In this document: positions 1 to 64,000 of the stretch, one piece after another
Layout of the letters: each line of letters opens with the position of its first letter
Numbering within the stretch: position 1 is the first letter of the stretch
DNA from: Paraspadella gotoi
Lineage: Eukaryota > Animalia > Chaetognatha
Direction: 5' to 3'
DNA: 64,000 nt
Assembly (NCBI GenBank): GCA_051294375.1
Contig: CM119264.1
Location: 18,503,354 to 18,567,353, forward strand
The notes under the pieces: model-generated
The model's input: only the letters and a program-made list of their open reading frames with translations
The model's database searches: none
Told to the model about the DNA's origin: nothing
Translations under genes and position numbers: made by a program

Positions 1-3000
1 AAAGATGCTGAAAAGAGAGAAAGGCTATCGAAAATAAAAAGGATGCAGAACCGATTTGAATTTGATCGTAAAAAAGCGAGAAAAGATTATGATGAAAGAA
101 GAAAGGCCAGTGAGAGAGTTAATGAGAAGATTCTATTAAAAAGAGAGGGCAAGAGAGTGTCTAATTTTTGATGCGTTGAGCGTGGGCAATGATAAGCGTA
201 ATTGGTACCAATCAAGTTTGATGAAGACAGAGAAATAAGTCGTGGGGAAAAAAACGTGACTAGGCGAGAGTTTCATTGAGCTTTAAGATGACAATTATCT
301 TATAATCATAATCTTATAATTATAATAATGATATAATGATATTTTTATGATATATAATGATAATCATAATAATTATAGTTATTATTATATTTAATTACGT
401 TATGTTTACTTCTTAAGATAGAAAAAGTCAAATACGAAACCAATTTTATTCAATTACAGATGATTGTTCTCAACATCTACGCTCTTCGATGTCTGCTCAT
501 TTTTCAACCACGCCTCAACTTCTCAATATCTTCTCCTCCATGTTTTCTCAACTTCTCTTCAATCTTTCAATAACTTCTCGTCAACGTCGCCTCCACCTCG
601 TCTCGATCCTCCCCTACTTCTTCTTATCACGCGTTTCGACGATAACGATCTTTTTGCTTATGACGAATGAGCTGCGATGATTGATTAATGTCTCGGGTTA
701 AACGAAACCATCGACGTGGGCGTCTCTGTCAGGCGACGGCGGCGGCGCTGGCGGCGGCGGCGNNNNNNNNNNCGGTGGCGGCGTTAATAAACAAGAGGCC
801 GCGGGGAGAGCGGCCTTGATTACAACCGATAATATGAGAGGAGGCATTACTATGTTCATGCAAAACCATAGACGACCGAAGCCGCCTTTGCCGCAATCGA
901 TGACTTTCTCGGTACCTCCTCTCCGCAACTCAGTTGTTTAAACTGTCAAGAAATGACGTAAATATCGTCGAATGTCAGACGGTTGTCATTAAGGAGTCGT
1001 TTCTCTCCGTTCCAGTTTTCCAGTCACCTCAGCCTCCGGTTTCCCATTTTTTTCTTTTTCCGCATTTTTTTCCTTTTTCTCTTTTTTTTTCCTTCTCTTT
1101 TCTTCCATCTTAGTTTCCTTTTTTTTCCCCTGTTTTCCCTTCGACGTCGTTTTCGCGCTGCTTGGCATGAAAATGATTCTCTCTCTCTNNNNNNNNNNNN
1201 NNNNNNNNNNNNNNNNNNNNNNNNNNNNNNNNNNNNNNNNNNNNNNNNNNNNNNNNNNNNNNNNNNNNNNNNNNNNNNNNNNNNNNNNNNNNNNNNNNNN
1301 NNNNNNNNNNNNNNNNNNNNNNNNNNNNNNNNNNNNNNNNNNNNNNNNTCTCTCTCTCTCTCTCTCTCTCCCCACGGTCGCAAGACTCAGCGCTGAATCC
1401 ACTTTTCCTGTTTTATTTCTTTTTCTTTCCATTTTTTCTTCAATTTTTCTTTTCATTCTCTCTCTCTATCTCTCAATAACTCTTCGTATCAGTGTCTTCC
1501 TCGCCCCTGTCCCTCTCTAATTCTTTCCGCTCGCTCTCTCGCTCTTTCCCGCTCTCTGACACTCTATTTCGCTCCTATTATTTCCACCTTCCCACCTTTT
1601 TCAGATTTTCTCTCTTCCCTCTGCCCCACCCTTTTCCCATTATCTCCCCGGTCTCTTTCTTCCCCTTTCCCTCCGGCCTCGGGATCCTAGGTGTTGGTTT
1701 TTATGGTCTTCTGACGCAACTCAAAGGCAATTACCGCCGCTGCTGTCGAAACGGCAGCAGCAGCGGCTGCGGCGGCGGAAGATCCCCATCGTCGCGCTGC
1801 GGCCCAGTAGACGCCGCTGCGAAAACCAACGGCCGCGTCGCCGCGTCGCCGGCCATTCTCGGCGTCGCTCTCGGCTTACTTTCTCCTCTTCTTCTCCCTC
1901 CCGCCCCCCCCCTTCATCCGGCCGTCCACACCGACGGACGACGACGCCGGACCTTGTGGCGCGCCGTCGAAGAATCCGGCACCGCCCACGGATATCGCGC
2001 TCACATCCGGGTGCCAAGTCTCTCCCGACGACTTCACCGGATACCTGGTTAAAGAAGCGGATGTTATTCCTCGCTTTACACGCTTCCTTTCCACGTCGTT
2101 TCGGGGTCGTCGTCGCCTTGGCCGTCTTCGTCGTCGTCGCCCTCAACATATAGCGCCTTTTCTTAATTCCTTCTTTCATACTTTAGGTTTTTGCCATAAA
2201 AATAATTCGGCCTGACGTTTTTCGTGACGACCGATAAGCCTGACTCTTTTATCCCCNNNNNNNNNNNNNNNNNNNNNNNNNNNNNNNNNNNNNNNNNNNN
2301 NNNNNNNNNNNNNNNNNNNNNNNNNNNNNNNNNNNNNNNNNNNNNNNNNNNNNNNNNNNNNNNNNNNNNNNNNNNNNNNNNNNNNNNNNNNNNNNNNNNN
2401 NNNNNNNNNNNNNNNNNNNNNNNNNNNNNNNNNNNNNNNNNNNNNNNNNNNNNNNNNNNNNNNNNNNNNNNNNNNNNNNNNNNNNNNNNNNNNNNNNNNN
2501 NNNNNNNNNNNNNNNNNNNNNNNNNNNNNNNNNNNNNNNNNNTTTTTTTTTTACCGCTTCTCTCGCCGCGTCTCTGTTTAACGCGAATAATATGCAAAGA
2601 GCTAAACGACGATCGCTTTCAATCGCGTCCTTTCGCTTTGGAAATCGCAGACGGACGTTTTCATCCTACAATAAGATCGTCTCTTAATCGGATCGAGAGA
2701 GGAAAGAGATGACGACTCGAGCGGGAGGATAAATAATTTGCGGATAACCAATATCTTCTTTGTCGTCGTCGTCGTCTTCGTCGGAGTTGTGGGAGTTGAT
2801 GTCGTTATCTACTAATCTTTGATTCGTTCAGAGATTCTTGAACTTCATGTCATGTCATGTTCCCTCTGTGTTCCGCCGTCGCGGCATGAGTCTCACCAAT
2901 TTCAAGATGGCGAGGGCCCCCCCACCTCTTTACTGCCCACCAATACCGCACGGATCGATGAGGGTCCGGCCTCTTTAGCGATGACGCTCTCAGCCTCCTC

Positions 3001-3495
3001 CTCCACTTTCTCCTTCTCCTCCTCCTCCCTCCAGCGATGGTCATCTCGTCTTTGCTTTTTTCTCTTTCTCTCGGTCTTCGCCATCCGAGCATCATGGATT
3101 TGCACCGTTTGCAGAAAGGCACCAACATCGATGAAGAGAACCCAGAGCGCGGAGCGGCGAACACCGGACCGCAAATGGCTGCGGAAATCTGCGAAGAAAC
3201 AAAAAATAGGGGATAAAGGGATAAAGGAAGAATATGGAGAAAAGGGAAAAGGGAAAAGGGAAAAGGGAAAAGGGAAAAGGGAAAAGGGAAAAGACAGAGG
3301 GTGAAAAAAGGTGAAGGAAGATGAAGAGGTGAAGCATTGAGAAGAAACAAGTTAACAATTTGAAATGAGCTCTTTTTTAACACAAAGCTGGAGGTTTCTC
3401 AGTAGAGAGAAATGTCGATAGATTTAAACATGTGAGATAAAGTCAGTGAAGAAGTCCAAAGAGATGAAGATAAAAAGAGTTCTAACAGATTCGAG
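1..3495. repeat. Copy A of ~3.3-3.5 kb direct duplication (copy B at 4902-8175)
   Basis: Position 1 (aaagatgctgaaaagagagaaaggc) recurs at 4902 and stays colinear to ~3495/8175. The copies differ mostly by 1-bp indels, and copy A ends at an N gap (3496-3520). Confidence 0.95.
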
Positions 3496-4085
3496 NNNNN
3501 NNNNNNNNNNNNNNNNNNNNAGGGAAAGGATATAGAAGAAAAAAGGGAAAATAGTAAAACAGAGAGTAATAGATGGCGGAAAAAATAGCTGGAAAAACCA
3601 TGAGAGTATCGGAAAGAAAAGACATGAGGAAGAAACGAACGTCAAACGTCGTAATTAATGAAGGAAAAAAATTTGTCGGCTGCGAAGGAGAAAGAAGCGA
3701 AGGAGAAAAAACGTAAAAACGAGAAGATGAGATTAAAAAACGGAATAAAAAGAAGTAAAAAGAAGAAAGAAATTTCTCTCCTCTCTAACGCATCGAAGAG
3801 ACACGGGACAAATATGAAAAAAGAAGCCAATAAATGATGACGCGAAAAATAAGAAAAAAGGGAACTCGCATGAGCCTAGCTGCTTGCTCAGTCACGAATA
3901 AACTCATTAGAGTATGTACACTAAGTATGTACACTACATACTATAAGTATGTACACTGTACACGTATAATCCCTCTCACATGGACACACTCCACTATACA
4001 CGCACTGAAACATCCAATGAAGCAATAACCACTAGCACGGCAAATATTATTAAAAACCGTAAAACATCCCTTAAAGAAAAAAATA

Positions 4086-4710
4086 CAGGGGTGGGACCAT
4101 ATATCTGGACAATACTTAACATCTTGCCCTGTCAGAACGATTTGGAGATACAATAATAAAATAAGTGCTATAAAATTTTTATGGCTTTTTATTTCATATA
4201 CAATGAAACAAAGTAAATTTTTAAGTAACTCTAAGGCGTTGCGGTTGCTTTAAAAACATTTTAGTCGATTTTATGTGAATACAATATTGTATATAATAAA
4301 GCTATATTTATTAATTTTTCAGTAATCGTTTTGTTATCTTAATTTTTCGATTTCTGCTTTTTTATCTATACAAATTAATTTATTTATATCTCTAAAAAAT
4401 TGACTATAATAGTAACTTACCCAACCTTCTATTATTTAAAAAATTTTTATTGAAAATGAAATGTATACCTTACCAAAAAACATTTTACAATACCAATAAT
4501 GTTTTTATAAATGATTTTATTTAGTATATTTAAATTGAGATCAAGCAATAAGTATTCAAATATTTTTCTTCCAAATCGCGTGATAAAATATTATATATTA
4601 AATAAAAAATAAGAAAGAATATTATTTAAATATTTATTTAGATTTCAAAAATATTAACAGTTTTATAGAATGATATTTAAAATTTTGTCCGGATATATGG
4701 TCTCACCCTG
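4086..4710. mobile_element. ~625-bp MITE with ~26-bp TIRs and TA flanks (Tc1/mariner-like)
   Basis: Left end ta|CAGGGGTGGGACCATATATCTGGACAA; right end TTGTCCGGATATATGGTCTCACCCTG|ta (reverse complement CAGGGTGAGACCATATATCCGGACAA). Interior is AT-rich and non-coding. Confidence 0.8.
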
Positions 4711-4901
4711 TAAATGATGGACTCCGGAGTGAATTTATCTGCGCCAAGATGAAGAGCTCACCTTCGTACGAGTAGCACCTCCGGGGGGAGAGAGAGAGAG
4801 AGCGAGAGAGAGAGCGAGGAAGAGAGAGAGAAGAGAGAGGAAGAGAGAGAGAGAAGAGGAGAGAGAGAGAGAGTTGAAACGCGCAACGCAAACAGAACAG
4901 C

Positions 4902-6070
4902 AAAGATGCTGAAAAGAGAGAAAGGCTATCGAAAATAAAAAGGATGCAGAACCGATTTGATTTGATCGTAAAAAAGCGAGAAAGATTATGATGAAAGAAG
5001 AAAGGCCAGTGAGAGAGTTAATGAGAAGATTCTATTAAAAAGAGAGGGCAAGAGAGTGTCTAATTTTTGATGCGTTGAGCGTGGCAATGATAAGCGTAAT
5101 TGGTACCAATCAAGTTTGATAAAGACAGAGAAATAAGTCGTGGGGAAAAAAACGTGACTAGGCGAGAGTTTCATTAAGCTTTAAGATGACAATTATCTTA
5201 TAATCATAATCTTATAATTATAATAATGATATAATGATATTATTATGATATATAATGATAATCATATAATTATAGTTATTATATATTTAATTACGTTATG
5301 TTTACTTCTTAAGATAGAAAAAGTCAAATACGAAACCAATTTTATTCAATTACAGATGATTGTTCTCAACATCTACGCTCTTCGATGTCTGCTCATTTTT
5401 CAACCACGCCTCAACTCTCAATATCTTCTCCTCCATGTTTCTCAACTTCTCTTCAATCTTTCAATAACTTCTCGTCAACGTCGCCTCCACCTCGTCTCGA
5501 TCCTCCCTACTTCTTCTTATCACGCGTTTTCGACGATAACGATCTTTTTGCTTATGACGAATGAGCTGCGATGATTGATTAATGTCTCGGGTTAAACGAA
5601 ACCATCGACGTGGGCGTCTCTGTAGGCGACGGCGGCGGCGCTGGCGGCGGCGGTGGCGGCGGCGGCGGTGGCGGCATTAATAAACAAGAGGCCGCGGGAG
5701 AGCGGCCTTGATTACAACCGATAATATGAGAGGAGCATTACTATGTTCATGCAAAACCATAGACGACCGAAGCCGCCTTTCCGCAATCGATGACTTTCTC
5801 GGTACCTCCTTCTCCGCAACTCAGTTGTTTAAACTGTCAAGAAATGACGTAAATATCGTCGAATGTCAGACCGTTGTCATTAAGAGTCGTTTCTCTCCGT
5901 TCCCAGTTTTCAGTCACCTCAGCCTCCGGTTTCCCATTTTTTTTCTTTTTCCGCATTTTTTTCCTTTTTTCTCTTTTTTTTCCTTCTCTTTTCTTCCATC
6001 TTAGTTTCCTTTTTTTTCCCCTGTTTTCCCTTCGACGTCGTTTTCGCGCTGCTTGGCCATGAAATGATTC

Positions 6071-6141
<71 letters not shown>

Positions 6142-8175
6142 CTCGTCTCTCTCTCTCTCTTCTCTCCCCACGTCGCAAGACTCAGCGCTAAATCCACTTT
6201 TCATGTTTTTATTTCTTTTTCCTTTCCATTTTTTCTTCAATTTTTTCTTTTCATTCTCTCTCTCTATCTCTCAATAACTCTTCGTATCAGTGTCTTCTCG
6301 CCCCTGTCCCTCTCTAATTCTTTCCGCTCGCTCTCTCGCTCTTTCCCGCTCTCTGACACTCTATTTCGCTCCTATTATTTCCACCTTTCCCACCTTTTTC
6401 AGATTTTTTCTCTCTTCCCTCTGCCCCACCCTTTTCATTATCTCCCCGGTCTCTTTCTTCCCCTTTCCCCTCCGGCCTCGGGATCCTAGGTGGTTTTTAT
6501 GGTCTTCTGACGCAAACTCAAAGGCAATACCGTCGCTGCTGTCGAAACGGCAGCAGCAGCGGCTGCGGCGGCGGAAGATCCCCATCGTCGCGCTGCGGCC
6601 CAGTAGACGCCGCTGCGAAAACCAACGGCCGCGTCGCCGCGTCGCCGGCCATTCTCGGCGTCGCTCTCGGCTTACTTTCTCCTCTTCTTCTCCCTCCCGC
6701 CCCCCCCCTTCATCCGGCCGTCCACACCGACGGACGACGACCGCCGGCCTTGTGGCGCGCCGTCGAAGAATCCGGCAACGCCCACGGATATCGCGCTCAC
6801 ATCCGGGTGCCAAGTCTCTCCCGACGACTTCACCGGGATACCTGGTTAAAGAAGCGGATGTTATTCCTTCGCTTACACGCTTCCTTCCACGTCGTTTCGG
6901 GGTCGTCGTCGCCTTGGCCGTCTTCGTCGTCGTCGCCCTCAACATATAGCGCCTTTTCTTAATTCCTTCTTTCATACTTTAGGTTTTTTGCCATAAAAAA
7001 TAATTCGGCCTGGACGTTTTTCGTGACGACCGATAAGCCTGACTCTTTTATCCCCATCCCCATCTCTTCCTTCCTCTTTTTTTATTTCCCCTCTACTAAA
7101 TCCCCTTCCGACCCCTTAACCCCTTCCTCTCCCCCCCTCGCCCCCACCCCATTCCCCTTTGAACCGCGCGGCGATTTGCATGCAAATCGCGAAAGCGACG
7201 AACGCGCTACGAGCGAGGCGGCAACGCGTCCGCTTTTTTTTTTACCGCTTCTCTCGCCGCGGTCTCTGTTTAACGCGAATATATGCAAAGAGCTAAACGA
7301 CGATCGCTTTCAATCGCGTCCTTTCGCTTTGGAAATCGCAGACCGCGTCATTTCATCCTACAATAAGCATCGTCTCTAATCGGATCGAGAGAGGAAAGAG
7401 ATGACGACTCGAGCGGGAGGATAATAATTTGCGGATAACCAATATCTTCTTGTCGTAGTCGTCGTCTTCGTCGGAGTTGTGGGAGTTGATGTCGTTATCT
7501 ACTAATCTTGATTCGTTCAGAGGATTCTTGAACTTCATGTCATGTCATGTTCCCTCTGTGTTCCGCCGTCGCGGCATGAGTCTCACAATTTCAGATGGCG
7601 AGGGCCCCCCCACCTCTTTACTGCCCACCAATACCGCCACGGATCGATGAGGGTCCGGCCTCTTAGCGATGACGCTCTCAGCCTCCTCCTCCACTTTCCC
7701 TTCTCCTCCTCCTCCTCCAACGATGGTCATCTCGTCTTTGCTTTTTTCTCTTTCTCTCGGTCTTCGCCATCGAGCATCATGGATTTTGCACCGTTTGCAG
7801 AAAGGCACCAACATCGATGATAGAGAACCAGAGCGCGAGCGGCGAACACGACGAAATGGCTTGCGGAAATCTGCGAAGAAACAAAAAATAGGGGATAAAG
7901 GGATAAAGGAAGAATATGGAGAAAAGGAAAGGGAAAAGGGAAAGGGAAAAGGGAAAAGGGAAAAGGGAAAAGACAGAGGGTGAAAAAAGTGAAGGGAAGA
8001 TGAAGAGGTGAAGCATTGAGAAGAAACAAAGTTAACAATTTGAAATGAGCTCTTTTTTAAACACAAAGCTGGAGGTTTCTCAGTAGAGAGAAATGTCGAT
8101 AGATTTAAACATGTGAGATAAAGTCAGTGAAGAAGTCCAAAGAGATGAAGATAAAAAGAGTTCTAACAGATCGAG
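4902..8175. repeat. Copy B of the 1-3495 duplication
   Basis: Colinear with 1-3495 and supplies sequence across the N gaps of copy A. Confidence 0.95.
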
Positions 8176-8221
8176 GCACTCGTGGAGAATTCGAGGATCA
8201 TATCGCCTCTTGAGAAAGAGA

Positions 8222-8297
<76 letters not shown>

Positions 8298-10121
8298 AGA
8301 GAGATGCGAGATTGAGACACCCGACGACACCCGAGAACTCGAGAGGCCAAGAAGGAAGGAGAGAGCGGGCGAGAATTAATGAAAGAAGGAAACTGGAAAG
8401 AGAGAAAAGGGTTCAAGAGAAACAGGGATGAGAGAAAAGTAGAAGAAGAAACTTTAAGTTGAAGTGAATAAATTTAATAAATCTACTTCATTTTGTTTAA
8501 ACGATTTATTTTTCATGCGTATAAAAATAAACGAGTAAGATTACCTACTTTTTATTTACGTTACGAGCACGATGAAGAAATCTTGGTGTATAACCCACCA
8601 AAGAAGCAAGAGTACAAAAAGAGGTTTGTTCAGACATCGAGAAAAAAAAATTAAACGAGAAATGAAGTTACTGACAAAAAATACTAAAGCGCAGAAGAAG
8701 TAAGTTCTAAAAAGTAAAACAGAGAAGACGGTTCACGGGGAAAAAAAATCTATTGGTAACCAAACACCCGGAAAATTCGCACAGGAAAAAAGAACAGGAA
8801 AAATGGGAGGATGGGGAAAAGGAGAAAAAGGAAGGACCGTGTTTTAGTTCGGGGAGATGAGAAAAGAAAAAGGAAGAGAGGGAAAAGAAGGACGGATAAT
8901 TTAGTTCGGCGAGACAAGAGTGGAGAGGGACAGAGTTCTGAAGTTGGTCCGTGAGAAAGGTAGGGTCGGGTGAGGAAGTGAGGCCGACGAAGGAGACGAG
9001 GGATCGAATATTCGCTTCGTCAGGACTGGCGAGGAAGGAAGAGACAAAGAGGCTCGTTTCCCGCGGTGATCACCAGGGTGGAATTTTCGGAGGAGGAGGA
9101 TGAAGAGGAGGAGGAAGAAGAGGAGGAATAAAGCGGAGAGCGGGGGAACGAAATCCTGTTGTTGGTAATATGAATGATTTATTCATGACCGGGCGCTTGG
9201 CTTTGAGTCGTCGGAGGAGGCGGAGGAGGAGCTGGGTGAGTGAATGATCTCACGGCGAGAGCGAGATAGGGAGGAAGGAGGGAGAGAGAGAGAGAGAGAG
9301 ACGAGACGAGAGAGAGAGAGAGAGAGAGAGAAGAGAAGGAGGAGAGAGAGAGAAGAGAGAGAGTTCCCCTTTCTGCACAGCTGCGGGCGCGCACGAAGTC
9401 GCAGGAATCCGTCGCAAGAGTTGCTTTTTTTTTTTTCTTCCTTTTCTCCTTCGCTTCTTTTTTCTCCTTTCCTCTTTTCTCTTTCGTTTCTCGAGATAAA
9501 GAGCGAAGCTGCGGCGAATACATCAGCTTTTCACGATTAGATTTTAACTTTTTTTGGTCCGCAACATTTTTTAGCGTGAAGGGAAGATGAGGATCGTTTC
9601 TGGCCTCCTTAGGATTTCCTTTTCTTATTTTTTGGAGGGGTGGTGAGAGGTGTGAACTGTGAAGTAGAGTGGAAATAAAGAAGAGGAAGTGAAGGGTGAA
9701 GACTTCACTTAAGAGACTTCCTGGGCGTGAAAACTTTAAAGATGAAAGAGAGGCAAAGCGATTGGATGAAATGAACTCTGGAGTTTGACTTTATCCTTCT
9801 TAATTATTTAATTCCCAATCAGTGGTAATTCGTTCTCTCCCTTCTTCTCGTCTGCCGACTCCGACAATACATTTTAAACACTCACGCTGAGAGGATTTCG
9901 CCCGATCGTTTTCATTTCATTTCAATTTGTGTTCCCATCGGCTCTTCTCATTTTCCATATTCCACGCGGCGCTCTCATCGGCGGCGTCGCTCCGTGCGGC
10001 GTCGGTGGCGTCGGCGCGAGAAGAATCGAGGCGGGCAAACGCCAGGACCAGAGCGCATAATACAGAAGGGAACACTTTCGTATAAATCACGCAGACAAGC
10101 CCACATTAAGCCGCGGGAAAA

Positions 10122-10210
<89 letters not shown>

Positions 10211-10572
10211 CCGACGGGGAATATATGCGATAACGCGAACTAAAAACGACGACGACGACGAGGACTCTGTCGACAAGAGAGGCGTTGAAAACCTTTCCAC
10301 GTTACAATCGATCAAGCGAGATAAGGAATTGTCTACTGTGTTCGTTCATTGGCTGTCTTATGGCGGAATCTTGAGAACCCAACTCGTTTTCAGTATCGAG
10401 CGCCATCTCCTTTCCGACTCAATGAGCCTTTCACCCTTTTTCAGCACTGCCAAGAACGAAGGGATAATTGGAGATGGGAAAGAAAGACGACTAGACTCAT
10501 TCCAGTCTTTTTTTTTCATTCATTTCTTACTTTCTTTCTTACTTTCGTTCTTTCTCTCTTTCTTTCTTTCGT

Positions 10573-10608
<36 letters not shown>

Positions 10609-11218
10609 TTCTTTCTTATTCGTTTTCTCTCTCTCTTCTATCTCTTTCATTCTTTCTTTCTTTCTTTCTTTTTTCTTTTTCTTTCTTTCTTTCTTCTTTC
10701 TTTTTTTATCTTCAAGAGCGGACGATTAGCGTCGGCGTCATCTTTCTTTCTCTCAAATCGATCCGGCAAAATCCCCTGACGCCGTTTCCACGCCCACTCT
10801 CTCTTTCCTCCAATCTTTCATCCATTGATTCCTTTCCTTTTTTCCGACTTCTTTATTTACGTTTCCCTTCGACCTTCCAACCTCGAAAACCCTCCCCTGC
10901 TTTCCTCTTCACTTTTCTTCCCTCATTTTGAGCTTTCTTGTTCCTTTTCTTTTATTTTCTTCCAAAACTTTTTTCTTTACTTTTTAATTCATTTGCTTTT
11001 CATCTTTTTCGATTATTTTTTTTTTCATTTTCCACACCTTTCCCTTTTGTTCCTTTCCTCTCCTTTCCACTCACCCTATCCCTTCGTTTCTACCCTTGCC
11101 TCCACCCACTTCCGCTCGACGGCCCGAAAAGGGGCTCGCGAGTCAGTTTTAAATGGGCTGCGAATAAACCGTTTAACCGACTCAATTTTGTTTTCGATTC
11201 GTCGGTACTTTCTCGCTC

Positions 11219-11360
11219 CCATCGCTTCTCCCATCGCTTCTCACATCGCTTCTCCCATCGCTTCTCACATCGCTACTCACATCGCTTCTCCCATCGCTTT
11301 TCACATCGCTTCTCACATCGCTTCTCCCATCGCTTCTCACATCGCTTCATCTATCGCTTT
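11219..11360. repeat. 12-bp minisatellite (CATCGCTTCTC[C/A])n
   Basis: About 11 tandem units; they produce the spurious SHRF/ASHI peptide repeats in the ORF track. Confidence 0.9.
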
Positions 11361-14300
11361 TCCGATCGCTTTGGAGGTCATTCTCTTCCCTCGATGGGAG
11401 ATCAAATTTGCTTTAACATTGCTTCTAGTTGAGAGATTTTTCAAATTTGTTAGATTTTATGTTTCCTTTTCTGGGTTGAGATTCCGACTTATCTTCCGTT
11501 TTACATACGAATATTGTGCAAAAGTATAATTTAAATTAAGCTTATTATCTGTATGTTACCTAAAAAGAGGTAAAAAAAGGTAGCAACTTCCAAATTTAAC
11601 TTCAAGGTACAATCATATAGTACTTTTTGTGTTAATGCTGAAGGTTGAATATTTCTCAGTTTTTCCTTTTTCTTATTTTGGTTTTTTTCGGTCGATGCAT
11701 ATCTGTCCAAATTCTTTCGACTTTTATTCCCAATTCCTGTCACTCGCTTTGTACACAAAATTATTTTAAAAAATAAACCCTTTTTTCAGGTCTTTTTCAA
11801 TTATTAAGTGAGAGCGAGGTTAGAGCTTTCTAAATTTAGAGTGATTAAATAAAGAAAAATAGTATGTTATGATCAGTTTTGGTTTACTGAAGATTTAATC
11901 AACCTTTGGTTGAAAGACAACGATCCAACGTCTCCGCTTCTCCGCTTTTCCGCTTCTCCGCTTTTCCGCTTCCCAATTCTCCGCTTCTACACGAAGTAAT
12001 GAACGTGAAATTTGTGATCATTAAATTCTTAATAGAAGGACGACTTGTCTTCGAGCGAGGAAAGATTCGAGGCTAAATTAGAGCGGGAAATGGGAAAAGA
12101 ACGAAAGAAGAAAGAAAATAGAGAAAGAATAATAGAAAGTAAAGACGGAGGAAACGTCGTAATAAGGAAAAGAGAAAGTTAAAATTCTAAAGATCGTAAA
12201 CAGCAAAAAATGAAGTGCAAGTATTGCGTGGAACGAAATAGAGAAGTTAAAAGTAAAGCACGTAGTATCTCATTGAATCGAACTCCTTTAGACTCTCGCT
12301 AGTATTTTCCTCCATTTTTTCTCTCGAATCCATTTTGACTTTGCTCCCTTTCCTCCTTTCCTCCTTTCCTCCTTTCCNNNNNNNNNNNNNNNNNNNNNNN
12401 NNNNNNNNNNNNNNNNNNNNNNNNNNNNNNNNNNNNNNNNNNNNNNNNNNNNNNNNNNNNNNNNNNNNNNNNNNNNNNNNNNNNNNNNNNNNNNNNNNNN
12501 NNNNNNNNNNNNNNNNNNNNNNNNNNNNNNNNNNNNNNNNNNNNNNNNNNNNNNNNNNNCCTGGAATCGCTGCAAATCACCAGTGTTGTTGCATCTGTCG
12601 TCTTTCTTTCAGACGGCAGCGGCGCCAGCTGCCGCTGCTTCTGCGATTTCCGCTGCCCCCGCGGCGGCCTTCAAAGTCACATCTGCTACGCCGAGAGTTT
12701 TAAGCTGCGTGATTTCGACCGAGGTTCTGATGCTTTCGATGCCGTAGTCGTCGTCGTCGTCGTCGTCGTCGTCGGAAGGCTTCGGTTAAAAGGAGAAAGA
12801 AGATTTGTCTTGAGACCAACAAGATGGAATCTACAAAGATGAAGGGAAACTGTGGCGACGACGGCGACGACGATGACGACGAGAAGAACATTTCAGATCG
12901 AGCATCGATTGTATCTAATAGGAAAAGTTTCTCTACTCACGCAAAACAATCTCAGATGAAAAAATATAATTTTAGTTTTTTTATTCATTTTCTTTCCCCA
13001 TTGGTTCGATTAGAAAAAATTGTCGCGGATTGCGAGAATGGAATTGTGGGAAATTAAGTTAAGAAATTGCTGTATAAAAAAAGTAAAGTTGCGATAAGTT
13101 ATTGTCGAAACAAAGTGATCAGGAGATTTATATAACTACAACTAACAAACGAAACACAAAAAAATATTTGTTCATATATCGCGGAAAAAATATCGAATTT
13201 CCACAAGAAAGACTCGAAGAGCTCATGAGTAAAGCCAAAACAAAGAGACTCGTGACCCGGAAGAAGAGTCGACTCTGGTTCATCTCGATTTGGGATTTGG
13301 GAGAAGAAGGAAGAAAATCCCTGTTTTGGCGCCGCGATTGACCCTGGATAATCGCTTGGCAACTCCACGCCAACCACTTGGGCTCTTCCCCAATTATCCT
13401 TCTGCCATTTCGAGCAGATTCATCCAAAAAGTCCAGTCTTGCTTGTTTACAATTTCACGATGTGCGATTAGACGCAATTCAGTCCTTATATACGTGTGAG
13501 GATGACAGAGAATCGTAATTTCTACTCATACAAGGGTGAACAAGACGAGCAAAACTCAGAAAACCGATATGGACAAAATATATGAAATAAGAAACAAAAT
13601 CCGGTCCCTCAAACCTGGGGCGAGCCGTCTCTATTTTGCCACCATCCGCCAAAGATTCTCTCGATTTCACCTTTACTCTCGTTCTTTCTTTCTTTCTCTC
13701 TCTCTCTCTCTCTTTTTCTCTCTTTTTCTCTCTCTCTCTTTTTCTCTCTCTTTCACTCACACATTGTGCGAGAGAAGCTACAAAAAGAAAAAAAAAAACA
13801 TTCGTGCCAGCCCGCCTCTCGCTGGTTCGGTTCGTCTCGTCCAATCGGGGACTTTCCCGACCTGGAATCCACCAATCGTCAACTTTGAGAATCCGGAATC
13901 CGCCAATCGTCGCTCGGGAAAATACAGTCTTTTTTTTTTTGTTCGACTCTCATTATATTCGTCGTCCGTCGACGAGTCTCACTCTTTCTCTCCGTCCCCG
14001 GGTACTTACCAGGAGCTCTTCCACCGTCATCTCCTCTTCCTCTTCTTTATCTTTTACCTCATCCTCCTCCTCATTTCCCATCCTCCTCAGTTGCCCGTGA
14101 AATGTTTTCTTCCTCGTCGCCCCTCTCTCCTCCTGCCCCCCCCTTCTCCCCTCCCCCTCTAAGCTTCTTCTGGGCTTTTGCGAGCTTCTAAAATCTAAAC
14201 GCGACGCATCGTCTTCTTTCTTTCCTCCGCTATCTCTCTTTTTACTATGCATACATTTGCACTCGCCTCTTTCTCTTCCTTCCAAATGTTTCTTTCAACA

Positions 14301-14739
14301 AATTTTCGACCTTATTATTATAAAAAGAAATAAACATTTCCTTAAACATATTGGTTTTAAATCGCCTTTAATTTTCTGCATATTTTTCTCCTTTTTACCT
14401 ACTTCCTTTTCTATAAAATCATAAATATTAAAAACATTCGCAATTTGCCATTTAGACAATCCTACAAGCAAACAAAATGTTTATTATTGCTTGACGAACT
14501 CCTATTAATAAACTTCATCCTCCTTCAAGGTGTCTTTCCATCTCACTCCTCTCCCCACGTCCTTTTAACTCTCCTTTTCCCCACCCCAACAGCCAACGCC
14601 CCCTAACGTGAGATCTTGAGACTTTTCTCGGTCGAGTACTCAAACGGCGCCACCACCGTCGCCACCACCTCCACCACCGCCACCACCGCCAACCCATAGG
14701 CTTTCCTCGGTTGGCTACTTAACAGGCATTTCTTTCGAG

Positions 14740-14840
14740 TTTCCGCTTCTCGGTTTCGACGGCGACCGAGCGTGAGACGCAGCGTGAGACGCCGCGAGCG
14801 AGGCGCCCTCTTCCGGTTACTTCCGTTTCGCTGCGAAAGA
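14740..14840. promoter_or_regulatory. Candidate CpG-rich core promoter with paired ETS-like motifs
   Basis: CTTCCGG (14810-14816) and ACTTCCG (14819-14825) lie in a short GC/CpG-rich block flanked by AT-rich DNA. Confidence 0.3.
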
Positions 14841-15896
14841 GGAACGAGAGAAGGGAGCAGCATATATCGAGCAGAGAAAACGTGCAACGTGAACGATGTC
14901 GTAAAAAAAAAAGAAAAAAGGGGGAAAAAAGTTCATCCCTCTGCCGCGTAAACAGGATGAATATTCTGGTCACATTCTCCTTTAGTTTCCAAATCCAATC
15001 AATTTATTGAGATTATTGCGGCTGGATTATAGTAGATGTCTGTGCTGGTCATATTGTTATATTCAGTAATATTATGGACTATTGCATTCAGTAAAAGAAA
15101 ACGTAAAATACTTTTAATGTGGTTTACAACAACGACGTTTGTATTACAAGAAATTGTTTGTAATCTCAACGGAAGAAAGAATCAGAACAATGTCATTCAG
15201 TAATCATATTCCTAGATAATAAACTGTTGAATATATCGCCTTAGTAGACGGAAAAGAGGCAAAAATGCTCTTGGTACAATCCAATCTCTAAGCAGACATT
15301 CCCAAGTCGGCCATATTTGTTTGAGTTGCCATTTTGTCGACCGGCGAATCCTCGCCGAGTTTTTGGCAATTTTCTCCTTTTTGTTCTTTTTTTTTCATTG
15401 ATTTCGGTTTTCGACAACGACGACGACAACGACGACACGACGACCCCTACGTGTCAGAACCTCAACTAACTGTACTGTCCCATTCGTTTCTTTTCTCCCC
15501 ATCACTTTTTCTTCAAACGCTCCTCTGATTTGTCAATTATCAATTTTTTTTTTCTCTTCTTTTATACCTCTCTCAACCTCTCTCTCTTATTCCTGTATTG
15601 TTTCCATCATTTATCTTTTTTTCCCATTCATTCTTTTCACCGTCATTTTTCATTCTCACTCAACCGGTCAACTTCTTTTTCCATTCTAAACTCTTTTCTT
15701 TCCTTTCCTCCCTTTCCTCCGCCTCAATCTCCTCCCAAGTCCGTTCTCTCCTTCGTCCCGTTTTATCGATTCGTTGTCCTCGCACGCGAAACTGACGCCT
15801 CATCTCTCCATCTCTTCCTTCGCTTCAAAATATATTATTATTATTATGTCCACCCAAAGTGCAACAAAATCTCTCACGGCAGTCTCCCTTTAGTGC

Positions 15897-19555
<3,659 letters not shown>

Positions 19556-19559
19556 CTCT

Positions 19560-21164
19560 TCTCTCATATCTCTTGCTCCTTGCCCGACTTTCCCCTGTTC
19601 CAGCTGCTTCTCACTCCTCTTTTCCTCCGTTCCCTCTTCCCCCAATTTAAACTTCCACTCTCAATCTCTCGCTCTTTCGACTTCTCATTTCCTATTTGTG
19701 ACGTAAAAACGTAAAAGTAAAACACTTATTGCGAAACATATTAGACAGGAAAGCGTAAAAATGTACTAGCAGATCTCATTTATTTAATAAATTACTTTTT
19801 ACAGTTGTTTTTTATTAGAGATTTAGTTGAGTAGTTCCATCCTATTATTAAAATCATCTAACGTTAGGAATTCTAATTAAAATAAAATAGTCCTATTTAC
19901 ACATCTTTGCTTCAATTCATTGCGTAGAGTCGTAAGCTGTCGAAAATTTCAGACCTTAAAATCGACAATACCTTTCAGCATAATATTCTATTCGGCGGCT
20001 CAAACGAGCATAAAGTTCCCGCTGGCGACTGCGGCTAAAGCTCATCAGATTCACGCTCGCTCTCTCCGTCCTCTCGTCAGCAGTTGGCTGCAATTTTACC
20101 GCGACAATGACGACGACAGAAAAAGGAGACGAAAACCTATAATAATAAACAGATACGTCGCTGATGACAACGGCGGTTTGACGATGTCGCCTGATGACAA
20201 CGACGTCCACAAACGAAAACGACGACGACGACGACTTATCTCAAAACATGAAAGAATCAACTGAGGCACCGACACCTCAACTCCCTCGTACGCGGCCACT
20301 AACTGCGCGCTCTCTTCTTCACCTTTCGCCACGCGGCCACGAAAATAAAATTAACAACCAACACTTCCTTTCGACCAAGGTTGAAAAGACTGCCTCTCTC
20401 CTCCTCACTCAAATATCTTCTCTTCGCTCCCTCCTCTTCAACTCCTCTTCTAATCTTTATTCGCAACCAATGCGTCCGACTTCTTCCTCCCTCACTCTCC
20501 CTCTTCTCTCGGATGTTATGATTAATTCCGTAGACTCGCCTCTTTTTTTTCCCCTGCGAGTTTTTCCGATTAGCGGTAACGCTATTAACGCCCGCCGCAA
20601 CGCCCGATGCAGATCCCGCGCTGCATTTTCGCGTTTTAATATTTACGGAAAGAAAAAAGTTTCAATTTTATATGAGGTAACAGTTTTACGCCAATAGAAC
20701 TACGAAGTGAAAATAGACGGCGTTTTCTTTATATAGTGCAAATGACGATTTCTTATGATGCGTAATAGCGCAGATGGGACTTCGTGACTATAGGTCCAGA
20801 ACACGTGGCGGGGGCTTTCCCGTGGGCGGGGGCGGTGGCTCGGGCGTGCCTCGGGCGAGGTGGTAGTGGCTCGGCAGCGGGGGCGTGTTTCGATGTCGGC
20901 AGGCGGATTCTACTTCACTTGCGATTTATTTTCGTGAAACTTTTTCTCTTTCAACGATTTGAAGGGTCGCAGGTGACTTGGAGGTGAAATCGAGGGAAGG
21001 AGAGGGGCGGTGAAAGATGATGAAGATGCGAAGGGGAAAGAAAGAACCGATCTGAAATTTACATTTTAATTTCATGTAGGTTGGAAAGTCTCTCTCTCTC
21101 TCTCTCTCTCTCGTCTGCTCGTCTCGTCTCTCTCTCTCTCCCAGAGTGTTTGCTCTGAAAGTCC

Positions 21165-21254
<90 letters not shown>

Positions 21255-23880
21255 GAGAGGGAGAGAGAGCGAGAGAGAAGAGAGAGAGAGAGAGAGAAAC
21301 AAGACAGGTTATCGAAAAGTCCGTTAATTCTAATTATTTCCGATTTTATTTTCGTATTTTAGAAAAAAAAGGTTTTTTCCACGTAAAAAGTCAACACATC
21401 GTAATCATCGTATCACCATTGTACATTGTATTACCTTTCAACATCTTCATCATTCAATCCATCGTCCCCGCCCTTCTCCAACATCACCATCGCCCCTCTC
21501 ATCCCCGATTCGTGTCCCCGCCCCCTGATTCTTTCTTCGCTCGTTCTTCGCTTCCCGTCGGATCGCATCCGGAAGGCCGCGAATCCTCGGACTCCCATTT
21601 CCCTTTTTTTCCTCCTTATATTTTATTTCTTTCGAAAAATCGAAGATCGAAGTGGCCGAAAGACGCGAGATGGAGATGAATCTCGTCTGGGTTCATCCTC
21701 GCTTCGTCCATGCGCTCCACCTTTTTAAATTGCTAATTTTTGCCCTAACCCCTTTCCAATTCTCGTTCGCTCAACTCCCTCTATTGGCTCAACCTCTAAC
21801 CATCCCAACCATAATCACTAAGGCGTAGTAAAATTCCTAAGTTAACTTTAATTAAAATTCTAAAAGTGAGGAATGAACAACATTATACTATGAACATTTA
21901 TGTATAAAAAAAAAATTATAATAAATTTTACAATTACGCAGTTAGGCCATATTATACTAGTACTAAACCAATAAAATGTTAAAATTTCAAAACAGTTTTT
22001 TTTCTACAGATTTTTTTGCAGATTTGGATTCGTCATAAAAAGTGATAAAAAGAAATATAACTCATTTTGAAAAATTCCTTCATTAAGTGGTCAAAAATTA
22101 GAAACAGCTATATTTTAAACTGAAATTTAACTTTTTATATATTAAATATAGTTTTTTAATTTTTAACCTACTTAATAAAGAATTTTTAAAAATGAATTAT
22201 ATTTTCTTTTATCAACTTTTGACGAGGAATTCAAATCTGCAATCAAAATTAGAAAAGCCTATTTTAAAATTTTTCGATTTTATAAGGATAGTACTATATT
22301 ATAAATATATGCCTACTGCAAAAATTAAAAAACATAAAATTAATTTTTTTTACAAATTAATGTTCACTGATGGTATGTTGTTCATAATTGACTTTTAAAA
22401 TTTTTGTATGTAACTTTCACTACGCCTTAATAATTCACTCACTGCTCGACGCTCTCTTCTGTTTACGTCAACTTTACTGCGTCTCATCACCCTCCTTTTC
22501 TATCCATCTCCTCTACTTAACCTCTATACTATCTCCGCTCTCCTCCTTCTGCTAGCTCGTCTTCTGATTACTCATCCTCGAAACTCCGCGTCCGTGGATT
22601 CAATCTTAGTTTGTTTAAATGTATGCTAAATAGATAAAGAAGCGTCGAAACTTATAATATCTTTGCTCGGCACGGCTTACGCGGGCGCTCGCGAAACGTC
22701 GTGTCGTAAGTGGTCACGACGTTGCGTCATTCGTTGACGTTAATTCGAATGCATTATCTCGAGGTTTTCGGGGTCGAAGAAAACAAAAATAAACAACTGA
22801 GTCGAAACGCACAAAAAGCCAAAACGAAAAAGAGAAGATGAAAAAAATAAAAAAACGCCACAAAAATAGTTGTTTAAATAAAATATATAAATAGCCTTTA
22901 ACAGGGTGAAAAATGTCATCATGAATGAAATCGCACGATCGACTGGCATTTCTTTCTATTCTTTCCATTTATTATATTATTATTTATGTAATTATCTATT
23001 ATTATTATTATTTGATTAATTTTATATTCGTATTATTATTATAATATTCGCAATTCGACGAGTTAAAAGGACGGACATAAATGGTGGTTTGAAATAATCT
23101 CAATATGCTATCTTACCTTTTTTTAAATCTTCGCCTAACATTAAACGGTATTAAATTTTCATATATTTTCGTAAAACACAATATTGTTTCTTCTGCCAGC
23201 TTTCAGTTTTATTTTTTTTCCGTTACTATTTTAATCATTACTCGTTACCATTGTCTTTTTATTTAAACTTAATTTAGCATGCATTTAAAAAAATTTAAAC
23301 TGGAAGTAAATTTTAATTCACAGACGACCAAGTTTAGTTTTAATCAAAATAATGGAGAACGGATCGGTTACGTTGTACGTTGTGTTCGTTTGTCGCGCTA
23401 GACTCCAATAACTGAGAGATCTTTTCTAAGCGTCGTTATTAAAATTAATTTCTTTGCTTTTATTTTATTGACGACTTCGTTTGCAGCGAAACGCGTGTGG
23501 TCCGAGCTTCGCCCCCCGCTCCCAACTTTCGAAAAAAACTTGGGGAGTAAAAAGATGATGGGTGAAATCATGCCGTGGAATGTTTGCGGATTATCAAAGA
23601 AACCTCGCGTGTTTTTGGCGTTTTTTTTTAGGAAGAGGTTGGTTTGGAATTAGAAGTCTATCATTTCACATCACGGGCTTTTGTTTTGAATGCATCACAT
23701 TTATATTTTTAATTTGATTCAGGAGATTAATAAACATCGAACAACGAACATCAAATATTTGTGGCAGAGGTTGCTTTTAAAAATAAATTTCGGATTTATC
23801 GGATCCAGTTCTAAATTCGACAAAGAAATTTTAAACTGATTTGAAAATTAAAAATTCTCGAAAAAAAAACGTAAAATAGC
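19560..23880. repeat. Copy B of the 16020-19555 duplication, insertion-rich and carrying an extra MITE
   Basis: Colinear with copy A, with many single-base insertions plus a 611-bp insertion at 21819-22429. Confidence 0.92.
21819..22429. mobile_element. 611-bp hAT-like MITE with 8-bp target-site duplication
   Basis: TIRs TAAGGCGTAGTAAAATT and AACTTTCACTACGCCTTA. Flanks are ATAATCAC (21811-21818) and ATAATTCAC (22430-22438). The empty site caaccataatcactcaactg is visible in copy A at ~18171-18190. Confidence 0.88.
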
Positions 23881-23891
23881 TCTCTCCTCTC

Positions 23892-23945
<54 letters not shown>

Positions 23946-24329
23946 TTCTCTCTCCTCTTTCGTCCGAGACCGGAAAGTGGGAATAACCTTGACGGACTGC
24001 CCATCTCATTCTCTCTTTTTCNNNNNNNNNNNNNNNNNNNNNNNNNTAGCCTCTCTCTCCTCGTCTCTTCGTCATCTTCGATCCCGTCAGAAGTTAGAGG
24101 TCCCCCTGTTCGCGTGTGGTCGCCGTCTCTCGTCTCTCTCGGTCTATTCTGCTCGCTCCTCTTCCTCGTCGCTCTCTCTCTGTCGTTCCTTTTTTCGTTT
24201 CCGGCCCTCCGTCGCGGGAGAGCCGAAACCAGGTCCGTAGGCGCCGCAGCCTAATTACATTGTGAAAGTGGGGAAGGAAAACTTGAGCGGGAACTGCCAT
24301 TGTCAATATCTCTTTGCGTGCTCCTTGTT

Positions 24330-25790
24330 TTCACTCGGTGGTTTTAACGAAACCTCTTTTCTATTTTTCACTCCCTCGTCGTATCCCGTGCTATTCTCTT
24401 CCGCGGGGCCTGCCCCTGTGCGACTGTCGGTCGTCGTCGTCGTCGTCGTCCGTCGGTTGAAAGAATAGCACAAAGAGGAAAAAATCAAGAACAAAGAAAA
24501 AATTGATGAAGAAGGAAACTAGAAAGGCGGAGACGAAGCCGGGAAAAAAAAGACTTGTATTTGTATTTGTTGTGCGTTCAAGAATTGTGTGAAGCGTTTT
24601 AGTTTTTGTGTGTTGGCTTGGTCAGCACGATTTCTGCTGCGCTGAAAAACCTGCTTGGCCAATGGGCTGTGCCAAGAGATGCAAATCTTTACGTTTCGTA
24701 TACTATGGGTCAGAAGATCCTACTTTTCTTTTTAATGTTTAATATTAACTATGTTTATTAAGAATTTAAAAACCATGTGTTTTTTTGGGGTTTAAAAATA
24801 AAATTCGGTGTTCAAAAATGGGAGTATGAACGCCCGGATCAGTCACGGTACCCGGCGGGAAACATGAACCAGGCCGGCTCTAGTATTGGGTTAAATCAGA
24901 GCTTTTTTAGATTTGGACGAGGGTTTAGTTGTCAGTTCTCGGACTGCCATACTCGGGAGGTTCCGATTAAATTAGACTATTATTTAATGTAGTCTGTTGT
25001 CATTAGTTATGAATTATAAATACTGTGAGAACATTCTCTTGCTCCTGTCCGGTTTTCCTAGTTATGCGGCCCCAGTGGTTTCTGTTTTTGAACATTTTTC
25101 CGGAGGAGTACGTATGAGTCTCACGTTGGTTGTTTCGTCTCATTTTCCCTCGTCTCTCTCCTTCTCGTTCTCACCGTTCCGATCCCCTACTCGGTGGTTT
25201 AACTCTTTTCTTTTTTCACTCCCTCTCGGTATCGCTCATCTCTTCGCGGGCCGCCCTGTGACTGTCGTCGTCGTCGTCGTCGGGTGAAAAAAGCCAAAAG
25301 GAAAAACAAACAAAAAAAATGATGAAGAAGAAACTAAACGCGAAAGACGAGCGGAAAAAAAAAAAACTTGTATTTATTTTTGCGCTCAGAATTTGTGAAG
25401 GTTTTAGTTTCTTGTTTCGCTTTTCACGATTTCTGCGCTACTTTGGCCACTGAATCATCTTTACGTTTCGTAACTGTCAAAATCTCTACTTTTTCTTTGT
25501 AATTTATTACTTTTTTAAAAACATTTTTTTGGGGTTTAATGGTTCAAATGATAAACGCCGATCACACCAAAACAACCCGCTCTTTATTTTTATCAACTTT
25601 TTATTGGGTTTATTTCATTCTCACCACGTTCTTAATTAGACAATTATTAATAAAGTCGTTTCTTATAATTATCAAATCTGTAATCTTCTTCACCGGCTTA
25701 TCTATTCGCCCATTTCTTTTTTGACTTTTCCAAGTTATGTCTCACGTTGTTTTCCTCATTTTCCCTCTCTCTCTCCTTCTCGTTCTCCAT
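24330..25790. repeat. Degenerate tandem duplication (~24330-25175 vs ~25188-25790)
   Basis: Both units run from actcggtggttt...cactccctc...gtcgtcgtcgtc to tctcacgttg...ccttctcgttctc; the second copy is strongly deletion-rich. Confidence 0.8.
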
Positions 25791-26139
25791 CTCCCTCCCT
25801 CCTTTTTCTTTTTCACCATCTTTCTCTTCCAACATCTCCTCCGCCTCTCCACCTCTCAATCTCTCCATCCAACCATCACTTCTTTTCTTCAACTCAAATT
25901 ACGATCTTTTCTCTTTCTTCNNNNNNNNNNNNNNNNNNNNNNNNNNNNNNNNNNNNNNNNNNNNNNNNNNNNNNNNNNNNNNNNNNNNNNNNNNNNNNNN
26001 NNNNNNNNNNNNNNNNNNNNNNNNNNNNNNNNNNNNNNNNNNNNNNNNNNNNNNNNNNNNNNNNNNNNNNNNNNNNNNNNNNNNNNNNNNNNNNNNNNNN
26101 NNNNNNNNNNNNNNNNNNNNNNNNNNNNNNNNNNNNNNN

Positions 26140-26171
<32 letters not shown>

Positions 26172-27666
26172 TCTTCCCCTCTCGGCGTTACTATTATTAT
26201 CAATGTTGTATTGTCATTTTTGTAAAAATTCTTCTCTAAATCCACATTTTTGTGTATGTACGATATAATTTTAAAAATCATACTTTAAAAAAGTATTTTG
26301 TGCTTTTTTATTTACAAAATGATTTTTACAAGTTACTCAATTTGGTTTATTTCAGTTTTCCGATCGGTAATGTTTTCGCAAAACAAATTATCTCTCTCTC
26401 TCTCTCTCTCTNNNNNNNNNNNNNNNNNNNNNNNNNNNNNNNNNNNNNNNNNNNNNNNNNNNNNNNNNNNNNNNNNNNNNNNNNNNNNNNNNNNNNNNNN
26501 NNNNNNNNNNNNNNNNNNNNNNNNNNNNNNNNNNNNNNNNNNNNNNNNNNNNNNNNNNNNNNNNNNNNNNNNNNNNNNNNNNNNNNNNNNNNNNNNNNNN
26601 NNNNNNNNNNNNNNNNNNNNNNNNNNNNNNNNNNNNNNNNNNNNNNNNNNNNNNNNNNNNNNNNNNNNNNNNNNNNNNNNNNNNNNNNNNNNNNNNNNNN
26701 NNNNNNNNNNNNNNNNNNNNNNNNNNNNNNNNNNNNNNNNNNNNNNNNNNNNNNNNNNNNNNNNNNNNNNNNNNNNNNNNNNNNNNNNNNNNNNNNNNNN
26801 NNTTTTTTTTTTTCGTTCGGGCGAAAAAACAATGATTAGGGAGACCAAATTTTGTCGTATAAACAAGCACCTATCGTTCGTTAACTGGAACAAGAATAAN
26901 NNNNNNNNNTCTCTCTCTACGTCATCGTCGATATAATCGTCGTGTTGTTGTCTTTTGTTGTTAACTTTTTGAAGGCGAAATCGAGTCGAATTTTTCGTTC
27001 GAACGAATATCGTTGTCGAGAGACAGAAATCCTGTCAATTTGAAAAGACAAACTTTCGTCGAAGCAAAAAACAAATCACAACAAATAAGCAAGTGGATTT
27101 TAAAAACAACAACAATATCTAGTCACGTTTCAAACACGAAAAAGATTTATACTGCTTTTCGTTTGAGTCCAGGTTTTTTTTTTTAAATAAGTCTTCTGTC
27201 GGAGAAGATATCGTAACACCTGGTAATAAAGATTATCCCAAATGGTTGAGCTAATTACGATTTAAAAATCGTTGGACAAAAGAAATACGACTCTGCCTGG
27301 CGAAGATCGACCGGGGATAATTTATACCGAAGCTGTCGGGAAGGGATAAACCGCAAAACACAAAATCCAATCCTTTCCCCGAACCTCGAACCTCGAACCT
27401 CGAACCTCGAACCTCGAAATCTTTGCTTTTTTCTCCCCCGATTGTTTTTTTCTCGTCTCTTCTTAAATATTTCTTGCGTCTATTTTTCTTCAACACTTCA
27501 AAGCGAAAAGTAATTCTTGCAAGAACATTTTTTTAAAGTGTTTAAAGTTGGAGTTTTAATAATCCGCATTATTTAATTGTATCTTGCGAGAAAGTTTTTC
27601 CGAAGTCCCACGATTTTGACGTACTATTTTCACCACTTCGTTTTGGCACTACTGCATGTATTGTAG

Positions 27667-27725
27667 ATTCGGTCCTGGAACTTTCCTACTTCACCCTCGT
27701 CTTTACCGGCCCGGACCGGCCCTCG
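27667..27725 (+). other. Candidate short exon, possibly a distal 5'UTR exon of CSRNP
   Basis: tattgtag| acceptor and TCG|gtaagt consensus donor around a GC-richer 59-nt block. Confidence 0.25.
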
Positions 27726-28192
27726 GTAAGTGGACTCCCTGTATTCGGTGGTTATCGTCCGAGAGTGGATTCTGTGGGTGGTGGTCGCGGCGATCGACTT
27801 GCGATAATAGATCGATTGCACGGTCGTAGTTGATCATTTCTCTCTCTTTCGTAATGAGTATAACCCATTCAATTATATCATGCGCAATGTTCTTTTGTCT
27901 GATCAAGGAGCAAGTGTCCCGTTAATCTGGCAAACGAACGCAGGTGACAAACAAAAAGTTTAAAGGTCAAAGAAGCGTTGGTGGGGGTAGAGGTGGTGAG
28001 GGAGAAACGATGGTGGTTGGCTCTGTCTTTTTAATGAGTTTTAGGAGGAATGAGAGCGAAAAGGGAGAGGGCCGAAGGGAAAGATCCAAAGTCTCGAGTT
28101 CGATGAAAAAGAATGAAAAATCCTCGGCTTCTAGTCTCATCGTTTTCTTCTAAACATCGACGAAGCTCGCCTTCCGATCCCCCGGCTGCCCT

Positions 28193-28302
<110 letters not shown>

Positions 28303-29278
28303 TGGAAAAACTTGGTCTCTCCTCTTGTTTTCTTAGCAGAATATTTTTTGTGTTCTAATCTCTTCACAAAACCTAAATCAAGGTTCTCTCTCTCTCTCTC
28401 TCTGCGAGGGGAATTTTAGAAAATCAGAAAGGATACTCTCTGGCTTGCCCAGAAAAAACTTCCCGGTTTGTTGCCAGAGTCAGAGGTAGAGAGAGATAGA
28501 GAGAGAGTGAGAGAGAGAGAGAATGAGAGGTGGGGACAAATGTCCTGTAAATACGCTAAATGTTTGTATTGCTTCAAAAACAAACTAAATAGATAAAACT
28601 TTAAAGAAAAAAAAACAATTTAGTGAAAATCGGACCAAAATATACGTAATTATAAACTACGGAAAACTAAAGCTCGAGTGCACTTTTCTTTCCTTGCCTT
28701 CAGTTTTCTTGCGGATTTGTTATTAAAACAAACAAAGAATTCGCTTCTTCTCCATCTTAGTACAAAAAAAACCTTCGCTCTGCCTCTCGATCTCTCAAAA
28801 AGAAAAAGTTAAACATTTTTTTTAAAGCTTTTATTTAATTTTGTTTAATTTCCAAAGTTATTTTTGTTTTCGCTCGTTTCTTTTTCGGGGCCTCGCTCAA
28901 ATCTCCCTCCTTTTTTTTTATTAAAGTTTTTTCTCCCTTGGTTACACCTTTCGTCATGGCACAAATCCACTCTTGCACATTTGTTTTCCATGGGGCGGAT
29001 AAGGTTTCGAGTTTATAATGCTTCCGAGAAAATATTCGAACTCGTAAAAAGGGTCATTAAATCTGGAACTGCAGTCCATCATGACATCCTCATTCCTCAA
29101 TCCTTCAACTCTTGCACTTGAAAGCAGTGAGTGGCTTTAAATTTACTTTCGCCGTTATCTTCTCTAGTGTTGAAAATTTTAATTACTATCTCTGGGTCTG
29201 GAAATTGAGGTCAGTATCTACCAAGAGTATTTCTTTTTTTCGACTTCTTTTCCTGCCGATTTCATTTACAATTACACT

Positions 29279-29343
<65 letters not shown>

Positions 29344-32300
29344 AATCCGGTCCAAGTTTTAACCTCATCCAATAATAAACAAAGCTCGGGATATCGCCTT
29401 TTTTTCCTCACTCTCACTCTAGTGATTATTAGGTGTTTTTCTGGCATACGTAAGTGGTTACGACTTGTAATAAAAAATTATTTGCGCTTATTTTGATGCC
29501 GAGTTTTCAAACAGTCAAAATGTTGCCAATTAAACGCCGATTTGAAAGTAATGGGACGGAGAATTGAAAAGTTTATTGGTTCTGGAGTTAACTTAATTGA
29601 GTATTGTCGGATTTGTCAGTGATTAACTTCGTATTTTAAACTCTGTGTATATTAAACATTTGTCATATGATTAAAATTATTTTTATTACCACATTATATT
29701 CTAATTTTTTTATTATTGAATTTACTAGACGGTTATTAAAGAAGATATACTAAATATTTAAATTTTACCATAACTTAATGTCCGAAAAAAACAATGGGGA
29801 TACAAATCGTATATTCTCCCCTCAAAAGACAAATTGACGAACAGTGAAAATAAAGCATATTTTCGAGAAAATCCGTTATTTTATAATTTCCATTCAATTC
29901 AAAGTCTCAGGCACTCAATGCTTTAGTTTTTAAAATTGCTGGATCTGATGTCTAAATAACATATATTTCTAAGATTAATTTGTTAGTAAAATATGGTCAA
30001 TTCAATCGGAAAGGATTTCATAAAAAGACCCTAATTGTGGACAGGGGCGACCTCGCTACGCAGCGACGCAGCGACGCAGCGACGCAGCGACCCTTTTTTC
30101 ATTCATTCAATTATCTCCATTTTCACGATTTTTACGGAAAACGAAAGGATTTATTTTTTCGTGAGTTTTCGGTGGAGTAAAAAAAAGATCTTCTGCCTTC
30201 ACTGGAGCCGAGCTCGCCGTGATAGTCGGGCTGGACAGGCTCGAAGGCTTGCATGAGCTGGACAGGCTCGCTGGGTTGAAGGAGAATCACAGTTGGGGCT
30301 TGGGGGAGCTGGGCACGAGTTCTTAGGTGGTCAATCGGTTTTAATAGGTTAGCTGTCGCGAGGTGTAGATATGACAAATCGAAAGTGAGATTACGGATAT
30401 TTGTCGCCCACCAACAGCTTTACTCTCATAAGTCCTTTGAATCTCAGCCTTCCTGTTTTAAAATCTATTTTATTTCAACCACTTATGTTTTTAATCAGAC
30501 TTCTTTTTTTCTTTGGAGATGGGCAACTCTTTTTTTTACGAAGTAACAATTTTCCTCTTTAATTTACTTTTTTTAAATTTCTTTGCAAAGCCTCGTAAAA
30601 TATTTACCGGCGGACGGCGGGCGGCTTGATTTGTTGCTCCCTAATTCGGTTTTTTTTTTCTCGTCTTTTTAAATCCTTTTGATTCGAGTTTGGAAAGGCG
30701 CTTGGTCTCGATCTATTATAAGCTGAGATCGAAAGGGGAATTTTCACCTCGACTCAAAATGTTCTCTTTTTTTTCAACTGGGTACTTTATATTTACTGAA
30801 CATGAATATTTATCTTTAGGTCGCTGATTTTTTTGTTTCAAACATTTACGTTAAAGCGAATTCAAAACGTATCGTTAAATCCTATTGGTTTCTTTTCCCC
30901 AAACCGTGGAGGAAAAAGAAAATTTCGTTTCGACTTTGCTCTTTATCACCTCAGCAAATCCCCGGATTTAGTCGCTTTTCCTTTTTGAGCAAATCGCGGG
31001 TTTCGTTCTTTACCTCGTGTGTTGCAATTTTGTTTTTCGTCGATATTAAATCGGGTTCTTTACTGTTGTTTATTTATATTAATGCGCCTCTTAGTCTTAC
31101 AAAAACAATGAAAAGAGAGCAACCACGAAAATATCGGCAACGGTACAACAGAGCGAGTTCAACAGCGCCTCCACCGGTGAGTGAGTTTATGAGTGAGTTT
31201 TTAACCTTGGCCTCTTTATTGCCCTTCCAAATCGACCTTGCGGTGGAAAATGATTTCGGGCAATTTTCTCTTTCTTCTCTCTGTGAATGCGAAGGAAGTT
31301 GAAGGCGAGATTCCATTCCCCCTTTTACGCTGGATCAAATTATTTGCTGACTCCGATCCATGATTCTTTTTTCCGTTACGCCACCCACCTTCTTCTTTAC
31401 TACTTCTCTCCCTTATTATATTTTTCCCTTCATTCCCCGAATTCCCTTTATTCCTCACTCCCCTCATCCTTAATTTTTAACTTCAAAGTTCCTTTTCTTT
31501 TCAACTTTAATCTTATCTCCTTTCCTTTTTCCTTCCCTTGTAAATTCTCAATTTTTTTTCTTTCTTCTTACTAATATTTAGTTTTCATTTCTTCTTTTCA
31601 TCTCTCTTTAGTTTACTCATTCCTTCCCCTTCTTCTCCCCAAGTTTCACTATCTTTCATCCGCCTCCACAACAAATCGCTACAACAGTCAACAAAAGGCT
31701 CTCACGCTCACACTCAAACGTCGAGCACACTCCCCCGCTCCCGATTCACATCTGAGGAGACGAGAGAGAGAAGAGACGAAGACGAGAGAGGAAACGAAGA
31801 GAGAGAGAGAGATCGATGAAGAAAATTCTGACGCTTCTTACGCGCAGAGCGACCGCCCTCATAATTCGCGCGGAGGAAACGATTTTGTGACGCCGACATT
31901 CTTGTGACGTCATCGAATAGCAAGAAGTCGTATTAAGAGATGAAGGAGGAGAGAGAGAGAGAGAAACAGAATAAAAAATATTACAAAAAATAATTCTCAT
32001 TCTTTCATTGAACTTTGAGCAAACTGCAAGCTGACCACGGAGCGGTGACTCGCCACCGAAGCCGCCGTAAAATTTGGGCGCCGAGGGAAATGAAAGCGGA
32101 AATAGGGAATATGGCCGCACTCGAGGCGACCCTCGTTTCGGCCACTAAAATCAACATTCGTCGTAACATTTTGAATTAAAAAAAAAATCATCTGCGTGAA
32201 ATCTTTTTAACTGTCAAATTGTCTCTTTTATTTAAGAAAGAAAAGCGTGAAGTTGAAGGCCGCGTTTATGACGTGATCTCTGTGAAATTGTGAAACATCT

Positions 32301-32405
32301 TAACTGCGGGTGCAAATAGAAGGGTCTCACTGACACCCGAGACTTTACGAAGCTACGTCGTTAATCGTTTCAATTCAAAATTTTTTTATCTTCCATGCGA
32401 AAAAA

Positions 32406-32506
<101 letters not shown>

Positions 32507-34954
32507 CTTGATTCCAATCGATGCATCTATCAGAGTTTTTCATCTCGAGTTCCATTTGTCTGATCAACAATCAATCACTCCACGCCCGATGGCTGAGATG
32601 GTGGGGCGGTCGGGCGGCGAGGGTAAAAGCGGGCTTCGGGATGGGGTGCCCCTTTGGGACGCGAAGATTTGGAAAGAAGCGGTGGAGAAACGAAGCAGCG
32701 GCGCAGCGAAACGGTGGCGGCGGCGGCGGCGGCGGCGGCTGCAACAGCGTTTCCCAGTTGTTCTCCTTTTTGCATCAACGGAGATCCGGATTCGATAAAA
32801 TCGACGGGCGGTTTTTCTTCCGGTCGAAAACCGTGATGCACTTTCCCTCCTTTCCTGACCTCCACCGCTGGCTCCAGTCGCTTCTCTTCCTCGTCGCGCC
32901 ATCTCCCACTCCTCACCCTTCAAAACTCTTCAGGCCTTTCCACTCACCGGTCTCCCCTTTTCTTCTGTTATCCTTCTCCCGAATGAATGTTTTAGAAACC
33001 TCTATTGTCGCCGCTAATCTATATCCTTCTTTACACTAAATCTCTCCATTGGACCGTGTTACTATTTGACCTTATTTTCTTTCTTAGGGAAATGTTTTAA
33101 TACATATTTCTCTTCGCCCTGTCTCTTGGTTAATCTCGTCCTGACCAACCATCCAATTTTGAAAGAACTGCAGTGCATTCCAATCTGTCAATTTTCATTC
33201 AATTTCTTTTTGAGTATCGATCGCGATTCTTCAGTTCCCTTCCTCTCTTTTAAGTCAACCCTTTCGCTCTCGTCAAATCCCCTCCCTCCCCTCCCCTCAT
33301 CTTCCCCTTATCCCCGACCCCGCCCCTGCTCTCCCCTCCTTCTCGGCTTCCGTGCCGCGAGCACCGAGGGCCAAAAAATGATGCTCTCTCGCTCCTTTTG
33401 CTTTTTCCAGACGCTGACGGATTTTCCGTTTTAGCGGACGAAAACATTCTTCGGTTTTACTATTTGATTCCTTCCTGTCTTTTTTCTTGTCGTTACGCCA
33501 CGCCACCGCCTGAGGCGAAGCCCACCGACGTGAACGACGACGACGACGACAACGTAGACGACGACGAGCGATGAACGTCGACGAAATCCTGGCCCATGGC
33601 AGAAGAGAGACGCACGTGGCGTTTCTACGAGGCGCAGAGGCGAAAAAATGGTGTTGGCTCCTCCGCCGTATAATGTTTGGAGTTTTAAAAGATGCAGCTG
33701 CCGATTATTGGTGGAAGGCGATCCGGAGCGGCGGATCGACCAATCGGGAAACGGATTTTACTTGCGACGACCAATCGGAGAAGGATCGAAGCTTTCGTCG
33801 TCGCGTCGGAATGCCGCGGTTTAATAAAAGACGAGAAGACGAAGATGAAAGGAGAGAGGCGAGAAAGAGAGGAGAAAGAGGGAGGAAAGAAGAGAGAGAG
33901 AGAGAGAGGGAGGAGAGGAGAAGGGAGAGAGAGATGACGAACTGGGAGAAGAGAGAGAAAGAAGGAGAGAGAGAGAAGACAGAGAGGACTGACGAGAGAG
34001 GGCGAGAGAGAGAGAGGGAGAGGAGAGGAGGAAGAGGAGGAACGGAGGAAGAGGAAGAAGATGAAGAGACGGAGACGGATCGAGCCTTGACAGGGAACGC
34101 AGCGCTCCGAGGCCCATCGCCTTCGCTTCCCCCTTTCCGCAGCTAATCTCAAGATGACAGAGCGGTCGGAGCTCTGTGCTGAAAAAATGCCACCTCCGAG
34201 AGTAGGAGAGAATGGAGAGATAAAAGAATCAAAAAAAGATCGTTTATTATGAGATAGAGAGAAGAAGAGAGAGAGAGAGAGAGAGAGACGAGAGAGGAGA
34301 CGAGAGAGAGAGAGAGAGAGAGATGTGGATCAAAGTAGATGAATTTCGTTTTTAGAATGTATAAAATGTTATTTATTTGTTTTTTTAGTTTAAATAATTA
34401 TAATCTACGTACAATCTTCTATATAGTATTTGATCTCCTCTGGCTTTCGACTGCTTACGCAATTCTCCCCGTCCTCTGACCAAGATTTCCGGCCAAATTG
34501 AGAGAATCCCGCGCGCCGAGGATTCGCATCGCCGCCGTCCTCTGAGATGCCACGACGCGCGTTTTGGTTGGCGTTATGCGAAAATTGAAGACCACAACCT
34601 ATCACTTCATCAGGAAGAGAGAGAGAGAGGAGAAGAGAGGAGAGAGGATAGAGAGAGGAGGAGAGGAGAGAGAGAGAGAAGAGAAGAGAAAGAGAGGAGA
34701 GAGAGACTGCTGAGAGAGGACGGAGACTGCACAAGACTCCTCGGTACGGCACTCAGCGTCGTCGATGGAGAAGAGTTGACGTCATCCTCTCTGTTTNNNN
34801 NNNNNNNNNNNNNNNNNNNNNGTTACAATCCAATCACCAGAACAGACGCTAAATGGTCATGAGCGTCTAAAGTGAAGAAGCGAAGATGGGCGAGACCGAG
34901 AGGAGAGAGAGACGGAGAAGGAGACGAGAGAAGGAAGAGGAGCGAGAGAGGGAG

Positions 34955-34989
<35 letters not shown>

Positions 34990-35097
34990 AGAGGATGGGA
35001 GATGAGAGAGGGGAGGGGAAGGAGTCCCGAAGTGCGGACAGGAACGAATGACTGGGACGAAGAGAGATGGCTGAGAGAAGAGGAGAGAGATGTGAGG

Positions 35098-35134
<37 letters not shown>

Positions 35135-35504
35135 AAAAGCGAATCCGCATTGATTAGCTATGATTAAGAACTTCCATAATCTTCTTTAACTGGTTTCCAC
35201 TATGTAATCAACACGCTTTATTCTCACTTTATCAATTGATGAAAAAATAAATCTATAAATAAAAACTATTCGACAAACATCGACACGCAAACCTCTAATA
35301 CTCGGGGGAGGGGGTGGATTACGACGTATAAACGACGAAGATAAAAACGACGACGCCGACGACGATGACGACGACGCGCGACCCTAAGACTCGCATCGTA
35401 AGAATCTTTCAAAGGATTCGTCTTTCGCGATTTCGTTCCACGCCTTGGACTTGGTTTCATGCTCGCGTTGTTTGCAATTCATTTCTCGGAAACGGCACCG
35501 ACGC

Positions 35505-35535
<31 letters not shown>

Positions 35536-36294
35536 GACGCCGCCGCCGGCGAAGCGGTCGACGACGACGACAACGACGACGATTACTCCTCGAGGATACG
35601 ACGCGCGAGGACTCATGAACCTCCTCGTCGATTAATTCTGCCTCCGAGACGATTTTCTGCCTTCGATTCGTCCTCCTCTCTTTTTTTTCCTCAAACGTTT
35701 GCGGCTTTGGAAATTAGAATACAAAAGAAACAACAACAACAACAACGAAATTCGTGGAAAATCTGCAATGGAATTTCTATACAATACAAGTCGCGGATAT
35801 AAAAGCGTTTAAATGAAACGAAACCGTCGAAGTTTTTGTTTTTATTTTCGCGAACGTATTTGTTTTTCTTTGTTAGATTTATTTCCGCTCTCTCTCTTTC
35901 TGTTCTCTTGCAACCTAGCTCTTTAGCTCGCGAAGCTTTAAATCACTCATTACGACTTAAAATCATCAATGAAACTTTCATGACGTGAGAGAACGAGAGT
36001 GGGTCCGAAAGGAAGGGATGGAGGGAAGTAAGAAGGGAAAGAGAGAAGGAGAGAACAAAAGAGAGGAAGAGTGTGAGAGAGAGAGAGAGAGAGAGGAATG
36101 TGTTGTGCCCGAAAATTATTTTAGACTACCCGATGTAAAGGATGGAGAAATCCCTAGACTTTGAGAGTCATTTAACCGAAAGGGGAAGAAGCCTGAGGCT
36201 CAGGAGAGACGACAGCAGCAGCGGCAGCTTCAGCGGCCTCGTCGGCTGCTGTCTCGAAGCTGCAAAGGCATTGGCACCGTTGCATTTTCCAGAA

Positions 36295-36400
<106 letters not shown>

Positions 36401-36413
36401 TTTGATTGTGTAG

Positions 36414-36454
36414 ACGTTTGCCTCAAGAAAGTCTCGGCCGCGTCGCGACACCAG
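36414..36454 (+). other. Probable 5'UTR exon of CSRNP
   Basis: Long pyrimidine tract, then tgtag|...CCAG|gtatgg. The next acceptor (tttttcctcag|, 36891) lies just upstream of ATG 36924. Confidence 0.4.
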
Positions 36455-36923
36455 GTATGGGCCCGTGGACACGGAGGAGGAGGAGCGGGAGGAGGAGCAA
36501 CGCGGACCTTCTATGAGGAGAGGAAGAGCGCCAGAAATCTCATCAGATGGTGGCTTATTTGGTGCTTTTGCGTGTGTGTTTGGTAACCGATATATAAGAG
36601 AAAGGGACGACCGTGGTGAACAAGGAGGAAAAGAAGGAGAAGGAGAAGAAGAGGAAGAAGAAAGAGAAGGAGAAAAAGAAGAAGAAGAAGGAGAAGAGAT
36701 TGAATATAAAGGCTCTGTCTCCCTTTTTCCGTTTTCTGTGTCTCATTCTTTCGCCCGCGAGCGAATTTCGGATCCGCTTTTCGATTCTGGCGAGAAAAAT
36801 AAAAAAATATCGTCGTCAATTCGATTTCTTGTTTAGATTTTCGAAAAAACCTCATTCTAATCTCTTCTTTTTTTTTCTCGTTTTTCCTCAGACTTGAAAT
36901 GAGCCAATAATTCAAAAGGCAAT

Positions 36924-39900
36924 ATGGAGTCCGATAAGATGGACTCGACCGAAGGACGCCTAGAGATGGGACGACCTCAGACGTCCCCGCATCCGTCTTC
37001 GCTACATCAACCGCAGTTGGAGCGTCGACCGCAATCACAACAACAAAACCAACAACGAAAAGTTCCTCGGGAGGACGAGGAAAAAGTTTTTGTGACAAAA
37101 CGTCGAAGGATGGATTCCGCGTCGGATCTTGACGGAGAAGTTGCGTCCCTGGATTACGAGAAAACGGAATTGACGTCAAGAAATGACGTCGAAGACGAAG
37201 ATTTTTCGAGAGATGACGATCGATGGAAAAACCAACAGGTGATGACGCGGAAGGGGCCGACGTCACGGATTCGGATTACGTAGGCGTGGAAATAAATTCA
37301 GTGACGTCACCAAACTTAGAGTCAAATCCGCACGAGACGCCGCGAGTGGAGTCAAGATCAGAAAACTTGGAAGGGAAATCTGTAAACTCAGGAGCGGAAT
37401 CGAAAAAACTTGGAAGCGGAAACTGAGGATTCGGAAGCGGAAAAAAGAACAGAATTCGTCCGCCCACGCAAACGCAATGGAAACGACAATCGAATCCAAG
37501 TTGACGATCGACGCCGATGTCAACGCTCAGTCCTACGTCAACGCCCACGACGATCACGGCATAGATGACGATGACGACGCGACGAACGATAATGACAAAT
37601 CATTCTGTGATGACATTTCTCGTCAAAACCGTGATAACGACGAGATCAGGACTAATGTAACGACGGGAGAATCGAACGACGACGAAGAGGAAAGCCAAAG
37701 ACATGGAGGGGCGATGTCACCGATGAAGTCAACAGGATTGAACCCGAAGTCGTGCCCGCCGAGTCTTACAAGGTAAACAATCTTTATTTCATTCCCAATT
37801 TCAACGAAATATTTTTGGTTGTAAGCCTCGAAGGAAAGTTTCATAGTTTTTAAAAAAATACAAGTGTGATAACTTTTCCCATAAAATCAATAAGAAAATG
37901 GAACCTTTCTCCCCGACTTCGCAGATCGCGTCGTTGACAAAGCGGAACCCGAGGATGGAATCGAACAATCTGATCCGGAAACCAGCGTGATCCAGAAACC
38001 GCATTTAGGATGTACAAATATGAACGCCGTATCTGAAAAAAGTGGAAACGGCGAAAGTTATGATCACAACGACGGATTCGAAGCAAAAACAGAAGATAAA
38101 ATTGACATCGAAATCGAAAATGTCGGAGGCGACAGCGAAAAACTTGCTCATCAATTGACCCATGACAACGACGATGCCAAAGAAGAAATTAACGACGAAG
38201 TTGACGAAATCAACGACGACGTGAAAGACGAAGTCGACGAGGAAATCAGCGAGCGAGTCAGCGATGAAGTCAAAGAACCATCAACCGGTGAAAACGACGA
38301 TGATCCCGTCAATTCGGCCGCGGACGCTTTCGCTCTCGACGTCGCAGACCGCGCCTCTTACGGCGAGATTTCCAATCCGGAATACATCGATTTCGACGAG
38401 GCCATCCAGAGTCGCGTCCTGAAGGAAGTCTCCGTCACCGAAGGAGCCGCTTCGTCCGAGGAGAATCTCGAAGCTTCGGATCCAGAGGCGCTCGAGAGAG
38501 TCGACGTCGACGAGTCGCTCGACCGCGAGGGGACGCGGAGTATTGAGGCAGACGACGGCGCCGCTATTGGCGTAGCCGTTGACGACGAAGCGGGCACCAA
38601 TGACGCAAGCAAAGACGATGACAACGACGACGACTACGTTGAAAGCGAAGGTGAGATTATTTTCTCTAAAATATTTAACGACATTCCTTGTTTTTCTTTT
38701 CTTTTTATTTTCTTTTTCTTTTCTTTTTCTTTTCTTTTTCTTTTTCTTTTCTTTTTCTTTTCTTTTTCTTTTCTTTTTCTTTTCTTTTTCCTTTTTTTCC
38801 CTTTTTCTTTTCATCGTTTCTCGCCCCTTATCAGGTGTGGAGGAATCCGAAGAGGACAGCGAACCCGAGGAAAATCCCAGCGAAGAGGAAATGGAGGAAG
38901 GAAATCGGGAAGAAGGAGAGGAAGAGGAAGAAATGGAGGAAGGGGAACAGGAAGCCTCTCGGAGGAAGACGAGAAAGGTAGGTCCAATTTTGAATATTAA
39001 TGGAAAAGTTTAGAAGCTTCACATTGCCGTAGTCATTACTCATTAGTCAAACAATCTTCACTTATCTTTATCACTTTCTCAGTTTCAGTTTCCATGCCCT
39101 CGACATCTGAAGATCCGTCCACGTCGGGGGGAATAAAAGAGTCGCGTCCACTGAGGGCGTGCCTCAAGCGGAGGGTGGAATCCCCCGTCGAAGAAGGTCG
39201 GTTGACGCTTCACGAATAGATTATTTATACATTTTTTTTCATTTTTAAATTTTGACATTTGTTTTCGTCATCAGGTTCGACGGCGAAGAAAAAGCGACGC
39301 ATCAACTTTTCCGGCGTCACGGTTTATTATTTTCGTCGAAAACAGGGATTCACGTGCGTCCCGAGTCAGGGTGGATCCACTTTGGGTGAGTAGAGGAGAT
39401 ATCATCACAAGAACCATCACGTCTGATTGCTTGAGAATACGTAGAGTTCTTTAATGGCAAACCAGTGGTTTTATCTTTTCTTATTAATCGACCAGGAATG
39501 TCTAAGCGACACGTTGAGAAGGAGAGCTTCGACGTCCAAGAATACTTGGAGCTTCAGCGATCCATCCACAAGCAAATCTTGTTGGAGCAAAAGATGCAAG
39601 CGAGATTGGCGGCGCAGCAAAGGCGCCAGGAGAAAATGGCGGCCAAGCAGAGACGGGCCATCGTAAATGGACAAAACTGGTGAGTCCGTCGACAACAACA
39701 ACAACAACGAACAACGAACAACGAACAACGAACAACGAACAACGAACAACGAACAAAATCTCTCTGACCAACTATCCCAATCCTTTCAGCGCCGAGAGCG
39801 GAGACTCCGAGTCCGACCTCTCGTCCTCCGACCAATTCTCCGACGACGATTGGGACGACGAGGATCTCGACGTGGACGCCTACTACTTCCTGCAACCGGT

Positions 39901-42900
39901 TCCGGCGCGCCAACGTCGCTACCTCCTCCGCCGGTCCGGCATCCGGAAGATCGATCCAGTCGAGAAGCTCAAATGCCGAGAAATCCGACAGAGTCGAGAA
40001 GTCTGCGGATGCGACTGCAAGGGAGTCTGCAATCCCGAGACTTGCATCTGCGCGCAGAGTAAGTTGGCGGGCGGATGGGTTAGGCGTTTATGAAAAAGAC
40101 TGACTGACTGGATGAATGTAAATATGAAAACTTAAAGAAAACCAAAAAAGTTTAACTTGTTCTTTTTCTTTTAAAGTTCACCATTCTGAAATCATTATCG
40201 AAAGTAATAACAAAATCATTTCATTTTCTATTTAATTTCTATTGGTAGCCATTGTGTTAATCCTTTCGGCTTCGTTGAGTATAGAGATTTAACAAAGTTT
40301 GGAAATGTTTTCGTCAACGATTTTTTATTAATAAAAAATCGTTGACGAAAACATTTCCAAACTTTGTTAAATTAAATATTTAATTTCTATATAATATATA
40401 CATATCATGATCAATTTATTTTAATTATCCCCTATCCCCCAGATCACATAAAATGCCAGGTGGACCGAATGTCGTTCCCCTGCGGCTGCACGAAGGACGG
40501 ATGCGGCAACGTCAACGGTCGCATTGAGTTCAACCCGGTCCGCGTTCGCACCCACTTCATCCACACTCTCATGAGGATGGAGCTGGAGCAGAAGCGGCAG
40601 CACCACGCGGCCCTCGCCGCCGCCAACATGGCCGCCGCCGCCGTTGAGGCCGCTGCCGCCGCTGCCGCCGCTACTTCAGTCTCTCAGCATCAACGGGGCA
40701 TAGGTGGCGTGGGCGCCGGCGCGGGAGGCTACGTGGTCGGTGGAACCGGCGCCGCCCATTCCATGGTGCCGCATCATCAACCGGGGCTGGCCTCCATCAA
40801 CCCTCTGCCGAGAAAGACGGTTACTTTCGCCGACGACGTTGTCGACAAATCCATGGAAAATGTGGTCGGAGGCGGAAGCGGCGCCGCTGCCGCCAACTCG
40901 CTCGTCGACGGCACCGGCCTCTCCTTGTCTTACTCCAACTCGCACCATCCTTTTCCTCACCTCCACCAACAGCAGCAAATGTTGGCAGCGAATCACTCGG
41001 CAGCGGCGTTGAACCACTCTTACGCGAGACTCCACTCTTCGGCAAAACCTTTCATCGAACCGGCCCACCACCATTACAACGCGTTCGCCAATAACGGCGC
41101 CGGCTACCACCACCCGGGTTCCTCGACGCCGCTCATCTATCCGCCGACTCACGCGGCGCGCTTTGACGCCCCGGCAATGAGCCTGATAGGCGCGCCGCCT
41201 GATGTTAGCAGCGCCCACATTGGGTTTTCCGATACGCCCACAAATCTCAGCACGACGCCGCACCATCCCAACGCCGCTGCCTCCTCAATGGTTCCGGGAC
41301 TTTCGGAGTGCGGCGCCGATGGAGCCACGCCCTTCGCCGCGCATTCCATGACGTTCGCCGACTCGGAGGCTTCGGAGCTCAACCTCGCGACGCTCTCTGC
41401 CAACGAGTTGACTTCCTCTTTCGATACGTTCGACAAGAGGATCCTAGATCGAGACGACAATGTCTCCTCCCATCACCTTCATCACCATCACCTTCACCAT
41501 CAACACCACCAGCAACGACAACAGCTTCACCTCCATCATCAACAACAGCAGCTTTCGCATCAACAGCCACCACTTCACCAGCAAGAACACGATCTTCGCC
41601 TCCAACATCACACGCTTCATCGCGATCTCTCTCAAGAGGGGAACGATTCTTTCGCTAACGAAGATCTTCGTCGGGTCGCATCCAGAGGGCGGATCGAAGA
41701 GGAAGACGCGTTCGGTTCGCGGGCGTCGACTTTGGACGCGGGCGGACGATTTGAGGACTCTGAAAACGACGACGTCGTCGTCGGAGTCGCCGACGCGACG
41801 ACGCAGCGCGCCAACGACGACGAGGCGACGGCGACGACCGATGGCGCTCTCGACTACAGATCCGGGGTCAGGATCGACGAGCATCAATCTACCCAAGACC
41901 TAGGGGACGACGGCTTCAGACTCGCGCCCATCGCCGGCCTTTTCGACCGAACAACGCGGGACCCGAGGACGACGACGACGACGACGACCTCGTCGATAGA
42001 ATCTAGTCAAACTCCTTCGACGCCACCGACGACGAACTGCTCGAGCCATCCTGAACAAACTCTTTCCTCGCCATCGTCGATATCTGCCTCCCTCGATTCC
42101 TCTTCAACTTTCTCGTCCAGCGCGGACGCCGCTAACGCGACGATCGACTCCGCTTCGATATCTTCGTCGCCCTCATCCTCGGCCGTGTTCTCCACCACGA
42201 TATCCGCCCGATGTACCGACCAAGCTGCGGCCACCCCGACCGACATGAAAGATCCGACTTCTGATCAACCCGACCCTCGATCGAATCAGTTGGAAGATTT
42301 CGTCGACGAAGATTTCGACGTCGGCGAAGCGAAAGAGGATTTTGGGGGAGAATCGCAGACCGAGGGATTCTCAGAGTCGGCGAAGCTAGAATTTGCCGAG
42401 GAACCCGATGAAGCCGAAAGTCACTCGAAATCTACGCACGAAGCTCAGACCGAAATCCGACGAAGCGCTCAGCCCGACGCCGGGTCGGACTCTCACTCAG
42501 ACGCAATCCACGACGCCGGATCCGAAAACCTGCGACTCAGTTTCGCCGTCGGCTCCTCCGCGACCAACGACGACGGGGACATTGACGAAGACGCCGTCCT
42601 TTTGCCCGACCCCGGATTCCCCGGTTCTCCGAGAATGTCGCCGCCGACGGCCGGCTTGAACGGCGCTTCCAGCGTCGAGTCCGATTCCGGCTTCCGATCG
42701 GCGGACGGAAGCGACACCGACGACTCCGACGTGGGGTCGCCCGATTTGGGCGTCGTCGTTGGAGGCGCGAAGGACGTCGAATCCGGCGACAAGGGAGACG
42801 ACGAAACGGGAGAGATTCGAGTCGCAGACGGCGACGACTTGCAGTCATCGTTTCGCGACAACAAGGGCGACGACGCCGGCGCCGCTTCGGATCCAAGCTG

Positions 42901-43024
42901 CCGAGAAGAGGACGCCGGAAATGGTCGCGTCGCAGGATGCGCGTCAAAAGCGACGTCGACACCGTTGGAGGCTTCGTTCGGCGAGATCATTAAAAAGTCC
43001 ATCGTTGAGGCGGCGTCGGCTTGA
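36924..43024 (+). CDS. CSRNP: Cysteine/serine-rich nuclear protein (CSRNP/Axud1 family transcription factor), multi-exon
   Basis: Exons: ~36924-37772 (acidic, several indel frameshifts), 37925-38650, 38835-38977, 39083-39196, 39275-39385, 39496-39679, 39790-40058, 40443-43024, all GT-AG. The spliced core reads [39 protein letters not shown]...[25 protein letters not shown]...[71 protein letters not shown], the CSRNP_N signature. A long low-complexity C-terminus ends [15 protein letters not shown]. Confidence 0.95.
40287..40372. repeat. Perfect 86-bp palindrome (43-bp arms, no spacer) in last CSRNP intron
   Basis: ATTTAACAAAGTTTGGAAATGTTTTCGTCAACGATTTTTTATT|AATAAAAAATCGTTGACGAAAACATTTCCAAACTTTGTTAAAT. 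Confidence 0.95.
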
Positions 43025-46000
43025 GATGGATTCCCGCGTTGCCAAAGTTCGAGTTTCAGCGTTAGAGGCGCCAACGTTTTCGCTCGAGACAAAAGAGCAA
43101 AGCTCTGATTGATGGCGGAAAGCTAAATCGAACCAGATTTAATTTCCATTTTTGTTAATGTTTATTCATCCATTGTCGGAAATTGCCGATTTAGAAAAAG
43201 GTAATTTGAGGTTTTGAAGATGAATTTCATTCGAGAATCTAGTCATTATATCTTCTATTTTCCTGATCGAGGCATAAAACAGAATTTCCATTGACTGATT
43301 GTTGATTATATTTCATCCTGTTGTTCAACGAATCGCATGGTTCACTACATCCTTATACTCCAAAAAATTACGTTGTTTCTTACAAAGATATTAAAAAGAA
43401 ATATATTGATTCATTGAGATTGTTACACCCTAGGCGTTGAAGATTTACTTCGCTCAAAAAAATGTACATAAATTACTTAGGCTTTTTGAAGTGATTTTGC
43501 AATGAACATTTCGTGTTATTTATATACGTAGAACGGGTTTTTTAGAATCTGAGAAAAAAACTATTCTTACTTTTTCATTTTCTAGATTTCGACCAGAGTT
43601 ATTACAATGAAGTGGTGCATGCTAAAAGATTTACGGGAACGACTAGGATTTTTTTTACAATTTTGATACAAAGTTTAAATTTGTTTTTTCTTAGTAGAGA
43701 TTTTTACGAAATTCAATTTGAACCATATTGTATTTTTCAGTTGCCTTTTTTTCCCAGTATATGCCGAGAAGAGTCGTTTAGATGAACGAGCTCCTTTATT
43801 TTATTACGCTGCATGCTGTAGTTGGTAGGTATTCTTTACTCTAAATAAGTTACGTTTGTTGCCAATATTGTAGAAATTGTGTCAAAATGTTACTTTTTTC
43901 AGACTTAATATTGAAAAGAAGAGAGTATTGTTTATATTTTTATCGCAATCTTGTCGGGTCTAATCACGCCGCAACATATTTCCCCGCCCCCCCCCTGGTT
44001 TGAAATCTACAATCGTAACTTCTTAAAGAGTGCATGCCATAAATTATTATATACATTCTCACGGACAGTTAATAAAATCTTTCGCGCCAAAAAAGCTAAA
44101 ATGAAGAAAAGTAAGCAATAGGACGACTACTAACAAAATCACTTTGGAGGATTAATGACAAAAGGCCCCCAAGTGTTGGTTATCTGATTCCATAATGCAT
44201 CAAATTGTTTTCATCGAAATTGATCTTTGGTAGAAATTTTACTTATTAGGTTTTAAACCTAGACTAACTTTTTGTCAGATAACGTTCACATGGTTTTCTT
44301 CACGAGATATCGATAATTCTTAAAGAGATTCGTTCATGAATGACATTATTTATCATTTAACCATACCCGTGAAAAATATTATTGTCCTTTTCTTCTTAGC
44401 ATATCTCATCCTTTTTTTTTAGTCAAGTGCGTATCGTATGTTACATTGTCTGTCATAAAAGTTGATAATCTATAAAAGAGAGCTTTTATCAAACATTAGT
44501 TGATAGCTAGTCATAAATGTATTAGAATACTGTTCCTAATAGCTCATGATTCTAACGTAAGAAATGAGTGATTAAGTTGAACTGCTGGTTTTAAACTTTT
44601 ATCGAAGATAACCGTGCCAGTTTTAAAAGAGTGGAAAAGCTAACAAATTTAAACTAAATACGTTGGAAGTTCTTTTGGCGATGTAGTGAGTTTCTCGAGG
44701 TCTTGGTCTCGGCGAAACAATTCATCAGCGTTCTGTCCGCTTTTTATTGGTTATGAACAATCTAACTGAAAACGGAAAGGAAGTTCCAGCTCGAAAACTA
44801 AACTGAGCATTTTTTAGAAAAGTACACTTTTCATATATTTTCTTTTAGATCTGAGAATGCTCTTTTCTTTTACATCAGTATGTAAAATTAGTTTAAGAAG
44901 AAGTCGCTTTGTCGCTAGTCATCGAAAATAATCTCGTATTAACAAATGCTATAATAAAGATGTAGTCCTCAACTTTATTTTAGATTTTATGAAATTTTAT
45001 CAAGTTTTTATAAAATTTGGCTCCTTATTATACAAACAGACTTTAGGAATACCAATTGGACTAGATTCATGTCAAGATATTGCCAAATTTTGAATTATTT
45101 TGAATTTGTCAAATAATAATTAAGGAATCACAAGACAATTTTAAAATTGCTCAAGATATATTGCGGATCTTTTTACAGGAATTAAAATTTGACAAGTACG
45201 GTAGAACCCTTTTAAACAAGGTAGTATAATTTTCAATAAAACAAATAAGTACATCTATTAGGCTCAGAGAGGGAAATTATTTTTAGATAAATATTTTCCT
45301 TTTGTTAATCTTGATTTTAAAAAAACAAACTGGAATAATTAAAAGGTTTTGGTGATGCTATTTTGTCTTTACAACCGGTATACCGGTAGTAGTTTATGTT
45401 TGAGCTTGTTTACGGAATAAAAGTTCGTTAGTTAGATCTGACGGATTTTTCAAAAAAGAAAGGTCGTTAAATAGATGGATGTTATTGTTACTAAGCGAGT
45501 GCTACAAGCATTCCGGCACTTTTATCCTTACTGTCTTTGCTGTAATAAAGTAGGCGGGAAAAAGAAAGAAAGAAAGAAAGAAAAAGAAAGATATCAAGAA
45601 AGAAACAAACAAACAGTAATTGGAAAGAATAAAAAAAATTGAAAAAGGCAAAGGAAAGAAAAAAAAATCAAGGTAAGGTCCAAAAGTTTGACCTTCAGGA
45701 AGAAATTCTTCGACGCCTCAACCGGCTGCCTTTCCTCCGTTGCCGGCTCGAAGCCTCCTTTCGGCCGACGCCGCCTCTGCAACCACAAATGCTATCAAAG
45801 AATCAACTGGTGACTAGAGAAACGAACAAAGAGACACTTTCATAAACGTTGTTAGGGTTGCGATGACGTCTATACCTTCTCTCGTCTGCCTCCGTTCATC
45901 TGCGATTCACCAACTCATATTTACGGACTTTTTCATAGACATTTATATTTGGTTGTCTTAGTTTTAAGTTTACATTATAATATGTGTCGTCTCAGAAACC

Positions 46001-46651
46001 GCGATGGCTGATGCGAGCAAAGTACAGTACCCTAGATGCAAACAGAGATCGCTCGAGAAATTGCGTTTCTAATCGGCGGCTGCGGAAAACGAAAAAAGAC
46101 GATTACTGCCAGAGTTTTAGAGAAAAAAAATTAGCACGGATTTTACAGTTTTTTTAAATCTGCTGTTTTAATTGATAATCGACAAGGTCGACATTTGGAT
46201 TGGATTTGAAATTTTTTTATATTGTTTTAAAGATAGAAATTTATGTATCGTTTCTTAATATTCGAAAAATTCATACCGATGTTATCAGCATCGCCTTATT
46301 TAGTCCGAGGTCAATTTCGAGTCCATCTTTTTACCATCCAAGTTGTCATAACGATCACGACTCTCCTCTGTTTTTTTTTTTTGTTTTTTTTGTCTAATTC
46401 ATTTCATCTTTCTCTTCATTTTCTTTCTCGTTTTCGGTGACGAGATTCTCTCTGCAGAATGAGGATCGGTCATCGAGAGACGAGACCTTTTCATCTGAGA
46501 GGGAAAAAAAAGTCGACAAATAGAAAAAAAAATGACTAACTGGAAATATAGCGAAGAAAAAAAAAAGTCGGGAAGGCGAAACCGATGCGACATTTTCTTC
46601 CATTTTCAAAAAAAAAATTAAATAATTAAACAATTTGAAACTACAGAGGCA

Positions 46652-49034
<2,383 letters not shown>

Positions 49035-49949
49035 ACTTTCCATCTTCTGTTTCTTGCTCTTTCTCTCTCTGTGATCTAAGATCGTTATTTGGAAATCAAA
49101 TCCACCAGATAGGTTTTCAATGTTTTTATTTAGGCGCTAAAATTGTTTGATATTGTTGAAATAGCATGGTCAATTGGTTATAAGCGGCATGTTTTAGTTA
49201 TCCTCGTTTAATTTCAACTATTCTTGCATGCGAAGGAAAAAACTAACCTCCGTGTATTAAAATATTAAATAGGAATTTTTGTGGAGAAGTTTACAATTTA
49301 ATTTATTAGTACGTAGTGACATAACTTGGTGTTTTTTTTTTTCAAAATATTAATATAGTTAGGTTTTTAGTGATTATTAAAGTAAATTCGATAGTTTATT
49401 GAAAATGTGTCCAAAGAACTCACTGTCTTATATTAGTAGACCGCCTGTAGCCGACGTTTTGTCGTGATCTCACTGAATGCCTAGCGTCCAAGCTTGCGCG
49501 GCTTTTACCTTCTGTACATTACAACAAAAAAATTTTCTTTAAATATTGTTTATCATACTATAAAAATATAAAAATATACAAAAATATATATTTTTTTTAT
49601 TTTGAAATTTCATTACAGTTTTACCTTTGGTCACCATCTCAACTTTTCCGCAAAATAAGATTTAATTTTTTCTCCAGCTTTTTAATTTAGCTATCACTTG
49701 CTTAACATTCAGGATTGTGACCGGATTTCTCATTTTTATCGAAAATTAGATTTTTGCTTCTTTATAAAAAAAATAAATTTTTACAAAAAAAATAAAAAGT
49801 TAGCAATAGTTAGGAAAAAAATAATGTAATCAATAATCATTTTAAAAGTCAATTATTATGTCTTCCTCATTGTCTTATTGAATAAGTTTTCCTTGTCACT
49901 TTTGTTTGTTTTTTGTTTTTTGTTTTTTTCAGTTTTTCTTCATGCGTTG

Positions 49950-50607
49950 TTATTTCTTCGCCCACATCCGTATTTTTCTCAATCGACAATTTTCTTCCAG
50001 GCATCTGAGGCCCCAGCATCGACCGGGTTTCGGGATATCTTCGACTTGAAGCGTGTGTACGTTGCTCCTCAGGCCTTTTGTTTCGACCATTGAAACTGTT
50101 TTGAAATTGTCGCAGCCTCTGTCGTCCATGAGATCGCCTCTCACAAGTTCCAGCTTGACAGGATAGTTCTTAGTTCCGAGCGTCCAGCCGAAACGGACGA
50201 CTGCGACCTCAGTCTTGAGGGCGTAATACAGCACCTCTCCTTCGTTGAGATCTGGAGGCTCGATGGTGCATTTTCGCCATTGGAATTCGAATGTGCAATT
50301 GCAACGGTCGCAGTTCTTTTTTTTTAAATCGCAGCTTTTGGTAATGCAGTTTTGTCCCAGCAAACCGGGAGTTCCTCCTCTGAAGTTGACCTCTAAAAAA
50401 AAATTTAAATTTAATTTTGGGATGATTAAACTAGAAATGTTAACATGGGACTTCACGAAATTAAGGTCAATCTGGACTTCTGGTCTTACCAGCGAAGTCA
50501 TCACGACCAACCACCAACAAGGTCATATCGTATTCATGAACGTAGAAATGCTGAATGCTCTCGCTTTTCGCCAAATATAGCCAAAAAAGTCCCAAAAATA
50601 ACTTCAT
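49950..50607 (-). CDS. Small secreted Cys-rich protein, paralogue B (186 aa), probable discoidin/F5-8C-like beta-sandwich
   Basis: Exon 1 50607-50490 (MKLFLGLFWLYLAKSES..., signal-like). Phase-1 intron gtaag...tttttag. Exon 2 50392-49950 (EVNFRGG...VLYYALKTEVAVVRFGWT...NYPVKLELVRG...KPGRCWGLRCLE...IRMWAKK). The fold is inferred from motif spacing only. Confidence 0.75.
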
Positions 50608-50758
50608 ATTCTAGAATACGATGGGTAAAATATCCTTCTGTAATTTTAAAAAAATGTCAAACGATGTACGCATAAATTTAATCGTTAAATTAGTACGACT
50701 TTGTTAAGGCTATGTATATTGTATAATATTAGTTCCGCCGTACTTCATAAAAACTAAA

Positions 50759-51443
50759 CTAGTTTATTTTCTTCCACATTTGCACCATTCTAAAATGACA
50801 AATAGATAAACCTCCATTCTCCATGCACTTCAAGCCCCAGCAACGGCTTGGCTTACTGGAATTGGTCACGTTTTGTAAACATGTTTTACATTGTGATACT
50901 TTATCCTTATCAAAGATTTGCACTTCCGTAAAACTTTTGCACTTTCCTTGTTTCCATTCGCCTCTCATCAGTTTTACGCGCTTGGGAACGTTTTTCCATT
51001 TATTGAACGTGAACCCGAAAGCGACGACAACGATTTTTTCCTCGAAGTAATGAAAAAGAATGTCATTGACGCAGACATTTTGAAACGGTTTGTCGCATCC
51101 GACAGGTTTTACGGTTCCGAATGCGCAACGCGGTTGGTCAATTTTGCAGTCTATCACCGTACCAGAACTTCCTCGCTCGAAGTCCACTTCTCGCGTTTGG
51201 ACGACTTCGTCGCTGCGGTCATGACGTTTGATTTCAAATTCTGCTGACGATTTTAATGTTTTCAAAATGTATAAGTTCTTAAATCATTTCGCGTCGCTTC
51301 TTACCTTCACTGACTGTTTCTCGACGAATGACGATCAAAGCGAATTCGCCTGATTTCGATTCGTAAGCTACCGAATTCACTCCACTTGTTTCTCGACAGA
51401 AGAGAAACGTGATAATCAAAATGATGTAAAAGCTAGTACGCAT
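50759..51443 (-). CDS. Small secreted Cys-rich protein, paralogue A (~207 aa), probable discoidin/F5-8C-like beta-sandwich
   Basis: Exon 1 51443-51305 (MRTSFYIILIITFLFCRETSG, signal peptide). Phase-1 intron gtaag...cagcag. Exon 2 51243/51240-50759 (EVDFERG...ILFHYFEEKIVVVAFGFT...NVPKRVKLMRG...KPSRCWGLKCME...FRMVQMWKK). Clearly aligns with paralogue B. Confidence 0.75.
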
Positions 51444-51582
51444 TCTTTTTCTTTCGTCCATTTGTTTCATTTGATTAGCAAAAGCTTCACAAGCTTTAGA
51501 AGTTTCAAAAGCAGAGCGACGGAGCGTGGCTTTGTGGCAATAACTTTAAACAGTGCTGCTCCTAATGGTCCAGGGTTTTCCA

Positions 51583-51927
51583 ATAAATGTTAAAATTTCA
51601 AAATTGTTTTTGTAAAAAATTTTTTGCAGCCTTGAATTCGTCATGAAAAGTCTCTAAAAAGAAATATAACTCTTTTTAGAAAAGTTGGTCAAATATCAGT
51701 CTTTTAAATTTTAAATTTAAAAAAAATTTTTATCAAAATTAAGAATAGCCTATTTTGAATTTTTTTGGATATAATAAGGATAGAACTATATATAATCATA
51801 GCTACCTGCAAAAATTCAAAAAAGTAAACCTAATTTTTTTTTATAAATTAATGTTCAATGTTGTTATGTTGTTCAATGTTCATAGTTGTCTTTTAAAATT
51901 TTCATCGGAAACTTTCACAACGCTCTA
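51583..51927. mobile_element. Diverged, truncated copy of the 21819-22429 MITE family
   Basis: Shared blocks: ataaatgttaaaatttcaaaa, ttcgtcat.aaaagt, aaaaagaaatataactc, ataaggatag, ctgcaaaaatt, aaattaatgttca. Terminus aactttcacaacgctcta compares with aactttcactacgcctta. Confidence 0.75.
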
Positions 51928-52568
51928 TTGATGATAAACATGATATTTTATAGTCAAGACATGGTGCCTTCTATTCGATTATTCCGATAAAAATGAGTGT
52001 TTAAAAAAAAAATAAAACTTGGCGTTCTGGCAACGCTTCGTCGTAATTGTCAATCCGTAATATGACGCTACTTGCAATTACGTAGCGGATCGATTAAAAC
52101 CTAAACCTAATCATTTCTCTGTTTCCTTCATATTAGATTTTTTAGCAGTTTAAATAACAATTGGTTTTTCCAATTTCGTAATAAAAGAGCTGCGCAATAA
52201 CGCTATATTTTACGCTTCTTTTGCACTATTCCGTTTTCTTTAGTATGAACCAAAAAAATACAGAATTTTTTCCGGCAATGCTTGTGAAAATAAAAATGGG
52301 AAACTGGATCAAAGCTCAAGAATGTTTTCTTTATGCAACCGTCTTCCAGTTCTGTATAAAAACGAATCCGCTCATTTTTTCTACAATTCCTAGCTATTGG
52401 TAAAATTTATATCTTTTTTTCCTCGTTTGGCGTCTTTTCATCAAAGGCATGTTTCCTTAAATTTTCCAAAAGTTTATTTATTAAAAAGAATAATTAAATT
52501 TCTGAAATCTGTTTTACAATTACCGCCATCGATATAATGAATTATATTTTTTTTCTTCAGTCGACATC

Positions 52569-52703
52569 ATGATGAGCTTCATGGGAATGATGAGACGACG
52601 CCGTGGAATGCGGTCGTGTCGCGGGGGCGGGGGCGGCGGCGGGCGGCGGTGGCGCCGACGTGGCGGCGGTCGATGCCGAGGAATGTGCCCACTCTTTATG
52701 TGA
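52569..52703 (+). CDS. 44-aa Met/Arg/Gly-rich micropeptide MMSFMGMMRRRRGMRSCRGGGGGGGRRWRRRGGGRCRGMCPLFM
   Basis: GC-rich ORF in AT-rich DNA, directly after the acceptor tttttttcttcag| (52560). TATAAAAA at 52355, possible donor at ~52400, ATTAAA at ~52854. DNA and peptide are homologous to the 59977-60066 ORF. Confidence 0.65.
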   Translation: MMSFMGMMRRRRGMRSCRGGGGGGGRRWRRRGGGRCRGMCPLFM

Positions 52704-54198
52704 TCCTTTCTTGATTTGGGATCGACAATCAACCTGTCTCTGTGTCTACTGCGTAAAGACTAGTACACAATTTCATTGGAAATTGAAATAATTTTGAAAA
52801 ATGTGAAAAATAATATCTGTTGGCGATTGATTGTCAAAAAAAAGCTTTTGTTTATTAAAAAATATCATAATATTATATAACAGACTTTTTTTTCACTAAA
52901 AAAAGAAAAACTAAAAGAAAAAAATATTTTTCAACCAATTCCAAGTTGAAAGTTCAGATTTCAATGACATTTCTGTCGTCCCCAAAAACGTCATTATTGA
53001 CGTCAGAGAAAATCGAGTTGAAATTTCTTTAAATCTTGAGAAGTTCTAAAGAGAAATAATAAATCAGATGATATGAAATGATAAGCATAGTATTCATAAA
53101 AATTTGGCTAGGTAGCTAGTAAAAGCTGATTGAATATATTTTTTAAGGAACCTTAGCTTCTTCTAATTCATAATTAGTTATTGGACTTGGAAATATTAAA
53201 ACTTTACTACTATTTCTTAAGCTAAGGAATCGAAAAAACGTGAAGTAATAAAGACGGAAGTCTCTTATCAATTTTAAAGTGGCAAGAAAAAAGTCGCTGA
53301 TGAGTCCCTCCAGTTTCCTAGGAAACGAAGGAGCGACTGATCAACACCGGATTCGCGGAAAGTATCGTTGAGGTGGGTCATTCGAGTCGAAGGAAGATCG
53401 GATAGGAGGAATTAGATGAAAAAAGTAACCAGTGCTATTTAACGCGATCTGCAATTAATAGAGTTAATGACTATATCAGATAAAGGATTGCCAGCTATGC
53501 CTGTTGCGCATCATTTCACCATAGAGATTTCGAACTCTCACTGAGCCCTTCCGATTTTAGTTCGAAAGAAGATGTTTTTCAAATTAGTATATAAAAAAGT
53601 GTTAAACCTAATATGGTACAGTAAGAAATGGCTCTGGATTCCAGACAGAGATTGACACCTATTTCAGGTTTTAACGTATCGTAAGATGACAACCAACTTA
53701 CGATGAACAAGCGACGTGAAGAAGAGTCAAAGAATTGACAAGAAGGAAGCTTTCGATGACCCAATGATAAGGAACTTAATTCTTTGACGCAGACCGGACA
53801 AAAAGAAGAGGAAGGGGCGGAGGAATTTTCTTGAAAGAATCGCTATCTCTCTCCCGATCTCGCTCGAGATATGGCGTGAAGGAAGGGAGCGACTTAAAAA
53901 GGGGGCGGCGAAGACTGAGGACCCTATTCCACCGTCGAAGGTGAGACAAGACCGACAAGGACGAAGAAAAAACAAATTTCATGATTTTTTTTTTTAATTT
54001 AACGTCCAACAAAAGTAAAACGAACTAAACGATTTGCCCTCGGCAGCGGAACTATCATTGTAAACGAGAATCTCATATTCGGCCTGCGGAATCAAAACAA
54101 AAACAAAAAAACCCCCAAAAATTACTAAACAATCGCCAACGCCGCTAAAACAAAAGAGCGAGGGGTAAATCGGAATTAAATTTTCTTGGGAAGCGAAG

Positions 54199-54499
54199 AT
54201 GGCGCTGACTGCGAGGAGTCTCGCGGTGATTTGTGTCTGCGCGGCGGTGATTATTTCTTCACTTAGTCAATCGACGGAGGCCAAGCGACCAAGGTAGGAG
54301 GCTGGTTTAAAAGTTAGTGAAAACTGAAATGCTTTGTAAACTGTAGATACAAGGTGATTTAAAAATGTTAGGCGATCGAATGGTGTGGCGAGAGATTTGA
54401 TTTGACTTGATTAAATTTATTCAGTTGAAAATTATCACAATACTTAAATTTTTAACAAACGTGAGAGGCAGAGAAAAAGAGAGAGAGAGAGATAGAGAT

Positions 54500-54547
<48 letters not shown>

Positions 54548-56112
54548 TGATAGAAAATAAGTGAGAGTGAGAGAAACAGAGAGAAACATAAAGAGTCAGC
54601 CTTTGTCGGTATAATGCACTTTCATAATTTAATTGTGAGATTTGTATACCCCTTTGCTTTGCTTCTAGGTTACGCCGAATTAAAAAGTCAGCCCCGGTCA
54701 TAGGTAAGTTATCTGTAAACGTTTTCGTACAAACCATAATGATTGATGGCATCAAAGAGCCTTCATAATTCTGAGATCTTTCTTCCTGGCGGTAAAGTCT
54801 CTCATAGAGGTGCTGCGCCCATTCATACAATGACACTTTGAACGTCTCCTTCTGTCTCCTCCAAATCTCAAGGATCCCTCGATCTCACGGTCGAAGGGCA
54901 AGGGGCCAAAACATTTTCGAATTAATTTTTTTAATATAAAAAATGAGAGACAGCGATCGAAAGATCTCAGCAAATGATAAAAAAGGAATAAGAATAAATG
55001 ATAACGACCTTGATTTATAAACTAAAGGGTCTCTTCTTTCCACTCGAACTCGATCAAAAGGCCATCACGAATGTCACGTGATCCCAAAATAGCAACAATT
55101 TGATATTTTCAACGAATGTCATAGATTTTTCCTCAAAGATGTCCACATATGAATATTTTTTTACAGTATTGAAATTTATAATGTCGTTAGAAAGAATTGT
55201 TCGTTTGTCCCTCCGTGAATGACCCCCGTAAAAGTTCGGGATATAATTTTTTTTATTTCTTGCTAAACAATTTTTGCCTTTTTGCCTTCCCTTCTTTAAA
55301 ATTTCCACTTCAGACGACTACGACGTTGACCTGACGGGCAATTGCCCTCCCCCGCCCGGCGGACCCCACACTTTGGCCACATGCAGCGGGGACGAGTTTT
55401 TCCGTTCCTGCTCGGTCAAGTGCGACTCCGGGTGGGTCTTCCCCGAGCGGACCAACAACTTCGCCTTCAACGTCGAGTGCGACGAGACGGAGGGTGTGTG
55501 GAAGGCCAACGGGGAAAACGCCGCCGTCCCGTTATGCAAAGGTAATTTCGGTGGAAAGAAAGAAAGAAAGGAAAGGGAAACAAGTTTGAGGCAAACAATG
55601 TCGGATCTGCCTACGATAATTAATTAATTAATTGATTAATTAATTAATTAATAGAATTAATTAATTAATTAATAGATTATTAATTAATTAATTAATTTAA
55701 TAGATTAATTATAATTTAATATTCAGCTTGTCATCATCGATGTCCTTAAAATTGAGTCAGGACAGTTATTAAATGTTTTGTTTACATTTTTAAAAAGCAA
55801 ACAAATATCCTCTATGTATCGAGCCAGGCGGGCAAAGCCCGTCCTGTCTAGATTTTTTTTCGGTTTTAGCTTTCGGTCTCGCTTTTTTGCAATCATGGCT
55901 TCTTGAAAGTGTGATATCATAGGGAGTTGAATTTTCATATATGGCTCTAATCATCAAGATCTTTAAAATTCTCATGTTTTCATATCAATATTGGTATTTG
56001 TTTATGTTTTTATTTACATTACATTATTATATGTCGCTCTCTCTCTCTCTCTTTTTCTCCGTCACTGGCTTCTTCTAAAAACGAGTTCCGGCTCTGCAGC
56101 GTCTGTCCAGCT

Positions 56113-56159
<47 letters not shown>

Positions 56160-56692
56160 CTCATTTTTTTTTACAAAAAATTTTTTAGATATAATGTGGG
56201 TTCACTAATGTAAAAAACGATCGCGCCGCGAACAGGGCGCGAACCCGGGTCCTTTGGGTAGAGAAATAGCTCACGCTACGTGCGGCGCCATAAGTACTGT
56301 GATTCTTTAACGAGTAAAGGGGCTGTAGAACTTCTCTCTCTCTCTCTCTCTTTTAATTATTATATATCGCTTTTCTCTTTCTCTTTTTCTCTGCAGCGGC
56401 TGTCTCTCTCTCTCTCTCTTTTTTTCTCTCTCTCTCTGTCTCTCTGTGTGTGTCCTGTCCCTATCTGTCCGATCTTTTTGCGTGATCGTTTTGTTTTTTG
56501 AAAAATTCTGATTATTTTTTTCCTTCTAAAAACTTTTTATTATTTGCCATTTATTCCGCGCTTTTTTTCAATACAAATCCCATATTTTCATCCGAGATTT
56601 TCGTGGATTTATTCTCTTTCTTTCTTCTCTCTCTCTCTCTCTTTCTCTCCTCTCTCTTTCTTTCTCTCTCTCTCTTCTCTCTTCTCTCTCGT

Positions 56693-56737
<45 letters not shown>

Positions 56738-59700
56738 TTTCACTCATACACGCATTTGTTTGTTTTATTGACTATCATCGCATCCAAATGAATGGACAAT
56801 CATCGCATCAATGAATGACAATCATCGCATCACGTGAATGACATCATCACAGCAGTGAATGACTATCATCGCATCAATAATTGATTATCATCGAATCAAT
56901 AATCAATTCCTATTACATCAATAAATTACTATTACATCAATCAATTAGTATTACCTCAAATCAATTACTAGTACATCAACAATTCGTTATCGCATGATTC
57001 ATTCGTTTTTTTTCCCGGTTTTTTTTCATTAATTTTCTATGATAGTGGGCTCTGGCTCGATCTTGAGTTCTTTTAAAGTTTTTTATTTTAATGTCTCCTT
57101 CTCTCTCTCCTCTCTCTCTCTCACTCTCGTCTCTTCTCTCTCCTTCCTCTCTCTCTCCTCTCTCTCTTCTCTCTCTCTCTCTCGTCTTCTCCTCTCTCTC
57201 TCTCTCTCTTTTTCTATGCAATAAGCGACGATCCTTATGCTTTTAAGATTTTTTTAACTTGCATCATTTTTCAACTTGCATCATTTTTTTCAACTTGCAT
57301 TCCGGTCAAAACTTTATATCTAGCTTCTTCACTCACTTTCCTACCGGCTCACAAAAATTTCATCTCATATCTATCATGGGTTAAAATAAATAAAAAGATT
57401 CAAGTAAATGTGACTCATATTTTTTTTCATTTAAACTCATTTCCACTGGTTACGTTTCCAACTTGAAACTTTATTATCAAGCTTCGTCATAAGTTTTCCT
57501 ACCCACACACAAAATTTCAACTCAATCTATCCATCCAATATTGATTAATAGGAGTATTTATTGGTTAAAATAAGTAAAAAGATTTTAGTAAATTCGACTT
57601 ATGTTTTTTCCATTTAAACTAATTTCCACTCACACGATTCCATCGAAATTTTATATCCAGCTTTATCACACACTTTCCTACCCAACACCAAAATTTTAAT
57701 TCCAATCCAACCAGCCATCACGAGTATGGAGCTTTTTTGCTAAGATGGGACGGATGGACGGATTGATTGACTAAATTAATTAATTATTGATTAATTTTAT
57801 TTACTAATTGATTAATTAACTGATTAATTATTTGATTTATTAATACATCCTGCAGATACATTTAATATAAAAGGAAAAAGAAGCATAATCAATTAGTAAA
57901 ACATGTTTTTTGTTTTTTTCCATTTAAACTCATTTCCACTCAAACTATTCCATCGAAACTTGTATTCCTGTTTCAATCACACACTTTCCTACCCACATAC
58001 AAAATTCCAGGTCAATCAGCCCATCCACTCATGAGCAATTGGTGTTCAAATAGTGAATATATTTTTTTTGTTTTTTCCATTTAAACTCATTTCCACTCGG
58101 ACGATTCCATCGAAACTTAATATCCAGCTCAATCACACACTTACCTATCCACACACAAAATTTTCATAAATCCATCCATCCAATCACGAGTAATTGGTGT
58201 TTTTTGCTAAGGTGGGACGGACGGACGGACGGACGGACGACGGACGGACGGAACGGACGGACGGACGGACGGACGGACGGGTACGGACGGACGGAACGGA
58301 CGGACGGACGGAACGGACGGACGACGAACGACGGGACGGACATTCATTTTTTTGCATAATTTATCATAATTCGATGTTCTGAAACATGATAAATGTGTGC
58401 CCTGACAATATTGGAGGGGGCGGACCGACGGACCGAAAAAGTGAGTTATAAAAAGTGAGTTATAGAGTCGGGATCTGCTGATAAGCAGATCCGACTAAAA
58501 AGGAAAAAAAGAAAAAAGAAAAAAGAAAAAAAGAAAAAAAAGAAAAAAAAAAAAAAAGCAAAATAGCAAAATAGCAAAATAGAAAATAGAAAAAATAGAA
58601 AAATAGAAAAATAGAACATAGAAACAATAGAAAAAAAAGAAATAGAAAAATAGAAAAAAAGAAAAACAAAAACCAATTAAGTTGATCTATTTACAGCCGT
58701 GTGCCCAATCGGCTGTCAAAACGGCGGCACCTGCACGGCTCCTGACGTTTGCACATGCCCGCCGGAATGGACCGGCAAGGACTGTGGAACGCCTGTCCCG
58801 AGGCTCTGCCCGAGGATTTCGGTAAATTTCGTTCGCTGGTTCGAAGCTATTTGGCTGGGAGACAAATGTGTCACGTGTATTTTTTTTTCCTTTTCCCATT
58901 CGAGTTAGTTTTCCTGTTTCTCTCTCGATTTTCCCCCCTCTCTAATCGCCTCCTTCTCCGCCCTCTCATTCTACAGACTCCCATCAACTCCGTCATGACG
59001 GCCCAGTCTGGCCACAAGGTGGGCGCCCGCGCCATCGCCGCCTGCGACCCGGGCTTCTTCTTCCCCAACGGGAAGAGCGTGCTCACTTACGAGTGCGTTA
59101 GCAAATCCACGGGCGGAGAAGGCGTCTGGAAGCCCGTCGAAGGGCAGGGAGACGGGCTGCCCGTCGGAAAGTTCCCGGACAAGTGCGAGAAAGGTGAGCG
59201 CGCTTGGAGATTTTGAAGAAGAAATGAGAAACGTATGTAAAGGAGAGAAGAGATAAGAAGATAGTTCTGGAAGTTGAGATAGGATAAAAGAAGAGAAGAA
59301 AAGAGAAGAGAAGAGAAAAGAACAGAAGAGAAGAGAAGACAAGAGAATAATAAGAAAAGGGTAGAGAAATAAAAAGGAATGGAAGAAAAAAAAAGAAGAA
59401 TAATAAAAAAGGGAGAAAAGAAGAAAATGAGAAAAACTGAAGAGAAGAAAGTTGTAATACAAAAAAAAGGAAGTGAAGATAAGAAAAAAAAAGTTAAAAA
59501 TAAACAAGCATGGGTGGTCTTCAAAGAATATTTGACTATTAATAACTACTACTTAAAATCTAAAACTGTAATCAATTTTATTGACTGATTAAAAATGAAT
59601 TAAGAAGCATTTTTTTATCTATAATTTAATTATATTGATTGATAAGAGCAAATGAAGAAGCAACAGAAGCGAACTAGAGACACAAAAGTTACCAAAAATA

Positions 59701-61112
59701 AATTTAAAAAAATAATTTAAAAACATTTTGGAAGCTAGATGACGAGTCGTGTCGTTTTTGAGGTACAAAAGAATATTCTCAAGCTTCTTTCTTCGCAGTT
59801 TATTCTTGACAAAGTTCCTACGACTTCTTATTTTATGTTCATTGTTCACATTCTCCATGAAGATGTGAGAATCGTTCACGGAAAATTAGTTTTAGAATGA
59901 AATCTTCTCTCTCGATTCTCGGCTTGTTGCGTTGCTCTTTTGTCTTCTGTATTTCTTTACTGTTGCAAGATGTCGCTCACATCATGCCGCAGCCGCCGCC
60001 GCCGCCGCCGCCTCGACGCCCGCGGCGTCTTCCTCCACGACGGCGTCGTCCCATCATTCCCATCATGGTTCTGTGATAAAAAGGAAGGGAAACAAAATGG
60101 CATTCAAAGCGATGATGAGCTGAGTGAGGATTTCAATTTTTTTTTATCTCCAACTCAATTTCAAGATAAAACAAAAAAGTTTATAATTAACTTTATTTTA
60201 AGTCAAAAGAAATAATAGTATTTTAAAAACTTTAACAGCATTTCAAGCGAAGTTGAACCATGTATGTAAATTTGACTTACCTGAAGGTTTTTCGAGTTGG
60301 TTGGTAAAAACGATTAAGTTTTCTTGGTCGAATCTCACGTTTTATTTCGAACCATTTCTCGTCCCTTTATATACCCTCTCCCTGTTTGGTTCATTGAATT
60401 TAGTTTCACCGAATAAACATTCCTGCTTATACAGGCGATCTCAAGGAAAACAAATGAAGATTTGGTTCTTGCAATCTTGCAATATCTTTGTCTCTTACCT
60501 GTGTTTTCGTAACCTAAAGTCTAGTTTCCTTTTCATTTCTTTATCTACGTGTATTATATTTTTACGAAAATGAATTTATTTGTATTATACTGTTTGCGCA
60601 TTTGGCGGAATAGATTTTTAATTGTCGAGGATAATCTAGATTACGTCATTGAAAGATTATGAGATAAGGGCAAGAAGTCGAGCTTCGTAAATATGTTTAT
60701 ATTTTATGCTGTACGGTGTAGTATTAATACTTTACGTAAGAACCAGTACAAATTTGGTTTTTAAAAGTGAAATTATTCTTTTTTTTATCTCAGCTTTCTG
60801 CGATCCTCCCTGTATGAACGGCGGTGTCTGCGTCGGGGCGGACCGGTGTCGCTGCCCAGATGGTTTTCGCGGCCCCAAATGCCAGTTTGCGCTTCAGGAC
60901 TGCGAGTGTCCAGTGGCGCCAAGAAACGGTTCCGTCCTCAAACACTTTTCTGATGATGGAGAAGTCACCTTCTGTTCGTTTCAATGCGCAGCAGGGTTCG
61001 TGCCAAGTGGGATCAACACGGTAAGATCGACGGGAAGGACAAGGATTGGATGGGTATGGGGGCAAGAAGAAAAGAGTCTGAAGAATGGAGCTGGGAGATC
61101 CAGTCTCTCTCT

Positions 61113-61178
<66 letters not shown>

Positions 61179-62836
61179 CTTTTTATTTCTCACTATTATT
61201 TTTTTTTTCATTAAACCAGGAATTTAACTGTAGAGAGGATGGAAAATGGCATCCTGCAATTAGCAACTTTCCACGATGTGATCGGATAACGTCTACAACC
61301 ACGACAACGACGACAAGGCCCCCAACGCCCCCAACGCCGTCGACCCCGACTCCTCCAAAGTCGGACGGCTATTGCGCCACGTGGTGTGGCGCCAATTACC
61401 GCACTTTCGACGCGAAACGCTACAGCTTCAACGGGAAATGTCGCTATGTTTTGGCCAAGGACTGCGTCGACGAATCTTTCGAGATTCAAATCGTCAACGA
61501 TCCTCTGTGAGTTCTTGTGGTTGTTGTTATTCTTGTGGTTGTTGTTTCTTCTTTTAGACTTGTTCACTTATTTTCCTTCCACTAGATGCGACGAGGGTTC
61601 CGATTGTCACCGGGCCTTGGTGATCAAGGCCGGCTCAACCACGTTGCACCTTGAATACTCCGAGGGCCTCGTCAGGGTCGCCAACCACATCAGTACCTAC
61701 AGCATTCCTTATATAGACAACAATATGGAGATTCACGAGGTGCGACTTCGCTAAATATTTTTTAATTTACAAATTCATAACCTTGAAAGTCATACATTAT
61801 TTAATAAGCAATCATTAACGACATCAATCAGGTATAGTCAATTTTTTTAACAGGTCGGATCAATGGTCGAAGTATCGGATGATTTAGGATTCCAAATTAT
61901 ATGGGACAAGAAAGAATTTGTATCGATTCAATTGACGAATGAAAACCTCAGGTGAGGGCAGAGATTTTTCTCTCGTAATGACAAAAGAGCCGTGAATTAA
62001 TTTCAACAACTTTTAAAGTAATTTGTTTTGCTTATTTTTTTTCTAATAAAATTATTTCCTTAATTGATGTCCTGCATCAGATCAAAGATGTGCGGACTTT
62101 GCGGCAACTTCGATGGTTTGTCCAGCAACGACTTTAAGACGATGGATGGAGCCGACGCTCCGACCGCCATCGATTACGGCGTCTCTTGCAAAGTTCCTGG
62201 AAATAAAGGTCAGATAGTACAAATAAGAACTTTTAAAGTAAAATATTAAGTGTTTTAGCCAAATTTCGTTTATTTTCTCATTAGATTGTGACGATAAGGC
62301 GGTGGCTTCTTACTGCAACGACGACAAACGTGCACAAGCGAGAAAAGTTTGCGACAATCTTAAAGGCGGAAACTTCACAAGTAAGCCAGTCGTCATTGCT
62401 TCGGGTGATGTTTCTAAAACTTTTTACCTTCTCACTTTTTTTTCCAGAATGCAACGACATTGTCTCCCCTGATAATTTCATGGAGACCTGCATCGAGTCT
62501 CACTGTCACTATGGCGACGACGGGCGAAATCTTTTCGCCGCCTGCTGCGCCTTTGAGGCTTACGTCCGAGAGTGCTCGAGAAAAGGAGGCAAAGTACCCG
62601 ACGAAAGCTCATGGAGAAACGAGGACTTTTGCCGTAAGTAATAAAAGTTTTTTATTAAAAAAAAAAACATGTTCCAATATTTTAGGAAAACTGTTAGTGA
62701 ACTTCTGAATTCACTCCTTTGTTCTCCGCAGCGGGCAAGTGTCCGTCGGGTCAAATCTACGATGACTGCGGATCGAACTGCGTTGCAACTTGCGACAACC
62801 AGAACAGTAAATGCAGCAACACTGAATGCGTTGAAG
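54199..62836 (+). CDS. Hemolectin/hemocytin-like (vWF-related) secreted protein, 5' part; continues beyond window
   Basis: Phase-consistent GT-AG exons: 54199-54293 (signal MALTARSLAVICVCAAVIISSLSQSTEA), 54669-54703, 55314-55541 (Sushi-like), 58697-58821 (EGF), 58977-59193 (Sushi-like), 60794-61020 (EGF CDPPCMNGGVC...CPDGFRGPKCQ), 61220-61506 (Thr/Pro linker, VWD start YRTFD...C.YVL), 61586-61739, 61854-61951, 62081-62208 (MCGLCGNFDG), 62285-62380, 62448-62633 (C8), 62732-62836 (TIL). Confidence 0.88.
56222..56296 (-). repeat. tRNA-derived SINE-like head
   Basis: The minus strand has an A-box-like TGGCGCCGCACGTAGCG and a B-box-like CCCGGGTTCGCGCCC; no convincing cloverleaf. Confidence 0.35.
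57220..58500. mobile_element. Non-autonomous Helitron/Helentron-like (DINE-1-like) element
   Basis: Four to five diverged ~180-bp internal repeats (catttaaactcatttccact...tccatcgaaactt...cactttcctacccacac.caaaattt) and (GGAC)n tracts at ~57748 and 58214-58340. A terminal hairpin AGTCGGGATCTGCT-gata-AGCAGATCCGACT (58466-58496) precedes an A-run. The left boundary is uncertain. Confidence 0.6.
59977..60066 (-). CDS. 29-aa Met/Arg/Gly-rich micropeptide MMGMMGRRRRGGRRRGRRGGGGGGGCGMM, nested antisense in hemolectin intron
   Basis: Minus-strand layout: TATATAAAG (60373-60365); UTR exon ending CAG|gtaagt (60281); intron 60280-60071 ending ctttttatcacag|; aaccATG start; AATAAA at 59804-59799. Paralogous to 52569-52703. 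Confidence 0.72.
   Translation of the reverse strand: MMGMMGRRRRGGRRRGRRGGGGGGGCGMM
60365..60373 (-). promoter_or_regulatory. TATA box of nested micropeptide gene
   Basis: TATATAAAG lies ~85-90 bp upstream of a consensus donor, implying a ~55-60-nt first exon. Confidence 0.55.
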
Positions 62837-63029
62837 GTAGGAGCGAAGTAGATTTCTTAAAGGATGAAATACTTCTTTATTTATTATCGCTGTGAAGAGA
62901 CAGTTATTATTGTTATGTCACTTATGTGTTAGTGACAAAACCGTTCAATATAAGCAGTCTCTGAGTTTCGGATCAGGCTGTAACACCCGTGTTACAGGCG
63001 GGTTAAGCGCCCCGTCCCTCTTATCTGCT

Positions 63030-63104
63030 CGGCGACTACCGGGCTAGAACCAGGACCTTTGGTTGGGAGGGAGGCGAATGACTGGCCTCCAGCACCAATA
63101 GCCT
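63030..63104 (-). repeat. tRNA-derived (possibly Gly-like) SINE head or tRNA pseudogene
   Basis: Minus strand reads GGCTATTGGTGCTGGAGG...ATTCGCCTCCC...GGTCCTGGTTCTAGCCCGG, with A/B-box-like motifs. Confidence 0.35.
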
Positions 63105-64000
63105 CTGATGAACGGTTGGTGGATTTTAGTCCACCATTGCTGTTTAATATTTCAGGTGGTGGTTATAAGAAATTTTTAAGCCCAAAGAATAAGAATATGG
63201 TACAACATGGTACAATATGGTACAACAATTTATGCACTAAGTTATACTTTGTNNNNNNNNNNATTTCAGGTGGTGGTTGTAAGAATTTAAGGGGTGAACT
63301 TAGGCAAAGATTTTTTCTTAAATAGGCTATAGACAATTTTTTGGTTTACCTAGTAGTTAACTGAATAAAAGTAGGCAATTTTTAATTGAGGAAAGGATCT
63401 TTAAAACTAAGATATAACTGATAAACTTATGATCTAATTTGATTTAAAAGGGAAATGTTATCTTTAATAATTTGAAGCCAAATAATATTAAATTAAATAT
63501 TGTAGTCTAATTATATTCTATTGTAGTCTAACCTTGTGTTGTATTTCTATTTCCAGAAGACAACACTGACCTCCCCCTCCCAAAATGAGTTATTAGATAT
63601 AATAAGCAAATAATATTTTTAAAAAGTAATATATTTATAATATTATATATATTATATATATTATATTTATAATATAAAGTATTATATTTATATTGGTTGT
63701 ACCAATTTCATAAAATTCAGCTCCTTGTATTTTGATGCTAGTGCGGAGTACATATAGTATTCCCCGATCTAATACTTAAGGGAGTGGTCTTTTCATACAA
63801 TTGAAACATTCTTTGAAATATTATACCACTTCATTGATAGGGAAGCCAGGTTCACTGGGAATGAATAAACAAATCTGTGAGAGTGACTTGATTAAAAGCT
63901 TGCAGAAACCTGTTATGTTATTATCTTGCAAGTGTGATGGAGGCCTTAAACTAGGGTTATGATAACCGTTAACAGTTAACGGTTATTAACGGTTAAAAAT

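Follow-up and report, generated by a model that had tools for sequence, protein, structure and literature searches.

Small GTPases of the K-Ras4B type carry polybasic-plus-CaaX membrane tails, and farnesyltransferase prefers Met at the last position (X) of such a box. Segments of the MARCKS effector-domain type are unstructured, polybasic and hydrophobic, and likewise bind membranes. Fungal lipopeptide pheromone precursors of the a-factor type are not Arg/Gly-rich and are exported by a dedicated ABC transporter after processing, and most characterised micropeptides from small open reading frames (smORFs) consist of a transmembrane helix or a conserved short motif. Typical protamines are much richer in Arg than about 30%, and clusters of the MxxM or MxM type are Cu(I) ligands in copper transporters. 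Insect sperm basic proteins can be 40-60 residues long and are arginine-rich, sometimes with cysteine, and poorly annotated (PMC12216123). The CaaX sequence of a-factor is CVIA (PMC10320760).

Here, we describe a probable small gene (A) and its paralogue (B), which lies 7.4 kb from A in the opposite orientation; both are located in a 64-kb stretch of DNA that was analysed as a whole (the window). In our preferred reading, to which we give a probability of about 0.3, frame A is the first-AUG ORF of a TATA-driven two-exon gene with a paralogue and would encode a disordered, Arg/Gly/Met-rich, membrane-binding micropeptide, with the CGMM end of B as a likely site of farnesylation. That the peptide is translated and functions as a peptide at all is, taken by itself, slightly favoured.

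Organization of the two genes and their surroundings

A preliminary description of this DNA had proposed a 44-aa ORF and a 29-aa look-alike with a common block of DNA, each with a Gly7 run, a Cys near the Met end and a splice acceptor a few bases before the ATG. Both ORFs and all of these elements were found (Table 1), the block at 2 sites in 64 kb with 0 expected. The acceptor AG of gene A follows a pyrimidine tract (...ttcttcag/tcgacatcATG) and lies 8 nt before the ATG, and in the spliced model no ATG precedes that of ORF A. For gene B, where the acceptor AG also follows a pyrimidine tract (...tatcacag/aaccATG), the distance is 4 nt and ORF B begins at the first AUG of the mRNA model. The two genes have an architecture in common without sequence likeness: a TATA box, an ATG-free exon 1 of about 60 nt, a short 5'-UTR intron and an A at -3. 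Variants of the AATAAT type are present in gene A at about 52787 and 52808.

Table 1. Features of genes A and B in the 64-kb window (a slash marks an exon-intron boundary).
Feature	Position	Strand	Remarks
Gene A TATA-like box	52355..52362	+	TATAAAAA; read from sequence; about 25-30 nt before expected start; inferred position
Gene A exon 1	52385..52446	+	non-coding, ATG-free; 5' end estimated; 52403-52444/6 in contig
Gene A intron	52447..52560	+	114 nt, GC..AG; donor AAAG/GCATGT, acceptor TTCTTCAG/; skipped in contig
Gene A exon 2 (contig extent)	52561..52823	+	entire ORF, then 120 nt or more of 3' UTR
ORF A	52569..52703	+	44 aa and stop, 135 nt; MMSF...CPLFM; A at -3; pI 12, charge +12.5; 13 Arg, 13 Gly, 8 Met, 3 Cys
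Shared 24-nt block in A	52581..52604	+	codons 5-12, MGMMRRRR; 2 matches, 0 expected
Possible gene A poly(A) signal	52854..52859	+	ATTAAA; read from sequence; predicted
Gene B TATA box	60366..60373	-	TATATAAA; read from sequence; inferred
Gene B exon 1, predicted	60281..60343	-	non-coding; no ATG after expected start; donor CTTCAG/GTAAGT
Gene B intron, predicted	60071..60280	-	210 nt, GT..AG; read from sequence
ORF B	59977..60066	-	29 aa and stop, 90 nt; MMGMMG...CGMM; A at -3; pI 12, charge +8.5; 9 Arg, 13 Gly, 6 Met, 1 Cys; CGMM end
Shared 24-nt block in B	60040..60063	-	codons 2-9, MGMMGRRR
Gene B poly(A) signal, predicted	59800..59805	-	AATAAA; read from sequence

A 330-nt contig from one public run (X1) makes use of the splice acceptor proposed upstream of the 44-aa ORF: 52403-52444 is joined to 52559-52823 and 114 nt are absent. 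The joint between 52444 and 52559 has 2 ambiguous letters, and a shift by +2 gives GC..AG ends that coincide with the predicted acceptor. The contig has 2 other letters in its exon 1 part (52403-52444) and 1 in the 52559-52823 part; the sole difference inside ORF A, 52631 G>C, is synonymous (Gly codon GGC in place of GGG), and an insertion of 23 letters at 52754-52759 falls entirely in the 3' UTR. The contig stems from a single study and has a depth of 3.8, and as the RNA status of the run is only a guess, the contig could conceivably derive from DNA, as an intron-less copy or an allele with a deletion. From the joined contig and the synonymous-only difference in the ORF, we take A to be, very probably, a genuine small gene that is spliced and has a single paralogue; a real spliced transcript from the gene A locus is likely.

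The large plus-strand neighbour contains EGF, VWD, C8 and TIL exons and is, to judge by these, the vWF/hemolectin-like gene recognized before; gene B lies antisense to it, in the intron between two EGF exons. The proposal of a small family in opposite orientation stands for two homologous genes, the copies present in the window; further members are conjectural. A putative third member, an Arg/Trp-rich ORF at 5582-5680 with a copy near 690-790, was rejected: it is a (GGC)n tract in a duplicated segment and has neither an MGMM start nor an acceptor. The window also holds an 882-aa CSRNP exon (CSRNP_N), whose protein matches, from birds, insects, mites, molluscs and others, cover the conserved domain only (5-19% of the query); the ESM Atlas pointed to Eukaryota and nothing narrower.

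Layout of the peptides and similarity between the copies

Both peptides have the same layout, with a Met-rich hydrophobic N-terminus (MMSFMGMM in A, MMGMMG in B), Arg clusters, a run of exactly seven Gly and a Cys-bearing hydrophobic end that closes in Met. Arg makes up 13/44 residues in A (30%) and 9/29 in B (31%), Gly accounts for 30-45% across both, and His is absent from both. Met is present at 8/44 and 6/29 (18-21%), compared with 1.2% in 1970 codons of eight neighbouring exon-like frames. A Cys stands near the terminal Met, 5 residues from it in A and 4 in B; the C-terminus of A, CRGMCPLFM, has Cys at -5 and -9. Among the 369 ATG-ORFs of at least 25 aa in the window, one ends in CxxM (that of B) and one in CxxxM (that of A). 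AlphaFold2 modelled peptide A with a mean pLDDT of 54.4 and showed only one helix, a weak one spanning residues 4-15; both peptides are predicted to be disordered. The GC-rich core is free of stop codons in all three plus-strand frames, so that openness of the ORF is by itself no evidence.

The pattern ATGGGAATGATG(A/G)GACGACGCCGT occurs at exactly two sites in the 64 kb, the two blocks of Table 1, which are identical at 23/24 positions; in 100 dinucleotide shuffles this 24-nt block turned up 0.00 times on average, even with 3 mismatches tolerated. A regular expression for YYNYAG followed within 12 nt by ATGATG was searched on both strands of the window and found only 2 sites, A and B (2/2). 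By blastn, 52581-52649 matches 60063-59993 with 78% identity over 74 nt and the flanks are without match; the local-alignment z values (300 shuffles) are 8.5 for ORF against ORF and, for flanks of 300 nt, -0.4 on the upstream and 0.2 on the downstream side. Similarity between A and B is restricted to the ORFs. Both copies retain the start, the stop, Gly7 and the Cys near the terminal Met, whereas no resemblance is left in the UTRs, the intron and the promoter.

The length difference of 45 nt (135 versus 90 nt) is a multiple of three and keeps the frame, as had been stated, and the gaps in a MAFFT protein alignment are whole residues. Gapped DNA alignments contain single-base gaps, so that the case for a preserved frame is made by the ORF lengths and by the openness of both frames. 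MAFFT pairs the CaaX Cys of B with Cys36 of A, not with Cys40, so that on this alignment the canonical CaaX spacing is not conserved in A.

Searches for relatives covered protein, structure, metagenome and literature collections. With either peptide, Pfam returned 0 families at E <= 10, and the one match among PDB sequences (ribosomal uL4, E = 1) is noise; no match to a protamine, RNA-binding or metal-binding family was found in these two collections. Libraries of 5.8 and 1.84 billion proteins yielded no relative: the search with peptide A alone gave no candidate, the A+B alignment search scored 2563 candidates with none at E <= 10, and a HMMER profile gave 0 matches at E <= 0.001 against 1,835,955,588 representatives. 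The ESM Atlas held no usable match to the peptides. Viral contigs gave 0 matches, and in JGI metagenome contigs a degenerate form of the 24-mer recovered 3 loci, all unrelated: two hold the same gene, bacterial-looking and preceded by a ribosome-binding site (MGMMRRRRRRR, then hydrophobic residues), the third match is internal and due to chance, and the Gly run and the Cys..Met end are missing from all three. Four peptide strings were without match in the full-text literature, and the results listed for keyword searches on similar peptides were unrelated reviews only.

Proposed membrane binding and farnesylation, and competing explanations

Under the preferred reading, A and B would bind acidic membranes through their Arg clusters and their hydrophobic ends rich in Met, Phe and Cys, with Gly7 as a flexible spacer between the Arg clusters and the Cys-bearing C-terminus. 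A farnesylated B would look like a free-standing polybasic-plus-farnesyl membrane tail, and the end of A, GMCPLFM, is itself hydrophobic and may anchor without lipid. Membrane binding is proposed from composition and from analogy with known systems only, and as an overall mechanism it is put forward tentatively. A narrower version, in which both products are tail-only lipid-anchor peptides of 29-44 residues (polyArg/polyGly ending in a prenylatable Cys-x-x-Met, like the tail of K-Ras) and the smallest known CaaX products of metazoans, is rather unlikely; if true, such peptides may compete for, or organise, patches of acidic lipid or the prenyl-processing machinery. We also considered a secreted antimicrobial peptide or neuropeptide precursor. 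By inspection the N-terminus, 8 mildly hydrophobic residues and then four Arg, is not a signal peptide, and the idea was dropped as a lead because Arg4 follows directly on these residues.

The CGMM end of B is a four-residue CaaX box, with Cys four from the end and Met as X; it was absent from the preliminary description and is a better farnesylation candidate than CPLFM of A, which has its Cys at -5 and so lacks the canonical four-residue spacing. X is Met in both peptides, one of the end residues that favour farnesyltransferase (Met, Ser, Gln, Ala and Cys), and the a2 residue is uncharged (Met in B, Phe in A); charged a2 residues are not tolerated (PMC10320760). The same study gives CGMM an enrichment of 1.49 in the yeast Ydj1 screen, beside 1.608 (CASQ) and 1.627 for two non-canonical benchmarks that are farnesylated, and 0.406 for CVIA, and a Ras_HM score of 8.26, compared with 0.45 for CGGG and 19.4 for CVIM (PMC10320760). 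On these data, which concern the yeast enzyme only, CGMM of B scores as reactive with farnesyltransferase. CLFM, that is CPLFM without a0, has a moderate Ras_HM of 10.65 (PMC10320760), and pentapeptide reactivity is predicted by Ras_HM with r = 0.84. The suggestion that CPLFM fits the pattern C(x)3X is correct for its length and moderately so for its last three residues; the argument is weak at the Pro next to Cys, which is absent from the pentapeptide a0 hits in Tables 2-4 of a published study (C, S and V for the yeast enzyme, I for the rat enzyme; PMC11121372). In the same study, a Ca0IIM library gave no a0 hits with the rat enzyme at 10 uM, and an earlier yeast-enzyme library, CMIIM, is said to have given hits at all positions (PMC11121372). 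Farnesylation of B is possible but doubtful, and that of A improbable.

A different explanation, which we regard as a possibility to be taken seriously if not one to be expected, is that the transcripts are real and selection has not acted on the peptide. In this case the 24-nt block would act at the RNA or DNA level (e.g. in protein binding or translation control), or the ORFs would be young, neutral by-products of GC-rich triplets. None of the five degenerate third positions in the block is changed, compared with 3/7 Gly codons of the Gly7 run that differ synonymously, which points to nucleotide-level constraint as an explanation that may fit at least as well as peptide selection. The preliminary description had reasoned from the preserved frame and from flanks that are not obviously alignable to selection on the peptide: the flanks are as described (z -0.4 and 0.2), and the 0/5 degenerate sites changed fit constraint at either level. 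Tracts of the (GGC)n and (CGN)n type are common in the window (matches at about 5640, 32720 and 35500); the Gly/Arg runs are of this type, so that triplet slippage could explain the in-frame length changes, and these tracts, like the three open frames of the core, favour the non-peptide reading. The protein libraries, in which no homologue was found, and the fold of gene B exon 2, which is better than that of shuffles (z -3.64), are also in line with a non-peptide product, but the fold signal lies in the 3' UTR and is not shared with A, exon 2 of A has no significant RNA fold (z -1.25 versus shuffles), no RNA structure is common to exon 2 of A and B, and Rfam covariance models at the gathering score gave 0 matches in the whole window. 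In both mRNA models the ORF opens with the first AUG, which has an A at -3; this further helps the peptide reading, as does the survival of start, stop, Gly7 and Cys..Met next to diverged UTRs, intron and promoter. If only the 24-nt block were constrained, it would be an RNA- or DNA-level element common to two otherwise unrelated mini-transcripts.

Among explanations that keep the peptide, A and B might bind or condense nucleic acids in the manner of protamines, arginine-rich motifs or RGG proteins, perhaps in male germ cells or nucleoli, with Arg binding, Cys cross-linking and Gly lending flexibility. Products of 29-44 aa with a pI of 12, Arg runs of 3-4 and 1-3 Cys, from small genes with one intron, would suit such a role, but Arg reaches merely 30-31% next to 30-45% Gly, 18-21% Met and hydrophobic Met/Phe/Leu ends are no protamine trait, and protamine and RNA-binding families gave no match; we consider it unlikely. 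Peptides that bind a metal, e.g. Cu(I), or sense redox state through Met and Cys would account for the grouping of Met (18-21%) at both ends with Cys, yet there is no His, the cationic Arg core would repel metal cations and no metal-binding family was matched, which leaves this very improbable. Equally hard to credit is that the motif belongs to a high-copy repeat or transposon with incidental ORFs, an outcome that the preliminary description had named as fatal to its own reading. The core is partly microsatellite-like, but the window has just 2 copies in 64 kb; both are intact and have a TATA box, a 5' exon and an intron of their own, around neither of them are there terminal inverted or long direct repeats (short AT-rich chance pairs only), and the scans gave 0 viral-contig matches and 3 unrelated JGI metagenome matches.

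Comparison with known small basic and prenylated products

If translated, A and B would represent a lineage-restricted micropeptide family of extreme composition that is invisible to homology-based annotation. The pair is a compact test case for the passage from low-complexity, triplet-repeat-rich DNA to a gene, and the 29-aa B can be tested directly as what may be the smallest prenylated product of any animal gene. Neither a peptide nor an RNA/DNA-element outcome would overturn current understanding.

Like animal smORF micropeptide genes, A and B have fewer than 50 codons and a short spliced mRNA of their own and are missed by homology searches; in contrast to them, they specify a low-complexity polycation without detectable relatives. 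With protamines and sperm nuclear basic proteins they have in common the small size, the Arg clusters, an occasional Cys, the one-intron mini-gene, rapid evolution and poor annotation (PMC12216123), and they differ in composition (Arg about 30%, Gly 30-45%, Met about 20%) and in their hydrophobic termini. Fungal a-factor precursors are similar as free-standing ORFs of a few dozen codons with a C-terminal CaaX box, whereas the window is metazoan (CSRNP_N, VWD, C8 and TIL exons) and A and B are Arg/Gly-rich.

Closer to the proposed membrane role, the MARCKS effector domain resembles A and B as a short, basic, predicted-disordered segment with hydrophobic residues that could enter the bilayer interface. 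It has no sequence similarity to them, and their hydrophobic residues are mostly Met at the ends, not interspersed, and they are stand-alone products. Compared with K-Ras4B-type tails, the whole product of B would be a 29-aa tail with no GTPase or other domain, Arg takes the place of Lys, Gly7 stands between the basic cluster of B and its Cys, and A ends in CPLFM, with Pro after Cys. What is shared with these tails is a basic cluster before a C-terminal Cys-x-x-Met, and in the CGMM of B this box has the canonical length.

Gene structure and genomic neighbourhood

Gene A, whose 44-residue ORF ends in CPLFM, is very probably (probability about 0.8) a genuine mini-gene that is spliced and has a single paralogue, gene B, whose 29-residue ORF ends in CGMM. 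The preliminary description had proposed a micropeptide family on the basis of the 44-residue ORF, a shared 24-nt pattern, a run of seven Gly, a Cys near the terminal Met and a length difference of 45 nt between the ORFs, and every one of these details is found in the sequence. The N-termini of both peptides are Met-rich and are followed by four Arg in A and by four plus further Arg in B; the Gly run is exactly seven in each, and both end in Met, with the Cys at five (A) or four (B) residues from the end. The window has exactly two occurrences of the 24-nt pattern, one per ORF (motif scan), and with up to three mismatches the pattern gave a mean of 0.00 matches in 100 dinucleotide shuffles. 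Likewise, the arrangement of a pyrimidine-rich AG acceptor, up to 12 nt and ATGATG matches at both loci (2/2) and nowhere else in the window, and tblastn detected no third MGMM-type copy there.

The similarity between A and B is due in part to low complexity. By blastn, 52581-52649 aligns with 60063-59993 (78% over 74 nt); the Gly/Arg core resembles (GGC)n/(CGN)n. Unrelated microsatellites near 5640, 32720 and 35500 match this core too and, with a few chance matches of 14-27 nt, are the only other matches of the two gene regions in the window. The 24-nt block itself is non-repetitive. Against 300 shuffles, local alignment gave z = 8.5 for ORF versus ORF, compared with -0.4 upstream and 0.2 downstream for the 300-nt flanks, bearing out the earlier remark that the flanks are not obviously alignable. 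An Arg/Trp-rich ORF at 5582-5680 (copy at about 690-790) was rejected as a member, because it is a (GGC)n tract within duplicated DNA and has none of the family features. The near-identical segments concerned, 560-900 and 5450-5800 (+), lie about 4.9 kb apart, and, depending on the frame, the (GGC)n tract in each gives a 32-aa Arg/Trp-rich ORF or poly-Gly; they are unrelated to the MGMM family.

Features of loci A and B and their surroundings (window positions; a slash in a motif marks the exon boundary)
Feature	Position	Strand	Detail
CSRNP_N exon	40376-43021
LRR/PAN gene	46.6-48.5 kb
Gene A TATA-like box	52355-52362	+	TATAAAAA
Gene A first exon		+	ATG-free
Gene A donor	52446/52447	+	AAAG/GCATGT
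Gene A acceptor	52560	+	TTCTTCAG/
Gene A first AUG		+	8 nt after acceptor; A at -3
ORF A	52569-52703	+	ATG start, 44 codons
GC-rich, Cys-rich isolated exon	55313-55542	+	clean acceptor (cacttcag/), donor (/gtaattt)
Dense simple repeat	55615-55710	+	(TAATTAAT)n
Dense simple repeat	58205-58340	+	(GGAC)n
EGF exons	58681-58905, 60691-61224	+	domain match
Dense purine-rich repeat	59240-59350	+	(GAA/GAG)n
Gene B TATA box	60373-60366	-	TATATAAA
Gene B predicted first exon		-	ATG-free
Gene B predicted donor	60281/60280	-	CTTCAG/GTAAGT
Gene B predicted acceptor	60071	-	TATCACAG/
Gene B first AUG		-	4 nt after predicted acceptor; A at -3
ORF B	59977-60066	-	29 codons
Gene B AATAAA	59805-59800	-
VWD exons	61082-61507, 62064-62246	+	domain match
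C8 exon	62285-62638	+	domain match
TIL exon	62701-62892	+	domain match

Both loci look like complete mini-genes, alike in layout and with no sequence similarity beyond the ORF. None of 200 shuffles folds as well as exon 2 of gene B (z -3.64); a main element of the predicted fold is a long 3'-UTR hairpin (59850-59886, - strand), which gene A does not share.

Judged by their domain matches, the EGF, VWD, C8 and TIL exons at 58681-62892 (+) are a von Willebrand factor/hemolectin-like gene, in a window that is of metazoan origin. On the other strand, gene B falls between the two EGF exons and is thus antisense within an intron of this gene. The exon at 55313-55542, which has no Pfam match at E <= 0.01, may be an upstream part of the same gene, in which case gene A would lie about 2.6 kb upstream of that exon on the same strand. 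Dense simple repeats and 11 runs of N (1343 bases in total) point to a draft assembly rich in microsatellites.

Probable transcript evidence for gene A

One public sequencing run, X1, guessed to be RNA, includes part of the locus and was compared with 52000-53400. It yields a single 330-nt contig (depth 3.8) that covers 52559-52823, joined directly to 52403-52444. The joint omits 114 nt and leaves two letters ambiguous; a shift by these two letters places the intron at 52447-52560, with GC..AG ends. The splice acceptor predicted before the 44-residue ORF is the exact 3' end of the skipped sequence. Within ORF A the contig shows one difference (52631 G>C, GGG to GGC, both Gly), too few to demonstrate purifying selection; 2/42 letters differ in exon 1, and all 23 inserted letters fall in the 3' UTR. 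In our reading the contig is a spliced gene A transcript whose source was another individual or a close relative. That it is an intron-less DNA copy is a formal possibility, given that the run type is only guessed. In this assembly the gene A intron would belong to the rare GC..AG class; the X1 contig represents a slightly different genome, and the GC donor is a reading of this assembly, not of X1.

Relatives and C-termini of the peptides

A word-indexed search of a 5.8-billion-protein library gave no candidate for peptide A, and an A+B alignment query gave none at E <= 10 among 2563 candidates scored. HMMER, run exhaustively against 1.84 billion representatives, returned 0 matches at E <= 0.001; the ESM Atlas gave no usable match, Pfam no family at E <= 10, Rfam no match, and PDB sequences one noise match (E = 1). 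These blanks are weak, as the queries are of 29-44 residues and low-complexity, and the source collections rarely call small ORFs. The degenerate 24-mer had 0 matches in viral contigs and three loci in metagenome contigs. Two of these (L001 527-550; L002 601-624, - strand) are the same small gene, bacterial in appearance and equipped with a ribosome-binding site; its product has a hydrophobic stretch after an MGMMRRRRRRR start, and both loci were set aside as a chance match. The last locus is a chance match too, an internal one. Four peptide strings had no match among roughly 8.4 million full texts.

The CGMM of peptide B is a CaaX box of canonical length in which X is Met. Its reported enrichment factor in the comprehensive yeast Ydj1-CXXX screen is 1.49, compared with 1.608 and 1.627 for farnesylated non-canonical benchmarks and 0.406 and 0.494 for canonical controls, and its Ras heat-map score is 8.26 (CVIM 19.4, CASQ 4.87, CGGG 0.45) (PMC10320760). 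On these scores, farnesyltransferase could plausibly accept B as a substrate. For A, the proposal of a farnesylated five-residue C(x)3X end is weak. Farnesylation is documented for pentapeptides, CMIIM and CSLMQ among them (PMC11121372). When the residue next to the Cys is left out, the Ras heat-map score of the remaining tetrapeptide correlates with their reactivity (r = 0.84; PMC11121372); for A this tetrapeptide is CLFM, which scores 10.65. However, that residue is narrowly tolerated in the tables of that study: hits are C, S, V (yeast enzyme) and I (rat enzyme), with no Pro among those tabulated, and the Ca0IIM library with rat enzyme at 10 uM gave none at this position, although an earlier yeast-enzyme CMIIM library reportedly gave hits at all positions (PMC11121372). 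Moreover, MAFFT pairs the CaaX Cys of B with Cys36 of A, not Cys40, so that on this alignment CPLF looks like an insertion breaking canonical spacing. Prenylation thus seems reasonable for B; for A it is doubtful. Among the 369 ATG-ORFs of at least 25 aa in the window, one ends in CxxM (B) and one in CxxxM (A), so a Cys close to the terminal Met is a family trait, whatever its role.

Translation and possible function

Evidence on peptide-level or nucleotide-level constraint points both ways. The sole difference in the 24-nt block is non-synonymous (AGA Arg versus GGA Gly), and its degenerate third positions are identical (5/5), including the order CGA-CGC-CGT; with randomised flanks, this speaks for the nucleotide sequence itself being under some constraint, or for very strong codon preference. 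We see an appreciable chance that any function is exerted by the RNA or DNA, or that there is none. Synonymous differences affect three of the seven Gly codons, and start, stop, frame and C-terminal Cys..Met are retained across 15 codons of length change. The ORF stands at the first AUG in both mRNA models (that of B predicted), which argues for translation. Translation into a polycationic disordered micropeptide is probable. An origin as a repeat or transposon, to which the microsatellite-like core might point, is very improbable; neither terminal inverted repeats nor long direct repeats flank locus A or locus B.

Both peptides have a pI of 12.0 and zero acidic residues, with charges of +12.5 (A: 13 Arg, 13 Gly, 8 Met, 3 Cys) and +8.5 (B: 9 Arg, 13 Gly, 6 Met, 1 Cys). 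For peptide A, AlphaFold2 without an alignment gave a mean pLDDT of 54.4 and only a weak helix at residues 4-15, consistent with disorder. Binding to nucleic acids, in the manner of protamines or arginine-rich motifs, would suit the Arg clusters by analogy with protamine composition, and seems rather unlikely. Met makes up 18-21% of A and B, against 1.2% for eight neighbouring exon-like frames (1970 codons), and copper-binding Met motifs offer a parallel; metal or redox chemistry via Met and Cys would nevertheless be a surprise.

The pair, at present two members in a single genome with peptide function predicted from sequence, is a good and cheap experimental target. Both peptides share a hydrophobic Met-rich N-terminus, Arg clusters, a Gly7 spacer, a Cys-containing hydrophobic C-terminus and a final Met. 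As the likeliest mechanism we tentatively suggest peripheral binding to acidic membranes, in which the Arg clusters and hydrophobic ends would make contact and farnesylation of CGMM may aid binding in B, by analogy with K-Ras-type tails and the MARCKS effector domain.

What the first reader, a model, noticed from the sequence alone, without database searches (positions are those of the whole stretch)
59799..60373. Hidden micropeptide gene nested antisense in the hemolectin intron: polybasic tract plus CaaX (29 aa)
Seen: a complete minus-strand gene anatomy (TATA box, short UTR exon, CAG|GTAAGT...cag intron, aaccATG, AATAAA) around a 29-codon ORF, MMGMMGRRRRGGRRRGRRGGGGGGGCGMM. It has 9 Arg and 13 Gly, uses only four amino-acid types, and falls below the ORF-track cutoff. 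Known: a polybasic stretch followed by C-a-a-M is the K-Ras4B-type farnesylation and plasma-membrane targeting signal, and Arg-cluster peptides of this size also typify protamines. Inference: this may be an undescribed stand-alone prenylated cationic peptide, a protamine-like sperm protein or a leaderless antimicrobial peptide.
Basis: partly seen in the sequence, partly recalled or inferred. Interest (0 to 1): 0.9.

Follow-up and report, generated by a model that had tools for sequence, protein, structure and literature searches.

The report
Twin protamine-like micropeptide genes, one nested
A tiny gene inside another gene's intron is found spliced in a public sequencing run and has a second copy 7 kb away; it likely makes a 29-residue arginine/glycine peptide with no known relatives that probably binds and packs DNA like a sperm protamine, and only this copy ends in a predicted lipid-anchor signal.

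Summary
The gene is real. A contig from one public run joins 60281 to 60070 exactly and starts 28 nt below the TATA. No relative turned up in any library searched. The organism is an invertebrate placed outside arthropods, so 'hemolectin/hemocyte' is only a domain-level label. CGMM passes yeast farnesylation data, but most CXXX ends do, the basic tract is Arg-only and 7 Gly away, and the second copy ends CPLFM, so the K-Ras4B reading is not a family trait. Best guess (0.4): protamine-like nucleic-acid-condensing peptide, though its charge density (0.3) is about half that of amniote protamines. Rivals: somatic structural/defence polycation (0.25), farnesylated membrane peptide (0.2). Translation, tissue and function are untested.

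The parts
60367..60373 (-). Copy A TATA box (TATATAA)
   Evidence: sequence; contig 5' end 28 nt downstream
60281..60345 (-). Copy A exon 1, non-coding, no ATG
   Evidence: contig 1 of X1 covers 60281-60345; no ATG before position 70 of the spliced RNA
60071..60280 (-). Copy A intron, 210 nt, GT..AG
   Evidence: joint 60070/60281 skips 210, ends CT..AC on + strand; no cover inside
59977..60066 (-). Copy A ORF, 29 aa, pI 12, 71% GC against 28-37% in flanks
60013..60048 (-). Copy A Arg core, residues 7-18 (9 of 12 Arg), four different Arg codons
59980..59991 (-). Copy A C-terminal CGMM (CaaX-type end)
   Evidence: sequence; published predictions and yeast screen rows
59799..59804 (-). Copy A poly(A) signal AATAAA (use inferred)
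   Evidence: word share 0.54 fits 0.55 expected if the 3' UTR is held
52355..52361 (+). Copy B TATA box (TATAAAA), predicted
52400..52560 (+). Copy B predicted 5' UTR intron (weak donor, strong acceptor); not tested with RNA
52569..52703 (+). Copy B ORF, 44 aa, 13 Arg, 13 Gly, 8 Met, 3 Cys, ends CPLFM
52581..52604 (+). 24-nt core shared with copy A 60040-60063 (23 of 24 identical, no synonymous change)
52854..52859 (+). Copy B candidate poly(A) signal ATTAAA
59194..60793 (+). Host-gene intron (1,600 nt) that holds copy A
   Evidence: open join across it
54199..62641 (+). Part of host gene: EGF-like, weak sushi, VWD and C8 exons (hemolectin/VWF/mucin-like; may run on past this)
   Evidence: Pfam; ORFs
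60505..60739 (.). Five C/EBP/PAR-bZIP-like sites upstream of copy A (motif recalled, chosen after the fact)
52078..52338 (.). Four C/EBP/PAR-bZIP-like sites upstream of copy B (same caveat)

Best explanation
This is a spliced gene of a two-member, lineage-restricted family that likely encodes short, leaderless Arg/Gly/Met peptides which probably bind and condense nucleic acid through their arginine clusters, most plausibly as protamine-like sperm nuclear proteins. Shown: gene anatomy, the splice joint of copy A in one run, the second copy, and likeness confined to the ORF. Inferred: translation from the first ATG; nuclear entry by small size and Arg clusters; charge neutralisation of DNA with Gly as flexible spacers; cross-linking or trimming at the Met/Cys ends. 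If translated, copy A would probably also be farnesylated on CGMM, either as a side effect or as a copy-specific membrane tether.
For: Gene. Coding: ORF alignment score 75 reached by 0 of 500 shuffles while promoter, exon 1, intron and 3' UTR were at chance (184, 498, 361, 32 of 500); GC step at both ORF borders; first ATG of the spliced RNA opens the ORF; mixed Arg codons, so not a microsatellite. Protamine-like: both copies pI 12, all basic residues Arg, no Lys, no acidic residue, Arg in clusters, Cys near the C-end; protamines are described as Arg-clustered, pI 12 or more, 30-106 aa, often cleaved from precursors (PMC12216123 passage). In Drosophila, nested internal genes are mostly antisense, often young duplicates and testis-biased (PMC5174743 passages; base rate from another lineage).
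Against: Charge density 0.31 and 0.30 against 0.53-0.61 in amniote protamines (PMC13756071 passage). Gly plus Met outweigh Arg; a run of 7 Gly and Met-rich ends are not protamine features that I know (recalled). Copy A has no Ser or Thr, whereas Ser phosphorylation is described as important in protamine deposition (PMC11607694 passage). No sequence link to any protamine family (0 Pfam families at E up to 10). The best-kept part is the Met-rich N-terminal core, down to synonymous sites, which a charge-only role does not explain. Upstream motif clusters look C/EBP/PAR-like rather than a full CRE. Tissue of run X1 is not on record.
Confidence: 0.4

Rival explanations
1. The peptides are somatic polycations co-regulated with the gel-forming host protein in secretory, epidermal or defence cells: an intracellular structural or RGG-type RNA-binding peptide, or one released by cell rupture that acts as an antimicrobial or as the cationic partner of a mucus, clot or glue.
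For: Both copies sit in or just before the VWD/C8 host gene. Both have clusters of C/EBP/PAR-like sites: 5 upstream of A (the top count of any 415-nt window) and 4 upstream of B, against a mean of 0.68 in AT-rich windows. Gly-rich, Cys-bearing, leaderless peptides from a gene with one non-coding and one coding exon resemble loricrin-type structural genes (recalled).
Against: No signal peptide or pro-region. The motif was chosen after seeing it, a second consensus gave only 9% rarity for A, random window pairs shared a rare 7-mer in 176 of 374 trials, and the sites may serve the host gene. Nesting does not imply shared function (PMC5174743 passages).
Confidence: 0.25
2. The main role is as a farnesylated, membrane-anchored basic peptide: plasma membrane (K-Ras4B-like), inner nuclear membrane (NLS plus CaaX, lamin/Kugelkern-like) or an exported a-factor-like lipopeptide.
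For: CGMM: predicted prenylated by 3 of 4 methods and cleaved by 2 of 2 (PMC9231725 supplement row); yeast Ydj1 enrichment 1.49 (wild-type CASQ 1.61, CVIM 1.05), heat-map score 3.84 above the cut-off of 3 (PMC10320760 supplement rows and passage). The single Cys lands at -4 in 3.6% of residue permutations. An NLS-CaaX construct acts on the nuclear membrane (PMC2947476 passages). Both copies end Cys...Met.
Against: Most CXXX ends support growth in that screen, so passing is weak evidence; Ras-type score is middling (8.3 against 19.4 for CVIM). Copy B ends CPLFM: Cys at -5, and Pro is not among the residues seen tolerated after Cys in five-residue ends (PMC11121372 passage). GMM is a repeated unit of these peptides, which explains the a2/X Mets. 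Seven Gly separate the basic tract from the Cys.
Confidence: 0.2
3. The transcript is non-coding or a young gene without function, and the ORF is incidental or kept alike by gene conversion.
For: The shared core has one amino-acid change and no synonymous change, which suggests conversion or a nucleotide-level element. Copy A RNA folds at z -4.0 against dinucleotide shuffles. No ortholog could be examined.
Against: The fold is explained by the codons (607 of 1000 synonymous permutations fold as well) and copy B shows none. Both copies keep an open frame, Arg/Gly/Met make-up, ATG next to the acceptor and an ATG-TGA end despite a 45-nt length difference. No Rfam match over either copy.
Confidence: 0.1
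4. The Met/Cys-rich ends bind Cu(I) or absorb oxidants, and the Arg core only places the peptide on nucleic acid or membranes.
For: Met is 21% and 18% of residues and clusters in MxxM/MxM patterns like those of copper transporters (recalled); the Met-rich start is the best-kept part.
Against: No test here; stacked in-frame ATGs may simply secure initiation.
Confidence: 0.05

Closest known systems
Protamines (P-type sperm nuclear basic proteins)
   Same: Size near the low end of 30-106 aa, pI 12, Arg clusters, no acidic residues, Cys present, fast-changing small paralogs (PMC12216123 passage).
   Different: About half the charge density of amniote protamines; long Gly run and Met-rich ends; no Ser in copy A; no sequence link; sperm expression untested.
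K-Ras4B polybasic plus CaaX signal
   Same: Basic stretch followed by a farnesylatable C-a-a-M end in copy A.
   Different: Arg-only, 7-Gly spacer, no folded domain, and the paralog lacks a CaaX.
NLS-plus-CaaX nuclear envelope proteins (B-type lamin tail, Drosophila Kugelkern)
   Same: Basic cluster plus CaaX is the minimal unit reported to act on the nuclear membrane (PMC2947476 passages).
   Different: Those are large proteins; the minimal unit is known as an engineered GFP fusion with low activity; here it would be a natural 29-aa protein, in one of two copies.
Fungal a-factor-type prenylated peptides
   Same: Very short, leaderless, CaaX-ended product of its own gene.
   Different: Strongly cationic and Gly-rich; no sign of N-terminal processing or export; an animal counterpart is only suggested (PMC3362292 passage citing Ricardo and Lehmann 2009).
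Gly-rich or Arg-rich invertebrate antimicrobial peptides (recalled group)
   Same: Small, cationic, Gly-rich.
   Different: No signal peptide or pro-region; no Pfam match.

Membership tests
Protamine (P-type SNBP) | Small (about 30-106 aa), pI 12 or more, Arg in clusters | tested here: met
   29 and 44 aa, pI 12.0, Arg clusters against the description in PMC12216123; copy A is one residue under the range
Protamine (P-type SNBP) | High Arg charge density (0.53-0.61 per residue in amniotes) | tested here: not met
   0.31 and 0.30; the 12-residue core of A is 75% Arg, so a trimmed form could be closer; invertebrate range not tabulated here
Protamine (P-type SNBP) | Ser/Thr phosphorylation sites used in deposition | tested here: inconclusive
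   none in copy A, two Ser in copy B (PMC11607694 passage)
Protamine (P-type SNBP) | Made in spermatids and bound to sperm DNA | not testable with these tools
   run X1 has no tissue or library on record
Protamine (P-type SNBP) | Sequence similarity to a described family | tested here: not met
   0 Pfam families at E up to 10 for 2 of 2 peptides; weak test for low-complexity peptides
CaaX-prenylated proteins | Cys at -4 with acceptable a1-a2-X (copy A) | tested here: met
   CGMM rows in PMC9231725 and PMC10320760 supplements; yeast enzyme, other protein context
CaaX-prenylated proteins | Motif kept across the family | tested here: not met
   copy B has Cys at -5 and -9, none at -4; five-residue reading doubtful
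K-Ras4B-type targeting signal | Lys-rich basic stretch directly before the CaaX | tested here: not met
   Arg-only, 7 Gly between (K-Ras tail as given in PMC11121372)
CaaX-prenylated proteins | Farnesyl group on the peptide in vivo | not testable with these tools
   needs mass spectrometry
Secreted antimicrobial peptides | Signal peptide or pro-region | tested here: not met
   by inspection: first ATG of the spliced RNA opens a 29-aa ORF with no hydrophobic stretch
Hemolectin/hemocytin (host gene) | VWD-C8 modules with EGF-like repeats | tested here: met
   VWD E 5e-9, C8 E 2e-14, EGF-like
Hemolectin/hemocytin (host gene) | Orthology to arthropod hemolectin, full domain order | not tested
   gene only partly modelled; organism placed outside arthropods

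The most novel reading that the evidence does not exclude
Copy A is a natural, 29-residue 'DNA-binding Arg cluster plus CxxM' protein: a farnesylated protamine-like peptide that ties condensing chromatin to the inner nuclear membrane and shapes the nucleus, the smallest stand-alone prenylated protein of an animal, while copy B is its unanchored or disulfide-linked partner.
Probability: 0.1. Interest if true: 0.85.

Novelty: new variant of a known kind. Interest (0 to 1): 0.55.

Why it matters
Genes of this size and low complexity are missed by annotation and by homology search; here one has exact splice support and a paralog, so it is a concrete, testable orphan micropeptide family in a little-sampled invertebrate lineage. 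If protamine-like, it widens the known chemistry of sperm DNA packing (Gly/Met-rich, half the usual charge). If copy A is farnesylated for a purpose, it would be a natural minimal lipid-anchored peptide in an animal, bearing on nuclear shaping and on the suggested but, as far as I recall, unidentified a-factor-like peptides of animals.

Tried and rejected
No whole genome was held, so further copies outside the window and orthologs are unexamined. Homolog searches were blank: exact look-up 0 of 4 sequences; word search with the two-copy alignment, 0 of 2563 candidates at E up to 10, lengths 15-77 aa only; profile search of 1.84 billion representatives, 0 at E up to 0.001; ESM Atlas no usable hit for copy B; Pfam 0; PDB one chance hit at E 1. 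All are weak tests for low-complexity peptides. Metagenome DNA scans: 0 and 3 loci (pattern fitted copy A only), all 3 inside open frames of 271-409 codons at 51-58% GC, rejected as unrelated. Literature: 0 papers held any of 4 peptide motifs; two searches returned 0 papers; two papers were not held. Earlier scan notes: nothing. No run is on record as RNA ('no RNA holder listed'); X2 and X3 gave no cover, which proves nothing. Structured-RNA reading rejected. Microsatellite reading rejected (mixed codons). Shared rare promoter k-mers were not above control. First CSRNP search with 'longer' found nothing. The first tree used a probably wrong donor 27 nt short; it was rebuilt and the starred pairing with Owenia was lost. 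No fold or complex job was run: the peptides are too short and compositionally disordered.

Full report
Observation. The ORF is 71% GC between flanks of 28% and 37%, ranks 1st of 574 ATG-ORFs by Arg+Gly share, and uses four Arg and three Gly codons. It lies in a 1,600-nt plus-strand intron, 59194-60793, whose removal gives an open frame in a gene with EGF-like, weak sushi (E 0.04, below cut-off), VWD and C8 exons. Anatomy by itself is weak evidence: 5 of 44 acceptor-adjacent short ORFs in the window passed a loose TATA-plus-donor filter.

Transcript. One run, X1, held 0.54 of 63 sampled words; it is marked 'RNA?' as a guess, and two runs of the same study from other organisms held next to none. 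Laid on 60016-60560, X1 gave a 208-nt contig (depth 21.6) that begins at 60345, 28 nt below the TATA, covers exon 1, and joins 60281 to 60070, skipping 210 nt with GT..AG ends on the minus strand; the intron had no cover. If colinear the contig ends at 59928, beyond the stop; and a share of 0.55 is expected if the 3' UTR is also held, against 0.33 from the two pieces seen; both points are inferred. A second contig (depth 3.3, 60318-60488) runs unspliced over the TATA and may be host pre-mRNA, DNA or a longer start. Limits: one run, one study, contigs give no strand, start or level, and an intron-less DNA copy is not formally excluded, though the 5' end next to the TATA argues for RNA.

A second copy. 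At 52569-52703 (+), 1.5 kb before the host ATG, lies a 44-aa ORF with 13 Arg, 13 Gly, 8 Met, 3 Cys. It has a TATA at 52355, a weak donor at 52400, a strong acceptor at 52560 and its ATG 8 nt later; none of this was tested with reads. It is the best non-self match to copy A in the window (score 75, next 63), and a degenerate pattern matched the two copies with 0 mismatches, three other places with 3. Likeness is confined to the ORF: 0 of 500 shuffles reached the ORF score, while promoter, exon 1, intron and 3' UTR were reached by 184, 498, 361 and 32 of 500. This argues for selection on the coding part. One oddity: the 24-nt core differs by one amino-acid-changing base and by no synonymous base, so gene conversion or a nucleotide-level element may contribute. 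Copy A's RNA fold (z -4.0) vanishes under synonymous permutation (607 of 1000 as stable) and copy B has none; Rfam gave no match over either copy.

Relatives and lineage. No homolog was found and no paper held the motifs searched; such blanks are weak for low-complexity peptides. The neighbouring CSRNP gene matched many animals at about equal level. In trees of 72 rows (the window plus 71 of 120 hits: the first 67 and four named others) it fell on a long branch outside the starred arthropod and chordate groups, nearest Owenia, Lingula and Tubulanus, without firm support in the corrected build. A spiralian invertebrate is the likely source; 'hemolectin' is therefore a domain-level label.

The CaaX question. 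CGMM is called prenylated by 3 of 4 predictors and cleaved by 2 of 2 (PMC9231725, supplement rows; one picture file unread). In the yeast all-CXXX screen it scored enrichment 1.49 and heat-map 3.84, above the cut-off of 3 (PMC10320760, abstract, passages and supplement rows), but the authors read their data as most CXXX ends supporting growth, and the Ras-type score is 8.3 against 19.4 for CVIM. Chance of the one Cys at -4 is 3.6%, of a full good CaaX 0.1% under residue permutation, but the latter ignores that GMM is a repeated unit here. Copy B ends CPLFM; five-residue ends can be farnesylated, but Pro was not among the residues seen after Cys (PMC11121372, passages). So copy A would probably be modified if it meets the enzyme, yet the motif is not a family trait, and the layout differs from K-Ras4B.

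Mechanism. What both copies share is a Met-rich start, Arg clusters, a Gly run, Cys near the end, no Lys, no acidic residue and no leader. That fits best a small peptide that neutralises nucleic acid, as protamines do (PMC12216123, passages). It fails one defining test: charge density 0.31 and 0.30 against 0.53-0.61 (PMC13756071, passages), and A lacks Ser (PMC11607694, passages). It may work like a protamine without being filed as one. Nesting antisense is ordinary and, in Drosophila, goes with young testis-biased duplicates (PMC5174743, passages). Against a germline role, both upstream regions carry clusters of a C/EBP/PAR-like motif (5 and 4 sites, mean 0.68), a recalled motif picked after the fact, which could equally serve the host gene. 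The boldest reading joins the two signals of copy A: basic cluster plus CaaX is the minimal unit reported to act on the nuclear membrane (PMC2947476, passages). An a-factor-like animal peptide has been suggested (PMC3362292, passage citing Ricardo and Lehmann 2009, which I could not read), but nothing here shows export.

Verdict. Real gene, probably coding (my estimate about 0.9), orphan two-member family; function inferred only. Protamine-like 0.4, somatic polycation 0.25, prenyl-anchored peptide 0.2, non-coding 0.1, metal or oxidant binding 0.05. Interest 0.55.

Noticed in passing
window 52569-52703 (+): Unannotated paralog of the finding, 44 aa, just upstream of the host gene.
   Followed up: yes
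window 60318-60488: Low-depth unspliced contig of X1 across the TATA of copy A, with one T>C at 60421; a second strong minus-strand donor lies at about 60499.
   Followed up: partly
window 49950-51283 (-): Two long ORFs (183 and 174 aa) that share a Cys-rich 'KP.RCWGL.C.E' stretch, suggesting an internal repeat or tandem pair; no Pfam match; Atlas look-up not answered.
   Followed up: partly
window 46622-49150 (+): Gene with LRR_8 repeats (E 2e-61), preceded by a Cys-rich PAN/apple-like exon and followed by a likely transmembrane stretch (by eye).
   Followed up: no
window 39518-43024 (+): CSRNP gene (CSRNP_N E 7e-35) with a long low-complexity last exon; used for the lineage tree.
   Followed up: yes
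window 185-1994 and 5083-6790: Near-identical blocks repeated at about 4.9 kb spacing (93-100%) among N gaps; may be uncollapsed haplotypes or a tandem duplication. The Arg-rich 32-aa ORF at 5582-5680 lies in a GGC/GGT repeat within this region and lacks the family's anatomy.
   Followed up: partly
window 56769-56984 and 57380-58180: 22-nt and 19-nt tandem arrays and, by eye, several diverged copies of a longer AT-rich unit in a host-gene intron.
   Followed up: no
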